NCBI GenBank assembly: GCA_963729625.1
Contig: CAVSOU010000008.1
Coordinates: 96,001 to 160,000, forward strand
DNA: 64,000 nt
Direction: 5' to 3'
Source of the DNA: an uncultured bacterium
GTDB lineage: Bacteria > Chloroflexota > UBA5177 > JANWHV01
The notes below the pieces were generated by a model. It was not told the DNA's origin, did not search any database, and worked only from the letters and a program-made list of their open reading frames with translations. Below, one piece after another: positions 1 through 64,000 of the stretch. Within the stretch, counting starts at the first letter, position 1. The number at the start of each line of letters is the position of its first letter. Position numbers and translations under genes: made by a program.

Positions 1-1071
1 GTATTCGTGCGTGATGACCCTGAAGCCCTGGGCTGCAAACGTGGCGATGACGGCAGCAGGGTCGGGAAAGAGATCCGGCTGGAAGAGGAGGTGCCCAACG
101 CCACGGTTCCATCCCAGCGCGTCGCCATAGGAGGACAGGAAGATGATGCCGTCGCAGGGAATACGCTTCTCGCGCAGGGTCTGCGGTAGCCGCCGGAGTT
201 CCGCTGCATCCTCGAAATGGCGCGTCGACTGCAGGTACCCTAACGCCCAGCGCGGCGGCATCGGAGCGCTGCCAAGCAGTTCGGCCACGGCTTTCACGGT
301 GCCACGTAAATCTCCGCCTTCTATGAAGTACCAGTCGAGCTGCTCCCCTGATCCGGAAAAGGTAAGCTGCGTATCCCGGTCGCAGCTGCCGAGCGACAGG
401 CTCGCATCGCCGATACTGTCGAAGAACAGCCCGTAGCCGCGGCTGGACAAGAGAATCGGCATGCCTATGTCCGAACCGGGCCCGTGGCCTATGTGGTTGT
501 TCCACAGCCGGCGGTTGTCGCCAAGCCGGTCAAACTGCTTGCCGCCTTGGCCCAGACCATAGCAGTGCTGCTCGCCGGTCAGCTCAAGCACCGTGGTGAT
601 GCGTGTGTGAGCCGGCGGCCGGCAGCCGGTCGAATCTGCCGCCACAGCGCGCTCGACCGCGCCGTCGACAATCGTTTCGACCCTCACTCCGTCCGCCAGA
701 TTAGCCCCGAGTGCGACGACACCGTGCCTATCAGCGAACGTCAGACCCAGCGGATCCGTTTGAATCTTGAGGGACATAATTCCAGTGTCCACCACGAATG
801 TCGAGAAAGGCACGGTTCCTTCGTGCGGCGCCTGCGCCTCGCCGGCTGAAGCGGGCGCCTCACCAGCCGCGGAGCTCACGCGAAGATCCGGCTGTGGCCA
901 TGAGTCCGACGAGCGTGCGGTGCAGGTGGGACTGATGGCGCCATCCGCGCTCAGCAGTCGAACGCAGACAATGCTCGGCGTGCAGAAGGTAATCGCGATG
1001 CGCCACGTGGACGTGGCAATCTCAAACCGCGCCCCGTCGCGCGTCGTGCGCACGCCATTCCCCTTGGTCAC
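1..1071 (-). CDS. Glycoside hydrolase family 31 (alpha-glucosidase/xylosidase-like), runs off the window start
   Basis: Manual translation (absent from the ORF track): GTG at 1071 after AGAAAGG, open to base 1. Motifs CYGLGQ, IGMPILLSSRGYGLFFD, LDWYFI, PMPPRWALGYLQS, IPCDGI and LFPDP are typical of the GH31 N-terminal domain and the start of the barrel. Confidence 0.85.
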   Translation of the reverse strand, partial: MTKGNGVRTTRDGARFEIATSTWRIAITFCTPSIVCVRLLSADGAISPTCTARSSDSWPQPDLRVSSAAGEAPASAGEAQAPHEGTVPFSTFVVDTGIMSLKIQTDPLGLTFADRHGVVALGANLADGVRVETIVDGAVERAVAADSTGCRPPAHTRITTVLELTGEQHCYGLGQGGKQFDRLGDNRRLWNNHIGHGPGSDIGMPILLSSRGYGLFFDSIGDASLSLGSCDRDTQLTFSGSGEQLDWYFIEGGDLRGTVKAVAELLGSAPMPPRWALGYLQSTRHFEDAAELRRLPQTLREKRIPCDGIIFLSSYGDALGWNRGVGHLLFQPDLFPDPAAVIATFAAQGFRVITHEY

Positions 1072-1193
1072 CGCGGCGACCTTTCTTGCCCCTTTCGATT
1101 GCACATCCCGGCGTCGAGGTGGCAGGCGCGCCGGAGCGTCCGGGTTGGTCGGCATTACCGGAAGACGCTACAGTCGTGCTGCTCGGCCGAACG

Positions 1194-2991
1194 CTACATC
1201 CTTTCCGACATGCTCCCCGCGCGTACGGGGAAGTACACCGTGTAGCGTTCGTCGACTATCTCGTGCAGCGGGATGAAGCGGAAGTCGAGTCGCTGATTGA
1301 TGGTCCTGTAGCCCGCCTTCCAGTTCGCCCACTCGCGCTCATTGTGCGGCGCCAGCATGGTCTCCGCATCATGCGGATCGCCTCGCAAGGCACGTGCGTC
1401 GTCACAGAGCCCGGCCAGAACGACCGGGCCGTCCATGAATGCCACGCGCGAAGGATCGTCCGGTAGCGGATCGCACGTCAGGCCTTTCGGCAGCGTGATC
1501 GAGATGCGCGCCTCATCCCAGGTGCGCCGGATCGAGTACAAGCTCGAGGGAGCAAATGGACCTCGTTCGGGCACGCCGTTCACCGTGATCTCCGGAGTAC
1601 CTCGCAGCCACCACGGCAGGCGGACCTTCAGGGTGAAGTCAGCCGGCTGCGTACAGGAAATCGCCAGATCGAAGGCCAGTGACCGCGGCCTGTTGGCCTC
1701 TCCACGTTGCTCGTTTGCGGTTTGGCGGATTCTCGCCGTGACGCCGTCGCGTCGCCAGGTGAGCTCACTCGGCGTGAGCTGGCTGATTATCAGGCCGTCG
1801 TCGTCCTCGAAGTACAGGCTGCGCTCGTTGACGGTATGCGCCTCCAGCATGGTTCCGTGGCAACACCAGAAGTCCTCGGTGGGCGAACCCCACTGCTTCG
1901 CGGACCCGGCCTGCAGCGGCAGCCAGTAGGCGATCATGCCCGTCTGCGAGTTCTGCTGGGCTACGATGCCATTCCAGAGATTGCGTTCCCAGTAGTCGGC
2001 ATAGGAGATGTCACCCGTCCATCGCAAGAGCCAGTCGGCCAGGCGCATCATGTTATAGACGGTGCAATGCTCCTGCGTCTTCTCGCCAAGCCGCGCCGCC
2101 AGTGCGTGAGGCGCGCGACCAGATCTCGCCGTTCGTCTGGCCGCCGGTGCAGTAGTATCCACGCGCCTCGACGGCGCAATGCCAGTACGCCTCCACGATG
2201 GCGCGCCAGCGTTCGTCGCCAGTGACCTCCCAGGCCCGCGCGGCGCCATGTGCCTCGGGAATAGTCGTATTGGCATGCATGTTGGTAAGCGGATCTTCGC
2301 CGTCAAGCAAGCGATTGAACAATCGCGGTCGGTCGTAGCGCTGCAACAGGTCCAGGTGCTCCTGTTTCCCGGTGACGCCGTAGAGATTCGCCCATACCTC
2401 GAGCATGCCGCCTGTCTCGACGTCCAGTATGGTATCCATCTCCTCACGCGAGAACTGCCCGGTCCAGCGATGAAACCACTTTGCCCACTTCGCGACAATC
2501 GCCAGGGCCTGATCGCTGCCGGCAAGTGCATGCATTTCCTGAAGTCCCATGAGCGTCTTGTGCAGGGTATAGTGCGGCGCCCACACCTCCTTGCCCCGCG
2601 CGACCCAATCCAGGTACGTGGCAGGAATCGAGCCGACCCACTCGCCGCCGTTTTCTCGCTGGCAGCGGTCGAGCTCGGCGACGATGTGGTCTGCTTTCCC
2701 CTTGATCTCGAGATCGCCGGTCGCGGCATAGCGCTTGGCCGCGGCGGACAGCCAGTGTCCAAGGAAGTGCCCGCGCAACTGGCACGTCGGAGACTCCCAG
2801 CCACCGTGGCAGTCGAGTGGCTTGAGGCGCGGGGCCCACAGGCCTGCCTCCATGTAGTGATTCTGGAGCAAGTTCTCGCTCTTCAGGCCGACCATGTAAG
2901 CGCGGCTCAGATCGGCCCTTCGCCGAAGCTCGCCTGGTAAGAGCCGCACGCTGCCCCAAGGCATCGGACGAAAGGTGTCCTGCCTCATCAT
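1194..2991 (-). CDS. GH127/GH146-type beta-L-arabinofuranosidase-like protein, frameshifted near 2110-2120
   Basis: N-half (ORF 2053..2991) has GGWESP..LRGHFLGHWLSA, WAPHYTLHK and HANTTIP. C-half (ORF 1194..2804 frame) has EHCTVYNM and FWCCHGT (Cys/Glu Zn site). The halves join at GEIWS/PHALAARLG with one extra base. Confidence 0.85.
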
Positions 2992-3007
2992 TCACTCCTC
3001 CTGCGGC

Positions 3008-3904
3008 TCAGCCCTTGAGCGAGCCTGACGTCAAGCCTTGCACGATAAGCCGCTGGAACATCAGCACGAGTGCCACGATAGGCAGCGACGTCACTTCAGA
3101 CGCAGCAGTCAATTCGCCCCACGGGACGTTGTGGATGCCGCCGAAGTAGTAGATGGCCACGGGCACCGTGTACATGTTCGGTTGGCTCATGAACGTAAAG
3201 GCGAACAGGAACTCGTTCCAGCCGCCGATAAAGATGAGCAGGCCGGCGGTGACGAGAGCCGGCGCCGAGAGCGGCAGGATCACGCGCACGAGCGACTGCA
3301 GCGCCGTGCACCCATCCACCTCAGCCTGTTCGGAAAGCTCCGCGGGAATTTCTCTGAAGAAGTTGGTCAGCACCCAGATCGCGAACGGCAGTGAGAATGT
3401 GACGTAGGGGATGAAATACCCCCAATAGGTATCGGTGAGGTGCAGGTCTCGCTCGAAGATGAAGAGCGAGGATACCAGGGCGATGGCCGGGAACGTGACC
3501 ATGACGATGACGAGAACCAGGATTGTCCGCTTCGCCGGCAAGGGCAGTCGGGCCAGTGAATAGGCGGCAAGCGTCCCCAGCAGCATGGCGATGAACGTGG
3601 AGGTGGTCGCGACGATCACGCTGTTGATGATGGCCTGCCCAAAGTGGTACAGGGGAGTAAAGACGTTGTAGTAGTGGCTAAAATCAAGCCGGCTGGGAGC
3701 CCACATGATCGGGCTGTGCTCGATCTCAGAATCCGGCTTCAGGGAGGTGACAGTCTGCCAGTAGAAAGGGAACAGGAAGAAAAGCAGAAAGAACAGATTG
3801 AGGATCCAGAGCAGTGTGAGCCGCACGACCCTGCGTCTGTTCGAGCGCCTGCTTCCGGTCGGTAGATCTGTGCCGCTGGCGGCGTGTCCGGCAAGTGTGG
3901 CCAT
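3008..3904 (-). CDS. Carbohydrate ABC transporter permease (MalG-like)
   Basis: Multiple TM helices, EAA-type loop FFREIPAELSEQAEVDG, WNEFLFA, C-terminal QGLTSGSLKG. Confidence 0.93.
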   Translation of the reverse strand: MATLAGHAASGTDLPTGSRRSNRRRVVRLTLLWILNLFFLLFFLFPFYWQTVTSLKPDSEIEHSPIMWAPSRLDFSHYYNVFTPLYHFGQAIINSVIVATTSTFIAMLLGTLAAYSLARLPLPAKRTILVLVIVMVTFPAIALVSSLFIFERDLHLTDTYWGYFIPYVTFSLPFAIWVLTNFFREIPAELSEQAEVDGCTALQSLVRVILPLSAPALVTAGLLIFIGGWNEFLFAFTFMSQPNMYTVPVAIYYFGGIHNVPWGELTAASEVTSLPIVALVLMFQRLIVQGLTSGSLKG

Positions 3905-3917
3905 CTCTTCCCTCCCC

Positions 3918-4883
3918 TCAGGCTTGCTCGATAGTCAACTGGCGAGCGTAGACCGCGGCCATGACGAAACAGATCAGTGCGAGTATCACTGCCAGCGCGC
4001 TGCCTCGCCCGAAGTTGACATAGGAGAAGAGTGTGCGATAGGCGTGCAGCGACAGGAGCTCGGTATCGGTCCCGGGTCCGCCGTGGGTCAGGACATAGGC
4101 AAGGTCGAACGTCTGGAACGCGGTAATGGTGCGGAAGAGGAGCGCGATGACAATGCTGCCTCGCAGGAGGGGTAGCGTGATATGTATGAAGCGCTGCGGG
4201 GCATTCGCCCCGTCGACGCGCGCCGACTCGTAGAGGTCCGAGGGGATGCTCTGCAGGCCGGCCAGCAGGAGTAAGGCGATGAATGGAGTGTTCTTCCAAA
4301 CATCGGTGATGATCAACGCCGGCATGGCCCAGGTGTCGCTGGCCAGTACGTCGAATGTCGGACCGATGAGGTGGAGGCCCCTGAGCAGCGCTGTGATCGG
4401 ACCATACTCGACGTCATACATGAATTGAAAGAGGCGGGCCGTGATCACCACCGGAATTGCCCAGGGAACGAGCATGGCCGCGCGCATCAGGCCCCTGCCG
4501 CGGAACGATTCGTTCACGACCAGGGCCACAATCAGGCCTAGGATGAGCTCGGAAACGACGCTGCCCACGGTGAAATACGCGGACACGCCCAGGGAGCTCC
4601 AGAAATCCTGCTGTTGTAGCAAGAAGGTGAAGTTCTTCAAGCCGATAAACGGCTGACCGAGGAAAGGCATGTCCAGCCGGTCCGTAGTCATGCTGATATA
4701 GACCGTTCGCCCGGCCGGATAGCCCAGGACGCCGACCAGCGCAACGACCGACGGCAGGAACAGCAGCCAGGCGAGCTGGCGGCGGCTGAGACCGTAACTG
4801 CGCGTGCGTCTCCACCAGCTCAGCTGGGTGCCGCGCGCATGCGTGTCCGTCACTCTGGCTGGTGGTGCTCCATTGTCAGCCAT
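3918..4883 (-). CDS. Carbohydrate ABC transporter permease (MalF-like)
   Basis: FIGLKNF, LAGLQSIPSDLYESARVDGA (EAA motif), THGGPG. Confidence 0.93.
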   Translation of the reverse strand: MADNGAPPARVTDTHARGTQLSWWRRTRSYGLSRRQLAWLLFLPSVVALVGVLGYPAGRTVYISMTTDRLDMPFLGQPFIGLKNFTFLLQQQDFWSSLGVSAYFTVGSVVSELILGLIVALVVNESFRGRGLMRAAMLVPWAIPVVITARLFQFMYDVEYGPITALLRGLHLIGPTFDVLASDTWAMPALIITDVWKNTPFIALLLLAGLQSIPSDLYESARVDGANAPQRFIHITLPLLRGSIVIALLFRTITAFQTFDLAYVLTHGGPGTDTELLSLHAYRTLFSYVNFGRGSALAVILALICFVMAAVYARQLTIEQA

Positions 4884-5002
4884 GCACTCCTCCTCCGCGC
4901 AGTCTCCGCAGGGGCATTCTGCGGTGATGATGGCGGTCGACCGCCATCATCACCGCGTGCTGGTCCACTCAAGAACAGGACGACGCTGCCGTCCTGTGGG
5001 GA

Positions 5003-6322
5003 TTACGCTCCGGCCAGGATAGCCTCGATCTTGCCCTGGGCGTCCTTGAGCGCCTGCTGAGCCGACTTCTTGCCGATCAGGGCGTTGGTGATTTCCTGCT
5101 CAGCCACGGTGGACATGTTTGTCCAGAACGGCGTCTTGGGCCGCGATCGCTCCGTCTTGGCCTGCTCGGCCAGAATCGGGAACGAGGGATACTTGGCAAC
5201 GACAGCCGGATCGCTGTTCGCCGCAATGATCGCCGGGCTCCAGCTGCTATGGAGGGTCTTGAAGACCTCCATCTTGTAGCTGCCAAGGAAGGTGGCGAGC
5301 TCCATAGCCTCTTTGACGTGGTTGCTGTAGGCGTTGACCACGTACTGCCAGCCACCGGCGCAGGTGGCGGAAGTGCCGCCCGCGAAGTGCGGCGTGGTTG
5401 ACACGCCGGTCTTGCCCTTCAGGGCCGGGTTCGACTCGGCGAACCCATACGCATAGTTCCAGTTGCGGTGGTAGATTGCCTTGCCGGTACTGTACAGGGC
5501 TCGGCCGGCGTCAAGCTCCATGGTGACGATACCCGGTTGCGTCACCTTGTCGTTCTTGAGGCTCATCATCATCTCAAGGGCCTGGAGGTTCTGCGGGCTG
5601 TTCAACACCACGGCGCCGGTCTTGTCGTCGAGGAAGTTGCCTCCGGCGCTCCAGGAGTACTCCATGAAGTTGCAGATCAGCTGCTGGCCCTGCTGATAGC
5701 AGCCCACGAACGGGATCATCGAGGGGTATTTCTTGGCGAGCATCACGCCCTGGTCGTGCAGCTCCTGCCAGGTGACGGCCGGCTTGAGGCCCTCGGCGTC
5801 CAGGATGTCCTTGCGGTAGAACAGGTGCCCGGTGTCGAGCATCCAGGGAACACCGTAGATGTGCGATCCGATGGTATCGGCCCAGATCATACCCGGGGCA
5901 TAGGCCTTCTGCGCTGAGACCGGGAAGACGCTGTCGAGCGGCGCGGCCCAGCCGGCGGGCGCCCATTGGGCCTGCCAGATCACGTCGGAATCGAAGATGT
6001 CGACCGAGCCGTCGTGCGCGGACATGACCGTGACCATCTTGTCATGGCCGAGATTCGCTTCACCCGAAGGCTGGGAGATGTACTTGGCAGTGATGCCGGG
6101 GTGCGTCGCGTTGAACTGGGCCAGGCACTGCTGCTGCGCAGTCGCGAACGGGGCGGGATTATTGTTCAGGCCCATGTAGGTGAGGGTGATGCCGCCGGCC
6201 GCCTCGGTTTTGCGAGGAGAGAAGTCGAGGGCTGCTCCGGCGAGCGCCGCGCCCGCACCGATCTTTGCACCGGTGGCGAGGAAATCGCGCCGGGACATGC
6301 CGCCAGTTTGGCTCTTGCTCAT
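5003..6322 (-). CDS. Sugar ABC transporter substrate-binding protein with Tat signal
   Basis: SRRDFL twin-arginine signal with AxA cleavage site; DIFDSDVIW, YGVPW..DTGHLFYRKD and RNWNYAY are SBP family 1 motifs; first gene of the operon. Confidence 0.92.
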   Translation of the reverse strand: MSKSQTGGMSRRDFLATGAKIGAGAALAGAALDFSPRKTEAAGGITLTYMGLNNNPAPFATAQQQCLAQFNATHPGITAKYISQPSGEANLGHDKMVTVMSAHDGSVDIFDSDVIWQAQWAPAGWAAPLDSVFPVSAQKAYAPGMIWADTIGSHIYGVPWMLDTGHLFYRKDILDAEGLKPAVTWQELHDQGVMLAKKYPSMIPFVGCYQQGQQLICNFMEYSWSAGGNFLDDKTGAVVLNSPQNLQALEMMMSLKNDKVTQPGIVTMELDAGRALYSTGKAIYHRNWNYAYGFAESNPALKGKTGVSTTPHFAGGTSATCAGGWQYVVNAYSNHVKEAMELATFLGSYKMEVFKTLHSSWSPAIIAANSDPAVVAKYPSFPILAEQAKTERSRPKTPFWTNMSTVAEQEITNALIGKKSAQQALKDAQGKIEAILAGA

Positions 6323-6742
6323 TCGATTGTTCTCCTGTCTTCAACCCGTCAGACTTGCCAAAAATGACAGTGACTCGAGTACTGTTCCACCATGACTATG
6401 GACACACACCACCTCGCCAGGCGGCTGGAAGTACGGACTAACGTTCGTCAGCGCCCGGGCATCTTGTCACCCGCTTACAGATCGCCTCCTTTCATGGTCT
6501 GGTGGCGAGGCTGAGGTACGGCCTGGCGCCTCGAGTGGTATGGCTGAGGGCAATGACGGCCGCGCACCGAGTCGCCAACACAATCCGCTCGACCGGTCGT
6601 GCCCGCAAGGCAGTGAACGATCGATTCGACACAAGGCAACTGCGGCATGCGTCCCTTTGCCCTCATTGACCGTCGACAGAGACGGTGTCTGTCGCCACGA
6701 GAGAGTAACCGTGCCACGAGCCTTACGGCTGGGGCTGGCGGT

Positions 6743-6771
6743 AGTATATGCCTATCTACACGTGTTGTCAA
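6743..6771 (-). promoter_or_regulatory. Sigma70-type promoter for the sugar ABC/GH operon
   Basis: Minus strand TTGACA (6771-6766), 17-bp spacer, TATACT (6748-6743). Confidence 0.8.
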
Positions 6772-6782
6772 CACGTGTAGAT
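6754..6782. promoter_or_regulatory. Candidate LacI-family operator (perfect 14-1-14 inverted repeat)
   Basis: ATCTACACGTGTTG-T-CAACACGTGTAGAT; two ACACGTGT cores with central CG; overlaps the -35 box; divergent lacI-family gene is adjacent. Confidence 0.75.
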
Positions 6783-7183
6783 GAGCGTATACTTGGATTT
6801 GCGCATGGTGCCGGCGACCCCAGGGGTCGGAACCGACGTGCTGCATGCAGGGCTACTGGTGCTCGGATCCTGAGTAAAGGCGCGCGGCTGGCACGATAGA
6901 GTCTCTGCCGCGCCCCGCATGCACGAAGCAGGATGCTGCCATTCAACGGCCGGGGCCCGGTCACTGCGAAAAGTGCCTGGGCCATCACTCCAGCGGAGCC
7001 GGCCAGGCAGCGCACTGTAACGGTGGGACTCTGGTGGAACGTCATCCGGCACGGCGCCGCGGAGAGCAGGCCATCAATGGTAGCCGCGAAACCGTGCGAT
7101 ACGCGGGACAATCGGTTCCGAGATCGGATACGCGTCCGGACCCGGGAATCGTCGGTGCAGCAGCGACAGTAATGGAGCGGCCA

Positions 7184-8218
7184 ATGCCTGGGAAGAAACG
7201 TGCTACCCGGCTGGATGTGGCGAAGCTCGCGTGCGTATCTCCAGCTGTGGTCTCGTATGTGATCAACAGCGGTCCTCGAGCCACGTCTCCAGAGGCGCGC
7301 CAACGGGTGCTGGCAGCAATCGAAGCGCTGTCGTATCATCCCAGCGCTTCGGCGCGCGATCTGCGCATGCAGCGCACGCGCACGATAGCGTTCATCTACT
7401 ACGACTATCATCCGCGCTACTCCTTTGTCTCGCCCTATATCGCAGGGTTGCTCACCGGCCTGAGCTCGGCGCTGCAAGAGCAACACCACTATATGCTCCC
7501 GTACTGGGTGGGGACGGGAGAGGACCTTGGCGGCTTTCACGAGCTGCTCCATAGCGGACGAGTAGACGGTATCGTGCTCCGCCTGGCGCAGGATCCACCG
7601 GTTACGGACGACGTGCTGGAGACTGTGGCGTCCGCCGGCATCCCGTGTGTGATCATCGAGCGTCCGGGCGCGGAGCGTTTCGGCGTGAGTGCCGTGACCT
7701 ACGATGACGAAAGTGCGGCATTCGAGGCCACTTCGTACCTGATCGAGAAAGGACACCGTCGCATAGCGCACCTGCGTGGGGACTCCCATCAGGTGTCGTC
7801 TACGCACCGCGCCAGTGGCTATAAGCGTGCCCTCGCAGTGGCATCGTTGCCTATATGCGACACACTCATCCAGGGCGGCGGCTGGACCTCATCGTGTGGC
7901 ATCGAGGGGATGCGCTCACTGCTTGCGCTTGACTGCCCTCCAACGGCGGTTTTCGCGGCCAACGACCAATTGGCGCTTGGCGCAATCGACCTGCTGCGCG
8001 ACAGGGGCCGGCGTATTCCGGATGATGTCGCCGTGGTCGGATTTGACGACATACCACTTGCCCAGGAACTGCTGCTGCCGCTCACGACGGTGCGGATCCC
8101 GTTAGCCGAGCTGGGCCGCCGCGCCGCGGCGCTCATCCTGCGTACGGTGCAGGCGAACGGCGGCGAGTGCATCATCGAGACCGTACCGGTCGAGCTCATA
8201 CGGAGAGCGACCGCTTAG
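7184..8218 (+). CDS. LacI-family transcriptional regulator
   Basis: ATRLDVAKLACVSPAVVSYVIN HTH; PTAVFAANDQLALG; DVAVVGFDD; LTTVR. Start chosen at the ATG after GGAG. Confidence 0.95.
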   Translation: MPGKKRATRLDVAKLACVSPAVVSYVINSGPRATSPEARQRVLAAIEALSYHPSASARDLRMQRTRTIAFIYYDYHPRYSFVSPYIAGLLTGLSSALQEQHHYMLPYWVGTGEDLGGFHELLHSGRVDGIVLRLAQDPPVTDDVLETVASAGIPCVIIERPGAERFGVSAVTYDDESAAFEATSYLIEKGHRRIAHLRGDSHQVSSTHRASGYKRALAVASLPICDTLIQGGGWTSSCGIEGMRSLLALDCPPTAVFAANDQLALGAIDLLRDRGRRIPDDVAVVGFDDIPLAQELLLPLTTVRIPLAELGRRAAALILRTVQANGGECIIETVPVELIRRATA

Positions 8219-8362
8219 CGCCGGATCAGTCCTACGAAGTCACCCGGGAAGGCACTAGCACGCCGAAATCGTCAGGCCAACCGCAGGCAAGCAGGGATAG
8301 GCTACTCATCGGGGTCTGCCGCCTCCAGGACAGGCAGCTGGCGCGTGGTGCAACGTCAGTGA

Positions 8363-8872
8363 TCACAGCTGGCGCGGGACCGGCGTGGCGTCCAGCCATT
8401 GCGCCTCGTAGCAGGGCCGGTGCTCGCCACAGGCAGAGGCGGGCTCCCCAAGTAGCCGCACGCGGAAACGCGCCGGCACCAACAGGGGCACGGCCGGAGG
8501 TCGCGGCAGGAGCTGGCCGATGACCGGCAGATCGCTCAGGAAACCCACGGGCTGCTGTGATGCGCTGCGCACGAGAGGAAGCGGCGCGGCACCGGCGTCT
8601 GCTGGGCCGGGAGCCAGCACAAGGGGGCGATCGGCACAGTACCACGCCTGCCCGGTCCCACCCCACCAGGGACAGGGTTCGGCCAGGCCCTGTACCACGA
8701 CCGTTCGGCCCTCCCACTCCGCCGGACGCGCGTTCAAGCGATCACGCACCTGTGCTACGGTATACACTTGGCTTGCGCGGGCATGCGATCCCATCAACAC
8801 GACACCGGCGCCCGCGATCCCAAATAGACTGCCGGCAGCGGCCAGACACAATACGATCTTGTTCGTGCGCAT
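8363..8872 (-). CDS. Hypothetical exported or membrane-anchored protein
   Basis: GGAGG SD before ATG; hydrophobic N-terminal segment; PAEWEGRTVVVQG is reminiscent of OB-fold-like small proteins; paired Cys. Confidence 0.65.
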   Translation of the reverse strand: MRTNKIVLCLAAAGSLFGIAGAGVVLMGSHARASQVYTVAQVRDRLNARPAEWEGRTVVVQGLAEPCPWWGGTGQAWYCADRPLVLAPGPADAGAAPLPLVRSASQQPVGFLSDLPVIGQLLPRPPAVPLLVPARFRVRLLGEPASACGEHRPCYEAQWLDATPVPRQL

Positions 8873-8971
8873 TGGAGCCTCCGTACCATCAACTCTAGCA
8901 GCGACGATGTATTTAGCAACATAGTGGTTGGTTTATTGACGTCAACCGTCACTTCGAAAGGGTTGTTCGCC

Positions 8972-11296
8972 ATGAGGTTCACAGACGGCGTCTGGCAGGC
9001 GCGCAGCGGTGTCCGACTACATCAGGCAGTAGAAGCTCGCGAGTGGCGCGTTCAGCCGAAGTCGTTGACTCTTGTTGCCTCGACGCAGCACCTCATCCCG
9101 CGCGCCACTATCGATGACGTGCCGCAGCTCACCGTACGCATTTCCTCACCGCTTCCGGATGTCATCCGCGTGCAGTTCACCCACTTCAGCGGGCAGCGAC
9201 ATCGCGGGCCATCGTTTCGGATCGCCGACGACGACGCCACGGTGGAGACGAGCGAGACCGCCGAGACGCTCGGGCTTCGGAGCGGGAAGCTGGAGGCGGT
9301 AGTCGGCAAGCAGCCGTGGCGTATCAGCTTTCGCTATGATGGCCGGCTTCTTACGGAGAGCGAGCCCGGCAACGAGGCATATATTGTCACGGGAGATGGC
9401 GGAGCATTCGTTCGCGAGCAGCTCGAGCTGGGCGTGGGCGAGTGCGTCTACGGCCTGGGCGAGCACTTCACGTCTTTCGTCAAGAACGGTCAGTCCGTCG
9501 AGACCTGGAATCGCGATGGCGGCACCGGTTCAGACCAAGCCTACAAGAGCGTCCCCATGTACGTGACCAATCGTGGCTATGGCGTCCTCGTCAATCATCC
9601 GGAGAACGTCTCCTTCGAGGTCGCCACGGAGCGCGTCGCGAAGGTGCAATTCAGCGTTCCGGGAGAGAGCCTGGACTACTTCGTGATCGGCGGCTCCGGG
9701 CTCAAGGAGGTGCTTGCGAACTACACTGCCCTGACCGGCCGCCCCGCGCTGCCGCCGGCATGGAGTTTCGGTCTGTGGCTCTCGACCTCATTCACCACCG
9801 ATTACGACGAGGCCACCGTGTCTCACTTTGTCGACGGCATGAGGGAGCGCGACATCCCGCTGAGCGTCTTCCACTTCGACCCGTTCTGGATGAAGGCCTT
9901 CCAGTGGTGCGATCTGGCATGGGATCGCCAGGCGTTCCCCGATCCCGAAGGCATGATCCGGCGGCTCAAGGAGCGCGGACTGCACGTCTGCCTGTGGATC
10001 AATCCCTATATCGCACAGCAGTCACCGCTCTTCGACGAGGGGATGGAGCATGGCTACTTGCTCAAGACGTCGAGCGGCGACGTATGGCAGACCGACCTCT
10101 GGCAGCCGGGCATGGGCATCGTCGATTTCACGAATCCCTCGGCATGTACCTGGTATGCCGATAAGCTGAGTCGACTGGTGGAGATGGGAGTCGACTGTTT
10201 CAAGACTGATTTCGGCGAGCGTATTCCCACCGACGTCGTGTACCACGACGGGTCCGACCCGGTAAAGATGCACAACTACTACACATTCCTCTATAACCAA
10301 CTGGTGTTCTCGGTACTCGAGCGGGCGCACGGCCCGGGCGGAGCCGTGATCTTCGGCCGCTCAGCCACCGTGGGTAGCCAGCGCTTCCCCACGCAATGGG
10401 GCGGCGACAATACGTCTCGGTATGGCTCGATGGCCGAGACCCTGCGTGGCGGTCTCTCATTCGGCCTTTCCGGCTTCGGCTTCTGGAGCCACGATATCGG
10501 CGGCTTCGACGGCACGGCCACGCCGGACCTCTACAAGCGCTGGACTGCCTTTGGCCTCACCTCGAGTCACAGCCGTCTGCACGGCATGCATTCCTATCGC
10601 GTGCCATGGCTCTTCGATGAGGAGTGCGTGGACGTGCTTCGCCATTTCGCCAAGCTCAAGTGCCGGCTGATGCCGTATCTCTATGCCGCTGCGGTGGAGG
10701 CCTCTCAGTGCGGCCTGCCGGTGTTGCGCGCGATGATCCTCGAGTTCGAGCACGATCCGGCCTGCGACTATCTCGACCGCCAATACATGCTGGGAGGCTC
10801 GTTGCTCGTGGCTCCGGTCTTCGCGCCCGACGGCACCGTATCGTTCTACCTTCCGAACGGCGACTGGACGAACATCTTCACCGGCGAGCGCGTGCAGGGA
10901 GACTCCTGGCGACACGAGCAGCATGGCTACCGCAGCCTCCCGCTCTACGCGCGCCCCGGCAGTATCGTGGCCCTCGGCAATGTCGACGACTCGCCTGACT
11001 ACGATTTCGCGTCGGGTGTCGAGATGCACCTGTTCGCCCTGGGAGAAGGCGCCGAGGCAGTTTCTACCGTGTACAGTCCCGCGGGCGCGAGGGAACTGCA
11101 CGTGACCTGCATGCGTGCCGGGGACAGAATCACGGTCGAGGCGACAGGGGCTGGAAAGCCGTGGACGCTCATCTTGCACGGCGCGCCTCCGGTTGTCGCC
11201 GTCCAGGGTGCCGAACATGAACCGCACGCGGGCGAGGTGAGGATCCTGCCACACGTCGGAGCGAGTCGCATCGAGGTTGAAGTCGCCGCACAGTAG
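8972..11296 (+). CDS. yicI: Alpha-xylosidase (GH31)
   Basis: MRFTDGVW start, YGLGEHF, PAWSFGLWLSTSFTTDYDE, catalytic CFKTDFGERIP, FWSHDIGGF, SHSRLHG. Confidence 0.93.
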   Translation: MRFTDGVWQARSGVRLHQAVEAREWRVQPKSLTLVASTQHLIPRATIDDVPQLTVRISSPLPDVIRVQFTHFSGQRHRGPSFRIADDDATVETSETAETLGLRSGKLEAVVGKQPWRISFRYDGRLLTESEPGNEAYIVTGDGGAFVREQLELGVGECVYGLGEHFTSFVKNGQSVETWNRDGGTGSDQAYKSVPMYVTNRGYGVLVNHPENVSFEVATERVAKVQFSVPGESLDYFVIGGSGLKEVLANYTALTGRPALPPAWSFGLWLSTSFTTDYDEATVSHFVDGMRERDIPLSVFHFDPFWMKAFQWCDLAWDRQAFPDPEGMIRRLKERGLHVCLWINPYIAQQSPLFDEGMEHGYLLKTSSGDVWQTDLWQPGMGIVDFTNPSACTWYADKLSRLVEMGVDCFKTDFGERIPTDVVYHDGSDPVKMHNYYTFLYNQLVFSVLERAHGPGGAVIFGRSATVGSQRFPTQWGGDNTSRYGSMAETLRGGLSFGLSGFGFWSHDIGGFDGTATPDLYKRWTAFGLTSSHSRLHGMHSYRVPWLFDEECVDVLRHFAKLKCRLMPYLYAAAVEASQCGLPVLRAMILEFEHDPACDYLDRQYMLGGSLLVAPVFAPDGTVSFYLPNGDWTNIFTGERVQGDSWRHEQHGYRSLPLYARPGSIVALGNVDDSPDYDFASGVEMHLFALGEGAEAVSTVYSPAGARELHVTCMRAGDRITVEATGAGKPWTLILHGAPPVVAVQGAEHEPHAGEVRILPHVGASRIEVEVAAQ

Positions 11297-11298
11297 CC

Positions 11299-11327
11299 TT
11301 GACAGCCGAACGCATTCAGCCTAAACT
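11299..11327 (+). promoter_or_regulatory. Sigma70-type promoter of the mntR-mntH operon
   Basis: TTGACA (11299-11304), 17 bp, TAAACT (11322-11327). Confidence 0.8.
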
Positions 11328-11330
11328 ATG

Positions 11331-11348
11331 AGTTAGTTAAGGCTAACT
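11331..11348. promoter_or_regulatory. DtxR/MntR-type operator
   Basis: AGTTAG-TTAAGG-CTAACT inverted repeat (TTAG-N6-CTAA) over the expected transcription start. Confidence 0.8.
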
Positions 11349-11400
11349 TAGGATCTGGTGACCTACTTGTGAGGCCACGAGCGGCTGATAGGCGGATTTT

Positions 11401-12102
11401 GTGCACGAGAAGTTGACTCCGGCGATGGAGGACTACCTGCGGGAGGCCTATCGTCTGCGCGAGCGCGGCGAGGAGATCACGGTGCAGGCGCTCGCACAGG
11501 CGCTTGCCGTGACGCCGCCAAGTGTGACCGGGATGGTGAAGCGACTCGCGGGCTTGGGCCTGCTCGCCCACCAGCGCTATCAAGCGCTTGTGTTGACGGC
11601 CGGCGGCGAGGCAGTCGCGTTGGAGGTAGTGCGTCACCATCGCCTGCTCGAGCTCTACCTGGCGGAGTTTCTGGACATGCCCTGGGAGGACGTGCATGCG
11701 GAGGCGGATCGTCTGGAACATCACATCAGTGAAAGCCTCGAGGAACGTATCGCGGAGCGACTCGGCCAGCCATCGTTCGACCCGCACGGCGATCCGATTC
11801 CCAGCCGGGATCTGGTGATGCCGAGTCGGGAGCTGACCCGGCTAACGGACGTTGTTCGCGGCACCGCGGGCCGCGTCGCGCGCGTCGAGCAGCAGGAACC
11901 GGCCGTCCTGCACTACTTGAATACGCTGGGATTGGTACCGGGCGCGATCGTGACCCCAATCGCCGTCAGTCCTGACGGCGTGGTAACCGTGCGTGTCGGG
12001 CCGCCCGCTGCGAGCGGTGGTACGACTCACGCCCTGGGCGAGAAGCTCGCGACCCACATCATGGTGTCGCGAGTGGGGGCGACAGCGGAGGTGGCCGTAT
12101 GA
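11401..12102 (+). CDS. mntR: DtxR/MntR-family metal-dependent regulator with FeoA/SH3-like C-terminal domain
   Basis: MEDYLREAY, PPSVTGMVKRL, RHHRLLELYL, EADRLEHHIS, DPHGDPIP. Confidence 0.92.
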   Translation: MHEKLTPAMEDYLREAYRLRERGEEITVQALAQALAVTPPSVTGMVKRLAGLGLLAHQRYQALVLTAGGEAVALEVVRHHRLLELYLAEFLDMPWEDVHAEADRLEHHISESLEERIAERLGQPSFDPHGDPIPSRDLVMPSRELTRLTDVVRGTAGRVARVEQQEPAVLHYLNTLGLVPGAIVTPIAVSPDGVVTVRVGPPAASGGTTHALGEKLATHIMVSRVGATAEVAV

Positions 12103-12238
12103 GCCGCGCGACCGGTGACGCCGGCCTGGTGCAAGCCGGTCTGCCCACCACGGTATCCCGGCGAAACCGGGCAGCTTGTGGTCTCAGGCTGCGCGAGCCA
12201 TGCGGGCGTCACGGGCATGTGGTTTGGAGCGCCCGTCT

Positions 12239-13570
12239 ATGAGAGACTATCGGACCGGACCGGCCGCGGACGTCCCGGTCGAGGGACGTGCGGCGGACGC
12301 CGGCCTCCACACCGCTGGGCGCGCCGCCCTGGAGGGGCGCCTGCGCGGACTGGCGGCGATCCTGCCATTCTTCGGACCGGCCTTCGTCGCCTGCGTGGCC
12401 TACATCGATCCGGGCAATTTCGCCACCAATATCCAGGGCGGAAGCCAGTTTGGCTACAACCTGCTGTGGGTCGTCCTGCTGGCGAATCTGATGGCCATGC
12501 TCATACAGACTCTGTCGGCCAAGCTCGGCATTGCTACCGGGCAAAATCTGGCGGAGGTCTGCCGCAGGCACTTCCCCGCGCCGATCGTGTACGGCATGTG
12601 GCTGCTCTCCGAAGTGGCGGCCATGGCCACCGATCTGGCGGAATTTCTGGGCGCCAGCCTCGGCCTCAACCTCTTGCTCCACATCCCGCTGCTGCCTGCC
12701 ACTATCCTGACGGGCTTCGCCACGTTTGGCATCTTGCTGCTCCAGCGGTATGGCGTGCGGCCGCTTGAGGCCGTGATCGCCGGTTTGGTCGGCATCATTG
12801 CCGTCAGCTACGTGATTGAGACCCTGATCTCGCGACCAGACTGGGGCCAGGTCGCCAAGCATTCTGTCGTTCCCTGGATAGGCCACGGCAGCATGCTGGT
12901 GTCGGTCGGCATCATCGGCGCCACGATCATGCCCCACGTCGTCTACCTGCACTCGGCGCTCATGCAGAATCGTATCGTGCCGCGCAGCGAGGCCGAAGCC
13001 AAGCGCCTGTTCCGCTTCACCATTCCCGATATCGTAGTGGCAATGAGCCTGGCGGGCATTATCAACATGGCGATGCTCTACATGGCTGCGTCAACCTTCC
13101 ATGCGCACGGCTTCACGACTATCGCGGACATCCCAAGTGCGTACAAGACCCTCACCCCCCTGCTTGGCAGCGGAGCCAGCTTCATCTTCGCCATCTCCCT
13201 GCTCGCCGCGGGGCTCTCCAGCTCAACCGTGGGCACGATGGCCGGTCAGGTGATTATGCAGGGATTCGTCGGCTTCACGATTCCCGTGTGGATACGTCGT
13301 CTGGTCACGATGTGCCCGGCTGTCGTGATCGTGGCGCTCGGCATCAACCCCACGCAGTCGCTGGTGATCAGCCAGGTGGTGTTGAGCCTGGTGTTGCCTT
13401 TGCCGGTCGTCGCGCTCGTCTACTTCACGCGGCGGCGTGACGTCATGGGCACGCTGGTCAATCGGCGTCATACGACAATTCTGGCAGGCGTCTGCGCTAC
13501 GGTAATCCTGCTGCTGAACATCTTGCTGCTTTACCAAACGGCAGGCGGATCGATTCCCGGCCTGAGCTAG
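12239..13570 (+). CDS. mntH: Nramp-family Mn2+/Fe2+ transporter
   Basis: AYIDPGNFATN, GATIMPHVVYLHS, TMAGQVIMQGF, SQVVLS. Confidence 0.95.
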   Translation: MRDYRTGPAADVPVEGRAADAGLHTAGRAALEGRLRGLAAILPFFGPAFVACVAYIDPGNFATNIQGGSQFGYNLLWVVLLANLMAMLIQTLSAKLGIATGQNLAEVCRRHFPAPIVYGMWLLSEVAAMATDLAEFLGASLGLNLLLHIPLLPATILTGFATFGILLLQRYGVRPLEAVIAGLVGIIAVSYVIETLISRPDWGQVAKHSVVPWIGHGSMLVSVGIIGATIMPHVVYLHSALMQNRIVPRSEAEAKRLFRFTIPDIVVAMSLAGIINMAMLYMAASTFHAHGFTTIADIPSAYKTLTPLLGSGASFIFAISLLAAGLSSSTVGTMAGQVIMQGFVGFTIPVWIRRLVTMCPAVVIVALGINPTQSLVISQVVLSLVLPLPVVALVYFTRRRDVMGTLVNRRHTTILAGVCATVILLLNILLLYQTAGGSIPGLS

Positions 13571-13588
13571 CTTCGGAGGAGCACCGAC

Positions 13589-14485
13589 ATGTTTACTCGC
13601 CTCTTGGTCCCGCTGGATGGCTCTCGGATGGCCGAGACCGCGTTGCCTATCGTCGAGCGGCTTGCGACTATCGACGACGCTTCGGTCACCCTGCTCCACG
13701 TCATCGAACGCGGCGCGCCGGCCACCGTGCACGGAGACCGCCACCTAAAGGCGATCGACGAGGCCAACGCGTATCTCGACGGTATTGCCGCCGGCCTGAG
13801 GGCGCACGGCATTCAGGTAGCCCAGCACACGCACGAAGTGCCCCAGGGTAACGTCGCGCGAAGTATTGCGGACCACTCCGAAGAAGGGCACGCCGACCTG
13901 ATCGTGCTCTGCACGCACGGCCACAGTCGCATGAAGGAACTCGTATACGGCTCGATCGCCCAGCAGGTCCTGCGCTGCGGCAGCACACCCGTTCTGCTGG
14001 CACGCCCGGCGGAGAGTGGCCTGCCGCCGCCCTTTGCTCCACATACGGTGCTCGTGCCGCTCGACGCGACCGCCGCGGCCGAGGCTGCCCTGGCGCCCGC
14101 GCAGTACCTTGCGCAGGCCCTGCACGCGTGCATGCACCTGGTGCTGGTCGTCTCGACACAGGATCGCGAGCGACGTCCGGCGGCTACCCTGCTGCCGAGG
14201 ACGAGTCAGGCGATCCTGGACATGGAGCAACACGAAGCCGCCGAGTATCTCGAGCGACTGGCAACGACGCTGCGCGCGCTGGATCTGCCGGTCACGACGG
14301 AGGTGCGACGGGGGTCCGCGGCGAGCGCGCTGGCGGACGAGGCAGGAGAGCCGGGTGTGGGCCTGGTCGTGGCGGCCACACATGGCCGCAGCGGCCTGCA
14401 AGCAGTCTGGGCCGCCAGCGTGACAGCGCGCCTCCTGGCCCGGACGCATGCGCCGATCTTGCTCCTGCGCAGAATCGACGCGTGA
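13589..14485 (+). CDS. Universal stress protein (two USP domains)
   Basis: LLVPLDGS...DLIVLCTHG..GSIAQQVLR..PVLL, then VLVPLD...ATHGRSG..SVTARLL..PILL. Confidence 0.92.
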   Translation: MFTRLLVPLDGSRMAETALPIVERLATIDDASVTLLHVIERGAPATVHGDRHLKAIDEANAYLDGIAAGLRAHGIQVAQHTHEVPQGNVARSIADHSEEGHADLIVLCTHGHSRMKELVYGSIAQQVLRCGSTPVLLARPAESGLPPPFAPHTVLVPLDATAAAEAALAPAQYLAQALHACMHLVLVVSTQDRERRPAATLLPRTSQAILDMEQHEAAEYLERLATTLRALDLPVTTEVRRGSAASALADEAGEPGVGLVVAATHGRSGLQAVWAASVTARLLARTHAPILLLRRIDA

Positions 14486-14514
14486 CACCCACCGACCTCC
14501 CCGAGCCCACCTAA

Positions 14515-14772
14515 GTGAGGCACGACGAAGGCCCGTCCGTGACCGCTGACGGCATGCCGATGTTCTACGCGCCCGACCGCCGGACGTGGCGTACATGGCT
14601 GGACGATCAGCACGCGTCTGCGCGAGGCGTCTGGCTCGTGTGCTACAAGAAGGGCACCGCCGGGCCGTGTGTGGACTACGCGGACGCGGTGGAGGAGGCG
14701 CTTTGCTTTGGTTGGATCGATAGTTATAGTAGATCCGGTGTGTCTCGGCAAAGGCAAGCGACCGCCGGCTGA
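14515..14772 (+). pseudogene. Truncated YdeI/OmpD-associated family fragment
   Basis: WRTWL..H....GVWLVCYKKG....YADAVEEALCFGWIDS matches the family N-terminus; similarity stops at about 14723 and the remaining half is absent. Confidence 0.75.
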
Positions 14773-14855
14773 GCGTGCCCGGGCCGCCCTGCCTCAGTCG
14801 ACGATTGGACGTGATCGCGCACTGGCCGCGTGACTGTGCTAAGGAAAGTGGGTCG

Positions 14856-15779
14856 ATGGTTTTCCAAGAGAGTACGATCCTGGTCATCGGCAGCCTCAAT
14901 CTGGATCTCTCCATTCGCTGTCCCCATCTGCCGGCCCCAGGTGAGACGATACTTGGCGGTCCGCTCATAGAATCGCCGGGCGGGAAGGGCGGCAATCAGG
15001 CAGTCGCCGCCGGTCGCTTGGGCGGCAAGGTAGCCATGATCGGCTGCCTTGGCGCGGACGATTACGGGCGCGGCTTGCGAAACAAGCTCATCGCCTCCAA
15101 CGTGGCCGTTGAGTGTGTACTGGAGCGTGGGCCACGCAGCGGCGTTGCTCTTATCCAGGTGGGTGACGATGGCGAGAACAGCATCGTCGTGGTGCCCGGC
15201 GCCAACGCGCTTGTCGAACCCGCGGATGTACTGCGCGCGGTGGACCGCGCCCCCGGAGCGCGGCTGATGCTCTTGCAGCTCGAGATCCCTCTCGGCACGG
15301 TGGAGGAAGCTGCCAGACTCGGTAGGGCACGCGGTATCACCGTGCTCCTGGATCCCGCACCGGCACAACCCTTGTCCGACTCGCTGCTGGCACATATCGA
15401 CGTGCTCCTGCCAAATGAGCACGAGGCAGCAGTGCTCGCCGGCCTGACCAACGATGGCCCGGATCAAGCCCTCGAGGCCGCGCGGCGCCTGCAGGCGCGT
15501 GGACCGCGGACGGTGCTCGTCAAGCTGGGATCCCGCGGCGTGCTGCTCGTCGACGGCGCCGAGGCGCAGCATTTTGCCGGCCGGAAGGTCACCGCCGTTG
15601 ACACTACCGCTGCCGGAGACAGCCTCGCCGGCGCGCTTGCCGTCGCTCTGGACGAAGGCATGCCGCTGCCCAAAGCGGTAGCATTCGCCAACGTGGCCGC
15701 TGCACTATCCACGACCAGGCCTGGCGCGCAGGACTCAATGCCCGATCGGTCCGAAGTGGATCGGGCAATGCAAAGGTAG
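14856..15779 (+). CDS. rbsK: Ribokinase (PfkB family)
   Basis: VIGSLNLDL, PGGKGGNQAVAA, GENSIVVVPGAN, LLQLEIP, PNEHEA, VDTTAAGD, GAQDSMP. Confidence 0.93.
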   Translation: MVFQESTILVIGSLNLDLSIRCPHLPAPGETILGGPLIESPGGKGGNQAVAAGRLGGKVAMIGCLGADDYGRGLRNKLIASNVAVECVLERGPRSGVALIQVGDDGENSIVVVPGANALVEPADVLRAVDRAPGARLMLLQLEIPLGTVEEAARLGRARGITVLLDPAPAQPLSDSLLAHIDVLLPNEHEAAVLAGLTNDGPDQALEAARRLQARGPRTVLVKLGSRGVLLVDGAEAQHFAGRKVTAVDTTAAGDSLAGALAVALDEGMPLPKAVAFANVAAALSTTRPGAQDSMPDRSEVDRAMQR

Positions 15780-15923
15780 CGTCATTTATTGCTCGTCGAG
15801 GATCGGACCGCCGTCCGTACCTGCCGGTCAGCGCCGTAGTCTGCTGACGAATCCGCACGCCGATCATCCCGTATGTTGCCTGCTGCATCGGGCTCCCGAG
15901 CCGGGCAGCCTGCGGCTCGGCAA

Positions 15924-16406
15924 TCAGGACAATCGCTTCTCGAACCAGTGGTGAGCATAGGGCTCGTCGTTGAACGCCTCGACCTCGCGGTAGCCACTGC
16001 TGCCGTAGAGTGCGATGGCCTCGCTCAAGACCCGATTCGTCTCGAGGCGCAGCACTTCCACGCCGGTGTCCCGCGCGTGACGCTCCAACTCCTGCAGGAG
16101 CCGCCGGCCGAGACCGAGACCACGTGCCTCCGGCGCCACCCACATCCGCTTCAGCTCGGCGGGCGCCCCAGGGTGAAACTTAAGTGCCCCGCAGCCGACC
16201 GGCCGCGCGTGCAGGCGGGCGACGAGCAACGCGCCGGCGGGCGGCGTCAGGTCGCGCTCGTCGGCGGAAATGCTGAGCGATGGGTCGAAGCCGGCTTCGA
16301 AGCGCGCGTTGAGCTCGGAGAAGTACTGTGCGATGCACCAGAGGGCATCGGGCGACGTCGGCTTCTCGATCGCGAAGCACACCTGCTGTATCGATAGATC
16401 GTCCAT
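15924..16406 (-). CDS. GNAT-family N-acetyltransferase
   Basis: VGCGALK, ELKRMWVAPEARGLGLGRRLL, LRLETN, AIALY. Confidence 0.9.
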   Translation of the reverse strand: MDDLSIQQVCFAIEKPTSPDALWCIAQYFSELNARFEAGFDPSLSISADERDLTPPAGALLVARLHARPVGCGALKFHPGAPAELKRMWVAPEARGLGLGRRLLQELERHARDTGVEVLRLETNRVLSEAIALYGSSGYREVEAFNDEPYAHHWFEKRLS

Positions 16407-16483
16407 TTATTCGATCATAGTCATGGAAATCCGTGAGGGCCAGCGTCATCCCACGCCGCGGCGGCTTTCGCGCGGTAGACAAC

Positions 16484-16519
16484 CGTGAGCCACCTTCCGA
16501 ACCCGGAAGGTGGCTCACG
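16484..16519. terminator. Strong hairpin downstream of the SBP gene (terminator or mRNA stabiliser)
   Basis: CGTGAGCCACCTTCCG-AACC-CGGAAGGTGGCTCACG: perfect 16-bp stem, 4-nt loop, no clear U-tract. Confidence 0.65.
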
Positions 16520-16580
16520 CCCTGCGTATCAGCTTGCCGCCCACAAGCATCCGGCCTGGCGGACGCCGCCGACGCGGTGC

Positions 16581-18068
16581 TTACTTAGCCCAGGATTCGC
16601 TCTTCCATTGCGGGTTCTGCTGAATTTGGTAGTTCGCGGCCTGGACCCAGGCAGTCTGCAGGGCGTCCAGGGTCTTGCTCAGGCTGGATGAGCCAAGCAG
16701 GTAGCCGGGAACGACTTGCATGAACTGCGCCAGCTCCGTTGGCGACATGTTGAACAGATTGAGCGGACCTGTGATCGCCTGCACCCCCCACTGGCCAGTG
16801 GCAAAGGCGGCAATAGCCGGGATCGGCTTGACCGTCTCGACCGACGGCTGGGCGGACGTCGCGGCGATCCAGGGCTGGGCATACTTCGGCGCCGTGACGA
16901 ACTGCAAGAACTTTATCGCGTAGGCCAGCTTGTCGCCGGTGGTGGTCGCCGGGATCATGTAGCTCGTCCCGCCTGCCGAAACGCCGTACTGGGACGGAAA
17001 GTTCGTGGACAGTGGAGTCGTCGCCTTGGTGATGGTTGGGAAGGCCATGCTGCCGACCTGGAAGGGCACGTGCGCGGCCTGGATAGCGCTGTACCCGAAG
17101 TCGCCGCCCCACATCATCGCCGCCTTACCGGCGGTAAAGTCGGGGATATCCACGCCCAGGCCGGAGAGTCCCTTGACGCCCGACCAACCGGGAGTTACCG
17201 ACGTATCGAAGAGTTCCTTGAGCAACGTCATCGACTCCGAAAATTCCGGCAGGTGCGCGATATCCACGCCCATCTTGAGCACGCGAACGTAGTCTTCAAG
17301 TGTCAGAATCTGGGCCTTTCCACGCTGCCCGGATTGCAGGTACACATTCCAGGAGTCGAAGTGCTTGGCCAGCATGCTGTTGACGATCACCAGCCACGTC
17401 CAGCCGTAGCCGAGAACGGATCCGTCCATGGCCAGCGGCACATACCCGGCGGCCTTGAGCTTCTTGGCGGCGACGCGCCAGTCCTCCCAGGTGCGGAGCG
17501 GCGCCTGCACCCCTGCCTTGGCGAACGCTTGCTTGTTGTAGTACAGGCCCAGGTCAAAGAAGTTGAAAGGAACGTATTCCCAGTTACCCAGGGTATCTTG
17601 CTGGGCCGCGTTGAAGGCGCGATGGTCGAACCAGTCATACCAGGTAGCACGGCCCGGCGCATATGGATTGGGCGCCATCAGGTACTTGTTCAAGGGAACT
17701 ATCTGGGCCGGCTTGGAGCTCGTCTGCTGGAAGATCAGCTCGGGGGCGCTGCCGGCCTGCAGCAGAGTCGCTTCCGTTTGAGCGAAGGACGAGAGCGGCA
17801 GCACATTAGTCTTGAGCGTCACGCCGGGATTGGCCGCCTCGAATGCGGCCACCAGTTGTTCCCACGGCGGTCCAAAGCTCGTCCCACTCGTAGTCCACTG
17901 GTTAGGCCCCGCCAGAGTAATGGTCACGCTCACCTTGGGAGCGGCGGCACGCGTTCGCGGTGCCTGCCATGCGGGAACCGCGGACATGCCGAGAGCAAGG
18001 AGACATAGCACGGTCAAGGAGCGGGCACGCGGGCGGAGTGGCAACCGCCATATTGGACTACTGATCAT
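16581..18068 (-). CDS. ABC transporter extracellular solute-binding protein
   Basis: Signal peptide ending TRAAA; AFEAANPGVTL, YVPF....LYYNKQAFAKAGV..P.TWED, FTAGKAAM, AIKFLQF. Start uncertain (18068 or 18158). Confidence 0.88.
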   Translation of the reverse strand: MISSPIWRLPLRPRARSLTVLCLLALGMSAVPAWQAPRTRAAAPKVSVTITLAGPNQWTTSGTSFGPPWEQLVAAFEAANPGVTLKTNVLPLSSFAQTEATLLQAGSAPELIFQQTSSKPAQIVPLNKYLMAPNPYAPGRATWYDWFDHRAFNAAQQDTLGNWEYVPFNFFDLGLYYNKQAFAKAGVQAPLRTWEDWRVAAKKLKAAGYVPLAMDGSVLGYGWTWLVIVNSMLAKHFDSWNVYLQSGQRGKAQILTLEDYVRVLKMGVDIAHLPEFSESMTLLKELFDTSVTPGWSGVKGLSGLGVDIPDFTAGKAAMMWGGDFGYSAIQAAHVPFQVGSMAFPTITKATTPLSTNFPSQYGVSAGGTSYMIPATTTGDKLAYAIKFLQFVTAPKYAQPWIAATSAQPSVETVKPIPAIAAFATGQWGVQAITGPLNLFNMSPTELAQFMQVVPGYLLGSSSLSKTLDALQTAWVQAANYQIQQNPQWKSESWAK

Positions 18069-18322
18069 CGCCTTGAAGCCCTTTCTGAGGTGTGGTGTCT
18101 GCACCGTTGCATCCACGTTGAGCCGATGGGAAGGCAGCGCGAGCGGGTCCGGGTCCAACCTCCTTTCAGCGCCCCAAACGCTCGATCTCTGATCGGGCGG
18201 AGCAGCGACAGTCTCTGATCTGACGCCGCACCGCGGAGCGCGCCAGCCGGCTTGCAGAAGCTGGTTTCCAGAGCCCCAGCGTTATGGCCGGCAGTTGCCT
18301 ACGGCAGGATCTTCGAGGCATC

Positions 18323-19321
18323 CTACTGTGCCAGCCAGGCTGCGTCGTCTCGCGAGCCCAGAGCCGCGTCTGTGCCCGCGAACGGTCCTGGCATCGGTCG
18401 AATATAGAAGGAGGGAGGCGTCATCCACGGCATCACCGCGTCGGCCGTGCGAACGGACGACGTACACGCTGCGGCCCGTGCCTGGGTGGGGGTGACTTGG
18501 AATCGCTTGCGGAACACGTGCACGAAGTGCTGCGTGTCGGCGAATCCGCAATAGCGCGCGATCTCGGAGACACTCAGGTCGACGTTCTGCAATAGCAACT
18601 GCGAATGCTGCAGGCGCAGGAACAGCAAACGTTGATGCGGTGTCTGATTCCATTGCTGCCGGCACAATCGGGTCAGGTGGGGCACTGAGAAGCCCACTTG
18701 CTTCGCCATGGTCTGAACGCTGATCTGGTCCTCCAAATGGTGGCGAAGAAACCCGTCGAGATGCTGCAGTGTTGTTGGCATCCGGGGCGTGACCGGCTCA
18801 TCGGCAAGATGCGCGCGCATGATCGTGACAAAGAGACCGGCCAACAGAGCATGTGCCTCCATGCGGTTGAACGACGTGCCTGATTGCCACAAACCAATGC
18901 AGGTCACAAGCTGATCATGGAATGCCAGCGGATCCGGCGGTTCGACGATCGAAGGCATTGGCGTGTGCAGCAGGTCGTCGAGCCGCGGCTGCACGAGGTG
19001 TCGATAGGGCGACAGATCAAGGAAGCCTGGTCCCGGGGAGAACCTTTCCTCACGCCCGGGCTGACGCACGATGTCGCAATGTACGTAGGGCGTTGTTGTG
19101 TCGGTCACGCCCTCCAGGGTTATTCGGTCACCGGGCTGCGCCAGGAAGACCTGCCCTGGCCCGAGCAGATATGGACGGTCCTCGACCACGAATCGGCACG
19201 TACCACGTTCAACCACGAGCAGCAGGTAGTCCAGGAGGCGCCGATCAGGCAGGACCACTGGGGGTCGGATGGCATAGCTTGCTTCGCGAATGAATGGGCA
19301 CAGCGGTAGGTCAAACATCAT
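18323..19321 (-). CDS. AraC-family regulator (cupin sensor + HTH), copy A
   Basis: RLLDYLLLVVERG cupin; MAKQVGFSVPHLTRL and SVSEIARYCGFADTQHFVHVFRKRFQVTP HTH motifs. Confidence 0.92.
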   Translation of the reverse strand: MMFDLPLCPFIREASYAIRPPVVLPDRRLLDYLLLVVERGTCRFVVEDRPYLLGPGQVFLAQPGDRITLEGVTDTTTPYVHCDIVRQPGREERFSPGPGFLDLSPYRHLVQPRLDDLLHTPMPSIVEPPDPLAFHDQLVTCIGLWQSGTSFNRMEAHALLAGLFVTIMRAHLADEPVTPRMPTTLQHLDGFLRHHLEDQISVQTMAKQVGFSVPHLTRLCRQQWNQTPHQRLLFLRLQHSQLLLQNVDLSVSEIARYCGFADTQHFVHVFRKRFQVTPTQARAAACTSSVRTADAVMPWMTPPSFYIRPMPGPFAGTDAALGSRDDAAWLAQ

Positions 19322-19412
19322 TCCCACGCCACAGCGTCACGAGAATAAATTGCACTGTTCTAATAGAAGATTGTGGCGTTCAGGAATATCGGCGTCAACT
19401 TACCAGATTGTT

Positions 19413-19437
19413 CATTTCGGTGTCTGAAATTATCATC
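19413..19437 (-). promoter_or_regulatory. Candidate AraC binding site 1
   Basis: Reverse complement GATGATAATTTCAGACACCGAAATG matches site 2 at 22 of 25 positions. Confidence 0.6.
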
Positions 19438-19640
19438 CTTGTCGCGCTTTCGCTCGCCGGTTCACGGCATTGCGTATGGCGCACCACGCGGGCAAAGCGC
19501 GGACAGCGCGGCTTTCCGCCCTATACCTTGGTCGCATCAGGTTCGCTGGGAAGTGGTGGTATGAACGCGGTTCGCATGGGTAGAGGGGCGCCAGTCAATG
19601 CGCGCGAGCGGGCCGGTCACAGGCAAATGCGGCACGGCAC

Positions 19641-19665
19641 GATGCTAATTTTAGACACCGACATG
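19641..19665 (+). promoter_or_regulatory. Candidate AraC binding site 2
   Basis: GATGCTAATTTTAGACACCGACATG, about 50 bp upstream of the permease start. Confidence 0.6.
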
Positions 19666-19715
19666 CAATTCCAGTGCGTTGACCCTAGCCCAACCTCGCT
19701 GCGACAATTTGGTTT

Positions 19716-20669
19716 ATGCCGAAGATCCAGCACCTGGGGACCAAGCGCCGCCCACTCTATGCGCGCATGGCCGCGTCCTGGCGCCTGTACCTGGCACTGT
19801 TCCCAACCCTCGCGCTAATCGGGATCTTTGCCTACTGGCCGACGATCAACGGCGTTATTCAATCCTTCTACAATTCCACGGCGACTGAAACCAACATCTT
19901 CGTCGGCCTGGACAATTACCGCCAGCTGATGAGCGACACAGTCTATTGGAACGCGTTCCTGACCTCGCTCAAGTACACGATTTTCGGCATCACGATTGGA
20001 TGGGTGCTGCCGTTTATCACGGTACAGCTGCTAGTCTCGCTGTCAAGCCGGCGATGGCAGTACATACTCCGCACGGCGCTTATTCTGCCCATGGCATTCC
20101 CGGCGACAGTATTCGGATTCGTGTGGCAATTCCTCTATGACCCTCGAGCCGGCGTGTTCAACGCATTTCTGGATGCTATCGGCCTTGGCAGGCTGCAGCA
20201 GAATTGGCTGGGCGATCCATCCACCGCCCTTGGCTCGCTGATGATGATCGGCTTTCCCATCACATTCATCGGCAGCGGCCTGATCGGCGGCGGCGGTCTG
20301 CCGTTCCTTCTGATGCTCAGCGGCATCCAAAACATCCCATCGGAAATAATGGAAGCCGCTGAGATCGACGGGTGCGGGAGGTTCCGGCGCGTGTTCGCGA
20401 TCGATCTCCCGTTGCTGGGATCGCAGTTCAGTCTGCTGTTCCTGATGGCCCTGATCGGGTTCACGCAGGCGGGGAGTATCACGCTGCTGCTCGTAACCAA
20501 CGGTGGACCGGCATATGCCACGATGACGCCTATTGTGTGGATGATCCAGACCGGTGTCAGCGTGGGCAACTTCGGTTACGGCGCCGCGATGGGCGAAGTG
20601 CTGTTCGTGTCCTCTGTCACGCTCAGCGCACTCTTCCTTGGTATCCAGCGATGGCGCGCTCGTGCCTAG
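19716..20669 (+). CDS. Carbohydrate-type ABC permease
   Basis: FVGLDNY, WLGDP, SGIQNIPSEIMEAAEIDG, TNGGP. Confidence 0.9.
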   Translation: MPKIQHLGTKRRPLYARMAASWRLYLALFPTLALIGIFAYWPTINGVIQSFYNSTATETNIFVGLDNYRQLMSDTVYWNAFLTSLKYTIFGITIGWVLPFITVQLLVSLSSRRWQYILRTALILPMAFPATVFGFVWQFLYDPRAGVFNAFLDAIGLGRLQQNWLGDPSTALGSLMMIGFPITFIGSGLIGGGGLPFLLMLSGIQNIPSEIMEAAEIDGCGRFRRVFAIDLPLLGSQFSLLFLMALIGFTQAGSITLLLVTNGGPAYATMTPIVWMIQTGVSVGNFGYGAAMGEVLFVSSVTLSALFLGIQRWRARA

Positions 20670-20690
20670 CAGTGTGGAGAATCCCTGCGC

Positions 20691-21570
20691 ATGGTGAAGC
20701 GGAGACGGATCGTGGCCACAGAACCCAAGGCGCAGATGGGCCAGCGATCGCGCCGGCGGCGCAGGAACGACCTGATCATCGGGGCTATCCTTGCCGTGAT
20801 CGCGTTTCTGGGCATCTTCCCCTTCGCCTTCGCCCTCATCGACTCGTTCAAAGACGACATGCAGTTTGCCCAGACCTACTGGCTGCCTGCTTTCCCCCTA
20901 CACCTGGAGAACTACACGAACGCATGGGGCCAGATCAGCACGTACTGGATGAACAGCGTCATCGTGGCCGTCTCGACGACAGCTGGGATACTCGTCCTCG
21001 GCACCATATCAGGCTTTGTATTCGCGCGGTATGAGTTTCCGGGCCGTGGCGTGCTCTTCTTCCTGATCATCATCCTGCTGGCAGTGCCCGGCGTGGTCAA
21101 CCTCGTGCCGCTATTCCTTCTAGTGAAGTCACTCCAACTGCTCAATACACTCGGCGCGCTGATCGTCGTGTACACGGTCGCCAGCTTGTTCGTCACCGTC
21201 TATCTCCTTCGCAACGCCATTGCCGCGATAACCGACGAACTGTTCGACGCGGCGAAGGTCGACGGGGCATCGGGACCACAGATCTACCGGCATATCGTGC
21301 TGCCTCTCTCCATTCCAGCCATGGGAACCGTCTTCATGGTTACGGTCACGGGCGTCTGGAATGAGTATGTCTGGGCTTTTCTCGCCATCAGCGATCCCGA
21401 AAGACGGACGATAGGAACCGGATTGCAGTACTACACCGACCAGATGACGACGTTCCTACGGTCCGTTGTTTGCCGGCTATATCCTGGCCAGCCTACCGCT
21501 CTTGCTTGCGTTCGCGGTCACCTCCCGTTACTACGTTGCCGGGCTTCAGGCCGGGAGTGTAAAGCAGTAG
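20691..21570 (+). CDS. Carbohydrate-type ABC permease, frameshifted near 21455
   Basis: FARYEFPGR, ELFDAAKVDGA, WNEYVWA; the canonical C-terminus YGPLFAGYILASLPLL...YYVAGLQAGSVKQ* lies in another frame ending at 21570. Confidence 0.88.
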
Positions 21571-21637
21571 GCGCCGGAGTGCCACCTGACGAGCAACGCG
21601 GAGCAGGCAGGCGAAGGGGGAAAGAAAGGGGGTTCAA

Positions 21638-23395
21638 ATGGCTAACGAGGCATCCAATTCCATCACCGTGGAGATTGATGTGCCCGCGCGGCTGCGCGAC
21701 GGAACCGTCCTGCGTGCGAACGTCTACCGGCCGGCTGGGTCCGGGCGCTGGCCTGCCCTGCTCATGCGCTTTCCCTACGGGAAGGATGTGCTGCCCGGGA
21801 TCGACGGGTTCGACCCGATTGAGGCGGCCCGACGCGGCTACGTCGTGATTGTCCAGGATACGAGAGGGAGCGGTACATCAGACGGGGACTGCGCGCCGGG
21901 TCAAGACGATAACCCGTTCATGTTCGATGCCGAGGATGGGCTCGATACGATTGCATGGGCCGCCGGACTGCCGTATTGCGACGGCCAGGTCGGCATGTTC
22001 GGCGGATCGTACGGCGCCTACACGCAGCTGGCGCCGGCTATCTTCCAGCCTCCGGCATTGAAGGCGCTCGTGCCCATCGCCACTGTGGCCGACCCCCTGG
22101 ATGGATTGATCTTTCGCGGCGGCGCCTTTGAGCTTGGTCTCGCCGCGTTTTGGCACCTCATGATGGGCAGCGGCCAGCTCGTTCGCCATCATGCGCAGGA
22201 TGCGCAGATGCGTCAGTCGGCTCTCGACACTTGGGCAAGCGAGTTCGATGCCCTTGGTGGCGGAGGCTATGCGTCACTGCCGCTTCGGGAATTTGCCCCC
22301 TTGCTCAGGCAAGGGCTATCCCGCACGTTCTTCGACTGGGTATCCGCGCCGATGGATCGCACGAAGGGCCCCTCCGCGCCGGTGAACTTCCTGGACAAAT
22401 CTGACAGATTACGGATCCCGAGCCTCCATGTCGGATGCTGGTACGATATCTTCCTTGCCCACACGCTCACCTATTTCCGGGCCATGCGCGCGAACGGCAT
22501 CCCGACCAAGCTCGTCATCGGGCCCTGGGTGCATGGACGCACCTACAACCCGATCGGCGAGCTCAATTTCGGCATCGGCGCCCAGTCCATGACTATGGGC
22601 ATGCGGGCGGGTTTGAACAGCCTTCAGCTCCGCTGGTTCGATCACTGGCTCAAGGGTCGCGACACCGGCATGATGACCGAAGCGCCGATAGCGCTGTTCG
22701 TCATGGGCGCCAATGTATGGCGGGACGAGCTCGAGTGGCCCCTGGCTCGCGCGGTGAACACACAATGGTATTTGCACCAAGGCGGCGTGCTCAGTCGCGA
22801 CATGCCCGGCGCTGAGACGCCCGATAGCTACGAGTACGACCCGGCGGACCCGGTCCCGACGCTGGGCGGGGCGATTCTGCTGACGCCAGAGTACACGGCC
22901 GGCCCCCTGAACCAGCAAGCGATTGAAGCGCGTGATGACGTGCTCACCTACACGAGCGGGGCGTTCGATCGCGATACCGAGGTGACCGGCCCGATCGCCG
23001 TGCATCTCTGGGCGGTCTCGTCCACCCCCGATACAGACTTCGTGGCGCGTCTCACCGACGTCACGCCTGACGGACGCTCGATCAACCTGACCGACGGGAT
23101 CCTGCGCGCGCGATTCCGCAATTTCAGCCTGGGAGAGACGCCCACGCTGATCGAACCGGGCACGGCGTACCGCTACGTCATTGACCTGTGGGCAACCTGC
23201 AACGTCTTCCTGGCAGGACACCGGATCAGGCTACAAGTTACGTCAAGCTGCTTCCCGCGCTGGGACCGCAATCCGAACACGGGGCACTCGTTTGGCGTGG
23301 ACGCCGATATGCAGGTCGCACGCCAGCAGATTCTGCACGACCGCGAGCATCCGTCTCACGTCGTACTGCCCATGATCAGCGCGGCGGAGCAATGA
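21638..23395 (+). CDS. CocE/NonD-family serine hydrolase
   Basis: RDGTVLRANVYRP, QDTRG, nucleophile motif GGSYG, WYDIF, IGPWVH, PRWDRNPNTG. Confidence 0.93.
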   Translation: MANEASNSITVEIDVPARLRDGTVLRANVYRPAGSGRWPALLMRFPYGKDVLPGIDGFDPIEAARRGYVVIVQDTRGSGTSDGDCAPGQDDNPFMFDAEDGLDTIAWAAGLPYCDGQVGMFGGSYGAYTQLAPAIFQPPALKALVPIATVADPLDGLIFRGGAFELGLAAFWHLMMGSGQLVRHHAQDAQMRQSALDTWASEFDALGGGGYASLPLREFAPLLRQGLSRTFFDWVSAPMDRTKGPSAPVNFLDKSDRLRIPSLHVGCWYDIFLAHTLTYFRAMRANGIPTKLVIGPWVHGRTYNPIGELNFGIGAQSMTMGMRAGLNSLQLRWFDHWLKGRDTGMMTEAPIALFVMGANVWRDELEWPLARAVNTQWYLHQGGVLSRDMPGAETPDSYEYDPADPVPTLGGAILLTPEYTAGPLNQQAIEARDDVLTYTSGAFDRDTEVTGPIAVHLWAVSSTPDTDFVARLTDVTPDGRSINLTDGILRARFRNFSLGETPTLIEPGTAYRYVIDLWATCNVFLAGHRIRLQVTSSCFPRWDRNPNTGHSFGVDADMQVARQQILHDREHPSHVVLPMISAAEQ

Positions 23396-23434
23396 CCGCC
23401 AGACTGCGGGTCCGTTGGGCGCCGGGCCTCGCAA

Positions 23435-23459
23435 AGAGACGATTCTTGACACCGAAATG
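23435..23459 (+). promoter_or_regulatory. Candidate AraC binding site 3
   Basis: AGAGACGATTCTTGACACCGAAATG; the 12-bp core GACACCGAAATG is identical to site 1 and sits at a similar distance (about 95 bp) from the second araC start. Confidence 0.5.
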
Positions 23460-23554
23460 CGTGCCTGCGCCATTGATCTCTCCGGGTGTCGCTGCGACAA
23501 TAGCCTGCAATACCTGGCAGGTTGCACGCCGCGGCGTGTGAGGGCATATCGCAT

Positions 23555-24535
23555 ATGGTGAACTTGCCGCTATGTCCATTCATCCGCGAGGCGTCATACG
23601 CCGTTCGTTCCCCGTGGGTCATGCCGGACCGGCGCCTGTTGGACTACCTTCTCGTGGTCGTGGAACGCGGTCAATGCCGGTTCACGCTCGAGGACCGGCA
23701 GTACGATTTGGGGGCCGGGCAGATCTTCCTCGCCCAGCCTGGCGATCGCTTGACCTTGGAGGGTCTCACCGACACCGTTACTCCATATGTGCACTGTGAT
23801 GTGGTAGACCAGCCGGGCCGCGATGAACGGTTCTCGCCAGGGCCTGGCTTTCTTGACCTGACGCCGTACCAGCATCTCGTGCAGCCGCGCCTTGATGATC
23901 TCTTGAGAGTACGCCTGCCAGTGATCGTCGAGCCGGCCGACCCGCATGGCTTCCGCGATCAGCTCGTGAGGTGTATCGGGCTCTGGCAATCGGGCACTTT
24001 GCTCAATCGTGTTGAAGCCCACGCACTCCTGTCCATGCTCTTTGTACAGGTGTTGCGAGCCCATTTTGCCGACAAGTCGAGCCCAACGCAGCTGCCGTCG
24101 ATCTTGCAGCACCTGGATGGCTACTTGCGGCACCGCATGCACGAGCGCATTACCCTCAAGACGATGGCGGAACAGGTAGGCTTCTCAGTGCCGCACACGA
24201 TCCGGTTGTGCCGCCAGCACTGGCATCAGACGCCGCATGAACGGCTCTTGCAATTGCGCCTGCAACACTCGCTCTTGTTGTTGCAGAACGTCGACTTGCG
24301 CGTAGCCCAGGTGGCAGGCTACTGCGGCTTCGCCGACACGCGGCATTTCGTGCACGTGTTCAGGCAGCGTTTCGGCATGACCCCGACACAGGCCCGGCAT
24401 GCGGACCTCAAGGGCGCGCAAGAGGCGCGCACAGGTGTGGACGGCGATGAGCAGCAGGTCAGCCGTGCTTTCGCTGCCGTGGCACGCCGGTCTCGCGCGA
24501 CAGGCGGGGCGCCGGACGGCAATAACGGATCGTGA
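23555..24535 (+). CDS. AraC-family regulator, copy B (close paralog of copy A)
   Basis: Collinear with copy A, sharing LPLCPFIREASYA, ERFSPGPGFLDL, CIGLWQSGT and LLLQNVDL. Confidence 0.92.
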   Translation: MVNLPLCPFIREASYAVRSPWVMPDRRLLDYLLVVVERGQCRFTLEDRQYDLGAGQIFLAQPGDRLTLEGLTDTVTPYVHCDVVDQPGRDERFSPGPGFLDLTPYQHLVQPRLDDLLRVRLPVIVEPADPHGFRDQLVRCIGLWQSGTLLNRVEAHALLSMLFVQVLRAHFADKSSPTQLPSILQHLDGYLRHRMHERITLKTMAEQVGFSVPHTIRLCRQHWHQTPHERLLQLRLQHSLLLLQNVDLRVAQVAGYCGFADTRHFVHVFRQRFGMTPTQARHADLKGAQEARTGVDGDEQQVSRAFAAVARRSRATGGAPDGNNGS

Positions 24536-24590
24536 TGCGCGAAAACAAACGGCCAGATAGGTCCTAGTTAGGTCATCCGGGGAGTTTACG

Positions 24591-25937
24591 ATGTCGCACG
24601 CCAAATCGCCTGGGCTGTCGCCGCTGGGTGGTATTGCAGGGTATGAGGAAGCAGCGAAGACGGGCCTTGCCGTCGACGCTAACGTGCGGCTGCTCAAGCG
24701 CTACGCATACGTTGAGCGTCGCCTCATGGAAATTTCCGTTGCCCATATCTGCGCCGTGCCGGAATGGGAGGTCAAATGCGCCCTTGCCCTGCATTGCTGG
24801 CTGGACGCGGAACATGCCACTGCCTTCCGCGAGCGCGTGGCCGAGATGCGCGAGCCTCCACTGCACCTGGATACCGTGCCGGACGACACGCTGGCAGCCT
24901 TCCTTGACGAGGCGCTTGCCTCTCAGGACACCGTCGAGTTGTTGGTTGGCCTGTATCAGGTGATCAAGCCGTCGCTCGTGCAAGCCTACCAGCGCCATCT
25001 TCAGCTGACAAATCCGCTCGCAGATCACCCCACGTGCCGGCGCCTGCGTTGGGCCACGATTGAGGAGCGGGATATGATCGCCTGGGGCGAAGCAGCGATC
25101 GCCGCGCTCACTCGAGATCAAGCAGCAGCCGCTCGCGCGGCAGGATGGCGAGCGCATCTGGAAGCATACCTCGCCGCCGCGGGCGGCATATCCGGTGAGG
25201 AAGCACGAGCCGACGAGGCGCCGCCGCCACGAGCCGTTCTGCCGTATGCCGTGAATCTGCTGCCCGGACGTGATGAACGCTTCACGGACATCTACAACTT
25301 TGGCAGCTATGTAGACGCCGTCGCGGGAGACAAGACCCGTACCCCTGAGGAGCGCGGGCTTGCCCTTGCATTCAAGCGGCTTCGCGAGATGGATGTTCCC
25401 GAGTGGCTGGCGACGGTCGTCGCGGAGACTCCAGGCAAGCCCTGGCAGTACTATCTGGAAATGGCGCGCCAGATCTGGGACGAGGCCCGGCACGCGATGA
25501 TGGGCGAGGTATGCTTCGAGAGCATGGGCATCGATTGGACTGCGTTGCCCATCCCGGTGTCCAATTCGTATGCGATCAACACACGCCTGACTCCGCTCGA
25601 ACGGCACGCCGTGCTCTACGACATTGAACAGGGGCTCATGCGCCGGGAGACCGGAAAGCGCTATGAGTGGGAGACCGCCACTGCCGCGGGCAATGCTCTG
25701 CTGGCGAATTTTCAGGACTACGATTGGGCAGACGAAGTTTTGCATACGCAGATTGGAAGGCGTTGGCTGGTGCCGGCTATCGGCGATCGCGACGCCGTGA
25801 CGCGATACGCCGCGGCGGCATGGGAGAAGGTCCGCGAGGCATACGACAGCGATCCTCGACTAAGTCAGGACTCCAAGAATAACTGGTGGCCGGCATTTTA
25901 CGAGGGCGTGACGAAGCGTGGCGGCAGCGTCCGATGA
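24591..25937 (+). CDS. Tandem ferritin-like (DUF455-like) putative di-metal protein
   Basis: All-helical sequence; C-half has E (LREMD), DEARH, E (IEQG) and DEVLH in ferritin-like diiron order; N-half has a degenerate DAEH. Confidence 0.7.
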   Translation: MSHAKSPGLSPLGGIAGYEEAAKTGLAVDANVRLLKRYAYVERRLMEISVAHICAVPEWEVKCALALHCWLDAEHATAFRERVAEMREPPLHLDTVPDDTLAAFLDEALASQDTVELLVGLYQVIKPSLVQAYQRHLQLTNPLADHPTCRRLRWATIEERDMIAWGEAAIAALTRDQAAAARAAGWRAHLEAYLAAAGGISGEEARADEAPPPRAVLPYAVNLLPGRDERFTDIYNFGSYVDAVAGDKTRTPEERGLALAFKRLREMDVPEWLATVVAETPGKPWQYYLEMARQIWDEARHAMMGEVCFESMGIDWTALPIPVSNSYAINTRLTPLERHAVLYDIEQGLMRRETGKRYEWETATAAGNALLANFQDYDWADEVLHTQIGRRWLVPAIGDRDAVTRYAAAAWEKVREAYDSDPRLSQDSKNNWWPAFYEGVTKRGGSVR

Positions 25938-27043
25938 AGCAGCCTGATGGCATGCTTGGCCGGCTGCCCGTTCCTCGGCCGGACTTTTCGAACTTGCGGC
26001 AAGTACTTTTGAGGCAGGGCGAGCCCGCCCGCCTGCCCAACGTCGAGTTCTTCATGGACCACCCGATCAAGGAAGGGCTGCTCGGCGAGCGCGTGCCGCA
26101 CGTGGTGTGGGGAGATCCCGGCTATAGCCACGAAGCCCACGCGCGTTATCTCGACTTTGACATCCGCTTCTGGTACCTCGCCGGTTACGACTATGTCACG
26201 GTCGAGCTGCAGGTGCCCATGATGAGACAGTGGCTCACTGCCGGCGATACCGCCCTGCTGGCAAGCGCGGAGCGTCGATGGCAGAGCGAGAACTCCGGCG
26301 CCATACAATCCTGGTCCGATTTCGAGCGGTATCCATGGCCCAAGCCGGAAGACGTCGACTTCTTCAACCTGGAGTACGTGAGCCGGCACCTGCCCGAAGG
26401 CATGCAGATCATCTTCTGCACGCAAGGAGGGCCGATGGAGAATCTCGTGACGCTGATGGGCCTTACGCCGCTGGCACTGGCGGTCCACGACGCCCCCGAT
26501 CTCGTCGCGGCCATCGCCGAACGGTTATCTGAAGTGCGAGAGACGATCTATGCGGCGGCCGTCGACGTGCCGAACGTCGGGGCGTTCTGGATGGGTGACG
26601 ACCTGGGCTATAAGACCTCTACCGTATTGTCACCGCGCGACCTGCGGAAGTACGTCTTTCCGTACCAGAAGCGGATTGTGGACATTGCCCATGCGCATGA
26701 CAAGCCGTTCCTGCTGCACGCCTGCGGCAACCTGGCACGAATCATGGATGAGCTGATAGACGGCGTCGGCATCGATGCCAAGCACTCCTTCGAAGACGTG
26801 ATCATGCCGGTCGCCGAATTCAAGCAGCGTTGGGGTAGCCGCGTGGCCGTGCTGGGCGGGATCGATATGGATTTCCTTTGCCGGCACAGCGTGCAGGAGG
26901 TCCGTACCTATACGCGCAAGGTCATCGAAGCGTGCGCGCCCGGCGGCGGCTATGCGCTGGGAACCGGCAATACACCAGCCAACTATGTACCCCTTGAGAA
27001 CTATCTCGCCATGCTCGATGAAGGCGCGAGATACGCGCGGTGA
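25934..27043 (+). CDS. Uroporphyrinogen decarboxylase/MtaA-CmuA family protein
   Basis: GDDLGYK, LLHACGNL, VLGGIDMD, GGGYALGTGN (His/Cys metal motif); ATGA overlap with the upstream gene. Confidence 0.88.
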   Translation: MKQPDGMLGRLPVPRPDFSNLRQVLLRQGEPARLPNVEFFMDHPIKEGLLGERVPHVVWGDPGYSHEAHARYLDFDIRFWYLAGYDYVTVELQVPMMRQWLTAGDTALLASAERRWQSENSGAIQSWSDFERYPWPKPEDVDFFNLEYVSRHLPEGMQIIFCTQGGPMENLVTLMGLTPLALAVHDAPDLVAAIAERLSEVRETIYAAAVDVPNVGAFWMGDDLGYKTSTVLSPRDLRKYVFPYQKRIVDIAHAHDKPFLLHACGNLARIMDELIDGVGIDAKHSFEDVIMPVAEFKQRWGSRVAVLGGIDMDFLCRHSVQEVRTYTRKVIEACAPGGGYALGTGNTPANYVPLENYLAMLDEGARYAR

Positions 27044-27103
27044 GGCCACGCCGACCATGTCGCCCCACCGGACCTCCGGCAAGGGCGCTCTGAACGGGAG
27101 ATC

Positions 27104-28315
27104 TCAATCCCAGACAACGGGAAGGCTCTTGAGGTGGTGGACCCCTCGCACCGGCGCGTACTCCACCGAGTCCGCGGCGAGGCGCAGATACGAGAGCCTC
27201 GTTGCCAATGCCTTGAACACCTCCTGACCTTCGATACGTGCCAGGAAGTGACCGAGGCAGAAATGAACGCCACTGCCAAAGGAGAGATGCGGATTTGGAC
27301 TGCGCAGGATGTCGAATGAGTCGGGGCTGGTGAATACCGCGGGGTCACGGTTCGCAGCGGCCATCGCCCAGGTTATTCGTTGCCCTTCCTTGACCTGTCT
27401 TCCATGAAGCTCTATGTCGCGAGTGACGATGCGGTAGGACAGGGGAACGGGGGGATCAAACCGCAGGCATTCCTCAGTCGCGCCGGCAGCGAGCCTTTGG
27501 GGATCCTTCTTGAACCGCTCCCACTGGTCCGGATGGCGCAGGAACGCCAGGGTTCCGTTGCAGATCAAGTCGATGGTGGTGACAAATCCGGCGTCGATCA
27601 GCAGCTGGGCATTGGCCTGAACCTCGTCGCGCGAATAACGCCCCTTCTGTTCAGCCTCCGCGAGGATACCGAGCAGGTCCGGTTGAGACGAAATGCACCT
27701 CCTGTCGATCTCTCCTTCCAGATAGCGCGACGTCGCCGTGATGCCCTCCGCCGAGTGGCGCATGCGATCGGGCTCGAGGCTCATCAGCGATTGCAGTCGC
27801 TTGTCGGCGTGTTCGCGCACCAAGGGACGATCCTGCTCGGGAATGCCCAACATCTCCGAGATGATGAAGAAAGGCAGAGGCTTCGCCAGGTCCTTCATCA
27901 CATCCATGCACCCGGCCGGCTCCACGGCGTCGAGTAGCCGCGCCACCGCTTCGCGGACCTGCTGACGCCAGTGCCGCTCCAGATGTGTCGGGCTAAATGG
28001 TTTGCGAAGCACCGCGCGCATGCGATCGTGCAGGGGAGGATCGTTCTGGATGAGCTCATGCTTTCGAAACGCGTTGCACCAAGCGACCAGGGATCGATCT
28101 TCTTCAGCAATCGGGAGGTCCGGGCCATTGTCCCGAACGTAGATCTCCGAGGAGAACAGCTCCGGATGGCGAAGGATCCAGACAATGTCCGCGTGGCGTG
28201 TCACCAGCCAGGTCTGAAGTTCCGCGTTCCAATGAACGGGCTCCTCCTCCCTGAGGCGGTTCAGCAAAGGGAACGGATCGGCGATAACGTCCATGGCGAA
28301 CAGCGCCTCAGTCAC
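27104..28315 (-). CDS. Cytochrome P450
   Basis: [10 protein letters not shown]-helix [16 protein letters not shown] (ExxR), AANRDP, heme motif [10 protein letters not shown]. Confidence 0.95.
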
Positions 28316-28679
28316 GGCCACACGTCCTTCCCGCTCTTGAGATTGGCCGGCACGTTGCGCTCCAGCTGGCCGCAGCCTCTCCACCTCTCAGCGGTAGGGC
28401 GGGTGTGCCGGAGCTCTGTTCGCTTTTCGTGACCCGTCCACGCACAGGGACCCCTGCCGGCCAGGTGCACGACAGCCTTGCGGTCCGTGTGGCCAGCCGG
28501 CCATCGCATCGCTATAGCTGTGCATTGTGGCAGCACGGTGCGATGGCGTCAACCCGACGATCCTGTCAGTTCGGTGTCTAGCATTATCACGATCGATGGT
28601 CGCTCTCGCTGAGCGACTGTGCTTCCGAGCGAGGTGCCCGTGAGTGTCGATGCTAGCCGGAACGCAGCCGGCCCAGCAC

Positions 28680-28777
28680 CGCGTGATCCTCGGGGCGTCG
28701 CGTTCTCGCAGAACTTCGTCCCACAGGCCGGCGAGGCGGTCCCGGACCTCCGTATAGCTAACCGTCCTGCCGGCCAC
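28680..28777 (-). pseudogene. Phd/YefM antitoxin N-terminal remnant
   Basis: GTG after AGAAAGGTG; RTVSYTEVRDRLAGLWDEVLRERDAPRITR resembles the YefM DNA-binding N-terminus, then degenerates; no toxin follows. Confidence 0.55.
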
Positions 28778-28991
28778 GTCTATCACCTTTCTGTTTAGGG
28801 ATCCTGTACAAAGGCTAGCGGCGTCCACACGCGGTGTCCCGGCGACCGATGGAGTAGCGTGTGCGTCCGAATTCCGGAGAGTCGGTGTTTACGGCGCGCG
28901 ACTCCACACGCTCTGCGATGCCCCGGGATACCTCCGGTGGGAGCCTCATGATGGGCGCCGTGTGGGTGCGCGCACGCCTCGAGCATCTGTG

Positions 28992-29008
28992 TTATACTGC
29001 AGTATAAT
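28992..29008 (+). promoter_or_regulatory. TA operator palindrome overlapping a TATAAT -10 box
   Basis: TTATACTGCAGTATAA is a perfect 16-bp palindrome (28992-29007); TATAAT at 29003-29008; GGAGG SD follows. Confidence 0.75.
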
Positions 29009-29020
29009 ATGGAGGTAGCC

Positions 29021-29278
29021 ATGTACAGGACACGATTGCGCACGGTCGGTGGCTCGGTGATGTTCGCTATCCCCAAGGCGGTACTGGAGAGTCTGGACCT
29101 AGAGCCAAATGCCTCGGTCGGACTCTCGATCGCCCACGGGAAGCTGATCGTGGATCCGCGCCCGGTGCCGCGCTATTCCCTGGCCGAACTCCTGGCGGAG
29201 TGCGATGTCTCGGCCTCTCCTAGCGCGGAGGACGCCGACTGGCTTGGCGACCAATCCGTGGGCCGCGAAGCGATCTAG
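29021..29278 (+). CDS. PemI/MazE-type (AbrB-fold) antitoxin
   Basis: TRLRTVGGSVMFAIPK...GKLIVDP..PRYSLAELLAECD...WL....GREAI follows the PemI/ChpS pattern. Confidence 0.9.
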   Translation: MYRTRLRTVGGSVMFAIPKAVLESLDLEPNASVGLSIAHGKLIVDPRPVPRYSLAELLAECDVSASPSAEDADWLGDQSVGREAI

Positions 29279-29607
29279 TGGATCGCGGCGACATCTACCA
29301 TGTCGATCTCAACCCGATTCGCGGGCATGAACAGGCCGGTGCCCGGTATGTGCTGGTCGTGACCACGAGGGCCTTTAACGATCTCGGTGCGCCCGTGGTG
29401 TGTCCGATCACGCAGGGCGGCGCGTTCGCCCGTCATCGTGGCTTCGCCGTCAAGTTGGCGGGCAGCGACATGCACGTGATCGGTTTTGTCCTCTGCAATC
29501 AGCTCCGTACGCTGGATTTGCAGGCCAGGTCCGCACGGTTCGTGGAAAAGGCGCCGCCCGAGGTTGTCGACGAGGTGCTCGCCCGCATCGCACCGCTGTT
29601 TGACTGA
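29278..29607 (+). CDS. PemK/MazF/ChpB-type endoribonuclease toxin
   Basis: RGDIYHVDLNP..GHEQAG.R.VLVV, VCPITQGG.FAR..GFAV, QLRTLDL.AR; translationally coupled to the antitoxin. Confidence 0.93.
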   Translation: MDRGDIYHVDLNPIRGHEQAGARYVLVVTTRAFNDLGAPVVCPITQGGAFARHRGFAVKLAGSDMHVIGFVLCNQLRTLDLQARSARFVEKAPPEVVDEVLARIAPLFD

Positions 29608-29871
29608 GCCATGTGGCGCGGTCACAATCGCGCGTGCGCCACGGGCATACTTCACCCAGTGCGACCAGTAGTACCCGCGCAGCCATTGACCTTGACTGTC
29701 GTCATAGCCGCCCAAGGCGTGCCGTGCCTCTCGGTGCCCGATCGCCTGTTGCGACCGCTCATGCCGCTCTTCCGGCTGCAACCGACACGCCCAAAGTCAA
29801 TTCCGCGGTCTCTCCATTGGCGGGACTCACGTCCCGTCATTCGCTGGCCATGCTGATGCGCGATCAGAGAC

Positions 29872-32800
29872 TCAGATCGGCAGAAGCACGTTGAGTGTCT
29901 CCGCGTAGACCAGCCGCCTGCCCGTCGCCGGCAGTACGGCTATCGCCGCCTCGGATGCCACCGCACCAGGATATAGCTCGTATTCGCGCAGCACGAGGCG
30001 CAGGGGGGGCGGTGGTGTCGGCAGCGTGGGCAGCGAGTACTGGCCGGTCCAGACGGTCTCGTCCTTCACCGTCGTGCCGTGCAGCACCGTGACGCTATTT
30101 TGCACCGGAATCCAGCCCACATCCGGATCGGATGCCTCGGGGTTGCCGATCTGCTGCTCCATGCTGACCTCGATGATGTTGGTCGTCCGCAGAGGCGCTT
30201 GCCCTGCCACCGTGATGGTCATCCGCTGCGGTACTTTGCCATTGAAGATCACCGTCGCCACGCGATCGGGCGCGATCTGGGAAAAGTCGGCCAGCACCAG
30301 TCGCGAGAGATGCGCGTTCTGGATCGAGTTCGGCTGATAGCGAGCCAGCACCAGCCTGATGAACGGATTGTAGGCGAGCCCGCCGCTGATCAGGACGTCG
30401 GCATACCACAGCCTGCGATCCGGATCGTACGGTGACCTCGTGTCCGGCCACCGATACGGTGACGCCGGTCTGTTCGTCGATCGTAAGCAGGTTGCCGGTC
30501 CGCGTGGCGTTGGTGAAGCCGGACAAGGGGGGTGAGACGGGCGTTGGCGCGTTGAACGAGCGCCAGAGCGGATCGAGGCCCCATTGCGTGATATGCGACG
30601 GATCGGGCTGCGCGAAGGCCACGGCTGCGGGCGGATGCACGGCCGGCAGCACCACCCCCAGCAGCTCGCCCTCGCCGGACGAGTACCATGGGCGCTCCAG
30701 GTACACGCGCAGGCCACCGCCGCGCCGCACCGCGCCGATACCCGTCTTCAGCGCGCCGCTGGTGCGCGAGAAGATGGGCAGCACATAGAGCAGGTTTGGC
30801 GAATTGGGCCGGGCGGAGCTGGGCACGTCGATCACACCCCGCGGGAGCGGGTGCGTCACATTGACGACGCTCGCGGCGGCAGCATGCCCCGGCGTCGGCT
30901 TTGCCACGGCGCCCGTGTCGCTCGATCGCGTGATCAGATCCGGCTGGGCCGTGAGCTCGTCCTTGGTGAAGGGGAAGTACTCGCGATAGCGGCTCGTACC
31001 GATGGCGGTGTAGGACACGCGATGGTACTTCGTGTTGCTGAATTCGTGCGTGAACAACTTCCTGCGATCGCTCACGATTGCCGGATTGGCCGGCGCGAAA
31101 GGCACTGTCTTGTCGCCGTAGTTGATCGGTATCTCCGAGATGTGTCCCTGATGGCTCTGCACGGCCGGCGCCGGTTGCGTCACGTCGTCCACGGGCTCAT
31201 ACCAGCTGGCTGTCAAATCCATCTTGATCGTGCTGTTGCCGCTGATCGGCATGGGCATGTCGACCAGCACGGCCGAGGTGTCGCCTGTTTGGCGTGCCGC
31301 GAAGAACCGATTCGAAAAGCCCGGCTTGATCAGCGGGTGCTGCACCGCGTGCACCAAGGTGATCTGGTGGAAAGGCGTGAGCAGCCAGACGAGCCCTTCC
31401 TGGGCCGCTTTCAGCAAGGCGCCCCCCAGCCCGGCTTGCACAATCCAGTCCCATATCGCGAACAGAAGCAGTCGCGAGGGATCAGGCCGAGAGCTGTATT
31501 GCACCATCACGATCTCGCCCTTGGGCAGCTCGACCGTCAGCAACGGATGCGGGCTGGTCTCCCATTTCGGCGGGTGCGGCACTGCCCTGGCGTCGATTCC
31601 GTTCAGCAGCAATCTGAACGTGCCGTAATTGGGCCAGTTATGGGGCCAGGCACCCTGAACCCAGGTAGGGTCGGTGAAGGCCTTCCCCGGCGTCACGCCG
31701 GGCAGACCGAGGAACGTCGCCCCCACACCGATCGGGTCCGGCATGTACGGGAGCGGGAAGTAGTCTGTATTCAATGGACTCGGCGTGTAGGTCCCGCCGC
31801 TGTACACCTCCGGCGGTGGTGTGGACAGCTGGTTCGCGGGCGTGGAAGACACGACCGGCGTCGTCGGAGTAGGGTTCGGCTTGGTCTCTTGCGGAAGACT
31901 GACATCTGTGTCCGTGATCAGCTTGTACGCCGCCGAAGGCGACATGCCTTCAAACATGCCGTACGTCTCGGCCATCATCTCGCTGGTCTTGGGCGGCAAG
32001 AAATGCCGCTCGGCATTCTTGTTGTAGGTCGGCGACGACTGATCCGCGTAGTATTGATCGACACTGCGATCGAAATCGCTGCGAATCACCAGCCGGGCCA
32101 TTGACTCGCCGGGCGATCCGCTGATGGAATGGCGCAGGGCAATAGCCGGGGCGATTAACGGCTCCCAGCGAGCATAAAAGATAGGGCTCGTCCATGCCAT
32201 GGGATTCTGGGCGCCCGGCGCATCGACGGCAATGCGGTGCCCCGCGACGTCCACCATGCGCGCCCGAAGCTTGTAGAAATGGCCAAACCGGAGCTTGGGG
32301 AGGCTCTTGTTGGGAGCCGCGAAGCTGATGTTCAGTCCGTACTTCGTGAGACCCGAGTCCGTCAGCTCGGTCGGGTCCTCGGGCGTTTCGGCATTGCCGT
32401 CGACGCCGATGGGCTTGACCGGGCGGGGCGCGGCAAGACTCCAGCCCGACCAGCGGAACACCTGTTCGTGCAGGTACAGATCGCTGTTCGACACACCAGG
32501 CGTCTCCGAGCCCGCCATGGTCACGAAGCCTTCGCCGTCTGTTTTCACGTGGGTATTGACCCCTCCCACGTGCAGAACGCCGCGACTGTCCGTCGTCACC
32601 GGACTCTTGCCCGCGGGAGCGAACTTGAACTTGAAGGTGCCCTGCCTGCGGCTAATTGAGAGCCACTTGCCAGTCAGTTTGTCCCAGATGTCGACGGCAT
32701 ACCCGCGCACCAGGTCGTCCGCGTACATCTCGACCGGCGCATTGCTCTCCGCGCTCGCGTTCTGAGCGGTGGCGCGCTGAAAACGCAGTGCCAGGTCATA

Positions 32801-33937
32801 GGCCCGCCCTGTATGCACGAGCGAAATGCCCGCCGATCGTATCGAGGGCATGCTCGCGGTCATCGGCTGGCCGGCAATCGGCTGGGCCACATGCTGCGCG
32901 ACGGTTGCCGCCGTGCCAAGCAGCTTCACGGACGTGCCGGTGACGTCCATCTGCGTGACGTCGAAAGTTCCCTTCGCGTCAAGCCTGAGCAGGAGGTCGC
33001 CGGTGAGGTAGGAGCCCGGCTGCGGCTTCGCCCTGAACCCGCCGGTGGTGTCAAGCAGGTAATGCGTGAGGGGCAGCACGTTCGGCGGACCAAAGAGCTT
33101 GGAGGGTCTGATGGAAACGGTCGTCGCAGCCGCACCCACCGGGATGCCGGCGTCGAACGGGATCTTCAGCTCGACAACCAGTCCCATCGTTTCCAGTAGC
33201 TCCGGATAATGGCCTATGGCGGCGATCATCTTGTGGAAATCGAAGGAGTCAACCAGGTCGGAGAGCTTCGGCTTGGCAATCGGAGTGACCAAAGTCCCTT
33301 TTGCGGTCAGCAGCTTCCTGTGCAAGAATGCGTCGGCTTGATAGTAGTCTCCTGGGACGCCACCCGGCTGCTCATTCGGCCGAAAGGCCTTGATCTTGCG
33401 ATCGTGGAGCAGATTCGTGAGCTGCTGCGCGAGCGGGTTTACGGGCACATTGGCGACCCCGTACGCGCTTCGCTGTGCGACGGCGAGCGGCGCCAACACC
33501 TCGTGCATATCCCGGAGGTTTGGCAGCTGGCTCGGGTTCTTCGCGACGGCCTGAATGACCGACTTGTACCGCTGCTGAATATCATTCTTCAGCCTGGAGA
33601 CCGGGTACGACCGTACGGCCTGATTGGAACGGTCCTCGAAGGCGAAGGGGATGATGGGCGTCATCTCCGTGAACAGGGCATGCCAGAGATCCATGTCCGG
33701 CTTCGCGCTTACCACCTCTGCGGGTAGCGTGGGACCACCCGCGAACGCCACCTTGAACTGAATGCCGGCTACCGTCTCCGGCCACTTGAGCCAGTCGGTA
33801 AAGTCCCCCAGTGTCGGCGAGCCGTCCATCTTGAGACGGGGCGAGACGAAGACACTGACGAACAGCGCGCCGCCCGCCGCCAACGGCCCTTGTGGTCCGT
33901 GTGGAATCGCAGTCCAGGTCACAACCTGCTGTTTCAC
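29872..33937 (-). CDS. Large uncharacterised protein (~1350 aa), frameshift near 30431; second gene of the giant pair
   Basis: GTG at 33937 after AGGAGG. ORF 30095..33958 continues, after one extra base at AGHEVT/YDPDRRLWYAD, into the frame of ORF 29872..30717 (PFIRLVLARYQPNS...RLVYAE). No signal peptide seen. Confidence 0.82.
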
Positions 33938-33950
33938 GCGCGGCCTCCTT

Positions 33951-36900
33951 TCAGGCAAACGCCAAGAGGTAGTCTTCCCAGTTGGTCTCGGTCACCTGGT
34001 CCGCAAACGTTGGGTCGTTGTGCGATCCGGAGAACTGGCGCTGGACCGAGGCCGACACCGTAATGCTGAAGAAGACGATGTGGACCGAGATGGTAAGTGT
34101 TGCCTCACCCACCACTTTGGTGTCGGGACCATCCTTCTCATAGGTCAGATCCAGCTCGACGTCGATCGATGCGGAGATGATCCCGCCCAGCACCTCCACG
34201 TCGCCGTGAATATGCACGAAGCCGGTCAGGATCGTCTGGTCCTTCGGGCTCTTCTCCATCTTGAAGTAGATGCCCGCCATGATCGAGACGCTGCCGCTGG
34301 CGATGCCGAAGTCGAGCGAAAGCTCGGCCCCAAACTCGAACGAAGCCTCCAGCATGTCCAGACCGTCGAGACCCAGGCTGATACCGAAGAATCCACCGCC
34401 GCCGAGCATGGAGACCGTCAGGATGAAGGGATGTTCGCGCGTGCAGAAGTTGAAGTACACCTGCGCCGGGCTGCTGCCGATAAATGGGATGGTGACTTTG
34501 GCGCCCAGCGAGATGTTGTCCAGACTGAAGATGCCGACCCCCAGGCTGGGCAAGTCGAAGGTGAACCCTGCCTCAACGCCATCGGCCGTGATATCCACGA
34601 ACGGAGGGTCGGTGAAGCTATCCGCCGGAATGGCATCCTTGAGGTCGTTTACGAAGGAGAGCGGCCCCTCGAACTGCAGCACCACCCCTGGGTCGGGAAC
34701 CGTCACATCCGGCTTCTGACCACTCGACGCGCTGAACGTCAACCCGGCAAAGCCAACATAGATAATGTCGGCCAGGTCGATGCCGATCTTGCCCAGCGTG
34801 CCGACGATGCTGAAGGACGGGTCGCTGCTGCCGTCGAGCGGAATGTGTATGGTAGCCGTGACGGACAGGAATTTGTCCAATGCCTTGAAGGGAGCGAAAT
34901 CCTGCAGGTGCGGCGACCAGGTGAGCGTCGTGTCGATAGCCGTGGGCATCTGCCCATGCTTGAGCAACGGCAAGGGATTGATGCCCTGCAGGCTGCCCAG
35001 ATCGTCGACCAACTTCTTGAGATCGGTTGGGAACGAGGTGAATGGCGCCTGCAGTGCCGTGACGTCGCCCGAGAGAGCGCCCACATTCGCCGAGCCGAGG
35101 TCGGCCAGCAGCTTGTCCAGATCGGCGAGAATCGACGTCAGGTCCGTCACGAGCGTGCCCAGATCACCGATGATGGCGCCAACGCCGTCGCCGAGGAGAT
35201 CCGTGACGAAGCTCGGCAACGAGGTCAATGCGCTGTGCAGTGCATTCAACGGTGACTGCAGCGCGGCGAGCGCGGCCCGCAACGGCGCCAGATCGGATTG
35301 CAGGGTTCCCAGCGCCTGGGCCTGCAGCGCGGCCAGGTTGCCCTGCAGCTTGCTCACGGCATCCGAGATAAGCTGATTCAGCGTGTCGGGCGCGCTCTCC
35401 ACCGCCTGGACGAGAGATAGGATCTGGAAAAGCGGTTTCAGCGACGGCATCCTGATGATCGACGAAAGCGGCACGGCCCCCAGGATCTTCGCATCATTGT
35501 CGAAGAAATTCTTCAGGAAATCCCCGACACCGGCATCCGGAGTAGAGCTACCAGACGTATCGCCCACGTCACCGGCGGCCACGTGGTCGAAATTGCCGCC
35601 GACCGGCCCGGTCACGCGCGACAAGGCGGTGATCGCCAGGTTGGGCGTCACGGTGCCCGGCGTGCCGGTGCCGCCGGAATTGCTGCCGCCAAAGGCGATC
35701 TTCGCCGTGCTGGAATCCAGGATTTCCGCAAATACCTCGCCCACGTTCGCGGTGCCGCCAAGGTCGTTCTGCAAATAGTGGTCGCTCAGCTTGATCTTCG
35801 GCTTCTGGCCGCTGTGCAGCAGCGCCTCTACCGCCGGTATGCCAACCGTGGACGTGGCCACGATCGGGTAGAACCGCGGCTGGTCGGCGTTGATCAGCGC
35901 CGATTGCGATGGAGACGGCGGTACAAACGCGTCAAACGTGATATCGCTGGCGTGCAGCGTGGTGTCGCCGGGCTTTCTGCTCGGCGCAAACGCTACCTTC
36001 TGACCGTTGGTCGGCCGGGTGCGCCGGTCTGGATATCCGCTGGCGGTGGAGTTGTATTTCGTGCGCACCTGGTTCATATAGGTGGCGTCGAAAGCCAGGA
36101 AGTTCTCTACGCTGATGAACGCCAGGGGCGCGGTGAACTCGGCCCGCTGGCCGTCGCTGTCCTGGCCAATCAGGTGGAACTGGAAGTCCTTCCCGCCGAT
36201 TTGCGGCCAGAAGTCGTCCGTGTCGCGATACCCCTGGCTGGCGTCGAGCGTCAGGATGCCCTTTCCGTCCGGCGGGTCGAGGTCGGGGGTGGTCTTGGTC
36301 GTGATTTCCACCTGCTTGAAGGGCATGGCCCGGTCGATGCTGCCTTGATTCCCGTTCGAGAGCGGCATCGTGTACCCGGTGTTGCCGAACAGTTTGATCG
36401 GCTCGCGCACCACGATGAACATGCGCTGGAACAGGTAGGCCACGTTGCGACCGTTCTGGTAGTAGAACTTCCGCTCTGTCACCTTCACGAGAGATGCGGC
36501 ATGACCGAAGGGGAACAGGTATCCCTTATAGACCACACGCACGTAGTTATCGCGCCCTTGCGTCCCTCTGTGCCGCCACTCCACCAGTGGAATGCCCAGG
36601 TTGACGCCAAGTGGCCAGGCGCCGTGGACGTCTATCCAGGCGCCCAGGGTGGTCAGCATCAGCCGGTCGACCTGTGCCGGCAAGGGGTTGTAGTGCGACG
36701 GCGGGATGAAGGTAGCCAGCTCGGTTTCGATCCCCTTGGGCAGAATGGCGATCTTCGTGGGAAGCGGCAAGGGAATCAGGACTTTCTTTGGCGGCGGCAC
36801 TGCCTTGCTGAAGTCCGAAGTCAGGACCACTAGCTGCATGCGGTCCCGCCCGGACAACGACATGCGGAACGGCACATTATCCTGCAGCGCATTCGCATAG

Positions 36901-39041
36901 TTCAACTTCGGCAAATAGTCCGCCGACCACGAGGCTCGGATGGTCCGCCAGGGCTGCAGCAAATCGAACGGCTTCCCGCCAACGTAGGCGTCGATCGTCA
37001 CCCCGTACTTCCGGCCCGCGGCCGTGCCGATTGGTTCGTAGGCGTAGTGCGTGTCCACCAGGAAGGTCCGAACCGGCCGCTTTGCCGTCCCCGGCAAGGT
37101 AAACTTCACTCCCAGCCGCGTATGCCACAGCTCAGTCCAGCCATTATGGGTCACCGGCGTGAAGGCATGCACCCAGGCTGAGAAGGCGTTCGGCGAAATC
37201 TTGAGCCGCCAGGGCAGCTCCAACGAGGTCTCCGTCGGCAACGGCGCCGCGATTTTCGCCGTCGTGTAGCCCCCAGCCGGCAGCGCCGTCGGCGGCACAC
37301 TCGGCGTCAGCGTCGCCCAATCGAGCAGGGTCTGCAGTGTAAGCGGCATGCTTTTGAAGCCGGCTGGCATGGAAAACACCAGGCGGCTTTCATCCGCCAG
37401 CCGCGCGCCAACCGGCGTCACCGGTAGCCCAGCGGGAAACTCTGGGTTCGTGGTGCTCGTCTTGGTGGCATCGGAATCGACGACGTGGTCGGATCCGGGA
37501 TAGGCCGTCTTTGGCACCGCGATACCTGCCTGCTCCACCTGAAAGAAGGCTTGCTCGGCGATATTCTGGCCCTGGAAATGCACGGCGAGGTAGGGCTTCA
37601 GTTTGGCGCTGCGCGGCATTGCCTGCGGCGGCTTATTTGTGTGGGTCGTGTCGATCCTCATGTTTATGAATTCGAAGGTCAACGCCAGCAAGTCGTCCGG
37701 CCGCACTACCGAGATCTGCGGGTTGATCAGTGTGAATCGTTGGAACGAGCTCGACGGATGGTCGGACAGCACGATCTGTGCCGCGTGCTGCGAGCTAGGC
37801 CGCTCCAGGCCCGTCGCCACAAAAGCGAGATGCGTCGTTTCGCGCGGTGCCACTGGCGCCGCCACGGCGCCGGCGATCGGTATCGACACCTTCAGTACTG
37901 CCGGCGCGCAACGCACCGCCGTCACCATGGAGCCGCGCGCATGTATTTCAAAAGGCAGCGTCCCCGGCAGGCTTCCCACTTCTATCGCGCAGCTGCCAGC
38001 CTGGAGCCATGTCGGCTGATCGCCGAAGCGTGCGACCAACGATTGCTGGTTTCCGCCGGCATCGAAGGCGATCGCATAGCGCGCCCCGCTCAGAGGCAGC
38101 GCGACGCTGGTTCCGGTGGTGTTTCTGAAACCGGTGTGGGGCACGAACGTGATGGAGTCGCCCGCGTCTGCGACGAGCGCGGCAGTGCAATGGCGACTGC
38201 TGTCTTCGCCAAGCTCGAGCACGATCGAATCAAAAGCCTGTGAGGGAATCCTGAGCTGCCACCTTCCTGCCGGCTGCATGGCAGGTTCCAGCGCCCAAGC
38301 GCGATTACCGCGCTCAAGCCCGATAACTGTGCGCTTGAGCGCTCCACGCAGCACCACGGTCTCCCCAACGGCCGGCATCGCGATGCGCACCATGTCGGAG
38401 ACCAGCGGCGAGCCCAGCCCGTGCAACATCGCAATGCCGTTCGCTCGCGCGGTCGTCACCCACTCTGGTGTATATGCGGCCTGCGCGGATCCTGCGACCG
38501 TGAGCGCCGTATCTGGATCGAGCCGGAGAGGCGGGCCGGACAAGCTCACTCGAGAGCGGAGGCTATCCAGCCCGGCAAGCCAGGGCACGAAGAGACCGCC
38601 GGCGGAAAAGCCGCCAAGCGCCATCTTCAACTGAATACGCCAACCGCCGGCGCCGTGGCGAATCTCCGCGCGCAGATCGGCGGGCATGTCCGTGCCCGGA
38701 TAGATCGCGCGGCTCAGCTCGACCAGAATGCGATCCGAGCTTTGTTCCACACGGAGCGCCGGTGACCCGGCGAAACGACGCGTATCGATCACCCAGCGCT
38801 CTGCTCCGCGGTAGAGGAAGGCCACCCGGCCTTTCCCGCTTCGCACCATGTCGAAGGTACCGAGTACGCTGCCCTCAACCGCGCGCAGGGCCGGCGAAAT
38901 ACCTGCCGCGGCGACGCCGGCCAGGCCAAGCGCCTTGCGCCGAGTGACATTGAAGTCGCCACCTGTGGGCTCGGATGGATCGCCGGTTGGTTGGGTTCGA
39001 GACGCGCGCAGGGCGGCCAAATCAAGGTTTGCACGGTGCAT
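33951..39041 (-). CDS. Large uncharacterised protein (~1696 aa) with a Tat-like signal; first gene of the giant pair
   Basis: ATG at 39041 after GGAGG; TRRKALGLAGVAAAG twin-arginine-like segment; uninterrupted 5.1-kb frame; beta-rich C-terminus and a helical insert. Confidence 0.88.
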   Translation of the reverse strand: MHRANLDLAALRASRTQPTGDPSEPTGGDFNVTRRKALGLAGVAAAGISPALRAVEGSVLGTFDMVRSGKGRVAFLYRGAERWVIDTRRFAGSPALRVEQSSDRILVELSRAIYPGTDMPADLRAEIRHGAGGWRIQLKMALGGFSAGGLFVPWLAGLDSLRSRVSLSGPPLRLDPDTALTVAGSAQAAYTPEWVTTARANGIAMLHGLGSPLVSDMVRIAMPAVGETVVLRGALKRTVIGLERGNRAWALEPAMQPAGRWQLRIPSQAFDSIVLELGEDSSRHCTAALVADAGDSITFVPHTGFRNTTGTSVALPLSGARYAIAFDAGGNQQSLVARFGDQPTWLQAGSCAIEVGSLPGTLPFEIHARGSMVTAVRCAPAVLKVSIPIAGAVAAPVAPRETTHLAFVATGLERPSSQHAAQIVLSDHPSSSFQRFTLINPQISVVRPDDLLALTFEFINMRIDTTHTNKPPQAMPRSAKLKPYLAVHFQGQNIAEQAFFQVEQAGIAVPKTAYPGSDHVVDSDATKTSTTNPEFPAGLPVTPVGARLADESRLVFSMPAGFKSMPLTLQTLLDWATLTPSVPPTALPAGGYTTAKIAAPLPTETSLELPWRLKISPNAFSAWVHAFTPVTHNGWTELWHTRLGVKFTLPGTAKRPVRTFLVDTHYAYEPIGTAAGRKYGVTIDAYVGGKPFDLLQPWRTIRASWSADYLPKLNYANALQDNVPFRMSLSGRDRMQLVVLTSDFSKAVPPPKKVLIPLPLPTKIAILPKGIETELATFIPPSHYNPLPAQVDRLMLTTLGAWIDVHGAWPLGVNLGIPLVEWRHRGTQGRDNYVRVVYKGYLFPFGHAASLVKVTERKFYYQNGRNVAYLFQRMFIVVREPIKLFGNTGYTMPLSNGNQGSIDRAMPFKQVEITTKTTPDLDPPDGKGILTLDASQGYRDTDDFWPQIGGKDFQFHLIGQDSDGQRAEFTAPLAFISVENFLAFDATYMNQVRTKYNSTASGYPDRRTRPTNGQKVAFAPSRKPGDTTLHASDITFDAFVPPSPSQSALINADQPRFYPIVATSTVGIPAVEALLHSGQKPKIKLSDHYLQNDLGGTANVGEVFAEILDSSTAKIAFGGSNSGGTGTPGTVTPNLAITALSRVTGPVGGNFDHVAAGDVGDTSGSSTPDAGVGDFLKNFFDNDAKILGAVPLSSIIRMPSLKPLFQILSLVQAVESAPDTLNQLISDAVSKLQGNLAALQAQALGTLQSDLAPLRAALAALQSPLNALHSALTSLPSFVTDLLGDGVGAIIGDLGTLVTDLTSILADLDKLLADLGSANVGALSGDVTALQAPFTSFPTDLKKLVDDLGSLQGINPLPLLKHGQMPTAIDTTLTWSPHLQDFAPFKALDKFLSVTATIHIPLDGSSDPSFSIVGTLGKIGIDLADIIYVGFAGLTFSASSGQKPDVTVPDPGVVLQFEGPLSFVNDLKDAIPADSFTDPPFVDITADGVEAGFTFDLPSLGVGIFSLDNISLGAKVTIPFIGSSPAQVYFNFCTREHPFILTVSMLGGGGFFGISLGLDGLDMLEASFEFGAELSLDFGIASGSVSIMAGIYFKMEKSPKDQTILTGFVHIHGDVEVLGGIISASIDVELDLTYEKDGPDTKVVGEATLTISVHIVFFSITVSASVQRQFSGSHNDPTFADQVTETNWEDYLLAFA

Positions 39042-39460
39042 TCCACGCCTCCAGACACTCTGACGGCTACCGGCCATGCGCCGGCACCATGCGACCACGG
39101 CACGACCAACCCACGTGCCCAGGGATTCACGCGGGTTCTGCGGTACTACGGCATCGGCCCGTGCCAGCCTCAGAATACTCTGAAGTGGGCGGGCTGTATA
39201 GCCTTCAATTGAGTGTAAAACTGCCCTTTATGGAACGCCCGTGCATATTAGCGGATCGATTGCTAGTGGGTAGGGCAACAAGAATCCGTCCGTCACATTT
39301 GGTACACCGTGCGCAGCCAGCATCGGCGCGTCCTACTGGACCGCGGCTTCATTGCCCACCAGCCAGACCTCGCCGGGGCACGTGCCGTGATTGTTCCCCG
39401 AGCCGCGGCGCCACGATGCCGAGGCACTTGGAACTCGGCATCGTGACGTCCGCACCCACG

Positions 39461-42400
39461 CTAACTCACCGCCGGCTCGGTGGGAATCCAGGGACGCACC
39501 TTGACCCAGGCGGCGGTCAGCACGTCGGGGATGGCCACCGTGCTCGTGCTATTGGACACCGTCAGCACCACGCTAAGCGCGTTGGTGTTGCGTTCGCTCG
39601 GGTCCGTGTTGGTGGTGGAGTAGGAGTCCAGCCAGTAGTAGGGCTGGCCCGTCGAGGACCGGGCGATCTGGAACGTGTGCCGGTTACTGTCGCCCGCTCC
39701 TTCCGTCGTTCCCTGGCAGCAGTTCGTGGTGGAGTCGGACATGAAGTTGCCGGCATTGTTGAACCAGTGGTCGATGTACTGGCCCCAACTGAAGCGGTCG
39801 TAGATGCCGTTCCAGTAGGCGGAGGTGCCCAGGGTGTCGGCGGCGTAGGCGGTGGTGAGGTAGCCGGCGCCGAACGTGGTCCTGGAGCTGATGCCGTAGT
39901 TCTGGTTGCTGTCTCCCGCTGCCTCGGTGATGGTCAGCCCGTTGGCGACGGTGACGGCGGCGCTGCCGTTGGTGTAGTTCCACTTGGAGGTGTCCAGACT
40001 GGAGCCGGCGAAGGTGTCCTGCAGGGGGTAGAGGTCGGCCAGGTTGCGCAGGATCCTAGGGTTGCTGTTGCCCCAGGCCAGGGTATAGGCGGCGTCCGTG
40101 GCGGGGGAGGCTGCCAGATTGCGCTGCAGCTTGAACCAGAGGGTGATGTTGTTGGTGGACCAGGCGCCGTAGGTGGTGGTGTCGTAGTCCAGGTCGATCT
40201 GGGCGCCGCCGTACCACAGGGTGACGTCGGCGAAGGCCACCCCGCCGTCGGTGTTCGTGGCGTTATAGGTGGCCCCGTTGTAGACGGCGGCGGCCTGCGA
40301 GCCCGTCAGATGCACCTGCACCACGTAGTCGGTGGAGTTGGTGGGGACGGGCGCCGTGGTGCTGCCGGATACGGCGCTGCCGCCTCCGGTGATGGTGAGG
40401 GCCATGGAACCGGAGTAGGCGGACAGCCCCGGCGGTGTCTGGGTCGCGGTCGGGCTGGCGGTGGCCGTGCTGGTCGGCGTGGGCGGCGGCGGCTGGATCA
40501 CGCCGCTGAGCGGCAGGGTGTGGTAGGCGCCGGCGGAGACCATCCGCGCGGTGACGCCGGAGGGCAGGCCTACGGCTTCCGGGGTCGCACGGGTCGTGGT
40601 GGTGCTATCGCCGAGCTGGCCGTAGCCGTTCCAGCCCCAGGCATACATCTGGCCGTTGTTGCCGATCGCCAGGCTGTGGGCCGCCCCGGTGGAGGCGGCG
40701 AGCACGGCCACGGTGACCCCGCCGGGCAGGCCGACGGCTTCGGGCGTGAGGCGAGTGGTGGTCGTGCCGTCGCCGAGCTGGCTGTAGGTGTTCCAGCCCC
40801 AGACATACACCTTGCCGTCGCCGCCCACCGCCAGGCTGTGGCAGTAGCCGGCCGCCACGGTGAGCGGGATGGCCCCACCGGGCAGGCCGACGGCTTCCGG
40901 GGTGAGATGAGTCGTGGTGGTGCCGTCACCCAGTTGGCCGTCGACATTGTAGCCCCAGGCGTAGAGACTGCCGTCGCTGCCCACGGCCAGGCTATGCGCG
41001 TAGCCGGCGGAGACGGACAGCGCGGCGATGCCGAGACTGAGGCGCACAGCCTCCGGTGTGAGATGATTCGTGGTGGTGCCATCACCAAGCTGGCCGTACG
41101 CGTTCCAGCCCCAGGCATAGACGTTGCCGTCGCTGCCCACGGCCAGGCTGTGGCCGTCCCCGGCGGAGACGGAGAGCGCGCTCACGCCGGCCGGCAGCGC
41201 GAGCACCTCCGGGGTCAGCCGCGTGGTCGTGGTGCCGTCGCCGAGCTGGCCGGAGGCGTTGCCGCCCCAGGCATAGACACGGCCGTCGTTGCCCACGGCC
41301 AGGCTGTGCTCGTAGCCGGCGGACACGGACACGGCCGTGACGCCGCCGGGCAGGCTGATCGCCTCGGCGCTGAGCCGATTGGTGGTCGTGCCATCGCCCA
41401 ACTGCCCGTACGCGTTCCAGCCCCAGGCGTAGATCTTGCCGTCGCTGCCCACGGCCAGGCTATGGTACCAGCCGGCCGAGACGGTGACGGCGGCGACGTT
41501 GCCGGGCAGCACGACGGAGAGAGGAGCGAGCTGCCCGTAGGTCGTGCCGTTGCCCAACTGGCCGTAGGCGTTGAGCCCCATGGCGAACACCGTGCCGGGG
41601 GCCGGCGGCAGCACGGTGATGGACACGGTGCTGCCGAAGCACTGGCCGCCGGCGGTGGGGCACTCCGAGAGGTTGATCCAGTTCGCGCCCGGCGTGGCGG
41701 CCAGCGGGACGGTGCAGGAGGCGTTCAGGGTGCCGGACAGGTTGGCCCACTCGCACTGATTGGCGCCGCCGCCGGCGGACAGGAACATGCCGGTGGCGCC
41801 CCAGATGGCGAGGTCGGTCTGAAGCTGCCCGTAGTAGGGCCAGCAGAGGGCAATGGTATCGCCGGGATAGTAGGCGCCTCCCAGGGGCGGGCACTGTCCG
41901 GGCACCGGCGTCGGCGGCGCGGGTGCGTTGACGACCACGGCCATGGTCTGGGACGCGAGCGGGGTCTGGGCCGGGTTGTATTCGCTGACGGTAATCGTGT
42001 GGGTGCCGGGGGTGGCGTAGGCGGCCGAGGGGATGGTGCAGGTGGTAGAGTACGCGCCGAGGGAGCTCCAGTCGCACTCGTTGTTCAGATAGGGATTGGA
42101 AGCGGGCAGCAGGTTGTTCGCGACCCCGTCGGGCCCGTCCCAGTGGGCCAGGTCGAGCTGGGCCGATCCTCCGCTTTCGTCCGGCCAGGTGATGCCCACG
42201 GGGTCGCCGGGACTATATGTTGCCGGCGGGTCCCAGACGCTGATCCCGTGCCCATCGCACGTGCCGTTGGCCGGATTGATGAGCAACGGGAAGTCCGCAT
42301 CGAGATGCTGACTTGGATTCGAGATGGCTAGAAGGTTGCTGTTCTGCGTAGTGCAAAACGTCATTCCTGCCACAACCGTCTTGTAACTTGCATTTGAATC

Positions 42401-45229
42401 GTAGAGACCCAACGCCTTGCCTGGAAAGTCTAGGCCGGTGAACCACATGACGCGTACAGGCGTCTGGCCAAGCGCATAGGCGTACCCGTTGCGGTCTCCA
42501 AGCCAGTCGGTAAGGTCCGTCAGGTAGGCAGCCTCGTACTCGGCGTAATCGTCCGGGGGGCTTGGCACCGCGCTGTAGTTGTCCTCGGTGAAGACGAGCG
42601 GGATGCCGGGATTCGTGGCCGTCCACTCGCTGATCATCCAGTCGAGCCTGCTCGTGGACGGGAGCGACGTATTGAAATCGTCAGTTGGGATCGTTGGGGG
42701 GTTGTACCAACGTGGTTGAAAGCCGTAGTTTGGCCAGTACGTAGGGTATTCAGGAGTCGCGTAGCCGTATGGATGAACTGCCACTGCCAGGTTGCTATAG
42801 GGCACGCCGCTGTTCGTGGCATCGGTGATCGCGGTCCATATCTGCCACTCATTACCGTTAACCGCGAAGGTAGCGTCGGGAGCGATCAGGCCAGCGGTCA
42901 TGATGTGCACGTTCGACCCGAGCCCCGGACCCCATTGGCGGGGTCGTAGGCGGTCTTGATCTTCTTCGCATTCGCAGTGGCGGCGAATTCCTGCTCATAC
43001 GAGTTCGCGCTGCCCCCGTAGTAGTTCCAGTTGGCATTCGGCTCGTTGCCGATCTCGTAGTAGATAGGCCTGCCGGTCGGGTACCAGCTATTTTTGATCA
43101 GCGCGCTCACGAAATTGGCCACACCCTGCTCGAATTGGCCCGTAGTGGGCGCGCATCCACCCGCGACGAAGTCGACGATCGGCACCGCCGTAGTAGACAT
43201 CTGCTGAAGGATGGAGGAGGCTGGGTAGTCGTTGAGGACGGTACCACTCGCGTCGACGCTTTCCGCGTTCGGAACGCCCATGTAGTTGGCGCACGTGATC
43301 TCGTCCTCAAAGCGCAGATACTGAGCATTCAGGGGGGACAGCGCGTTTCCGACCGCAAGAACCCGCACTGGGGGGGCCGTCGGGTTCGGGGTCGCCGTGC
43401 CCGGGCCGGGCGTGTAGAGGCATCCTACGCCGGCACACGGGCCGAACGCGCCCGAAACGCCGTAGATGCTGCTCGTGCAGTCGTTCAGCGTGGAGTAGAT
43501 GCAGCTCGCGGCGTCGCTCAGCCCGGATCCGGCGGTGCTCGCGGCGCCGTTCACCGACGGCGCGCTGGGAGCGAGCAACACGTCGAGGTAGGGAGCTTCC
43601 GTGAGCGCCGTCAGTCCCGTGTCGAGAGCGGCAGAGAATCGCGTCGCGGACTGCGCGCCGACCAGGCTCAGCCCCCCGTTGGTGCGGTGGTCGGCAAGCC
43701 ACTGCCTCGCGACCGCGCTCACATCCCATGCGTGCCAGCCGTCGCCGCTCGGTGCCGTCTCGGGCGCCGCCGCGGCCGCGGCCGCTTGTGATGAGCCCCG
43801 CCAGCTCGGCAGCTGGTACGCGTACGTCCCCAGGGCTGCCAGCCCTCCCGGCGACGCGTTGCTCATCACGGAAGCGCCAGTTGCCGTGGCCGTGCCGGCG
43901 GACCACAGGTGCAGTCCCGCGGAGACGACGGGCACCCCCGGCTCCAGGGCCGAGAGATCGAACTTCAGATAGCCGCGGCCGTTGCAGGTGCCGGACGGAC
44001 CGGCGGCGAGATCGCGCACGGGCATGGCGCCGTCCTGGTCGCAGTCCGCCACCGTGCCCGTGGTGGCGGCGTAGTGCGCGTCGAAGGCGGAGACGATGGG
44101 CACGTCCACGCGGATCGGAAAGGCGCGGCGCGCGTCTGTGAGCCAGGTCGGGTCGAGGTGCAGCGTGAGCCGTTGCGCGCTGCCGACCACGGCCAGGTCC
44201 GTGGTGAGGCTGCCACCCGTGACCGCACCCGTGGCACTGTCCGCGGCCGTGGCGCGCTCGAGGTAGTACTCGGGCGCCTGCTGGACGATGGGGCTGCCGT
44301 TGTCCGCATACTGCGTCACGGGTCTTGCGATCTGATAGCTGCTTGTCCCATTGGCGGTGACGCTGGACTGTGGGTCCAGCGCCAGGTTCACGGCAAGGTT
44401 GGAGAGAGAGCCGGGCCCCGTGAGCGTGAAGGATACGGCCAGGCCCTCCACCGTGGCCCGCAGCACTGCCGTCACGCCCGTGGTGCCGGCGGTCGGGACG
44501 AGGGTCAGGGCGTTGCCCTGCACACCCACGCCGGGGCCCGGCGAAACGAAGCCCGGAATGCTCAGGCCGAGCGTGCCGCCGTCCTCGTTGACCAGGGAGG
44601 CAACCTGTCCGGCGCCGGCCGGGCCGCCCAGGCGGGCGGTGAACGGCACGGAGGCCGGCGAGAGCGTGCCGTCGCCGTTCGGCACCAGGTCCACATTGCG
44701 GAGATGCCAGCCCGTGCTATCGAACTGCCCGACAGGCCCGGCGTACAGATAGAGATGCGTCTGACCGTTCCCGGCGGAGACGAAGCGACTGTTGGGGGTG
44801 TCGATCTGCCAGAGCTCGGTTCCCGCCGGTGGATACGTGGGATTCGGTAGCGACGGTGGTGGCCGTCGCGGGTCCCGGTGTGGTTGCCGTGGGCGTTGCC
44901 GTGACCGTGCCGGTTGCAGCCGTGGGGGTGAAGGTGTTGGCTGCAGGGGTTGGCGTGACCGTGTCGGTTGCGGCCGTGGGCGTGAAGGTGTTGGCTGCCG
45001 GAGTCGGCGTGAGCGTACCGCTTGCAGGCACTGCCGTGACCGTGCTGCTCGAAGGCGCCAAGGTGGCAGTCCCGGCCGCCAACCCCGCGGCCGCGGCAGT
45101 CGCGGAGTTAGCGGGGGATGGCGTCGCGGCGGGCGCCAGAATGCCGGAAAGGATGAGCGAGAAGGGCACCAGGCGGAGGCACGCTTGCCTCCACGGGCGA
45201 TTGGCAAGCAGGTTGACCATACGGCGCAC
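39461..45229 (-). CDS. Giant secreted mosaic protein (~1920 aa): signal, PT linker, WapA/Rhs-like N-module, DNRLRE, GH-A-like barrel, Ig-like repeats, RCC1 propeller, DUF2341-like tail; frameshifts near 44858 and 42935
   Basis: Three overlapping minus-strand ORFs (44717..45229, 42898..45297, 39461..42910) join into one coherent frame. Motifs: GYLKFDLS and WDVSAVARQW...NGGL (DNRLRE); YEIGNEPN, AVHPY and FTEDN (GH-A); WGWNAYGQLG/AG..HSLAV (RCC1). Confidence 0.78.
40505..41592 (-). repeat. Seven RCC1 repeats (~156 bp / 52 aa unit), coding
   Basis: Seven copies of VYAWGWNxYGQLGDGTTT...SAGxxHSLAVGxDG, consistent with one 7-blade propeller. Confidence 0.9.
44895..45020 (-). repeat. 54-bp tandem repeat encoding a Thr/Pro linker
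   Basis: TPTPAANTFTPTAAT(D/G)TV occurs twice in the linker after the signal peptide. Confidence 0.8.
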
Positions 45230-45758
45230 GCTCCAATTCCTTCACAGCACAGCGACATTGGCCGCCACGAGCGGTCGGGTAGTGGCGCGATAGGCACGGA
45301 ACCTGGATCGACCGGCGATCACGGATGGGTCCGCCAGGCAGCGCGGTAGTACGCCGGTGCCCGCCGTGGCTCTATCTCGCCAAGCCGGCGTCCGCTTGAG
45401 GCCAGTCTGCCTCACCGGCCGCGGCGGCAGTGTAGGTGTGGCCTGCCAGCGACGAGAGCACGGCAGGTTGGCCTCTCTCAAGTCACAGCCGGCCAGCCGG
45501 CATCCACGAAGGAGCCGGTATGCCCGCCATGCGGTGCTGGGCGCGGCGAGTTGCGTTGGGGGCACAGTGGTCATGGTGCGACGCGACATGATCGGTGTGG
45601 CAGACGACCAACGTGAGCGAGTGCGTACGGCGGCGGATACAGCCATTGCATCACGGCGCCCACTCGCCGGGAGACCTTCGGCGAGGCGAGGCTCGCGTGG
45701 CTCGTCCCATGCCGCTCCCATAGCGCCCCCTATTGCCTCCCTACGGTGGAACGTCAGG

Positions 45759-48632
45759 TCATCCGGTTATCCCGTCGGTGCTGGCCAGGATGGTGCCGTT
45801 CTGCCCCACCGCCAGACAGGCCGACGCACTCGGGCAGGTGACGGCATTCAGAAAGGCGGTGGTGCCCGAGGGTCGGGCAGTCCAGGTGACCCCGAACGGG
45901 TCGCCGGCAAGGATAGTCCCGTACTCGCCCACCGCCAGGCAGCCGGTCCCAGCCAGGCAGGTCACCGCTGCCAGGGCATCCGTCGTGCCGGAGGAGCGGG
46001 TGTACCAGGTGGCGCCGCCGTCGGCGGTGGTCAGGATGGTGCCGTGTGAGCCCACGGCCACGCAGGTGCTGGCACTCCAGCAGGCGAGGCCGAGCAGGAA
46101 GTTCGTGGTGCCGGAGGACCGGCTCGCCCAGCCGGTCCCCTCGGGTGCGCCACGCACGATAGTGCCGTCCTGGCCGACTGCAAGGCAGACGGCGCTGCTG
46201 GGACAGGCGATGGCAAACAGGTCGCTGCCGGTGCCGGAGGGATTGGCGGACCAGGTTGCCCCGCCATCCGCGCTGCGCAGCAATGTCCCGTTCTGACCCA
46301 CCGCCAGGCAGGTACTGCCGGTCGGGCAGACGATGCCGGAGAGGTCGGGTCCGACCTCGGCAGCGAGCTGGCTCCGCGAGGCGCCGACGTCCTGGAGCTT
46401 GAGAATCGTGCCTCCCTGGCCCGAGGCGAGGCAGGTATTGCGGGCGTGACAGGTGAGGCCGGTCACACTGGCGACAGACGTGCCAGCGTGCCAGTGTGCT
46501 CCAGCATCGGTGCTGACCAGGAAGGGACTGCCATCGCTGCCGCCTACCAGGCACACGACGCTGCTCGGGCAGGCAATGGCATCCAGGTCGGTGGCCAGGC
46601 CCGACGGGCGTGGGTGCCAGGCACTCGCGGTCGCCGGTGCAGGTGTGCTCCCTGGCGTTGGGCTTGGCGTTACTGCCGCCGCCGGCCCACTCGCCGCGCC
46701 GCGGGCCAGAATCGTCCCCCACTGGCCCACGGCGAGGCAGAGGGTGCTGCTCTGGCAGGTGGCGGCGTACAGGAAGTTGGCGGTGCCCGAGGGTTGGCTG
46801 GTCCAGGTGGCGCCGCCGTCCGCGCTGGCCAGAATCAGGCCAAGATCACCCACAGCCACGCAGGTGCCACCTGCGGAGCAGGCAAGGCCGCGAACAGTGA
46901 GGAGGGTGCCAGAGGGGCGGCTGCGCCAGGTGAACCCGCCGTCCGTGCTCGCCAGGATGATTCCCCGCTGCCCCACTGCCAGGCAGAGGGTGGTGCTCGG
47001 GCAGGTGAGGCCGCCCGCCCCGGCGCCGGGGCCGGCCGAGTGCCTGCGCCAGGTCACGCCGCCGTCGACGCTCAGCAGGACACTGTTGCCCGGGCCCGGG
47101 ACCAGACAGAAGCTAGTGCTTGGGCAGGTGAGGCCGAGCTGCGTCAGCCCGGCGGGCGTCGCGCGTCTCGTCCAGCTAGCGCCACCGTCCGTGCTGGCCA
47201 GGATGATGCCATGGCCCCCTTCAGCCAAGCAGAGGGTGCTGCTGGGGCAGGTCACCGCATAGAGTGAGTTGGTGGTGCCGGCAGCACGGCGTCGCCAGGT
47301 GAGGCCGCCGTCGGCACTGGTCAGAATGGTGGCGTGGTCCCCCACGGCCAGGCAGAGGGTGCTGCTCGGGCAGGCGACGCCCCAGAGCACATCGGCGGTG
47401 CCGCTGGAGCGAGCGGTCCAGGTAGCGCCGCCGTCCGCGCTGGCCAGGATGGCGCCGCCCTCGCCCACCGCCAGGCAGGGGCCGCCGGCGATACAGGCGA
47501 CGCCACGCAGAAGGCTGCTGGTACTCACGGTGCGGCTGGTCCAGGTGATCCCGCCGTCCGCGCTGGTCAGGATGGCGCCGCCGACGCCCACGGCTAAACA
47601 CAGGAGACCGGTTGAGCAGGTGACGCCGTACAGGTCGACAGTGGTGCCGGTGTGGCGGCTGACCCAGGTGATCCCGCCGTCCTGGCTGGTCTCGACGGCG
47701 CCCTTGCGACCCGCGACCAGGCAGACACCGTCCGCGGCGCACGTGAGGGCAAAGGCGTCCGGCAGGCTCACGGCTGGACGATAGCGCCAGCTACCACCAC
47801 CGCCCGTACTGGCCAACAGGCGCCCGTCTGGGGCGACCACGGCCAGACAGTCGCCGGCCGCATAACACACCACGGCCGACAGGCCGGAGATGCCGGAGTT
47901 GGCAGGCACGGGGTCAGGGCGCTGGATCCAGGTCGTACCGCCGTCCCCGCTGGTCAGGATTGTCGCGCCCACCGCCACGCAGGCGAGCGAGCGCGTGCAG
48001 CTCACGCTCTGCAGGAAGTCGAGATTATCGGCGATGTAGAAGGAGTGATCCTGCCACGTGGCGCCACCGTCCCTGCTCACCAGGATGGTGCCGCCGCTGC
48101 CCACGGCCAGGCACGTGCGGCTGGTCGGGCAGGTGATGTCAGTCAGGGTGCCAGTTGCGGAGGCTGGATTGCTCACGCTCTGCCAGGTGCTCCCGCCATC
48201 CTTGGTGGCGAGGATCGTGCCGTGGTCGCCCACGGCCATGCAGGTGCGGCTGGTCGGGCAGGCGATACTCGCCAGGCCCATGATCGTGCCGGAGGAGTGG
48301 CGCCACCAGGTCACGCCGCCGTCCACGCTGGCCAGGATGACACCTGCGCTGCCCACCGCCAGACAACTGCTGGGCGTCGGGCAGGCAACGCCGCCAAGGG
48401 AATTGCCTTGTGGCAGTGGATGGCGCCAGACCCACGTGTCGGTAGCGCCGCCCGCCCGCGGCGCGGCCATCCCGGTCGGCGTGGTCTCCATGTGTCCCAC
48501 CTGGGTGGCGGCAGTCGGCGCGATCGCGCGCACTGAACCAGTGGGCGGCGCCAGTACGGCCACCACCAGCACGAGGGCGTAGACCGCGGCACGAGCCTGC
48601 CGCGACGAGCGACGCCATGACCAGGCATTCAT
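45759..48632 (-). CDS. Secreted BNR/Asp-box (Ycf48-like) repeat protein with 21 Cys-paired blades
   Basis: Signal peptide; 21 repeats of LxxVxC-x5-CLAVGxxGxILxSxDGGxTW; Pro/Thr linker after repeat 14. The ORF-track start at 49187 looks over-extended. Confidence 0.88.
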   Translation of the reverse strand: MNAWSWRRSSRQARAAVYALVLVVAVLAPPTGSVRAIAPTAATQVGHMETTPTGMAAPRAGGATDTWVWRHPLPQGNSLGGVACPTPSSCLAVGSAGVILASVDGGVTWWRHSSGTIMGLASIACPTSRTCMAVGDHGTILATKDGGSTWQSVSNPASATGTLTDITCPTSRTCLAVGSGGTILVSRDGGATWQDHSFYIADNLDFLQSVSCTRSLACVAVGATILTSGDGGTTWIQRPDPVPANSGISGLSAVVCYAAGDCLAVVAPDGRLLASTGGGGSWRYRPAVSLPDAFALTCAADGVCLVAGRKGAVETSQDGGITWVSRHTGTTVDLYGVTCSTGLLCLAVGVGGAILTSADGGITWTSRTVSTSSLLRGVACIAGGPCLAVGEGGAILASADGGATWTARSSGTADVLWGVACPSSTLCLAVGDHATILTSADGGLTWRRRAAGTTNSLYAVTCPSSTLCLAEGGHGIILASTDGGASWTRRATPAGLTQLGLTCPSTSFCLVPGPGNSVLLSVDGGVTWRRHSAGPGAGAGGLTCPSTTLCLAVGQRGIILASTDGGFTWRSRPSGTLLTVRGLACSAGGTCVAVGDLGLILASADGGATWTSQPSGTANFLYAATCQSSTLCLAVGQWGTILARGAASGPAAAVTPSPTPGSTPAPATASAWHPRPSGLATDLDAIACPSSVVCLVGGSDGSPFLVSTDAGAHWHAGTSVASVTGLTCHARNTCLASGQGGTILKLQDVGASRSQLAAEVGPDLSGIVCPTGSTCLAVGQNGTLLRSADGGATWSANPSGTGSDLFAIACPSSAVCLAVGQDGTIVRGAPEGTGWASRSSGTTNFLLGLACWSASTCVAVGSHGTILTTADGGATWYTRSSGTTDALAAVTCLAGTGCLAVGEYGTILAGDPFGVTWTARPSGTTAFLNAVTCPSASACLAVGQNGTILASTDGITG

Positions 48633-49118
48633 GTCCCGGTCCCTCGGTTCTTTCCTCACGCATCGACACTGCAGGCACCACCGCCGCCAGGACCACACTC
48701 GCCTCGTCCGCGCGTGTGCGGCTGTTCGGCACGTCGTGCGCCATACAAGGACCACGTGACGCGCTCGCTCCGCCTGCTGCCCTTGTCCCGGTCCCGCACG
48801 TGCGCGACCGGTGCCCGCGATGCTCGGGCCGACCTGGAGGTTGTCACCACGGGACAGCCGGCTTGCACTCGTGCCCCGCGCGAGTGCTATCGTACCACGG
48901 CCGTAGCCATCTGTCGCCCTCAGCGTGCGGTGACGCGCATGGAGACTCATCCGTTCGCTACGCCTTTGGTCATCGGTCACATTCGTTACACTGGGGGCAG
49001 CCACCATCGGCGCGTCCTGGTGGACCGTGGCGCGTGATCCCGAGATGACGCGGGTCAAATTGCCGCCTGCGATCGCCGCCGGTTGTGCACTTGGGTTGAA
49101 ACTGAAGGATGTCGGAGC

Positions 49119-50330
49119 ATGCCGGATCGAAACATCAGCGCGGTGATCGTCGGCGCGGGAAAGGTGGGCCGCGGCTTCATCGCCCACCTGCTGTCACTTG
49201 CCGGGGCACGCGTCACCTTTGTCGAATGGAACCAGGACCTTGTCGCCGAGATGGCGCGACGAGGTCGGTACCACGTGTACATCGCCGGCGAACCCATGCA
49301 GGAGTATGTCGTCCAGGAGTACACGATTGTCGCGGCCAGTGACACGGAGCAGGTTGCGGACCTCATCGCCGGTGCGGACCTCGTCTTCACGGCCATCGGC
49401 GGCGAGCGCCTGGCTTCGCTTGGGCCGCTGTTTGCCGGTGGCATTACCCGGCGCGCGCACGGCGATCCGGCCGTGCTCAACCTGATCACGTGCGAGAACT
49501 GGACCCAGCCCGGTTCGATTCTGCGCCGCAGTATCGAGTCAAGCCTGCCGCCGGAAGCGCAGGCGTACTTCGAGGAGTACTGCGGCATTGCCGAGTCGAC
49601 GGTCTATCGCGGGTGCATCGAGCCCACGGCCGAACAGCGCGCAAGTGACCCTCTCGCGGTGCAGGGAACCGACTACTGGCAGCTTCAGGTCGACGGCGAC
49701 AAGGTACGCCGACCTTTCCCGGAGCTTGCCGGAATCGTGCTCATCACGGGCTTCCAGAGCGCGCTCGAGCGAAAGCTCTTCACCTACAGCGCGCTCAGCG
49801 CCACCATCTCGTATCTTGGAGCGCTGTTGGGTTACAGCACGTTACATGACGCAGCCGTCGACCCACGCGTGGTCGCGGTGGCGCGCGCAGTGTTGCGCGA
49901 GTCCGGCACGGCCCTCTGCCGACGCCACGGGCACTCGGCTGAAGATCAGGCAGAGCATGCCCAGGAGTCGCTTGCCGCGTTTCAGGACGCGCTCAATCCA
50001 GACACACTGGAGCGCCACGCCCGCGACCCGCTGCGAAAACTGAGCCGTCACGATCGGTTGGTGGGACCCGCATCGCTCTGCCTGGAGGAGGGCGTGGAGC
50101 CGCGAGCGCTGGCCCTGACGATCGCCGCCGCCCTCCGCTACGATGAGCCCAGCGACCCAGCCGCGACAGCGCTGCAGAGGCGGCTGACCGAGGGCGGCCT
50201 CGAGAGCGTACTCGCGGAGGTATGCGGGCTGGATCCGAACGGCCCGTTGGCGATGCTTGTCAAGGCGCGCATTCCGGAGATCGCTCGATTCGCCGCTGGT
50301 GACAAGACAAGCGAGTGGGCCGGCATGTGA
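49119..50330 (+). CDS. Mannitol-1-phosphate 5-dehydrogenase-like (long-chain polyol dehydrogenase)
   Basis: VGAGKVGRGFI, ITCEN, ERKLFT, RDPLRKLSRHDRLVGP. Some catalytic-region residues diverge, so the substrate is uncertain. Confidence 0.82.
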   Translation: MPDRNISAVIVGAGKVGRGFIAHLLSLAGARVTFVEWNQDLVAEMARRGRYHVYIAGEPMQEYVVQEYTIVAASDTEQVADLIAGADLVFTAIGGERLASLGPLFAGGITRRAHGDPAVLNLITCENWTQPGSILRRSIESSLPPEAQAYFEEYCGIAESTVYRGCIEPTAEQRASDPLAVQGTDYWQLQVDGDKVRRPFPELAGIVLITGFQSALERKLFTYSALSATISYLGALLGYSTLHDAAVDPRVVAVARAVLRESGTALCRRHGHSAEDQAEHAQESLAAFQDALNPDTLERHARDPLRKLSRHDRLVGPASLCLEEGVEPRALALTIAAALRYDEPSDPAATALQRRLTEGGLESVLAEVCGLDPNGPLAMLVKARIPEIARFAAGDKTSEWAGM

Positions 50331-50361
50331 CAACAGCCGTTCGGCGGGCGCGAGAGCTGGA

Positions 50362-51570
50362 GTGAGAATTTCGTCGGCCGGCCATAGTCGCGCGCGACAC
50401 GCCTTGATCGGCGCCATCGCTGCCGCGGGCGCCACGGGCTGGAACAACACGAACATCGGCGCGATGGCGACCAGCCTTGCCCGCGAATACGGCATTTCGC
50501 TCGCCGAGGTGGGTCTCTTCACGACCGCGCTCTTCCTCACGCACATGATCATGCAGATACCAGCCGGCAGAGCGAGCGAGCACTTTGGGGCACGACGAAC
50601 AATGCTGGCCGGGCTAGGCGTCCTCGCCATCGCGAACGCCGCCGCGTTGGTCGCCGGATCGCCGGCTTCCATTATCGCCGTCCGCGCGCTCATGGGGGTC
50701 GGCACCGGTCTCGTCTTCGTTTCGGGCAGCGCGTACGTCCGAGAATCCGGTGGCTCACCATTCGCCCAGGGACTCTACGGTGGCATGGGCCTTGGCGGCG
50801 GAGGCCTCGCGATCGTGGTGGTCCCCCAGGTAGCAGGCTGGTTGGGATGGCGCGCGCCCTTCGCAACGGCGCTGCTGGTCGGCGCGGCGGCATTCGGGGT
50901 CCTGCTGCTCAGTCCAGGGGATCGGCCGTGGCAGCGTCCGCGTCGCCCCGGCGGTGTTACAGCCGGGCTGTTCGCGGACCGCCGTCTCTACAGGCTCGCC
51001 GCCGTCTATGCGGCCTCGCTCGGCCTGAGCATCGTGATCGGCAACTGGATTGTCACCATGCTCGAGCGCTCCGGCGGCGCATCATCCGGCGCTGCCGGTC
51101 TTGTCGGAGGCTTGGCCCTGTTGCTGCCGGTCTTCTCCCGACCGCTTGGCGGCTGGATTCTGCGCGCCCGTCCTGGCTACATACGCGCCTCCGTCGCGCT
51201 CAGCTTGGCCGGCGGCGCGCTCGGTACGCTTGCGCTGGTCGTGGCGGCGCCGCTGCCCATTGCCGCCGCCGGCGCGATCCTGGTCGGCGTTGCCGCCGGC
51301 ATTCCCTTCGCCCCGGTCTTTCTTGGCGCGGCGCAACTGCGGCCGGATAGCCCTGTCGCGGCGGTCGGCCTGGTCAACGCCGCGGCCAGCGCCGTTGTCG
51401 TCGCCGGGACGCCGTTGCTCGGCTTGACCTTTTCGCTGCCCGGCTCGGGACGGGTCGGCTTCGCCGTCGTCGCCGTGCTGTGGCTGGGATCGCTGGTCGC
51501 CGTGCCGCCGGCCCGGGACCTCGGCGCACCCACCACTACCGCTCCACTGGCCGGCGCTGCGAGTGGTTGA
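50362..51570 (+). CDS. MFS transporter
   Basis: About 12 hydrophobic segments; motif A-like GRASEHFGARR; RALMGVG; RPLGGW. Confidence 0.85.
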   Translation: MRISSAGHSRARHALIGAIAAAGATGWNNTNIGAMATSLAREYGISLAEVGLFTTALFLTHMIMQIPAGRASEHFGARRTMLAGLGVLAIANAAALVAGSPASIIAVRALMGVGTGLVFVSGSAYVRESGGSPFAQGLYGGMGLGGGGLAIVVVPQVAGWLGWRAPFATALLVGAAAFGVLLLSPGDRPWQRPRRPGGVTAGLFADRRLYRLAAVYAASLGLSIVIGNWIVTMLERSGGASSGAAGLVGGLALLLPVFSRPLGGWILRARPGYIRASVALSLAGGALGTLALVVAAPLPIAAAGAILVGVAAGIPFAPVFLGAAQLRPDSPVAAVGLVNAAASAVVVAGTPLLGLTFSLPGSGRVGFAVVAVLWLGSLVAVPPARDLGAPTTTAPLAGAASG

Positions 51571-51723
51571 GAAGTGCGGCAACCAACGTTGAGAAGCCTG
51601 GCCTGCACTATCCCGCAGGCTTATAAGGCGTCGGGATTACACGAGAACGTGGCGTGGCGGCGCGCCCGGCGACATCGTCGGTATGTATGATGGATAGGAT
51701 GGAGCAGAGGAGGTTATCGGTTC

Positions 51724-52467
51724 GTGCGCATCGCCGTAATTGCCGATATCCATGCAAATCTCATTGCCCTCGATGCTGTCCTGGCGGAGATATCGGTACA
51801 GGAAATCGACACCAGCGTCTGCCTGGGTGACGTCGCCGGTCTCGGGGCACACCCGCGCGAAGTGCTCGACCGTTTGCGGGCACTGGCGTGCCCGGTGGTC
51901 ATGGGCAATGCCGACGAGTTTCTCCTGGATCCTTCGCTTCTCGATCCGGCCCGCCACCCCAAAGCGGATCAACGCACCCGGCGCATGCACGAGATGGAGC
52001 GCTGGGCCGCCGAACAGATCACGCCCGCACACAGAACGTACATCCGTACGTTCAAGCCGACAGTCGAGGTACCTCTCGGCGAAGATGCGTCTATTCTTTG
52101 CTACCACGGCTCTCCGCGTTCCAACTGGGACGATATACGCGCCTCGACTTCGGACACCGAGATGGTATCCCTCCTGGGATATCGCCGAACGTTGGTGATG
52201 GCCGGAGGGCACACGCACGAGCAATTCGTCCGCCGCCTGGACCAGTCGATCGTCATCAACCCAGGCAGTGTCGGGCTTCCCTACGAGACGTTGGCCGGAG
52301 GCGACTATCGTAACCCGCCATGGTCGGAATACGCGGTGGTCACGGCAGACGGCGATCGGCTCGCCGTCGAGCTGCGGCGCGTACCTGTCGATCAAGCGGC
52401 AATTCGCGAAGCGCTGGTCGCCAGCGGCATCCCACACGCCCAATGGTGGGCTGCCGACTGGCGCTAA
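51724..52467 (+). CDS. Metallophosphoesterase (calcineurin-like)
   Basis: ADIHAN, CLGDV, GNAD, HGSP, GHTH, INPGSVG. Confidence 0.92.
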   Translation: MRIAVIADIHANLIALDAVLAEISVQEIDTSVCLGDVAGLGAHPREVLDRLRALACPVVMGNADEFLLDPSLLDPARHPKADQRTRRMHEMERWAAEQITPAHRTYIRTFKPTVEVPLGEDASILCYHGSPRSNWDDIRASTSDTEMVSLLGYRRTLVMAGGHTHEQFVRRLDQSIVINPGSVGLPYETLAGGDYRNPPWSEYAVVTADGDRLAVELRRVPVDQAAIREALVASGIPHAQWWAADWR

Positions 52468-52607
52468 CGCGAAGAGCTCCTGTTCCTGTCATCGGCCAGC
52501 TGCCGTGTGCCGGTCGGAACCAAGGTATATGGCCTGGCTGGCAAGCCGGTGGTATGGTGTGATCAGGCTGCACGTTGTTCAGCATGATCGACTGAGGATC
52601 CCCCTCC

Positions 52608-53867
52608 ATGCGCACGCGATCGCTTCTCACGGGCTCGACGCTGCTGCTTGGCGCGCTCATAGCCACCGGACTCGTATTTGGCCACGCTGTACCGGACCCG
52701 GTCCTGTACTCCGTCAGCCTGAGCTCGGCGCCCTGGACCATGACGCTTGACGAGCTGGACGGGCAGGTCTTCGTCGTCAGCCGGACGCCGGCAGGATCGG
52801 GCAGCGCCAGTGCGTATGGGTTTGCCAGCGCAGGCAGCTATGGCTTTACGGTGAATGGCGCGGCCGTGGCCAGAGGCCTCAGCTCGAGCACCGTACCACG
52901 CCCCGACACGGTAAGCCTGGTCGGCCGCGCGAGCAGATGGGTCGATCGCACCGTACCGGTAGCTGCCGATCCCGGGATGGCGGCAGTTGACATCCAGGAC
53001 GGGCTGCTTTACGTCACCAGCGAGGATGAGAATGTTGTCAACGTGCTGGATATCGGGCGGTTGCTTCACATACGCGACGTGCAGGTAGGGACGCGTCCCA
53101 CCGCGGTTGCCGTATCCGGGACCACACACCGCGTGTTCGTGGTCAACGCGGGTGATGGAACCGTGAGTATGCTGGATTCGACCAGCGGCACGGTGCTGCG
53201 GACGATCCAGGCGCCCGCTGCCGTAGACTCCGCCGGCATCGCTGTAGACACGGGCCACGCTCGCATCTATCTTGCTGAACCAGGATCAGTGAGCGTCTTG
53301 GACGCACGCAGCGGCGCGCTGCTACGAACCTTCGCGCTGGCGCCGGAGCCAAGTCAGACGAGGTCGCAAGCCGCCAAGATCGTCATGCAGTACGGCGGAA
53401 CCGCGACAACGGCGCTCGTAGACGAGAGCGCGGCACGTCTGTACGTCCTTGACATGGGCACACTCACCACCATCGATACCTTAAGCGATGGCGTGATGCG
53501 CAGCTTCTCTGTCGGTTCCGGCGTCACCGCCGCGGCGATCGATCACCGGACCGGCAGCATCTTGCTGGCGCGTGCGGAGGCGGCCGGCGGCGCGGGACGC
53601 CTGCAGGTGATGGATCCGCGAAGCGGCTCCATCCGCCGCACGATCGCTCTTGCTATCGCTCCGGTGGCGTTGGCGGTCGACGATCTCAGGGGCCAGGTAG
53701 TAGTCGTCGGCCGAAACGGGGAGCGGACCCCCTCCGATCCGTGGGCATGGCTGCCGGATAGTCTCCGGGGGAGGCTGCCTTTCATGCCTTCCCGAGCCTC
53801 GGGTGGTCCGGCGCAGGGAGGCAGCGTCGTTGTGCTCAATCTCGCGGATCTGTCGTTACCGCGGTGA
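52608..53867 (+). CDS. Secreted YncE/YVTN-type beta-propeller protein
   Basis: Signal peptide; repeats LYVTS..NVVNVLD, VGTRPTAVAV..RVFVVN.GDGTVSMLD. Confidence 0.82.
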   Translation: MRTRSLLTGSTLLLGALIATGLVFGHAVPDPVLYSVSLSSAPWTMTLDELDGQVFVVSRTPAGSGSASAYGFASAGSYGFTVNGAAVARGLSSSTVPRPDTVSLVGRASRWVDRTVPVAADPGMAAVDIQDGLLYVTSEDENVVNVLDIGRLLHIRDVQVGTRPTAVAVSGTTHRVFVVNAGDGTVSMLDSTSGTVLRTIQAPAAVDSAGIAVDTGHARIYLAEPGSVSVLDARSGALLRTFALAPEPSQTRSQAAKIVMQYGGTATTALVDESAARLYVLDMGTLTTIDTLSDGVMRSFSVGSGVTAAAIDHRTGSILLARAEAAGGAGRLQVMDPRSGSIRRTIALAIAPVALAVDDLRGQVVVVGRNGERTPSDPWAWLPDSLRGRLPFMPSRASGGPAQGGSVVVLNLADLSLPR

Positions 53868-54372
53868 GGAGCGGGGGGGCGCCCGGCTTGCTCACCTGGC
53901 ACACCACAGGCGCCCTTTAGCGAATGTCCATTTCCTGCGCTCCCGCCGGCGAGACCAGCGGCAAGGCCAACGCGCGGCGAGGGGCAGGAAAGACGCCCGC
54001 CCGGTGTAGCGTGTCGAGCCAGTACGCGACGTTGTGATCCCAGAGCGATGCGTTGCCGCTGTCGCCGGCTGCCGCGTAACACCCGCGTACATTTTCGGCG
54101 TAACTGTGCAGCTGTTTGGCCAGGGCAAGCGATGGCGTCTGCTGGTATCGCTCGCAGACACTGTAGTATGCGTGGCGCATTGCATGAAGCATTGGGTAGG
54201 CCTCCATGGCGGGCTAGAAGACGAAACGCGGGTCGCCCGGCCCATAATACACGCGCTGGACGCGCCGCGTCCATTGTCGTAGTGGATGGTTGCGTCATAT
54301 GTCTCGAAAGGTACTCTATGAAGCACGGGTGCCGCCAAGAGCTACGGTGCAGCGGATCGTGGGGAGGGACGG

Positions 54373-54543
54373 ATGTCTGACTATGTGATCCTCCATCCCC
54401 ACGTGTGTTTCGCGCGCGTCAAGCCGCCCTCCGAGTCGGACGTGCTGGCGATGCACCATGCGGCGCACGAGGAGTGCTACATCGCGAACTCGGTGAAAAC
54501 CGTGGTGGAGACTGAATCGACCTGGGAGATTGCCGCGCGCTGA
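54373..54543 (+). pseudogene. C-terminal fragment of an OsmC-family protein (56 aa)
   Basis: Manual translation MSDYVILHPHVCF...MHHAAHEECYIANSVKTVV; AHEECYIANSV is the second-Cys motif of OsmC-like proteins; the N-terminal half with the first Cys is absent. Confidence 0.65.
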
Positions 54544-54723
54544 CCTGCCGAGTGGCTGCCAATCGCGGGAGTCATGGCGCGAACTGCCTGCGCAGTTGAC
54601 CACCATTGCCGTGCCGCAGGCGGCCAGGACATGCTATTGTGGCACCAATTGATCCGCGGAACCCGGCTTGATTCCCCGCACGTGCGCGCGCCGGCGGGTG
54701 CAAGCGCCTGGGGAGGTATGTTG

Positions 54724-55578
54724 ATGGCCATGTCACAGCAGCACATGCCGACATCGCTCGATAGCCAGTCTCCTCCCCGGCGCTCAGCAGTGGCGCGAAC
54801 CGCGCGCCGCCACCTGCGGGTGGCTGGCACAGGTTCCATGGCCGGGACGGACATACTGGCGTTGCGGCAACCGATCGAGTTGCCCCTGCCACAGGCCCCG
54901 ATTGCCACGGCGCATCAGCTCCCGCTCACCCGGGCAAGCGTGCGCGAATGGCTCAAGTTGCACGTGGCGCCGATTGTCAGCCGCTGCTGGGTAACCTGGT
55001 ATCGGCTGCGCTTGGGTCACCGTGTTGAGTTTGGCCGCAACTTCTTGACCAACGGCCGGCTGATCATACGCGGTCCCGGCCGCGTGATCTTCGGCGACGA
55101 CGTCAACGCATGGTGTCACGCCGAGAAGAACGTGTTCATCACCTACACGCCAGAGGCGCGCATCGAGATCGGCAGCGGCGCCCGGATCAATGGCGCCGGC
55201 ATGATGGCCCGCATCGGCATCCGCATCGGGCCGCGCTGTATGGTCGGCTCGACGCTGATCATCGACAACGATTTCCACCCCCTCGATCCTCAGCTTCGCC
55301 ACGATCCGCGAGCCCCGATCGGCAGCCGCGCGGTGCGGGTGGGAGCCAACGTCTGGCTGGGCGGCCAGAGTGCGCTGCTCAAGGGCGTCTCCATCGGCGA
55401 GAACTCGATGGTGGCGTTTCGTGCTGTCGTGACCAACCCGGTACCTGCGAACGTGGTCGTGGCCGGCAATCCGGCTCGCATAGTCAAGCGGTTGCCCGAG
55501 CACGCCCTGGGTGCGGGACTGCCTGCAACCGAGCAGGTCGTCCTTGGACCGCCCTCGTCGCGAAACCTCCAGAACTGA
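54724..55578 (+). CDS. Hexapeptide-repeat (LbH) acyltransferase
   Basis: IEIGSGARING, IIDNDFH, VRVGANVWLG, LKGVSIGENSMV, VPANVVVAGNPARIVK. Start uncertain. Confidence 0.88.
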   Translation: MAMSQQHMPTSLDSQSPPRRSAVARTARRHLRVAGTGSMAGTDILALRQPIELPLPQAPIATAHQLPLTRASVREWLKLHVAPIVSRCWVTWYRLRLGHRVEFGRNFLTNGRLIIRGPGRVIFGDDVNAWCHAEKNVFITYTPEARIEIGSGARINGAGMMARIGIRIGPRCMVGSTLIIDNDFHPLDPQLRHDPRAPIGSRAVRVGANVWLGGQSALLKGVSIGENSMVAFRAVVTNPVPANVVVAGNPARIVKRLPEHALGAGLPATEQVVLGPPSSRNLQN

Positions 55579-55595
55579 CTTGCCGGGTCTCCGGT

Positions 55596-56351
55596 TTAGC
55601 CAAGCGGCTGCAATGATTGAAGCGTCGCGTCGACATCCATGGTGTAGGGGAATGTGCCGCCGATACGCCGGTGCACGACGAGCCGAACGTCCAACCCGCT
55701 GCCGGGAGCGTGCCAGGTTACGTCGGTCTCGGTACCTGGGTGATCGCCGCCGGTCTTTGAGCTTGCATCGATCTCGTATGCGGTCACAGACGTACCGCCG
55801 ATCCGCATCGGCGCTTGTCGCGTGACCCGGTTGGTGCTCACAACCGGGAGCCCGCCGGCAGAGAAGTGTTGCGTCCAGTGCTGGCCCACGCGGAGCGTCG
55901 ACGGCAGTGCCAGTGTCGTCGGCACGGTCGCTGCGACGCTCTCTTGGGCGATCCCAAATACGATCCGCGTGCGCTGCCAGGCCAGGTAACGCCCGTCCGG
56001 ACGTACATCAAAGCGGCTCGCCTCCAGGTGGTCTTGCGAGAGGTCGACCTCGACAGTTATGGTGCCGGGCGTGCGGGTCACGATCATGCGAGCCTGCGAA
56101 GGAAACGAACGGCAGAGCTTGAGGCCGGCCAGTCCGGCACACTCCTTGCCCTGCAGGGTATAGGTGTACACTCCCTGGCGCGGTGGCCCGGAGACACTGC
56201 CCTTAGCGGCCTGCTTGAACCGGTCCATGGCCTTCCCGACGGAAATGGGGCTGCTGTCAGTCGACAATTGTCGCCAGCCGACACCGGCGACGATGAACAC
56301 GGCTGCGATCAGTCCCGCGGCGATGAGCAGGATCTTGCGCCGAGGCGTCAT
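55596..56351 (-). CDS. Hypothetical membrane-anchored protein
   Basis: GGAGG SD; single N-terminal TM helix; beta-rich extracellular domain (GVYTYTLQG). Confidence 0.7.
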   Translation of the reverse strand: MTPRRKILLIAAGLIAAVFIVAGVGWRQLSTDSSPISVGKAMDRFKQAAKGSVSGPPRQGVYTYTLQGKECAGLAGLKLCRSFPSQARMIVTRTPGTITVEVDLSQDHLEASRFDVRPDGRYLAWQRTRIVFGIAQESVAATVPTTLALPSTLRVGQHWTQHFSAGGLPVVSTNRVTRQAPMRIGGTSVTAYEIDASSKTGGDHPGTETDVTWHAPGSGLDVRLVVHRRIGGTFPYTMDVDATLQSLQPLG

Positions 56352-56669
56352 GGCGTGGTCCTCCAACAGCTCTCTCGGGTACTAGTAACGGTGTAGCGCC
56401 GTGCGTGCTTAGGTGTCCAGGCGGAAGTGCACGGGCGCGACTGATGTAGATCGTCCCGCCTGAGTCTCAAGCATCATCGCGGTGACCCGGTCCCGATGCG
56501 CGCGAGATTGTCCAGACAGGGCGGAACCGCGCCATCAGGAAAAGGCCGTTGACCCTATACGTGGGCTGAAACAGACTAAGGGTGCGGGATCGCCCCGGCC
56601 GAGCCCGTAGAACGCGCGAAATACTGCATGGAGATAGAGCCGGCCGGTCCATATGGGAGGCAACACGCG

Positions 56670-57218
56670 ATGCCCGAGACATACGTTGCGTTGCTGCGGG
56701 GCGTGAACGTCGGCGGCAAGAACAAGTTACCGATGAAGGATCTGGTGGCACTGTGCGGCGAGATCGGGTGTCGTGACGTGCGAGCCTACATCCAGAGCGG
56801 AAACGTGATCTTCAGCGCCGATGCCGCCGTCGAGTCCTCGCTCCCGGTCACGATCAGCGAGCGGATTGCCGACCGTTTTGGACTTCGCGTGCCTGTCGTT
56901 CTACGCTCGGCCGACGACATGGCCGAAATCGTTCGCGGCAATCCCTTCCTCGAGGCAGGCGCGTCCAAGGAAACGCTACATGTCCTGTTCCTTGCCGACC
57001 GACCACCTGCAAGCACGGTCGAAAACCTTGATCCCGACCGTTCACTTCCCGACCAGTTCGTCGTGCGCGGCCGCGAAGTATACCTGCGGCTGACGAGCGG
57101 TGTGGCCGGTACCAAGCTGAGCACAGGCTACTTCGACGCCAAGCTTGCTACAACCAGCACCGCCAGGAACTGGCGTACTGTGACCGCACTGCTCGCGCTG
57201 ATGAGCGGCGCTTCTTGA
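56670..57218 (+). CDS. DUF1697 domain protein
   Basis: YVALLRGVNVGGKNKLPMKDL, YIQSGNVIF, TARNWRTV. Confidence 0.9.
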   Translation: MPETYVALLRGVNVGGKNKLPMKDLVALCGEIGCRDVRAYIQSGNVIFSADAAVESSLPVTISERIADRFGLRVPVVLRSADDMAEIVRGNPFLEAGASKETLHVLFLADRPPASTVENLDPDRSLPDQFVVRGREVYLRLTSGVAGTKLSTGYFDAKLATTSTARNWRTVTALLALMSGAS

Positions 57219-57321
57219 TCGCCGCTCCGCTCTGCCGTCGTCGCGTCGGGCCTGAGGGCCGGCGCCGGCCGCGTGGCTGAGATCCGGCCGGATCGTAGTG
57301 CTAATTGCTCGGCGACCGCCA

Positions 57322-57768
57322 TCATCGATCCTCCACGGCACCGGGACGGTCAGATCCGTTCACACGAGCGGCGGAAGGCCGCTCAAGATCTGCGGCCAAC
57401 GCCTCCGCATCGGCGATCAGCCGTTCGAGGTCCAGACCCTGCCAATCTGATCCATAGACGCGCAGCCGCCCGATCGCCCGCAGCATGAGTACACGGCTGC
57501 CGTGCGCATTGCCGCGCTGACGATGGACGTAGCCCGCAGCCAGCTGTGCCAGGCCCTTGTACCCTTCCGCATCGGGGCTCCCGCGAGCCTGTTTCCAGCA
57601 CGTCTCCCAGGCCTCGTGAGCGCAGAAGTACTGAGCGAAAGCATAATAGGCTCGGCCAAGCCGGTCGTTCTCCGCGATGCTAAGTCGGTCGAAGTCCTCG
57701 AGCGACAGCCGATCCGGCTCATCGCGCGGCAGTGGCCTGCCCATCTCGTCGCGTGGTCGGCGTCCCAT
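57322..57768 (-). CDS. DUF309 domain protein
   Basis: YFCAHEAWETCW, YKGLAQLAAGYVHRQRGN; N-terminal RPRDEMGRPLP. Confidence 0.85.
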   Translation of the reverse strand: MGRRPRDEMGRPLPRDEPDRLSLEDFDRLSIAENDRLGRAYYAFAQYFCAHEAWETCWKQARGSPDAEGYKGLAQLAAGYVHRQRGNAHGSRVLMLRAIGRLRVYGSDWQGLDLERLIADAEALAADLERPSAARVNGSDRPGAVEDR

Positions 57769-58017
57769 CTCCGCACCCGTCCTGCCAGATATACGCTGCA
57801 ACCTCACGCCGCTACATGTCGAGAAGGGCAGTGCCGGCCGGCACGCCATTCCTCTTGGCACACGCTTGAGGGGCGTGGCGGCGCGGTCTCCGCGCGCAGC
57901 GACTTCTCCTCGGGCAACCGTGCGTGTATCTACCATACAGCTTCTCACCATCCAGGCCCGCCTCAGGACGTTTCCTGGCTTGTCAGCGCCCGGCCTGATG
58001 CGGCATGCTTAGCCTGT

Positions 58018-59385
58018 ATGAATACGGACTTGGAAACGCGCATCCGCGAGCGCACCGCGCAGGTCTGCGTCATAGGACTTGGCTACGTCGGACTGCCGCT
58101 TGCAACGGAGTTCGCGGAGGCCGGTTTCCACGTGACCGGCGTCGACCTCGATGCGACCAAGATCGAGGCGGTGGGAGCGGGCCTGAGCTACATTCCCGAC
58201 GTGCCGGCCAGCCGGATCGCACTTCTGGTCCAGGTTGGCAAGCTCGCGGCAACTACCGATTATCAGGCGATTGACCCGTCTCCCGACGTGGTGTTTATCT
58301 GCGTGCCCACGCCGTATACGACCCTGAAGGTGCCAGATCTCAGCTACATCACGGAAGCCACGAACTCGATCGCTGCCGCGCTGCGCCCGGGTCAGCTCAT
58401 CGTGCTTGAAAGCACAACCTATCCAGGCACCACGGAGGAGATGGTGCTTCCGATCCTGGAAGGAGCGGGCGACCTGCTGCACGAGCGGGACTTCTTCCTC
58501 GCGTTTTCGCCCGAGCGAATCGATCCGGGCCACGCGCATTACGACATCGGCACGGTAACCAAGGTAGTCGGCGGCGCTGGACCCAAGGGCGCACACCTGG
58601 CATCGCTCCTCTTCGAAAGCGTGGCTCCAGGGAAGGTGCATACCGTGTCCTCGGCCCGGGCAGCCGAGATGGCCAAGCTGCTCGAGAACACGTTCCGCAG
58701 CGTGAACATCGCGCTGGTGAACGAGCTGGCCATGCTGGCCGAGCGAATGGGTCTCGACATTTGGGAAGTAATAGACGCCGCTTCAACCAAACCCTTCGGA
58801 TTCATGCCCTTCTATCCCGGTCCAGGCGTCGGCGGGCACTGCATCCCCGTGGATCCGTTCTACTTGAGCTGGAAAGCCCGCGAGTTCGACTTCTACACTC
58901 GCTTCGTGGAGCTAGCGGCGGAGACCAACGACAACATGCCGTTTCACATGGTGGACCTGATTGCCTGGGCCCTCAACAGTCATGGCTTGTCGACCAGGGG
59001 CACGTCCATCCTCGTGCTGGGGGTAGCGTTCAAGCGCGACGTTGATGACGCGCGCAATTCGCCGTCCCAGCGTGTGATCGAGCTGCTGCGCACGCGCGGC
59101 GCCGACGTGCGCTATCACGACCCGCACGTGCCAACGTTTCGCGTGTCGGGGACCGTATTTGGCAAGAATGGATTCACGGACCTGCACTCCGTGCCGCTAT
59201 CGAACGAAGAGCTGGACAGGTCCGACGCCGTAGTCATTCTGGTGGCTCACAGTGCCATCGACTTCGAGCACGTCGCCTGCACGGCAAAGATCCTGGTGGA
59301 TGCCACCGCGGCTACTCGCCTGTCGCAGCGGGCGGACATCTGGCGCCTTGGCGCGCCCGCACCTGCCGGCGGATCTGCACGCTAG
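58018..59385 (+). CDS. UDP-GlcNAc/UDP-hexose 6-dehydrogenase family (WbpA/WecC-like)
   Basis: GLGYVGLPLA, ICVPTP, LESTTYPGTT, FSPERIDPG, KLLENTFR, GVGGHCIPVDP, LGVAFK.DVDDARNSP. Confidence 0.95.
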   Translation: MNTDLETRIRERTAQVCVIGLGYVGLPLATEFAEAGFHVTGVDLDATKIEAVGAGLSYIPDVPASRIALLVQVGKLAATTDYQAIDPSPDVVFICVPTPYTTLKVPDLSYITEATNSIAAALRPGQLIVLESTTYPGTTEEMVLPILEGAGDLLHERDFFLAFSPERIDPGHAHYDIGTVTKVVGGAGPKGAHLASLLFESVAPGKVHTVSSARAAEMAKLLENTFRSVNIALVNELAMLAERMGLDIWEVIDAASTKPFGFMPFYPGPGVGGHCIPVDPFYLSWKAREFDFYTRFVELAAETNDNMPFHMVDLIAWALNSHGLSTRGTSILVLGVAFKRDVDDARNSPSQRVIELLRTRGADVRYHDPHVPTFRVSGTVFGKNGFTDLHSVPLSNEELDRSDAVVILVAHSAIDFEHVACTAKILVDATAATRLSQRADIWRLGAPAPAGGSAR

Positions 59386-59548
59386 CAGGGCCCGGGGGGC
59401 ACTATGCGGCGATCCCATACATGCCGGCAAAGTGAGTGTTGCCGGGCGTGGGATAGCTACGCTTCCTTCGCGCCTGAAGAAGACAGGGGAAGTCGCAATC
59501 GACGCCTTGCTCCTGATGATTTGTTCAAGGTTCGTCTCACGATCTCCC

Positions 59549-59577
59549 TTGACACGCCGGTAGTTTTCCATTACGCT
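59549..59577 (+). promoter_or_regulatory. Sigma70-type promoter of the vapBC-type operon
   Basis: TTGACA (59549-59554), 17 bp, TACGCT (59572-59577). Confidence 0.65.
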
Positions 59578-59618
59578 ATAGAGACACCAGACGAGTTAGC
59601 TGTAGGAGCGCGGCTGAG

Positions 59619-59921
59619 GTGAACGACCAATTTCCTGATGGCGAGAGATCTCTGAGACCAGTTCCCATTTGCTATGTCGGCGACACTACCATTACCGGTA
59701 AGAATCAGGTGAGCATCCCGGTAAGAGGGATGCGCGCATTGGGCTGGCAAAAAGGCGATCAACTGATCGTGGAAGTTGCGGAAGGTGACTTGCTCGTGCT
59801 GCTGCGACGCCCTGCTCGCTGGGCGGATGCCTTTGCCGGTAAGCTGGGCGAGGTTTTCGGCGGCCACGACGATACTCTCGCGTATCTGGACGAAGAGCGT
59901 CAAAGTTGGAATGAGGGATAG
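59619..59921 (+). CDS. AbrB/MazE/SpoVT-type antitoxin
   Basis: ITGKNQVSIP..MRALGWQKGDQL; directly upstream of a PIN gene. Confidence 0.85.
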   Translation: MNDQFPDGERSLRPVPICYVGDTTITGKNQVSIPVRGMRALGWQKGDQLIVEVAEGDLLVLLRRPARWADAFAGKLGEVFGGHDDTLAYLDEERQSWNEG

Positions 59922-59927
59922 GTACCG

Positions 59928-60398
59928 GTGTCTCTGGCGGATCTGGACAAGGCGTTGGCCGGCTGCACCCGAATCCTGCTTGACAGCAGCTCGCTTATCG
60001 CTTACCACTCGCCGGCAGAAGATGTACATCACCTCGCGCGACACTTACTGGGGCGTATCGAAGACGATCAGGACCCACTGTGCGCGTACTGCTCCGTTAT
60101 AACTGCGATGGAGTTGCTGGTGCGACCGATCAAGGCCGGCAGCCATGCGTTGACGTTTATGCACACGTTTCTCAGTGCGTACCCACACCTCACATTGCTG
60201 CCGATAGACCTCCAGGTAGCGACACAGGCAGCCACGGTGCGCGCCATTACGAATCTGAAGAGCCCTGACTGTCTCATCATCGCCAGCGGGCTGCTCGCGA
60301 ACTGCGACGCTATTGTGTTCAACGACGGCGTATGGGGAGCTCGCCTCCGGCCGCATTTCAAGCAGTTTCGATGGATCTGCCTGACCGAGTATATGTGA
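59928..60398 (+). CDS. PIN-domain (VapC-like) toxin
   Basis: LLDSSSLI, SVITAMELLV, LKSPDCLIIAS, FND acidic tetrad pattern. Confidence 0.88.
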   Translation: MSLADLDKALAGCTRILLDSSSLIAYHSPAEDVHHLARHLLGRIEDDQDPLCAYCSVITAMELLVRPIKAGSHALTFMHTFLSAYPHLTLLPIDLQVATQAATVRAITNLKSPDCLIIASGLLANCDAIVFNDGVWGARLRPHFKQFRWICLTEYM

Positions 60399-60494
60399 CT
60401 CGGCAGCGTGGTTACGTTTTCCACGGCCGGCGAATCCGATCTTGAACACCGGCCGTGCGGAGTGCCTGCGCACGGATTACAGCGACGGATCCGC

Positions 60495-61247
60495 TCAGCT
60501 CCAGCGGATCCGCACCATCTCTCGCCACAGGTCGAGGAGTGCTGTATCTCCGCGTACCTCGAGGCCGTGGTACGTGCGGCGATTCCATAGCAGGAGGTGG
60601 AGGTCGGATGCCGTGGCCCGCACCGCACAGTCGGCCGCGGCGGCCTCCAGCGTAACTTCCACGCCCTCCGGACGGATGCCGACCAGCCAATCGCGTTCGA
60701 CGTCTACCGCTTGCAAGCCGATGGTTCTTGGCAATTCGGCGCGCAGCCGGCCGCCGGGCCGGCTGGCGAAGCCAAGCAGCAGCTCATCCACGCCATCGGC
60801 AGCGAAGTCGGGCGGAAACGGCGTGATGCTGCCGGTCACGCACTCCATGTCGGCACGATGGATGCCGGTTTCGTGCGCCTGGCGGCGGGCCCAAAACGCA
60901 AGCGGCGACGGCGCGGGGAGAAACGACCAGCAGGCGAGATCCGGGGGCGCGCTCTCAAGCACGTGCACGAGCGCGGCGTGACCGGCACGAAACCACTCAA
61001 TCAGGCCTGAGTCCGCCGGTGCGCTGTCGAAGAATGCACTCTCCGTCGCCCCGTCTGGCGGCACCGTCAGGCGACCGGCGACGGACGCGGCGGCCCAGCG
61101 ATGGACGCCGCCGATGTGCCGGACGAGGTCCCGCATGCGCCAATCCGGACACGATGGAACGGGCGCCGCGAAGCCGGTACGTTCGGCGACCGCGGCAAGG
61201 AGGCTGCCTTCACGGCGCAGAGCGGCGATGTGTCTCTTGATTTCCAT
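60495..61247 (-). CDS. Maleylpyruvate isomerase family (MDMPI/DinB-like) protein
   Basis: VPSCPDW.MRDLVRHIGGVHRWA, FWARRQAHETGIHRAD, AADGVDELL. Confidence 0.9.
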   Translation of the reverse strand: MEIKRHIAALRREGSLLAAVAERTGFAAPVPSCPDWRMRDLVRHIGGVHRWAAASVAGRLTVPPDGATESAFFDSAPADSGLIEWFRAGHAALVHVLESAPPDLACWSFLPAPSPLAFWARRQAHETGIHRADMECVTGSITPFPPDFAADGVDELLLGFASRPGGRLRAELPRTIGLQAVDVERDWLVGIRPEGVEVTLEAAAADCAVRATASDLHLLLWNRRTYHGLEVRGDTALLDLWREMVRIRWS

Positions 61248-61524
61248 CGAGCGGGCTCGTCCTTACGCTTCAAAGTGGCGTCCGTTGGTGGGTCAGGGGC
61301 GCCCTGGCGTTGCACGTCCCTCACTGCACGATAAACGATATGCAGGTCGCGTCAACCATCCGGTCCGGATAACTCTGCTTTCATCTGGCGAGACTATCGT
61401 TTGCAGCAAACCTTCCCCATGCAGCCCGCCCGAATGTCCACACTCGCCGTGCGCTGCCCTCACAGCGCAATGCCAGGCCTGGGCTGAAACACATGGAGTC
61501 GCCGGAGCACAATGCTGTAGCGGG

Positions 61525-62295
61525 TCAGGATGGCGCAGCGGCCCTATCCGCCGCTATCAGCGTGCGCAGCGCGCCCACCGCGGTCTGAGTGAGCACGTTC
61601 AGGTAGGTACCGGCGGTGTTCGCGGTTGCGATGGCGCCTTCGCCCACGGTATTTACCACGAGCAGGATGGTCCCGGCACGGAGGCCACGGATGCTGCTGA
61701 TCACGAAGAGCGTTGCCGCTTCCATATCGGCGCACAGGACGCGCGCTTCCGACCACATGCGGGCAGCGCTGCCGCCCGCCAGGGCATGAAGCGGGATGCT
61801 GTGCGGCGCAAGGTCGGCGTAGAGCGCGTCGCCGGAGCGGACTATACCCATGTATGCATGGGCGCCCAATGAGCGTGCGCTGTGCTGCAATGCCACGACG
61901 ACATCCAGATGCGCCACTGCCGGGTAGCTCAATGGAATGTACTGGCTGCCGGTGCCCTCGTCGCGCACCGCCGCCTGCGCGATGACCAGGTCGCCGTTGC
62001 GCAGGTAGTTCTGCATGGCGCCGCTCGTCCCCACGCGGATGAACGCGTCGGCCCCGATGGCCGCCAGCTCCTCAACGGCGATCGCCGTCGAGGGCCCGCC
62101 GATGCCCGTTGAGGTGACCGAAACCCGCTCACCGTCGAGTGAGCCGGTGTACGTGGTGAACTCACGATTCTGTGCCACCAACCGCGCGTCGTCAAAGTGC
62201 TCCGCAATGAGCGCGCAGCGCCCAGGATCGCCCGGCAACAGCACGTACCGCCCGACGTCTCCGGACTTGCAACGGATGTGGTGCTGATCGCTCAC
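61525..62295 (-). CDS. udp: Uridine phosphorylase-like nucleoside phosphorylase
   Basis: VLLPGDPGR, NREF, STGIGGPSTAIAVEEL, IRVGTSGA, DMEAATLF. Confidence 0.85.
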   Translation of the reverse strand: MSDQHHIRCKSGDVGRYVLLPGDPGRCALIAEHFDDARLVAQNREFTTYTGSLDGERVSVTSTGIGGPSTAIAVEELAAIGADAFIRVGTSGAMQNYLRNGDLVIAQAAVRDEGTGSQYIPLSYPAVAHLDVVVALQHSARSLGAHAYMGIVRSGDALYADLAPHSIPLHALAGGSAARMWSEARVLCADMEAATLFVISSIRGLRAGTILLVVNTVGEGAIATANTAGTYLNVLTQTAVGALRTLIAADRAAAPS

Positions 62296-62466
62296 TCCTC
62301 GGCTCCCTCGCACTCGACGCGGCAGGCGCACCTGCCGGTGAATCACCTGTTCCATTTCTGGGTGTACGGTACCGGCCGGGCATGATCGACTGCAAGGCAC
62401 GATGTGGCCCAGGAGATCATCGCCGGAGGCCGAGATCCTGTACCTTCATGATGGAGGAAGGATTCT

Positions 62467-62763
62467 ATGATTACCGCCATTCTGCTTTGTTCGGTCGATC
62501 GGCAGCGCATACCCGAAACAGCGCAGAAGCTGGTCGATATCCCGGAAGTCTCTGAGGTGTATTCGGTGGCAGGTGACTACGATCTGGTAGCGATCGTGCG
62601 TGTCCGCCACCACGACGACCTCGCCGACGTCGTGACCGCGAAGCTCGCCAAGCTGGAAGCCATAACACGGACCAACACGCTGATCGCCTTCAAGACTTTC
62701 TCCACCCACGATCTCGAGAGGCTCTTCTCTATCGGTAGTGAGGAGGTTGGCGGCTCGCGGTAG
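62467..62763 (+). CDS. Lrp/AsnC ligand-binding domain protein (no HTH)
   Basis: EVYSVAGDYDLVAIVRV, TNTLIAF. Confidence 0.88.
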   Translation: MITAILLCSVDRQRIPETAQKLVDIPEVSEVYSVAGDYDLVAIVRVRHHDDLADVVTAKLAKLEAITRTNTLIAFKTFSTHDLERLFSIGSEEVGGSR

Positions 62764-62779
62764 CGGGGTCGTCCTGTCT

Positions 62780-62935
62780 ATGACAAGTCGCCGGTCGCGC
62801 GCACGCCAGCAACGAATCATGACCATTGTCACGCTTGTCGTGCTGTTGACCATGATCCTTGGTACAGGGGTGCTTATCTTCTCCAGTTCGATCAACCAGT
62901 CGCCCTCATCGAACACTACCGGCCAGAGCTTGTAG
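62780..62935 (+). CDS. Small single-pass membrane protein (51 aa)
   Basis: Basic N-terminus (RRSRARQQR) followed by a TM helix; fills the gap between the Lrp-domain gene and folC. Confidence 0.55.
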   Translation: MTSRRSRARQQRIMTIVTLVVLLTMILGTGVLIFSSSINQSPSSNTTGQSL

Positions 62936-62963
62936 CCGCGATGCGGGACGAGCGGCGACGCGC

Positions 62964-64000
62964 ATGACCGTACTGCTATCCGACTATCATGCCACCATCC
63001 GATACCTCGAGGACCTAACCTCGCGACCGATACTTCCGCGCGAACAGGTGGGATTGGTCCGCGTCGAGACGCTGCTGGCGGCGATCGGTCACCCCGAACG
63101 CGCGTTCAGCGCCGTCCAGGTAGCCGGCACTACCGGGAAGGGCTCTACCACGACGATGACGGCGACCATCTTGCGCGAAGCCGGTTACCGTACCGGCTCG
63201 TTTGTGTCGCCGCACCTGCAGAGTTATCGTGAGAGAATCACGGTCGACGGCACGCCGATCGACGAGGTTGCGTGGGTTCGCCTGCTCAACGTGCTATTAC
63301 CTGTTCTCGAACGAATGGAAGAGAACGCGCTGCCCGGGTACAACGGCGGCCGTGCGGCTTTTCTCGACGTTCTGTGGGCGATGGCCTGCCTGGCGTTCGT
63401 GGAGCGCGGCGTACAGTACGCCGTTATCGAGACGGGACTCGGAGGCAGACTGGATCCGACGACTGCCAACGGTGCGGGGGTCGCGGTGATCACGAACGTG
63501 AGTCTCGACCACGTGGAGCGGCTTGGACATTCGGTTGAACAGATCGCGGCTGAAAAGGCAGGCCTGATCAAGCGCGGCCAATGTGTGGTCAGCGCCGCCG
63601 TCGATCCCGCTCTTGGCGTGGTACGGGCCGCGTGCGAGCGGCAGCAGGCTGAGCTGTGGAGTGTCGGCGAGCACGGCGTCGTGAAGATCGTGCCAAATGG
63701 CCCGCATCCGAATGCCCGGTTTACGGTGCTGACTCCCGTACGGCGTCACGCCGATCTGCATTCCGGACTGCTGGGCGTGCACCAGCGCGCCAATGCAGCC
63801 TGCGCGGTCGGGGCAATCGACGCCCTGGTGGCGAAGCTCGGTGTCGCCGTTCCGCCTGAGGCGGTATCGAACGGTCTGGCGATGGCGCGTATGCCCGGAC
63901 GTCTGGAGCTGCTCGGGGAGCGGCCTCAAGTGCTGCTCGACGGCGCGCATAACGCGGCCGGTGCGCTGGCGCTGGCCGATGCACTGCAAGGCCTCTTTGG
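62964..64000 (+). CDS. folC: Folylpolyglutamate synthase/dihydrofolate synthase, runs off the window end
   Basis: Manual translation: VAGTTGKGST, SPHLQSYRERI, ETGLGGRLDPT, LDHVERLG..EKAGLIK, PGRLE, LDGAHN. Confidence 0.93.
   Translation, partial: MTVLLSDYHATIRYLEDLTSRPILPREQVGLVRVETLLAAIGHPERAFSAVQVAGTTGKGSTTTMTATILREAGYRTGSFVSPHLQSYRERITVDGTPIDEVAWVRLLNVLLPVLERMEENALPGYNGGRAAFLDVLWAMACLAFVERGVQYAVIETGLGGRLDPTTANGAGVAVITNVSLDHVERLGHSVEQIAAEKAGLIKRGQCVVSAAVDPALGVVRAACERQQAELWSVGEHGVVKIVPNGPHPNARFTVLTPVRRHADLHSGLLGVHQRANAACAVGAIDALVAKLGVAVPPEAVSNGLAMARMPGRLELLGERPQVLLDGAHNAAGALALADALQGLF

Follow-up and report, generated by a model that had tools for sequence, protein, structure and literature searches.

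The window, meaning the whole stretch of 64,000 nucleotides that was analyzed, carries on its minus strand two large genes separated by a gap of 13 nt. Gene 1 (33951..39041) is an open reading frame (ORF) of 1696 aa (180.8 kDa) that is identical in sequence to P0001 of a public protein collection, and it serves here as the founding member of an undescribed family. The longest gene 1 frame in the ORF scan was 39098-33951 (1715 aa); we took the ATG at 39041 as the start, as in the public collection, and a Shine-Dalgarno-like GGAGG 6 nt upstream (39048..39052, minus strand) concurs with this choice. The gene ends with a TGA at 33953-33951 and is followed by the gap (33938..33950), which holds an AGGAGG at 33949-33944. 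Gene 2 (29872..33937), also of an undescribed family, begins by family consensus with the GTG at 33937, 13 nt past the stop codon of gene 1, and encodes approximately 1351 aa (approximately 147 kDa) with no signal peptide. Gene 2 contains no cysteine and gene 1 contains 4. The ORFs and the consensus agree with the layout that had been read earlier from the DNA.

The earlier note had also placed a frameshift at 30431, and this was borne out. Gene 2 is spread over two overlapping ORFs, 33958-30095 and 30717-29872, with the frame switching at a CC (30431..30432 on the minus strand, GG on the plus strand); the consensus drawn from 65 homologues shows no break there. The two pieces are 1165 and 186 residues long and amount to approximately 146.6 kDa together. 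Because it is frameshifted, the gene 2 copy in the window may be inactive. One 174-nt contig from soil-metagenome run X3 (depth 2.3, 2 mismatches) was without one base at 30431, and the contigs of the best-matching DNA run ended at 30429, short of the frameshift. No Rfam families were found within 27000-43000, and a promoter/terminator scan stayed at chance level (3 vs 2.0 and 8 vs 6.9).

Domain layout and conservation

After the signal region, the long forms of gene 1 have an N-terminal domain (approximately residues 56-440; 37722..38876, minus strand) that is missing from the short forms, in which the alignment starts at query residue ~442 or ~597. The beta-rich core follows (approximately residues 441-1150; 35592..37721, minus strand); it has invariant columns, its AlphaFold2 (AF2) pLDDT is mostly >85, and conservation within the family is highest in its block at residues ~820-880, the identity profile reaching its maximum at 801-850. 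A predicted four-helix bundle (residues 1199-1356; 34974..35447, minus strand) is the least conserved part, and CBM_4_9 takes its place in 2 of 29 gene 1 homologues scanned. The C-terminal beta domain (approximately residues 1368-1669; 34035..34940, minus strand) consists of approximately 12 long strands arranged as a meander and includes a GGGG motif; strand amphipathicity indicates that one face is strongly apolar. The sheet is already formed in the AF2 model of the gene 1 monomer. The chain closes with a conserved helical tail; it has no final beta strand capped by an aromatic residue.

Fold searches suggested that gene 2 is made of several FnIII-like sandwiches with helical inserts; no hydrophobic segment was found in it. 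Of 28 long gene 2 homologues, 2 had ASH/DUF1573-type Ig domains, which were also present at locus L075. These domains, like the CBM_4_9 in the gene 1 slot, hint at a site outside the cytoplasm. The earlier impression that the Trp/Arg/Gly-rich blocks are conserved was upheld when 69 sequences of gene 1 and 65 of gene 2 were aligned, as the blocks coincided with columns that are invariant or at least 90% conserved: E48 L49 W50 H51; R241 D242 ... H258 E267 R268; W503 G505 W506; R557 Y562 R565; and R1084-G1101.

Searches against known families

Neither protein had a match in Pfam, NCBIfam, PHROGs, PADLOC or the PDB sequences, so that the earlier statement that no domain could be recognized held for the curated collections. 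At E≤1, Pfam returned nothing beyond weak coiled-coil-type matches, and PHROGs gave a weak coiled-coil match only. Six proteins drawn from both families matched no family among the PADLOC-DB protein models at E≤0.1, and gene 2 had no match in 50,697 phage records. The best E values of profiles A1 and A2 against PDB sequences were only 0.15 and 0.092. Neither Pfam nor NCBIfam showed an ATPase, a nuclease or any other enzyme domain, and no cofactor motif was found. The two genes are unrelated to each other by hhalign (probability 0.5).

Searches of the ESM Atlas returned unnamed clusters only, with nothing usable among named clusters for the gene 1 core. In BFVD, gene 2 matched only weakly, to phage tail proteins that contain FnIII (best E 5.8e-5, TM 0.09-0.10). 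What the fold searches as a whole returned was generic: sandwiches of the FnIII type, a bundle of four helices, and a sheet of 12 strands resembling a barrel wall. The models gave no recognizable overall fold, in searches that did not cover the gene 1 N-terminal core and first 440 residues separately. Sequence, profile and fold searches yielded no confident full-length match to a characterized family. A literature search, which left most subscription journals outside its coverage, found no paper on these proteins.

Two resemblances in architecture were noted. The lipid transfer proteins lipovitellin (1lsh) and MTP (6i7s) were the top three Foldseek matches for the gene 1 core model (E 2.9e-5 to 4.7e-4 over ~1056-1107 columns, TM 0.07-0.09, probability 0.21-0.51), and they share its beta-alpha-beta order and the presence of large, open sheets that are amphipathic. 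However, they fell outside the best 50 matches of either VIA run and there was no Pfam match. The lipid conduit that had been suggested earlier has these Foldseek matches, at TM ~0.07, as its sole lead, and they were not recovered on structural re-alignment. Alpha-2-macroglobulin (Salmonella 4u48) and TEP1r resemble gene 2 in being long chains of beta sandwiches with helical inserts, and bacterial alpha-2-macroglobulin is often encoded in a two-gene operon. The Foldseek match of gene 2 to alpha-2-macroglobulin had an E of 2.4e-3, a probability of 0.13 and a TM of 0.07-0.08, and the VIA match to TEP1r had an rmsd of 37. We rejected gene 2 as a thioester protein; with no cysteine it would be incapable of forming a thioester, and it had no Pfam A2M or MG domain.

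Pairing of the two genes

The gene 1 core matched 4187 representative clusters at E≤1e-3. In 72 of the 78 genome loci compared, gene 1 was immediately followed on its own strand by a gene 2 homologue; the loci include Chloroflexota, Bacteroidota, Chlorobiota, Balneolales, Armatimonadota, Actinomycetota, Betaproteobacteria, Acidobacteriota and others. Four of the 6 exceptions had <300 nt of DNA past gene 1, and the genomes of the remaining 2 each carried two homologues of gene 2 at other sites. Gene 2 matched 16 plasmid records, and in every one of them it was beside a gene 1 C-terminus. The adjacency across phyla that the earlier note proposed to check was therefore found. The family occurs in bacteria of soil, sediment, sludge and rhizosphere. 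A search for short proteins with the gene 1 C-terminal domain returned mostly fragments on short contigs.

The genome of the window has three paralogous pairs with a like gap and signal layout, and each of the two other pairs has an AGGAG-type site in its gap. The most distant pair was that of Sinorhizobium meliloti LMB1 pC (3052 aa and 1766 aa), which hhalign aligned to the pair in the window (E 4.7e-68 and probability 100 for gene 1; E 1.9e-37 for gene 2). No conserved third gene was found beside the pair. The RCC1, 806-aa, BNR and 173-aa neighbors were considered as parts of the module and rejected, being absent beside both paralogous pairs and from 77 of the 78 loci. As far as genome comparison can tell, the pair is a widespread, undescribed module that looks obligate.

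Signal region of gene 1 and nearby tat genes

Residues 1-55 of gene 1 (38877..39041, minus strand) make up a long putative Tat-type signal region. It has, in order, a far-N-terminal L-D/N-L-x-x-L-R motif, T-R-R-K-A-L-G, a weakly hydrophobic uncharged stretch, and A-L-R-A, and its n-region is unusually long, with 33 residues ahead of the RR. The short model TIGR01409 scored 11 bits (E 0.44) on this region, under its cut-off of 16.7. Of 120 gene 1 homologues, 92 had an RR motif within their first 110 residues, and approximately 20 of the 28 without it were, by eye, N-terminally truncated; complete-looking homologues with no signal numbered approximately 6-8 of the 120. The far-N-terminal motif was found in 46 of the 120, chiefly in long forms. 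Both paralogues of gene 1 in the genome of the window carry a Tat-type motif. None of the 111 gene 2 homologues had an RR motif or a hydrophobic N-terminus.

A looser pattern found Tat-like N-termini in 44 of 61 complete ORFs from the loci. Since by eye 3 of the 44 seem fortuitous, and since K-R-R-K-L-L-K-F-L-G is present in 8 of the 17 missed ORFs, the tally comes to approximately 49 with a signal and approximately 12 without. Judged on sequence alone, the Tat-type signal on gene 1 and its absence from gene 2, both noticed earlier in the window, are family-wide features. They are not universal. Gene 1 of Cupriavidus metallidurans CH34 and Bacillus tropicus starts just ahead of the first core domain with no RR, the Bacillus gene 2 is also without a signal, and several Anaerolineae have no signal on either protein. 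A universal Tat route is argued against by these whole clades with no signal on either protein (Cupriavidus, Bacillus and several Anaerolineae).

In Sinorhizobium meliloti pC, gene 1 has a textbook T-R-R-D-F-L-G signal and an annotated tatA lies directly 3' of gene 2. In a Dormibacteraceae MAG, a 61-aa TatA (PF02416, 46.6 bits, cut-off 21) begins 30 nt past gene 2. These two unrelated lineages were the only ones with tatA beside gene 2, and tatC was not seen there. A tblastn search of the 78 loci with one TatA gave one further case. A pattern scan of the same loci for TatA-like small ORFs gave none, but it overlooked even the L075 case and so carries no weight as a negative. The genome of the window has a TatC (PF00902, 186 bits) on a different contig, C14; no tat gene adjoins the pair in the window.

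Discussion

The explanation that we favor, and to which we give about an even chance of being right, is that the pair forms a Tat-routed two-protein complex outside the cytoplasm, with the conserved amphipathic sheet at the C-terminus of gene 1 lying on a membrane or on gene 2. The two genes would be a self-contained, horizontally mobile operon, and most family members would export the complex via Tat. Gene 1 would provide the twin-arginine signal, the beta-rich core, a slot of variable content (here the four-helix bundle, in a few relatives a module that binds carbohydrate) and the C-terminal sheet of approximately 12 strands with a fully apolar face. Gene 2, made right after gene 1, would bind to it, probably at the C-terminal sheet, and leave the cytoplasm as a hitchhiker. 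Once outside, the apolar sheet would be covered by gene 2 or would sit on or in a lipid membrane, and the variable slot would then meet its ligand. In this scheme, Tat export, the joint exit of gene 2, the site of contact and any membrane activity are our inference.

Precedents for both parts of this arrangement are established: co-export of hitchhikers via Tat, and tat genes beside their substrate. In the E. coli hitchhiker complexes HybO-HybC, DmsA-DmsB and FdnG-FdnH, one subunit bears the signal and its signal-less partner is encoded adjacent, as gene 2 is beside the signal-bearing gene 1 in 72 of 78 loci. In Bacillus subtilis, the TatAd/TatCd genes are beside the gene for their substrate, PhoD. 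The tatA genes next to the presumed cargo genes in S. meliloti pC and the Dormibacteraceae MAG are similar to this, but they are without tatC, limited to 2 lineages, and not found beside the pair in the window. PaoABC is another Tat hitchhiker complex (PMC4273604). The largest Tat cargo named in a 2026 review is FdnGH, at 142 kDa and approximately 6.4 nm (PMC13186574). Hitchhikers of that kind, of at most approximately 142 kDa, are cofactor-bearing redox enzymes with no sequence or fold relation to gene 1 or gene 2, whereas the pair described here is approximately 320 kDa and has no cofactor motif. Mature gene 1 alone (approximately 175 kDa) exceeds the largest cargo named in that review, and the Sinorhizobium plasmid pair comes to approximately 4800 aa. 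Since the pair is approximately 320 kDa compared to 142 kDa for FdnGH, export of the whole complex by Tat would be unprecedented.

A bolder form of the favored explanation is conceivable, and we regard it as rather doubtful. The pair would represent a natural class of Tat cargo 2-4x larger than known, free of cofactors and moved together with a giant signal-less partner, perhaps domain by domain, with some hosts adding a local tatA. The apolar sheet would then be a previously unseen module that acts on a membrane.

Alternatively, the pair could be a binary pore-former or toxin that is secreted or released from the surface against grazers or competitors, in which the apolar sheet oligomerizes into a pore, the target is recognized by the slot, and the protein is kept soluble by gene 2 until then. 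In its favor are a patchy, accessory spread (10 of 201 genomes in a survey of the phylum, including that of the window, and 5 of 122 genera), the multiple paralogous pairs per genome, and the megaplasmid location in strains of the Bacillus cereus group, Rhizobium, Streptomyces and Cupriavidus. A slot that is variable or occupied by a CBM is consistent with it, as is a strongly amphipathic 12-strand sheet with a curvature nearer to the walls of large barrels. We nonetheless think it unlikely; neither protein resembles known toxin or pore-former families in sequence or fold, a conserved third gene of the immunity type is lacking, and the AF2 monomer already has the sheet formed. The toxin explanation has the export step in common with the Tat-routed complex and adds an offensive end function.

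Another scenario is that Tat takes gene 1 alone and gene 2 stays in the cytoplasm as a dedicated assembly or proofreading partner that holds the apolar C-terminal sheet. The prediction of a complex between the gene 1 C-terminal domain and gene 2 residues 1-660, the one domain pair tried, bears on this as it does on the favored explanation. It gave an ipSAE of 0.59 (runs of 0.65, 0.56 and 0.59) compared to 0.00 for the best of 3 controls; the runs had at least 21% of contacts in common, and pLDDT was at least 76 for the partner and only 40-53 for chain 1. Of 157 solved complexes, 116 attained the mark for this score, as did 2 of 215 mismatched pairs, and values over the mark and up to 0.60, a weak band, were given by only 18 of the 157 solved complexes and by both of the passing mismatches. 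The prediction thus lends weak support to contact between the gene 1 C-terminal domain and the N-terminal half of gene 2. Such a contact would suit a hitchhiking gene 2 and a cytoplasmic one alike; the latter would also be in keeping with the absence of a signal from all 111 of its homologues and a combined cargo far above known Tat sizes. However, known Tat proofreading chaperones are small proteins, whereas gene 2 is approximately 147 kDa and appears to be built of FnIII-like sandwiches. A few of its homologues carry ASH/DUF1573-type Ig domains, and the pair is retained even where gene 1 has no signal. We consider this scenario improbable.

We give still less credence to the RR motif being unused and the pair acting in the cell or at the inner membrane face, for example as a plasmid-borne conflict or defense module. 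The signal-less clades agree with such a role, and the Bacillus plasmid copy is near HNH endonuclease, helicase and HD-domain genes and the Agrobacterium vitis plasmid copy near dpdE. Yet the six family members searched had no PADLOC match, gene 2 was unmatched in the phage records, and there was no ATPase, nuclease or other enzyme domain. Moreover, the RR and the uncharged stretch are kept across phyla, including in the most distant branch, and tatA adjoins the pair in two lineages.

An outer-membrane device, with gene 1 as an autotransporter-like protein or channel ending in a true beta-barrel and gene 2 as its passenger or partner, is very improbable even though the order of signal, beta-rich region, helical linker and approximately 12-strand sheet recalls type Va autotransporters and the annotation of one MAG calls P0008 and P0122 'putative outer membrane channel': the pair is also found in monoderms (Bacillus, Streptomyces and Actinomycetota MAGs) with a conserved C-terminal domain, at approximately 40% identity to a Rhizobium copy of it, the signal is Tat-type rather than Sec-type, and the chain ends in the helical tail and not in a beta-signal. 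Nor was there a Pfam match to autotransporter, POTRA, ShlB or TPS families; 27 of 29 gene 1 homologues had no Pfam family and the other two had CBM_4_9 only. Comparison of the sheet with barrels of the outer membrane, including those of type Va autotransporters (BrkA, AIDA-I, EspP, FhaC, LptD, CymA), gave high rmsd values (4-9). In the comparison by barrel size, rmsd was 3.4-4.6 against a SusC-like protein, LptD and FhaC, and 7-9 against 12- to 14-strand barrels, so the modeled curvature fits the walls of large barrels better than those of small ones.

Should gene 1 truly use Tat, alone or together with gene 2, the size range accepted for the pathway would be broken. The pair would then offer a natural, cofactor-free model cargo for the transport of folded multi-domain proteins across a sealed membrane, and tractable hosts exist among its cultured carriers. 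Whether or not Tat is involved, both families are large, comprising thousands of sequence clusters, and they extend across many phyla and onto the megaplasmids of cultured Bacillus, Rhizobium, Sinorhizobium, Streptomyces and Cupriavidus strains. Because they have no curated domain, no recognizable overall fold and no paper that we could find, they represent a sizeable blind spot in annotation.

Results

Both genes lie on the minus strand. The longest open reading frame (ORF) of gene 1 spans 39098-33951 (1715 aa). We preferred the ATG at 39041 as its start because GGAGG lies six nucleotides upstream and the same start is used for its entry in a public protein collection (P0001). The resulting protein has 1696 aa (180.8 kDa) and ends at a TGA at 33953-33951. 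A gap of 13 nt, with AGGAGG at 33949-33944, separates this stop from the GTG start of gene 2 at 33937, and the first residues read from that GTG agree with the family consensus. Gene 2 occupies ORFs in two frames, 33958-30095 and 30717-29872, and changes frame in their overlap, at the CC at 30432/30431; the two pieces sum to 1351 residues (about 146.6 kDa). An alignment of 65 homologues was continuous across this point, and gene 2 of the window is therefore shifted by one base relative to its family. The base at 30431 is missing from one 174-nt contig (2 mismatches, depth 2.3) of a soil-metagenome sequencing run, and contigs of the best-matching run end at 30429, short of the frame change. The frameshift may be an assembly error or a real mutation. 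The ORFs and the sequence itself bore out what the earlier note gave for the positions and sizes of the genes, the gap between them, its ribosome-binding site and the frameshift.

Upstream of the pair, also on the minus strand, are genes for an RCC1-repeat protein (39461-42994), an 806-aa protein of no family (42898-45318) and a BNR/Asp-box repeat protein (45759-49193). They fall within a block whose G+C is 0.70-0.72, versus 0.60-0.65 in the preceding 40 kb. These three genes do not recur next to the pair at other loci, except for RCC1 and BNR matches at one locus (L014). On the other side (16581-28387) is an ABC uptake cluster of the sugar/peptide type, which comprises a solute-binding protein, two permeases, an S15 X-Pro dipeptidyl-peptidase and two AraC-type regulators; a URO-D-like gene and a cytochrome P450 come after it.

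When gene 1 residues 600-1100 were used in a word-indexed search, at least 1358 of the 8000 candidate proteins scored were matches at E ≤ 1e-3; residues 400-900 of gene 2 gave at least 282, also from 8000 candidates. An exhaustive phmmer search with the 1107-residue gene 1 core against 1.84 billion cluster representatives returned 4187 at E ≤ 1e-3, 3274 at E ≤ 1e-10 and 2042 at E ≤ 1e-30. Nearly all homologues of either gene are annotated as hypothetical. The earlier note had proposed checking whether the genes stay adjacent across phyla, and at most loci they do. In a one-genome-per-species collection, 72 of 78 loci had a gene 2 homologue directly downstream of gene 1 on the same strand. Represented among the loci were Chloroflexota, many Chitinophagaceae and other Bacteroidota, Chlorobiota/Kapaibacteria/Ignavibacteria, Balneolales, Armatimonadota, Actinomycetota, Betaproteobacteria, Holophagaceae, Symbiobacteriaceae, WS1, Dormibacteraceae, Myxococcales and one cyanobacterium. 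Four of the 6 unpaired loci stop less than 300 nt past gene 1, and for the other 2 the genome encodes two gene 2 homologues at different sites. An M3 peptidase gene, not gene 2, comes after a copy of gene 1 in a MAG of Armatimonadota and in one of Chlorobiota (L039:15806-17521 and L041:15377-17092), and both of these genomes carry gene 2 homologues elsewhere. All 16 plasmid records matching gene 2 (Bacillus 7, Rhizobium 3, Streptomyces 3, Cupriavidus 2 and Diaphorobacter 1) have it beside the C-terminus of gene 1; both genes on Bacillus tropicus pBEMB20-1 are annotated "hypothetical protein". Gene 2 had no match among 50,697 phage records.

Clustering of all flanking ORFs and Pfam searches of 37 neighbours identified no conserved third gene, only lineage-specific housekeeping genes. 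In a Symbiobacteriaceae MAG, gene 2 is followed by a lone ORF with a T4 gp19 tail-tube domain (L045:18088-19065; PF06841, 56.7 bits) and then by SDR and MreB genes, so this is not a contractile-system cluster. Three paralogous pairs are present in the genome of the window (5.4 Mb in 21 contigs, 87% complete), and all three share the tight gap, an AGGAG-type site within it and the arrangement of the signal. Matches were present in 10 of 201 genomes sampled from the phylum, including the window's own (5 of 122 genera), and in all 4 other genomes of the genus. The distribution of the pair is patchy and accessory.

Gene 1 begins with 33 residues containing L-D-L-x-x-L-R, followed by T-R-R-K-A-L-G, a weakly hydrophobic stretch and A-L-R-A. 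A curated Tat-signal model scored it at 11 bits, under the cut-off of 16.7. Among 120 gene 1 homologues, 92 had an RR motif of this kind within the first 110 residues. Inspected by eye, about 20 of the remaining 28 begin within a domain, being truncated or mis-started, and 6-8 appear to be complete and to lack a signal. The far N-terminal L-N-L-x-x-L-R motif was found in 46 of the 120, mainly long forms (~1690 aa), and Chitinophagaceae short forms have K-R-R-K-L-L-K-F-L-G instead. None of 111 gene 2 homologues starting with M had a Tat-like motif or hydrophobic N-terminus, and neither window protein had a segment resembling a transmembrane helix. Several of these motif counts come from simple patterns and inspection by eye. 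The Tat-like signal of gene 1 and the absence of one from gene 2, both read earlier from the window alone, thus hold across the family. TatC is encoded in the window's genome.

A very distant pair (3052 and 1766 aa) was found on the conjugative plasmid pC of Sinorhizobium meliloti LMB1. In profile comparison, it was homologous to the gene 1 core (E 4.7e-68) and to gene 2 (E 1.9e-37). Its gene 1 has a textbook T-R-R-D-F-L-G signal, and an annotated tatA directly follows its gene 2. The pair and tatA (L088/L089, pC 30000-52132) lie between a type IV coupling-protein gene and traA. An ORF for a TatA of 61 aa begins 30 nt past gene 2 in a Dormibacteraceae MAG (PF02416, 46.6 bits, cut-off 21). On a plasmid of Agrobacterium vitis CG957 (L087, 54242-70940), the gene for a 3039-aa protein whose C-terminal domain is related (27.8% identity) precedes three hypothetical genes (1262, 592 and 111 aa) and then dpdE.

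Other members lack a signal. Gene 1 of Cupriavidus metallidurans CH34 has no RR motif and begins about 60 residues ahead of the first core domain, neither Bacillus tropicus protein has a signal, and several Anaerolineae and Betaproteobacteria loci are likewise without one. With a looser pattern, 44 of 61 complete locus ORFs had Tat-like N-termini, of which 3 by eye look like chance; 8 of the 17 misses carry the Chitinophagaceae motif, cut off by the search region. The corrected tally is roughly 49 of 61 with a signal and about 12 without. In CH34, gene 1 is directly preceded on its own strand by an NrsF (anti-sigma-F) gene (L083:4897-5535; PF06532, 245 bits), which hints at possible ECF sigma-F control there; NrsF was not seen at the other Betaproteobacteria loci scanned.

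The earlier note recognised no domain in either protein, and database searches agreed. Pfam gave gene 1 a weak coiled-coil-type match at most (Baculo_PEP_C, 21 bits versus a cut-off of 38) and gene 2 none. NCBIfam had nothing over any cut-off for either, and no usable match came from PHROGs, PADLOC, the ESM Atlas or PDB sequences (single-sequence and profile searches). Gene 1 and gene 2 showed no relation to each other when compared. The AlphaFold2 model of gene 1 residues 590-1696 (alignment of 69 rows; mean pLDDT 78.4, pTM 0.63) consists of a beta-rich part (model residues 1-560), a four-helix bundle (610-767) and long C-terminal meander strands (779-1080). Foldseek placed lipovitellin and MTP on top (E 2.9e-5 to 4.7e-4) but at TM 0.07, and neither was among the best 50 matches of either VIA run. 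For gene 2 (residues 1-1173, 65 rows; pLDDT 84.1, pTM 0.78), the weak matches in a viral structure library were phage tail proteins with FnIII. By these searches and models, the pair appears to have no known family or overall fold; the beta-rich core of gene 1 and the first 440 residues of the long form may hold a known fold.

Conservation of gene 1 peaks in the core (about residues 801-850) and the C-terminal sheet (about 1501-1600) and is lowest in the bundle (14-40% identity to distant homologues). CBM_4_9, a carbohydrate-binding domain, sits in the bundle's slot in two homologues (P0061, 779-903; P0101, 551-675), which points to a variable position for ligand binding and is in keeping with an extracytoplasmic location. 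ASH/DUF1573-type Ig domains end 2 of 28 long gene 2 homologues and the one at L075. Strict alternation was seen in each of the 12 C-terminal strands across 69 sequences, one face averaging 2.51 on the Kyte-Doolittle scale and the opposite face -1.16 (core strands as control, 0.46 and -0.82). The sheet matched the walls of large barrels (a SusC-like protein, LptD and FhaC; rmsd 3.4-4.6) more closely than 12- to 14-strand barrels (7-9). We read the modelled sheet as open and gently curved with one apolar face, which would have to be covered by a membrane, copies of itself or gene 2.

Complex prediction for one domain pair, the gene 1 C-terminal domain and gene 2 residues 1-660, gave an ipSAE of 0.59 (runs 0.65, 0.56 and 0.59) against 0.00 for the best of three controls, which the tool calls "weak support"; of 157 solved complexes 116 reach its mark, as do 2 of 215 mismatched pairs, and at ≤ 0.60 it is reached by only 18 of the 157 and both passing mismatches. 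The runs share at least 21% of contacts, with pLDDT of at least 76 for the partner and 40-53 for chain 1.

Discussion

The comparative Tat pattern is strong despite the sub-cut-off score of the window's gene 1, and most family members are probably targeted to Tat. The signal-less clades and the size of gene 1 argue against a universal Tat route. Mature gene 1 is about 175 kDa, whereas the largest Tat cargo named in a 2026 review is FdnGH, at 142 kDa and about 6.4 nm; the review also reports that linked domains need not cross Tat in one stroke (PMC13186574).

We consider it unlikely that the pair is an outer-membrane channel, as one source names a Chloroflexi pair ("putative outer membrane channel"), or an autotransporter, since it is found in monoderms and has none of the sequence families that define such systems. 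PADLOC gave no support for a known defence system.

For a Tat-targeted pair, gene 2 would bind gene 1 and leave the cell with it, and the apolar C-terminal sheet would act on a membrane. These steps are plausible but unproven, and we regard the case for the combined reading as evenly balanced. PhoD-TatAd/Cd is reportedly a precedent for tat genes beside their substrate, as the original hitchhiker paper is said to be for co-export of a signal-less partner. PaoABC is a further such precedent (PMC4273604).

Our literature search, with most subscription journals outside its coverage, found no paper tied to the pair. We conclude with high confidence that the two genes form a genuine module, which is conserved and mobile and encodes two undescribed protein families. 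It seems to stand far from every described system, although its apparent export logic is already known.
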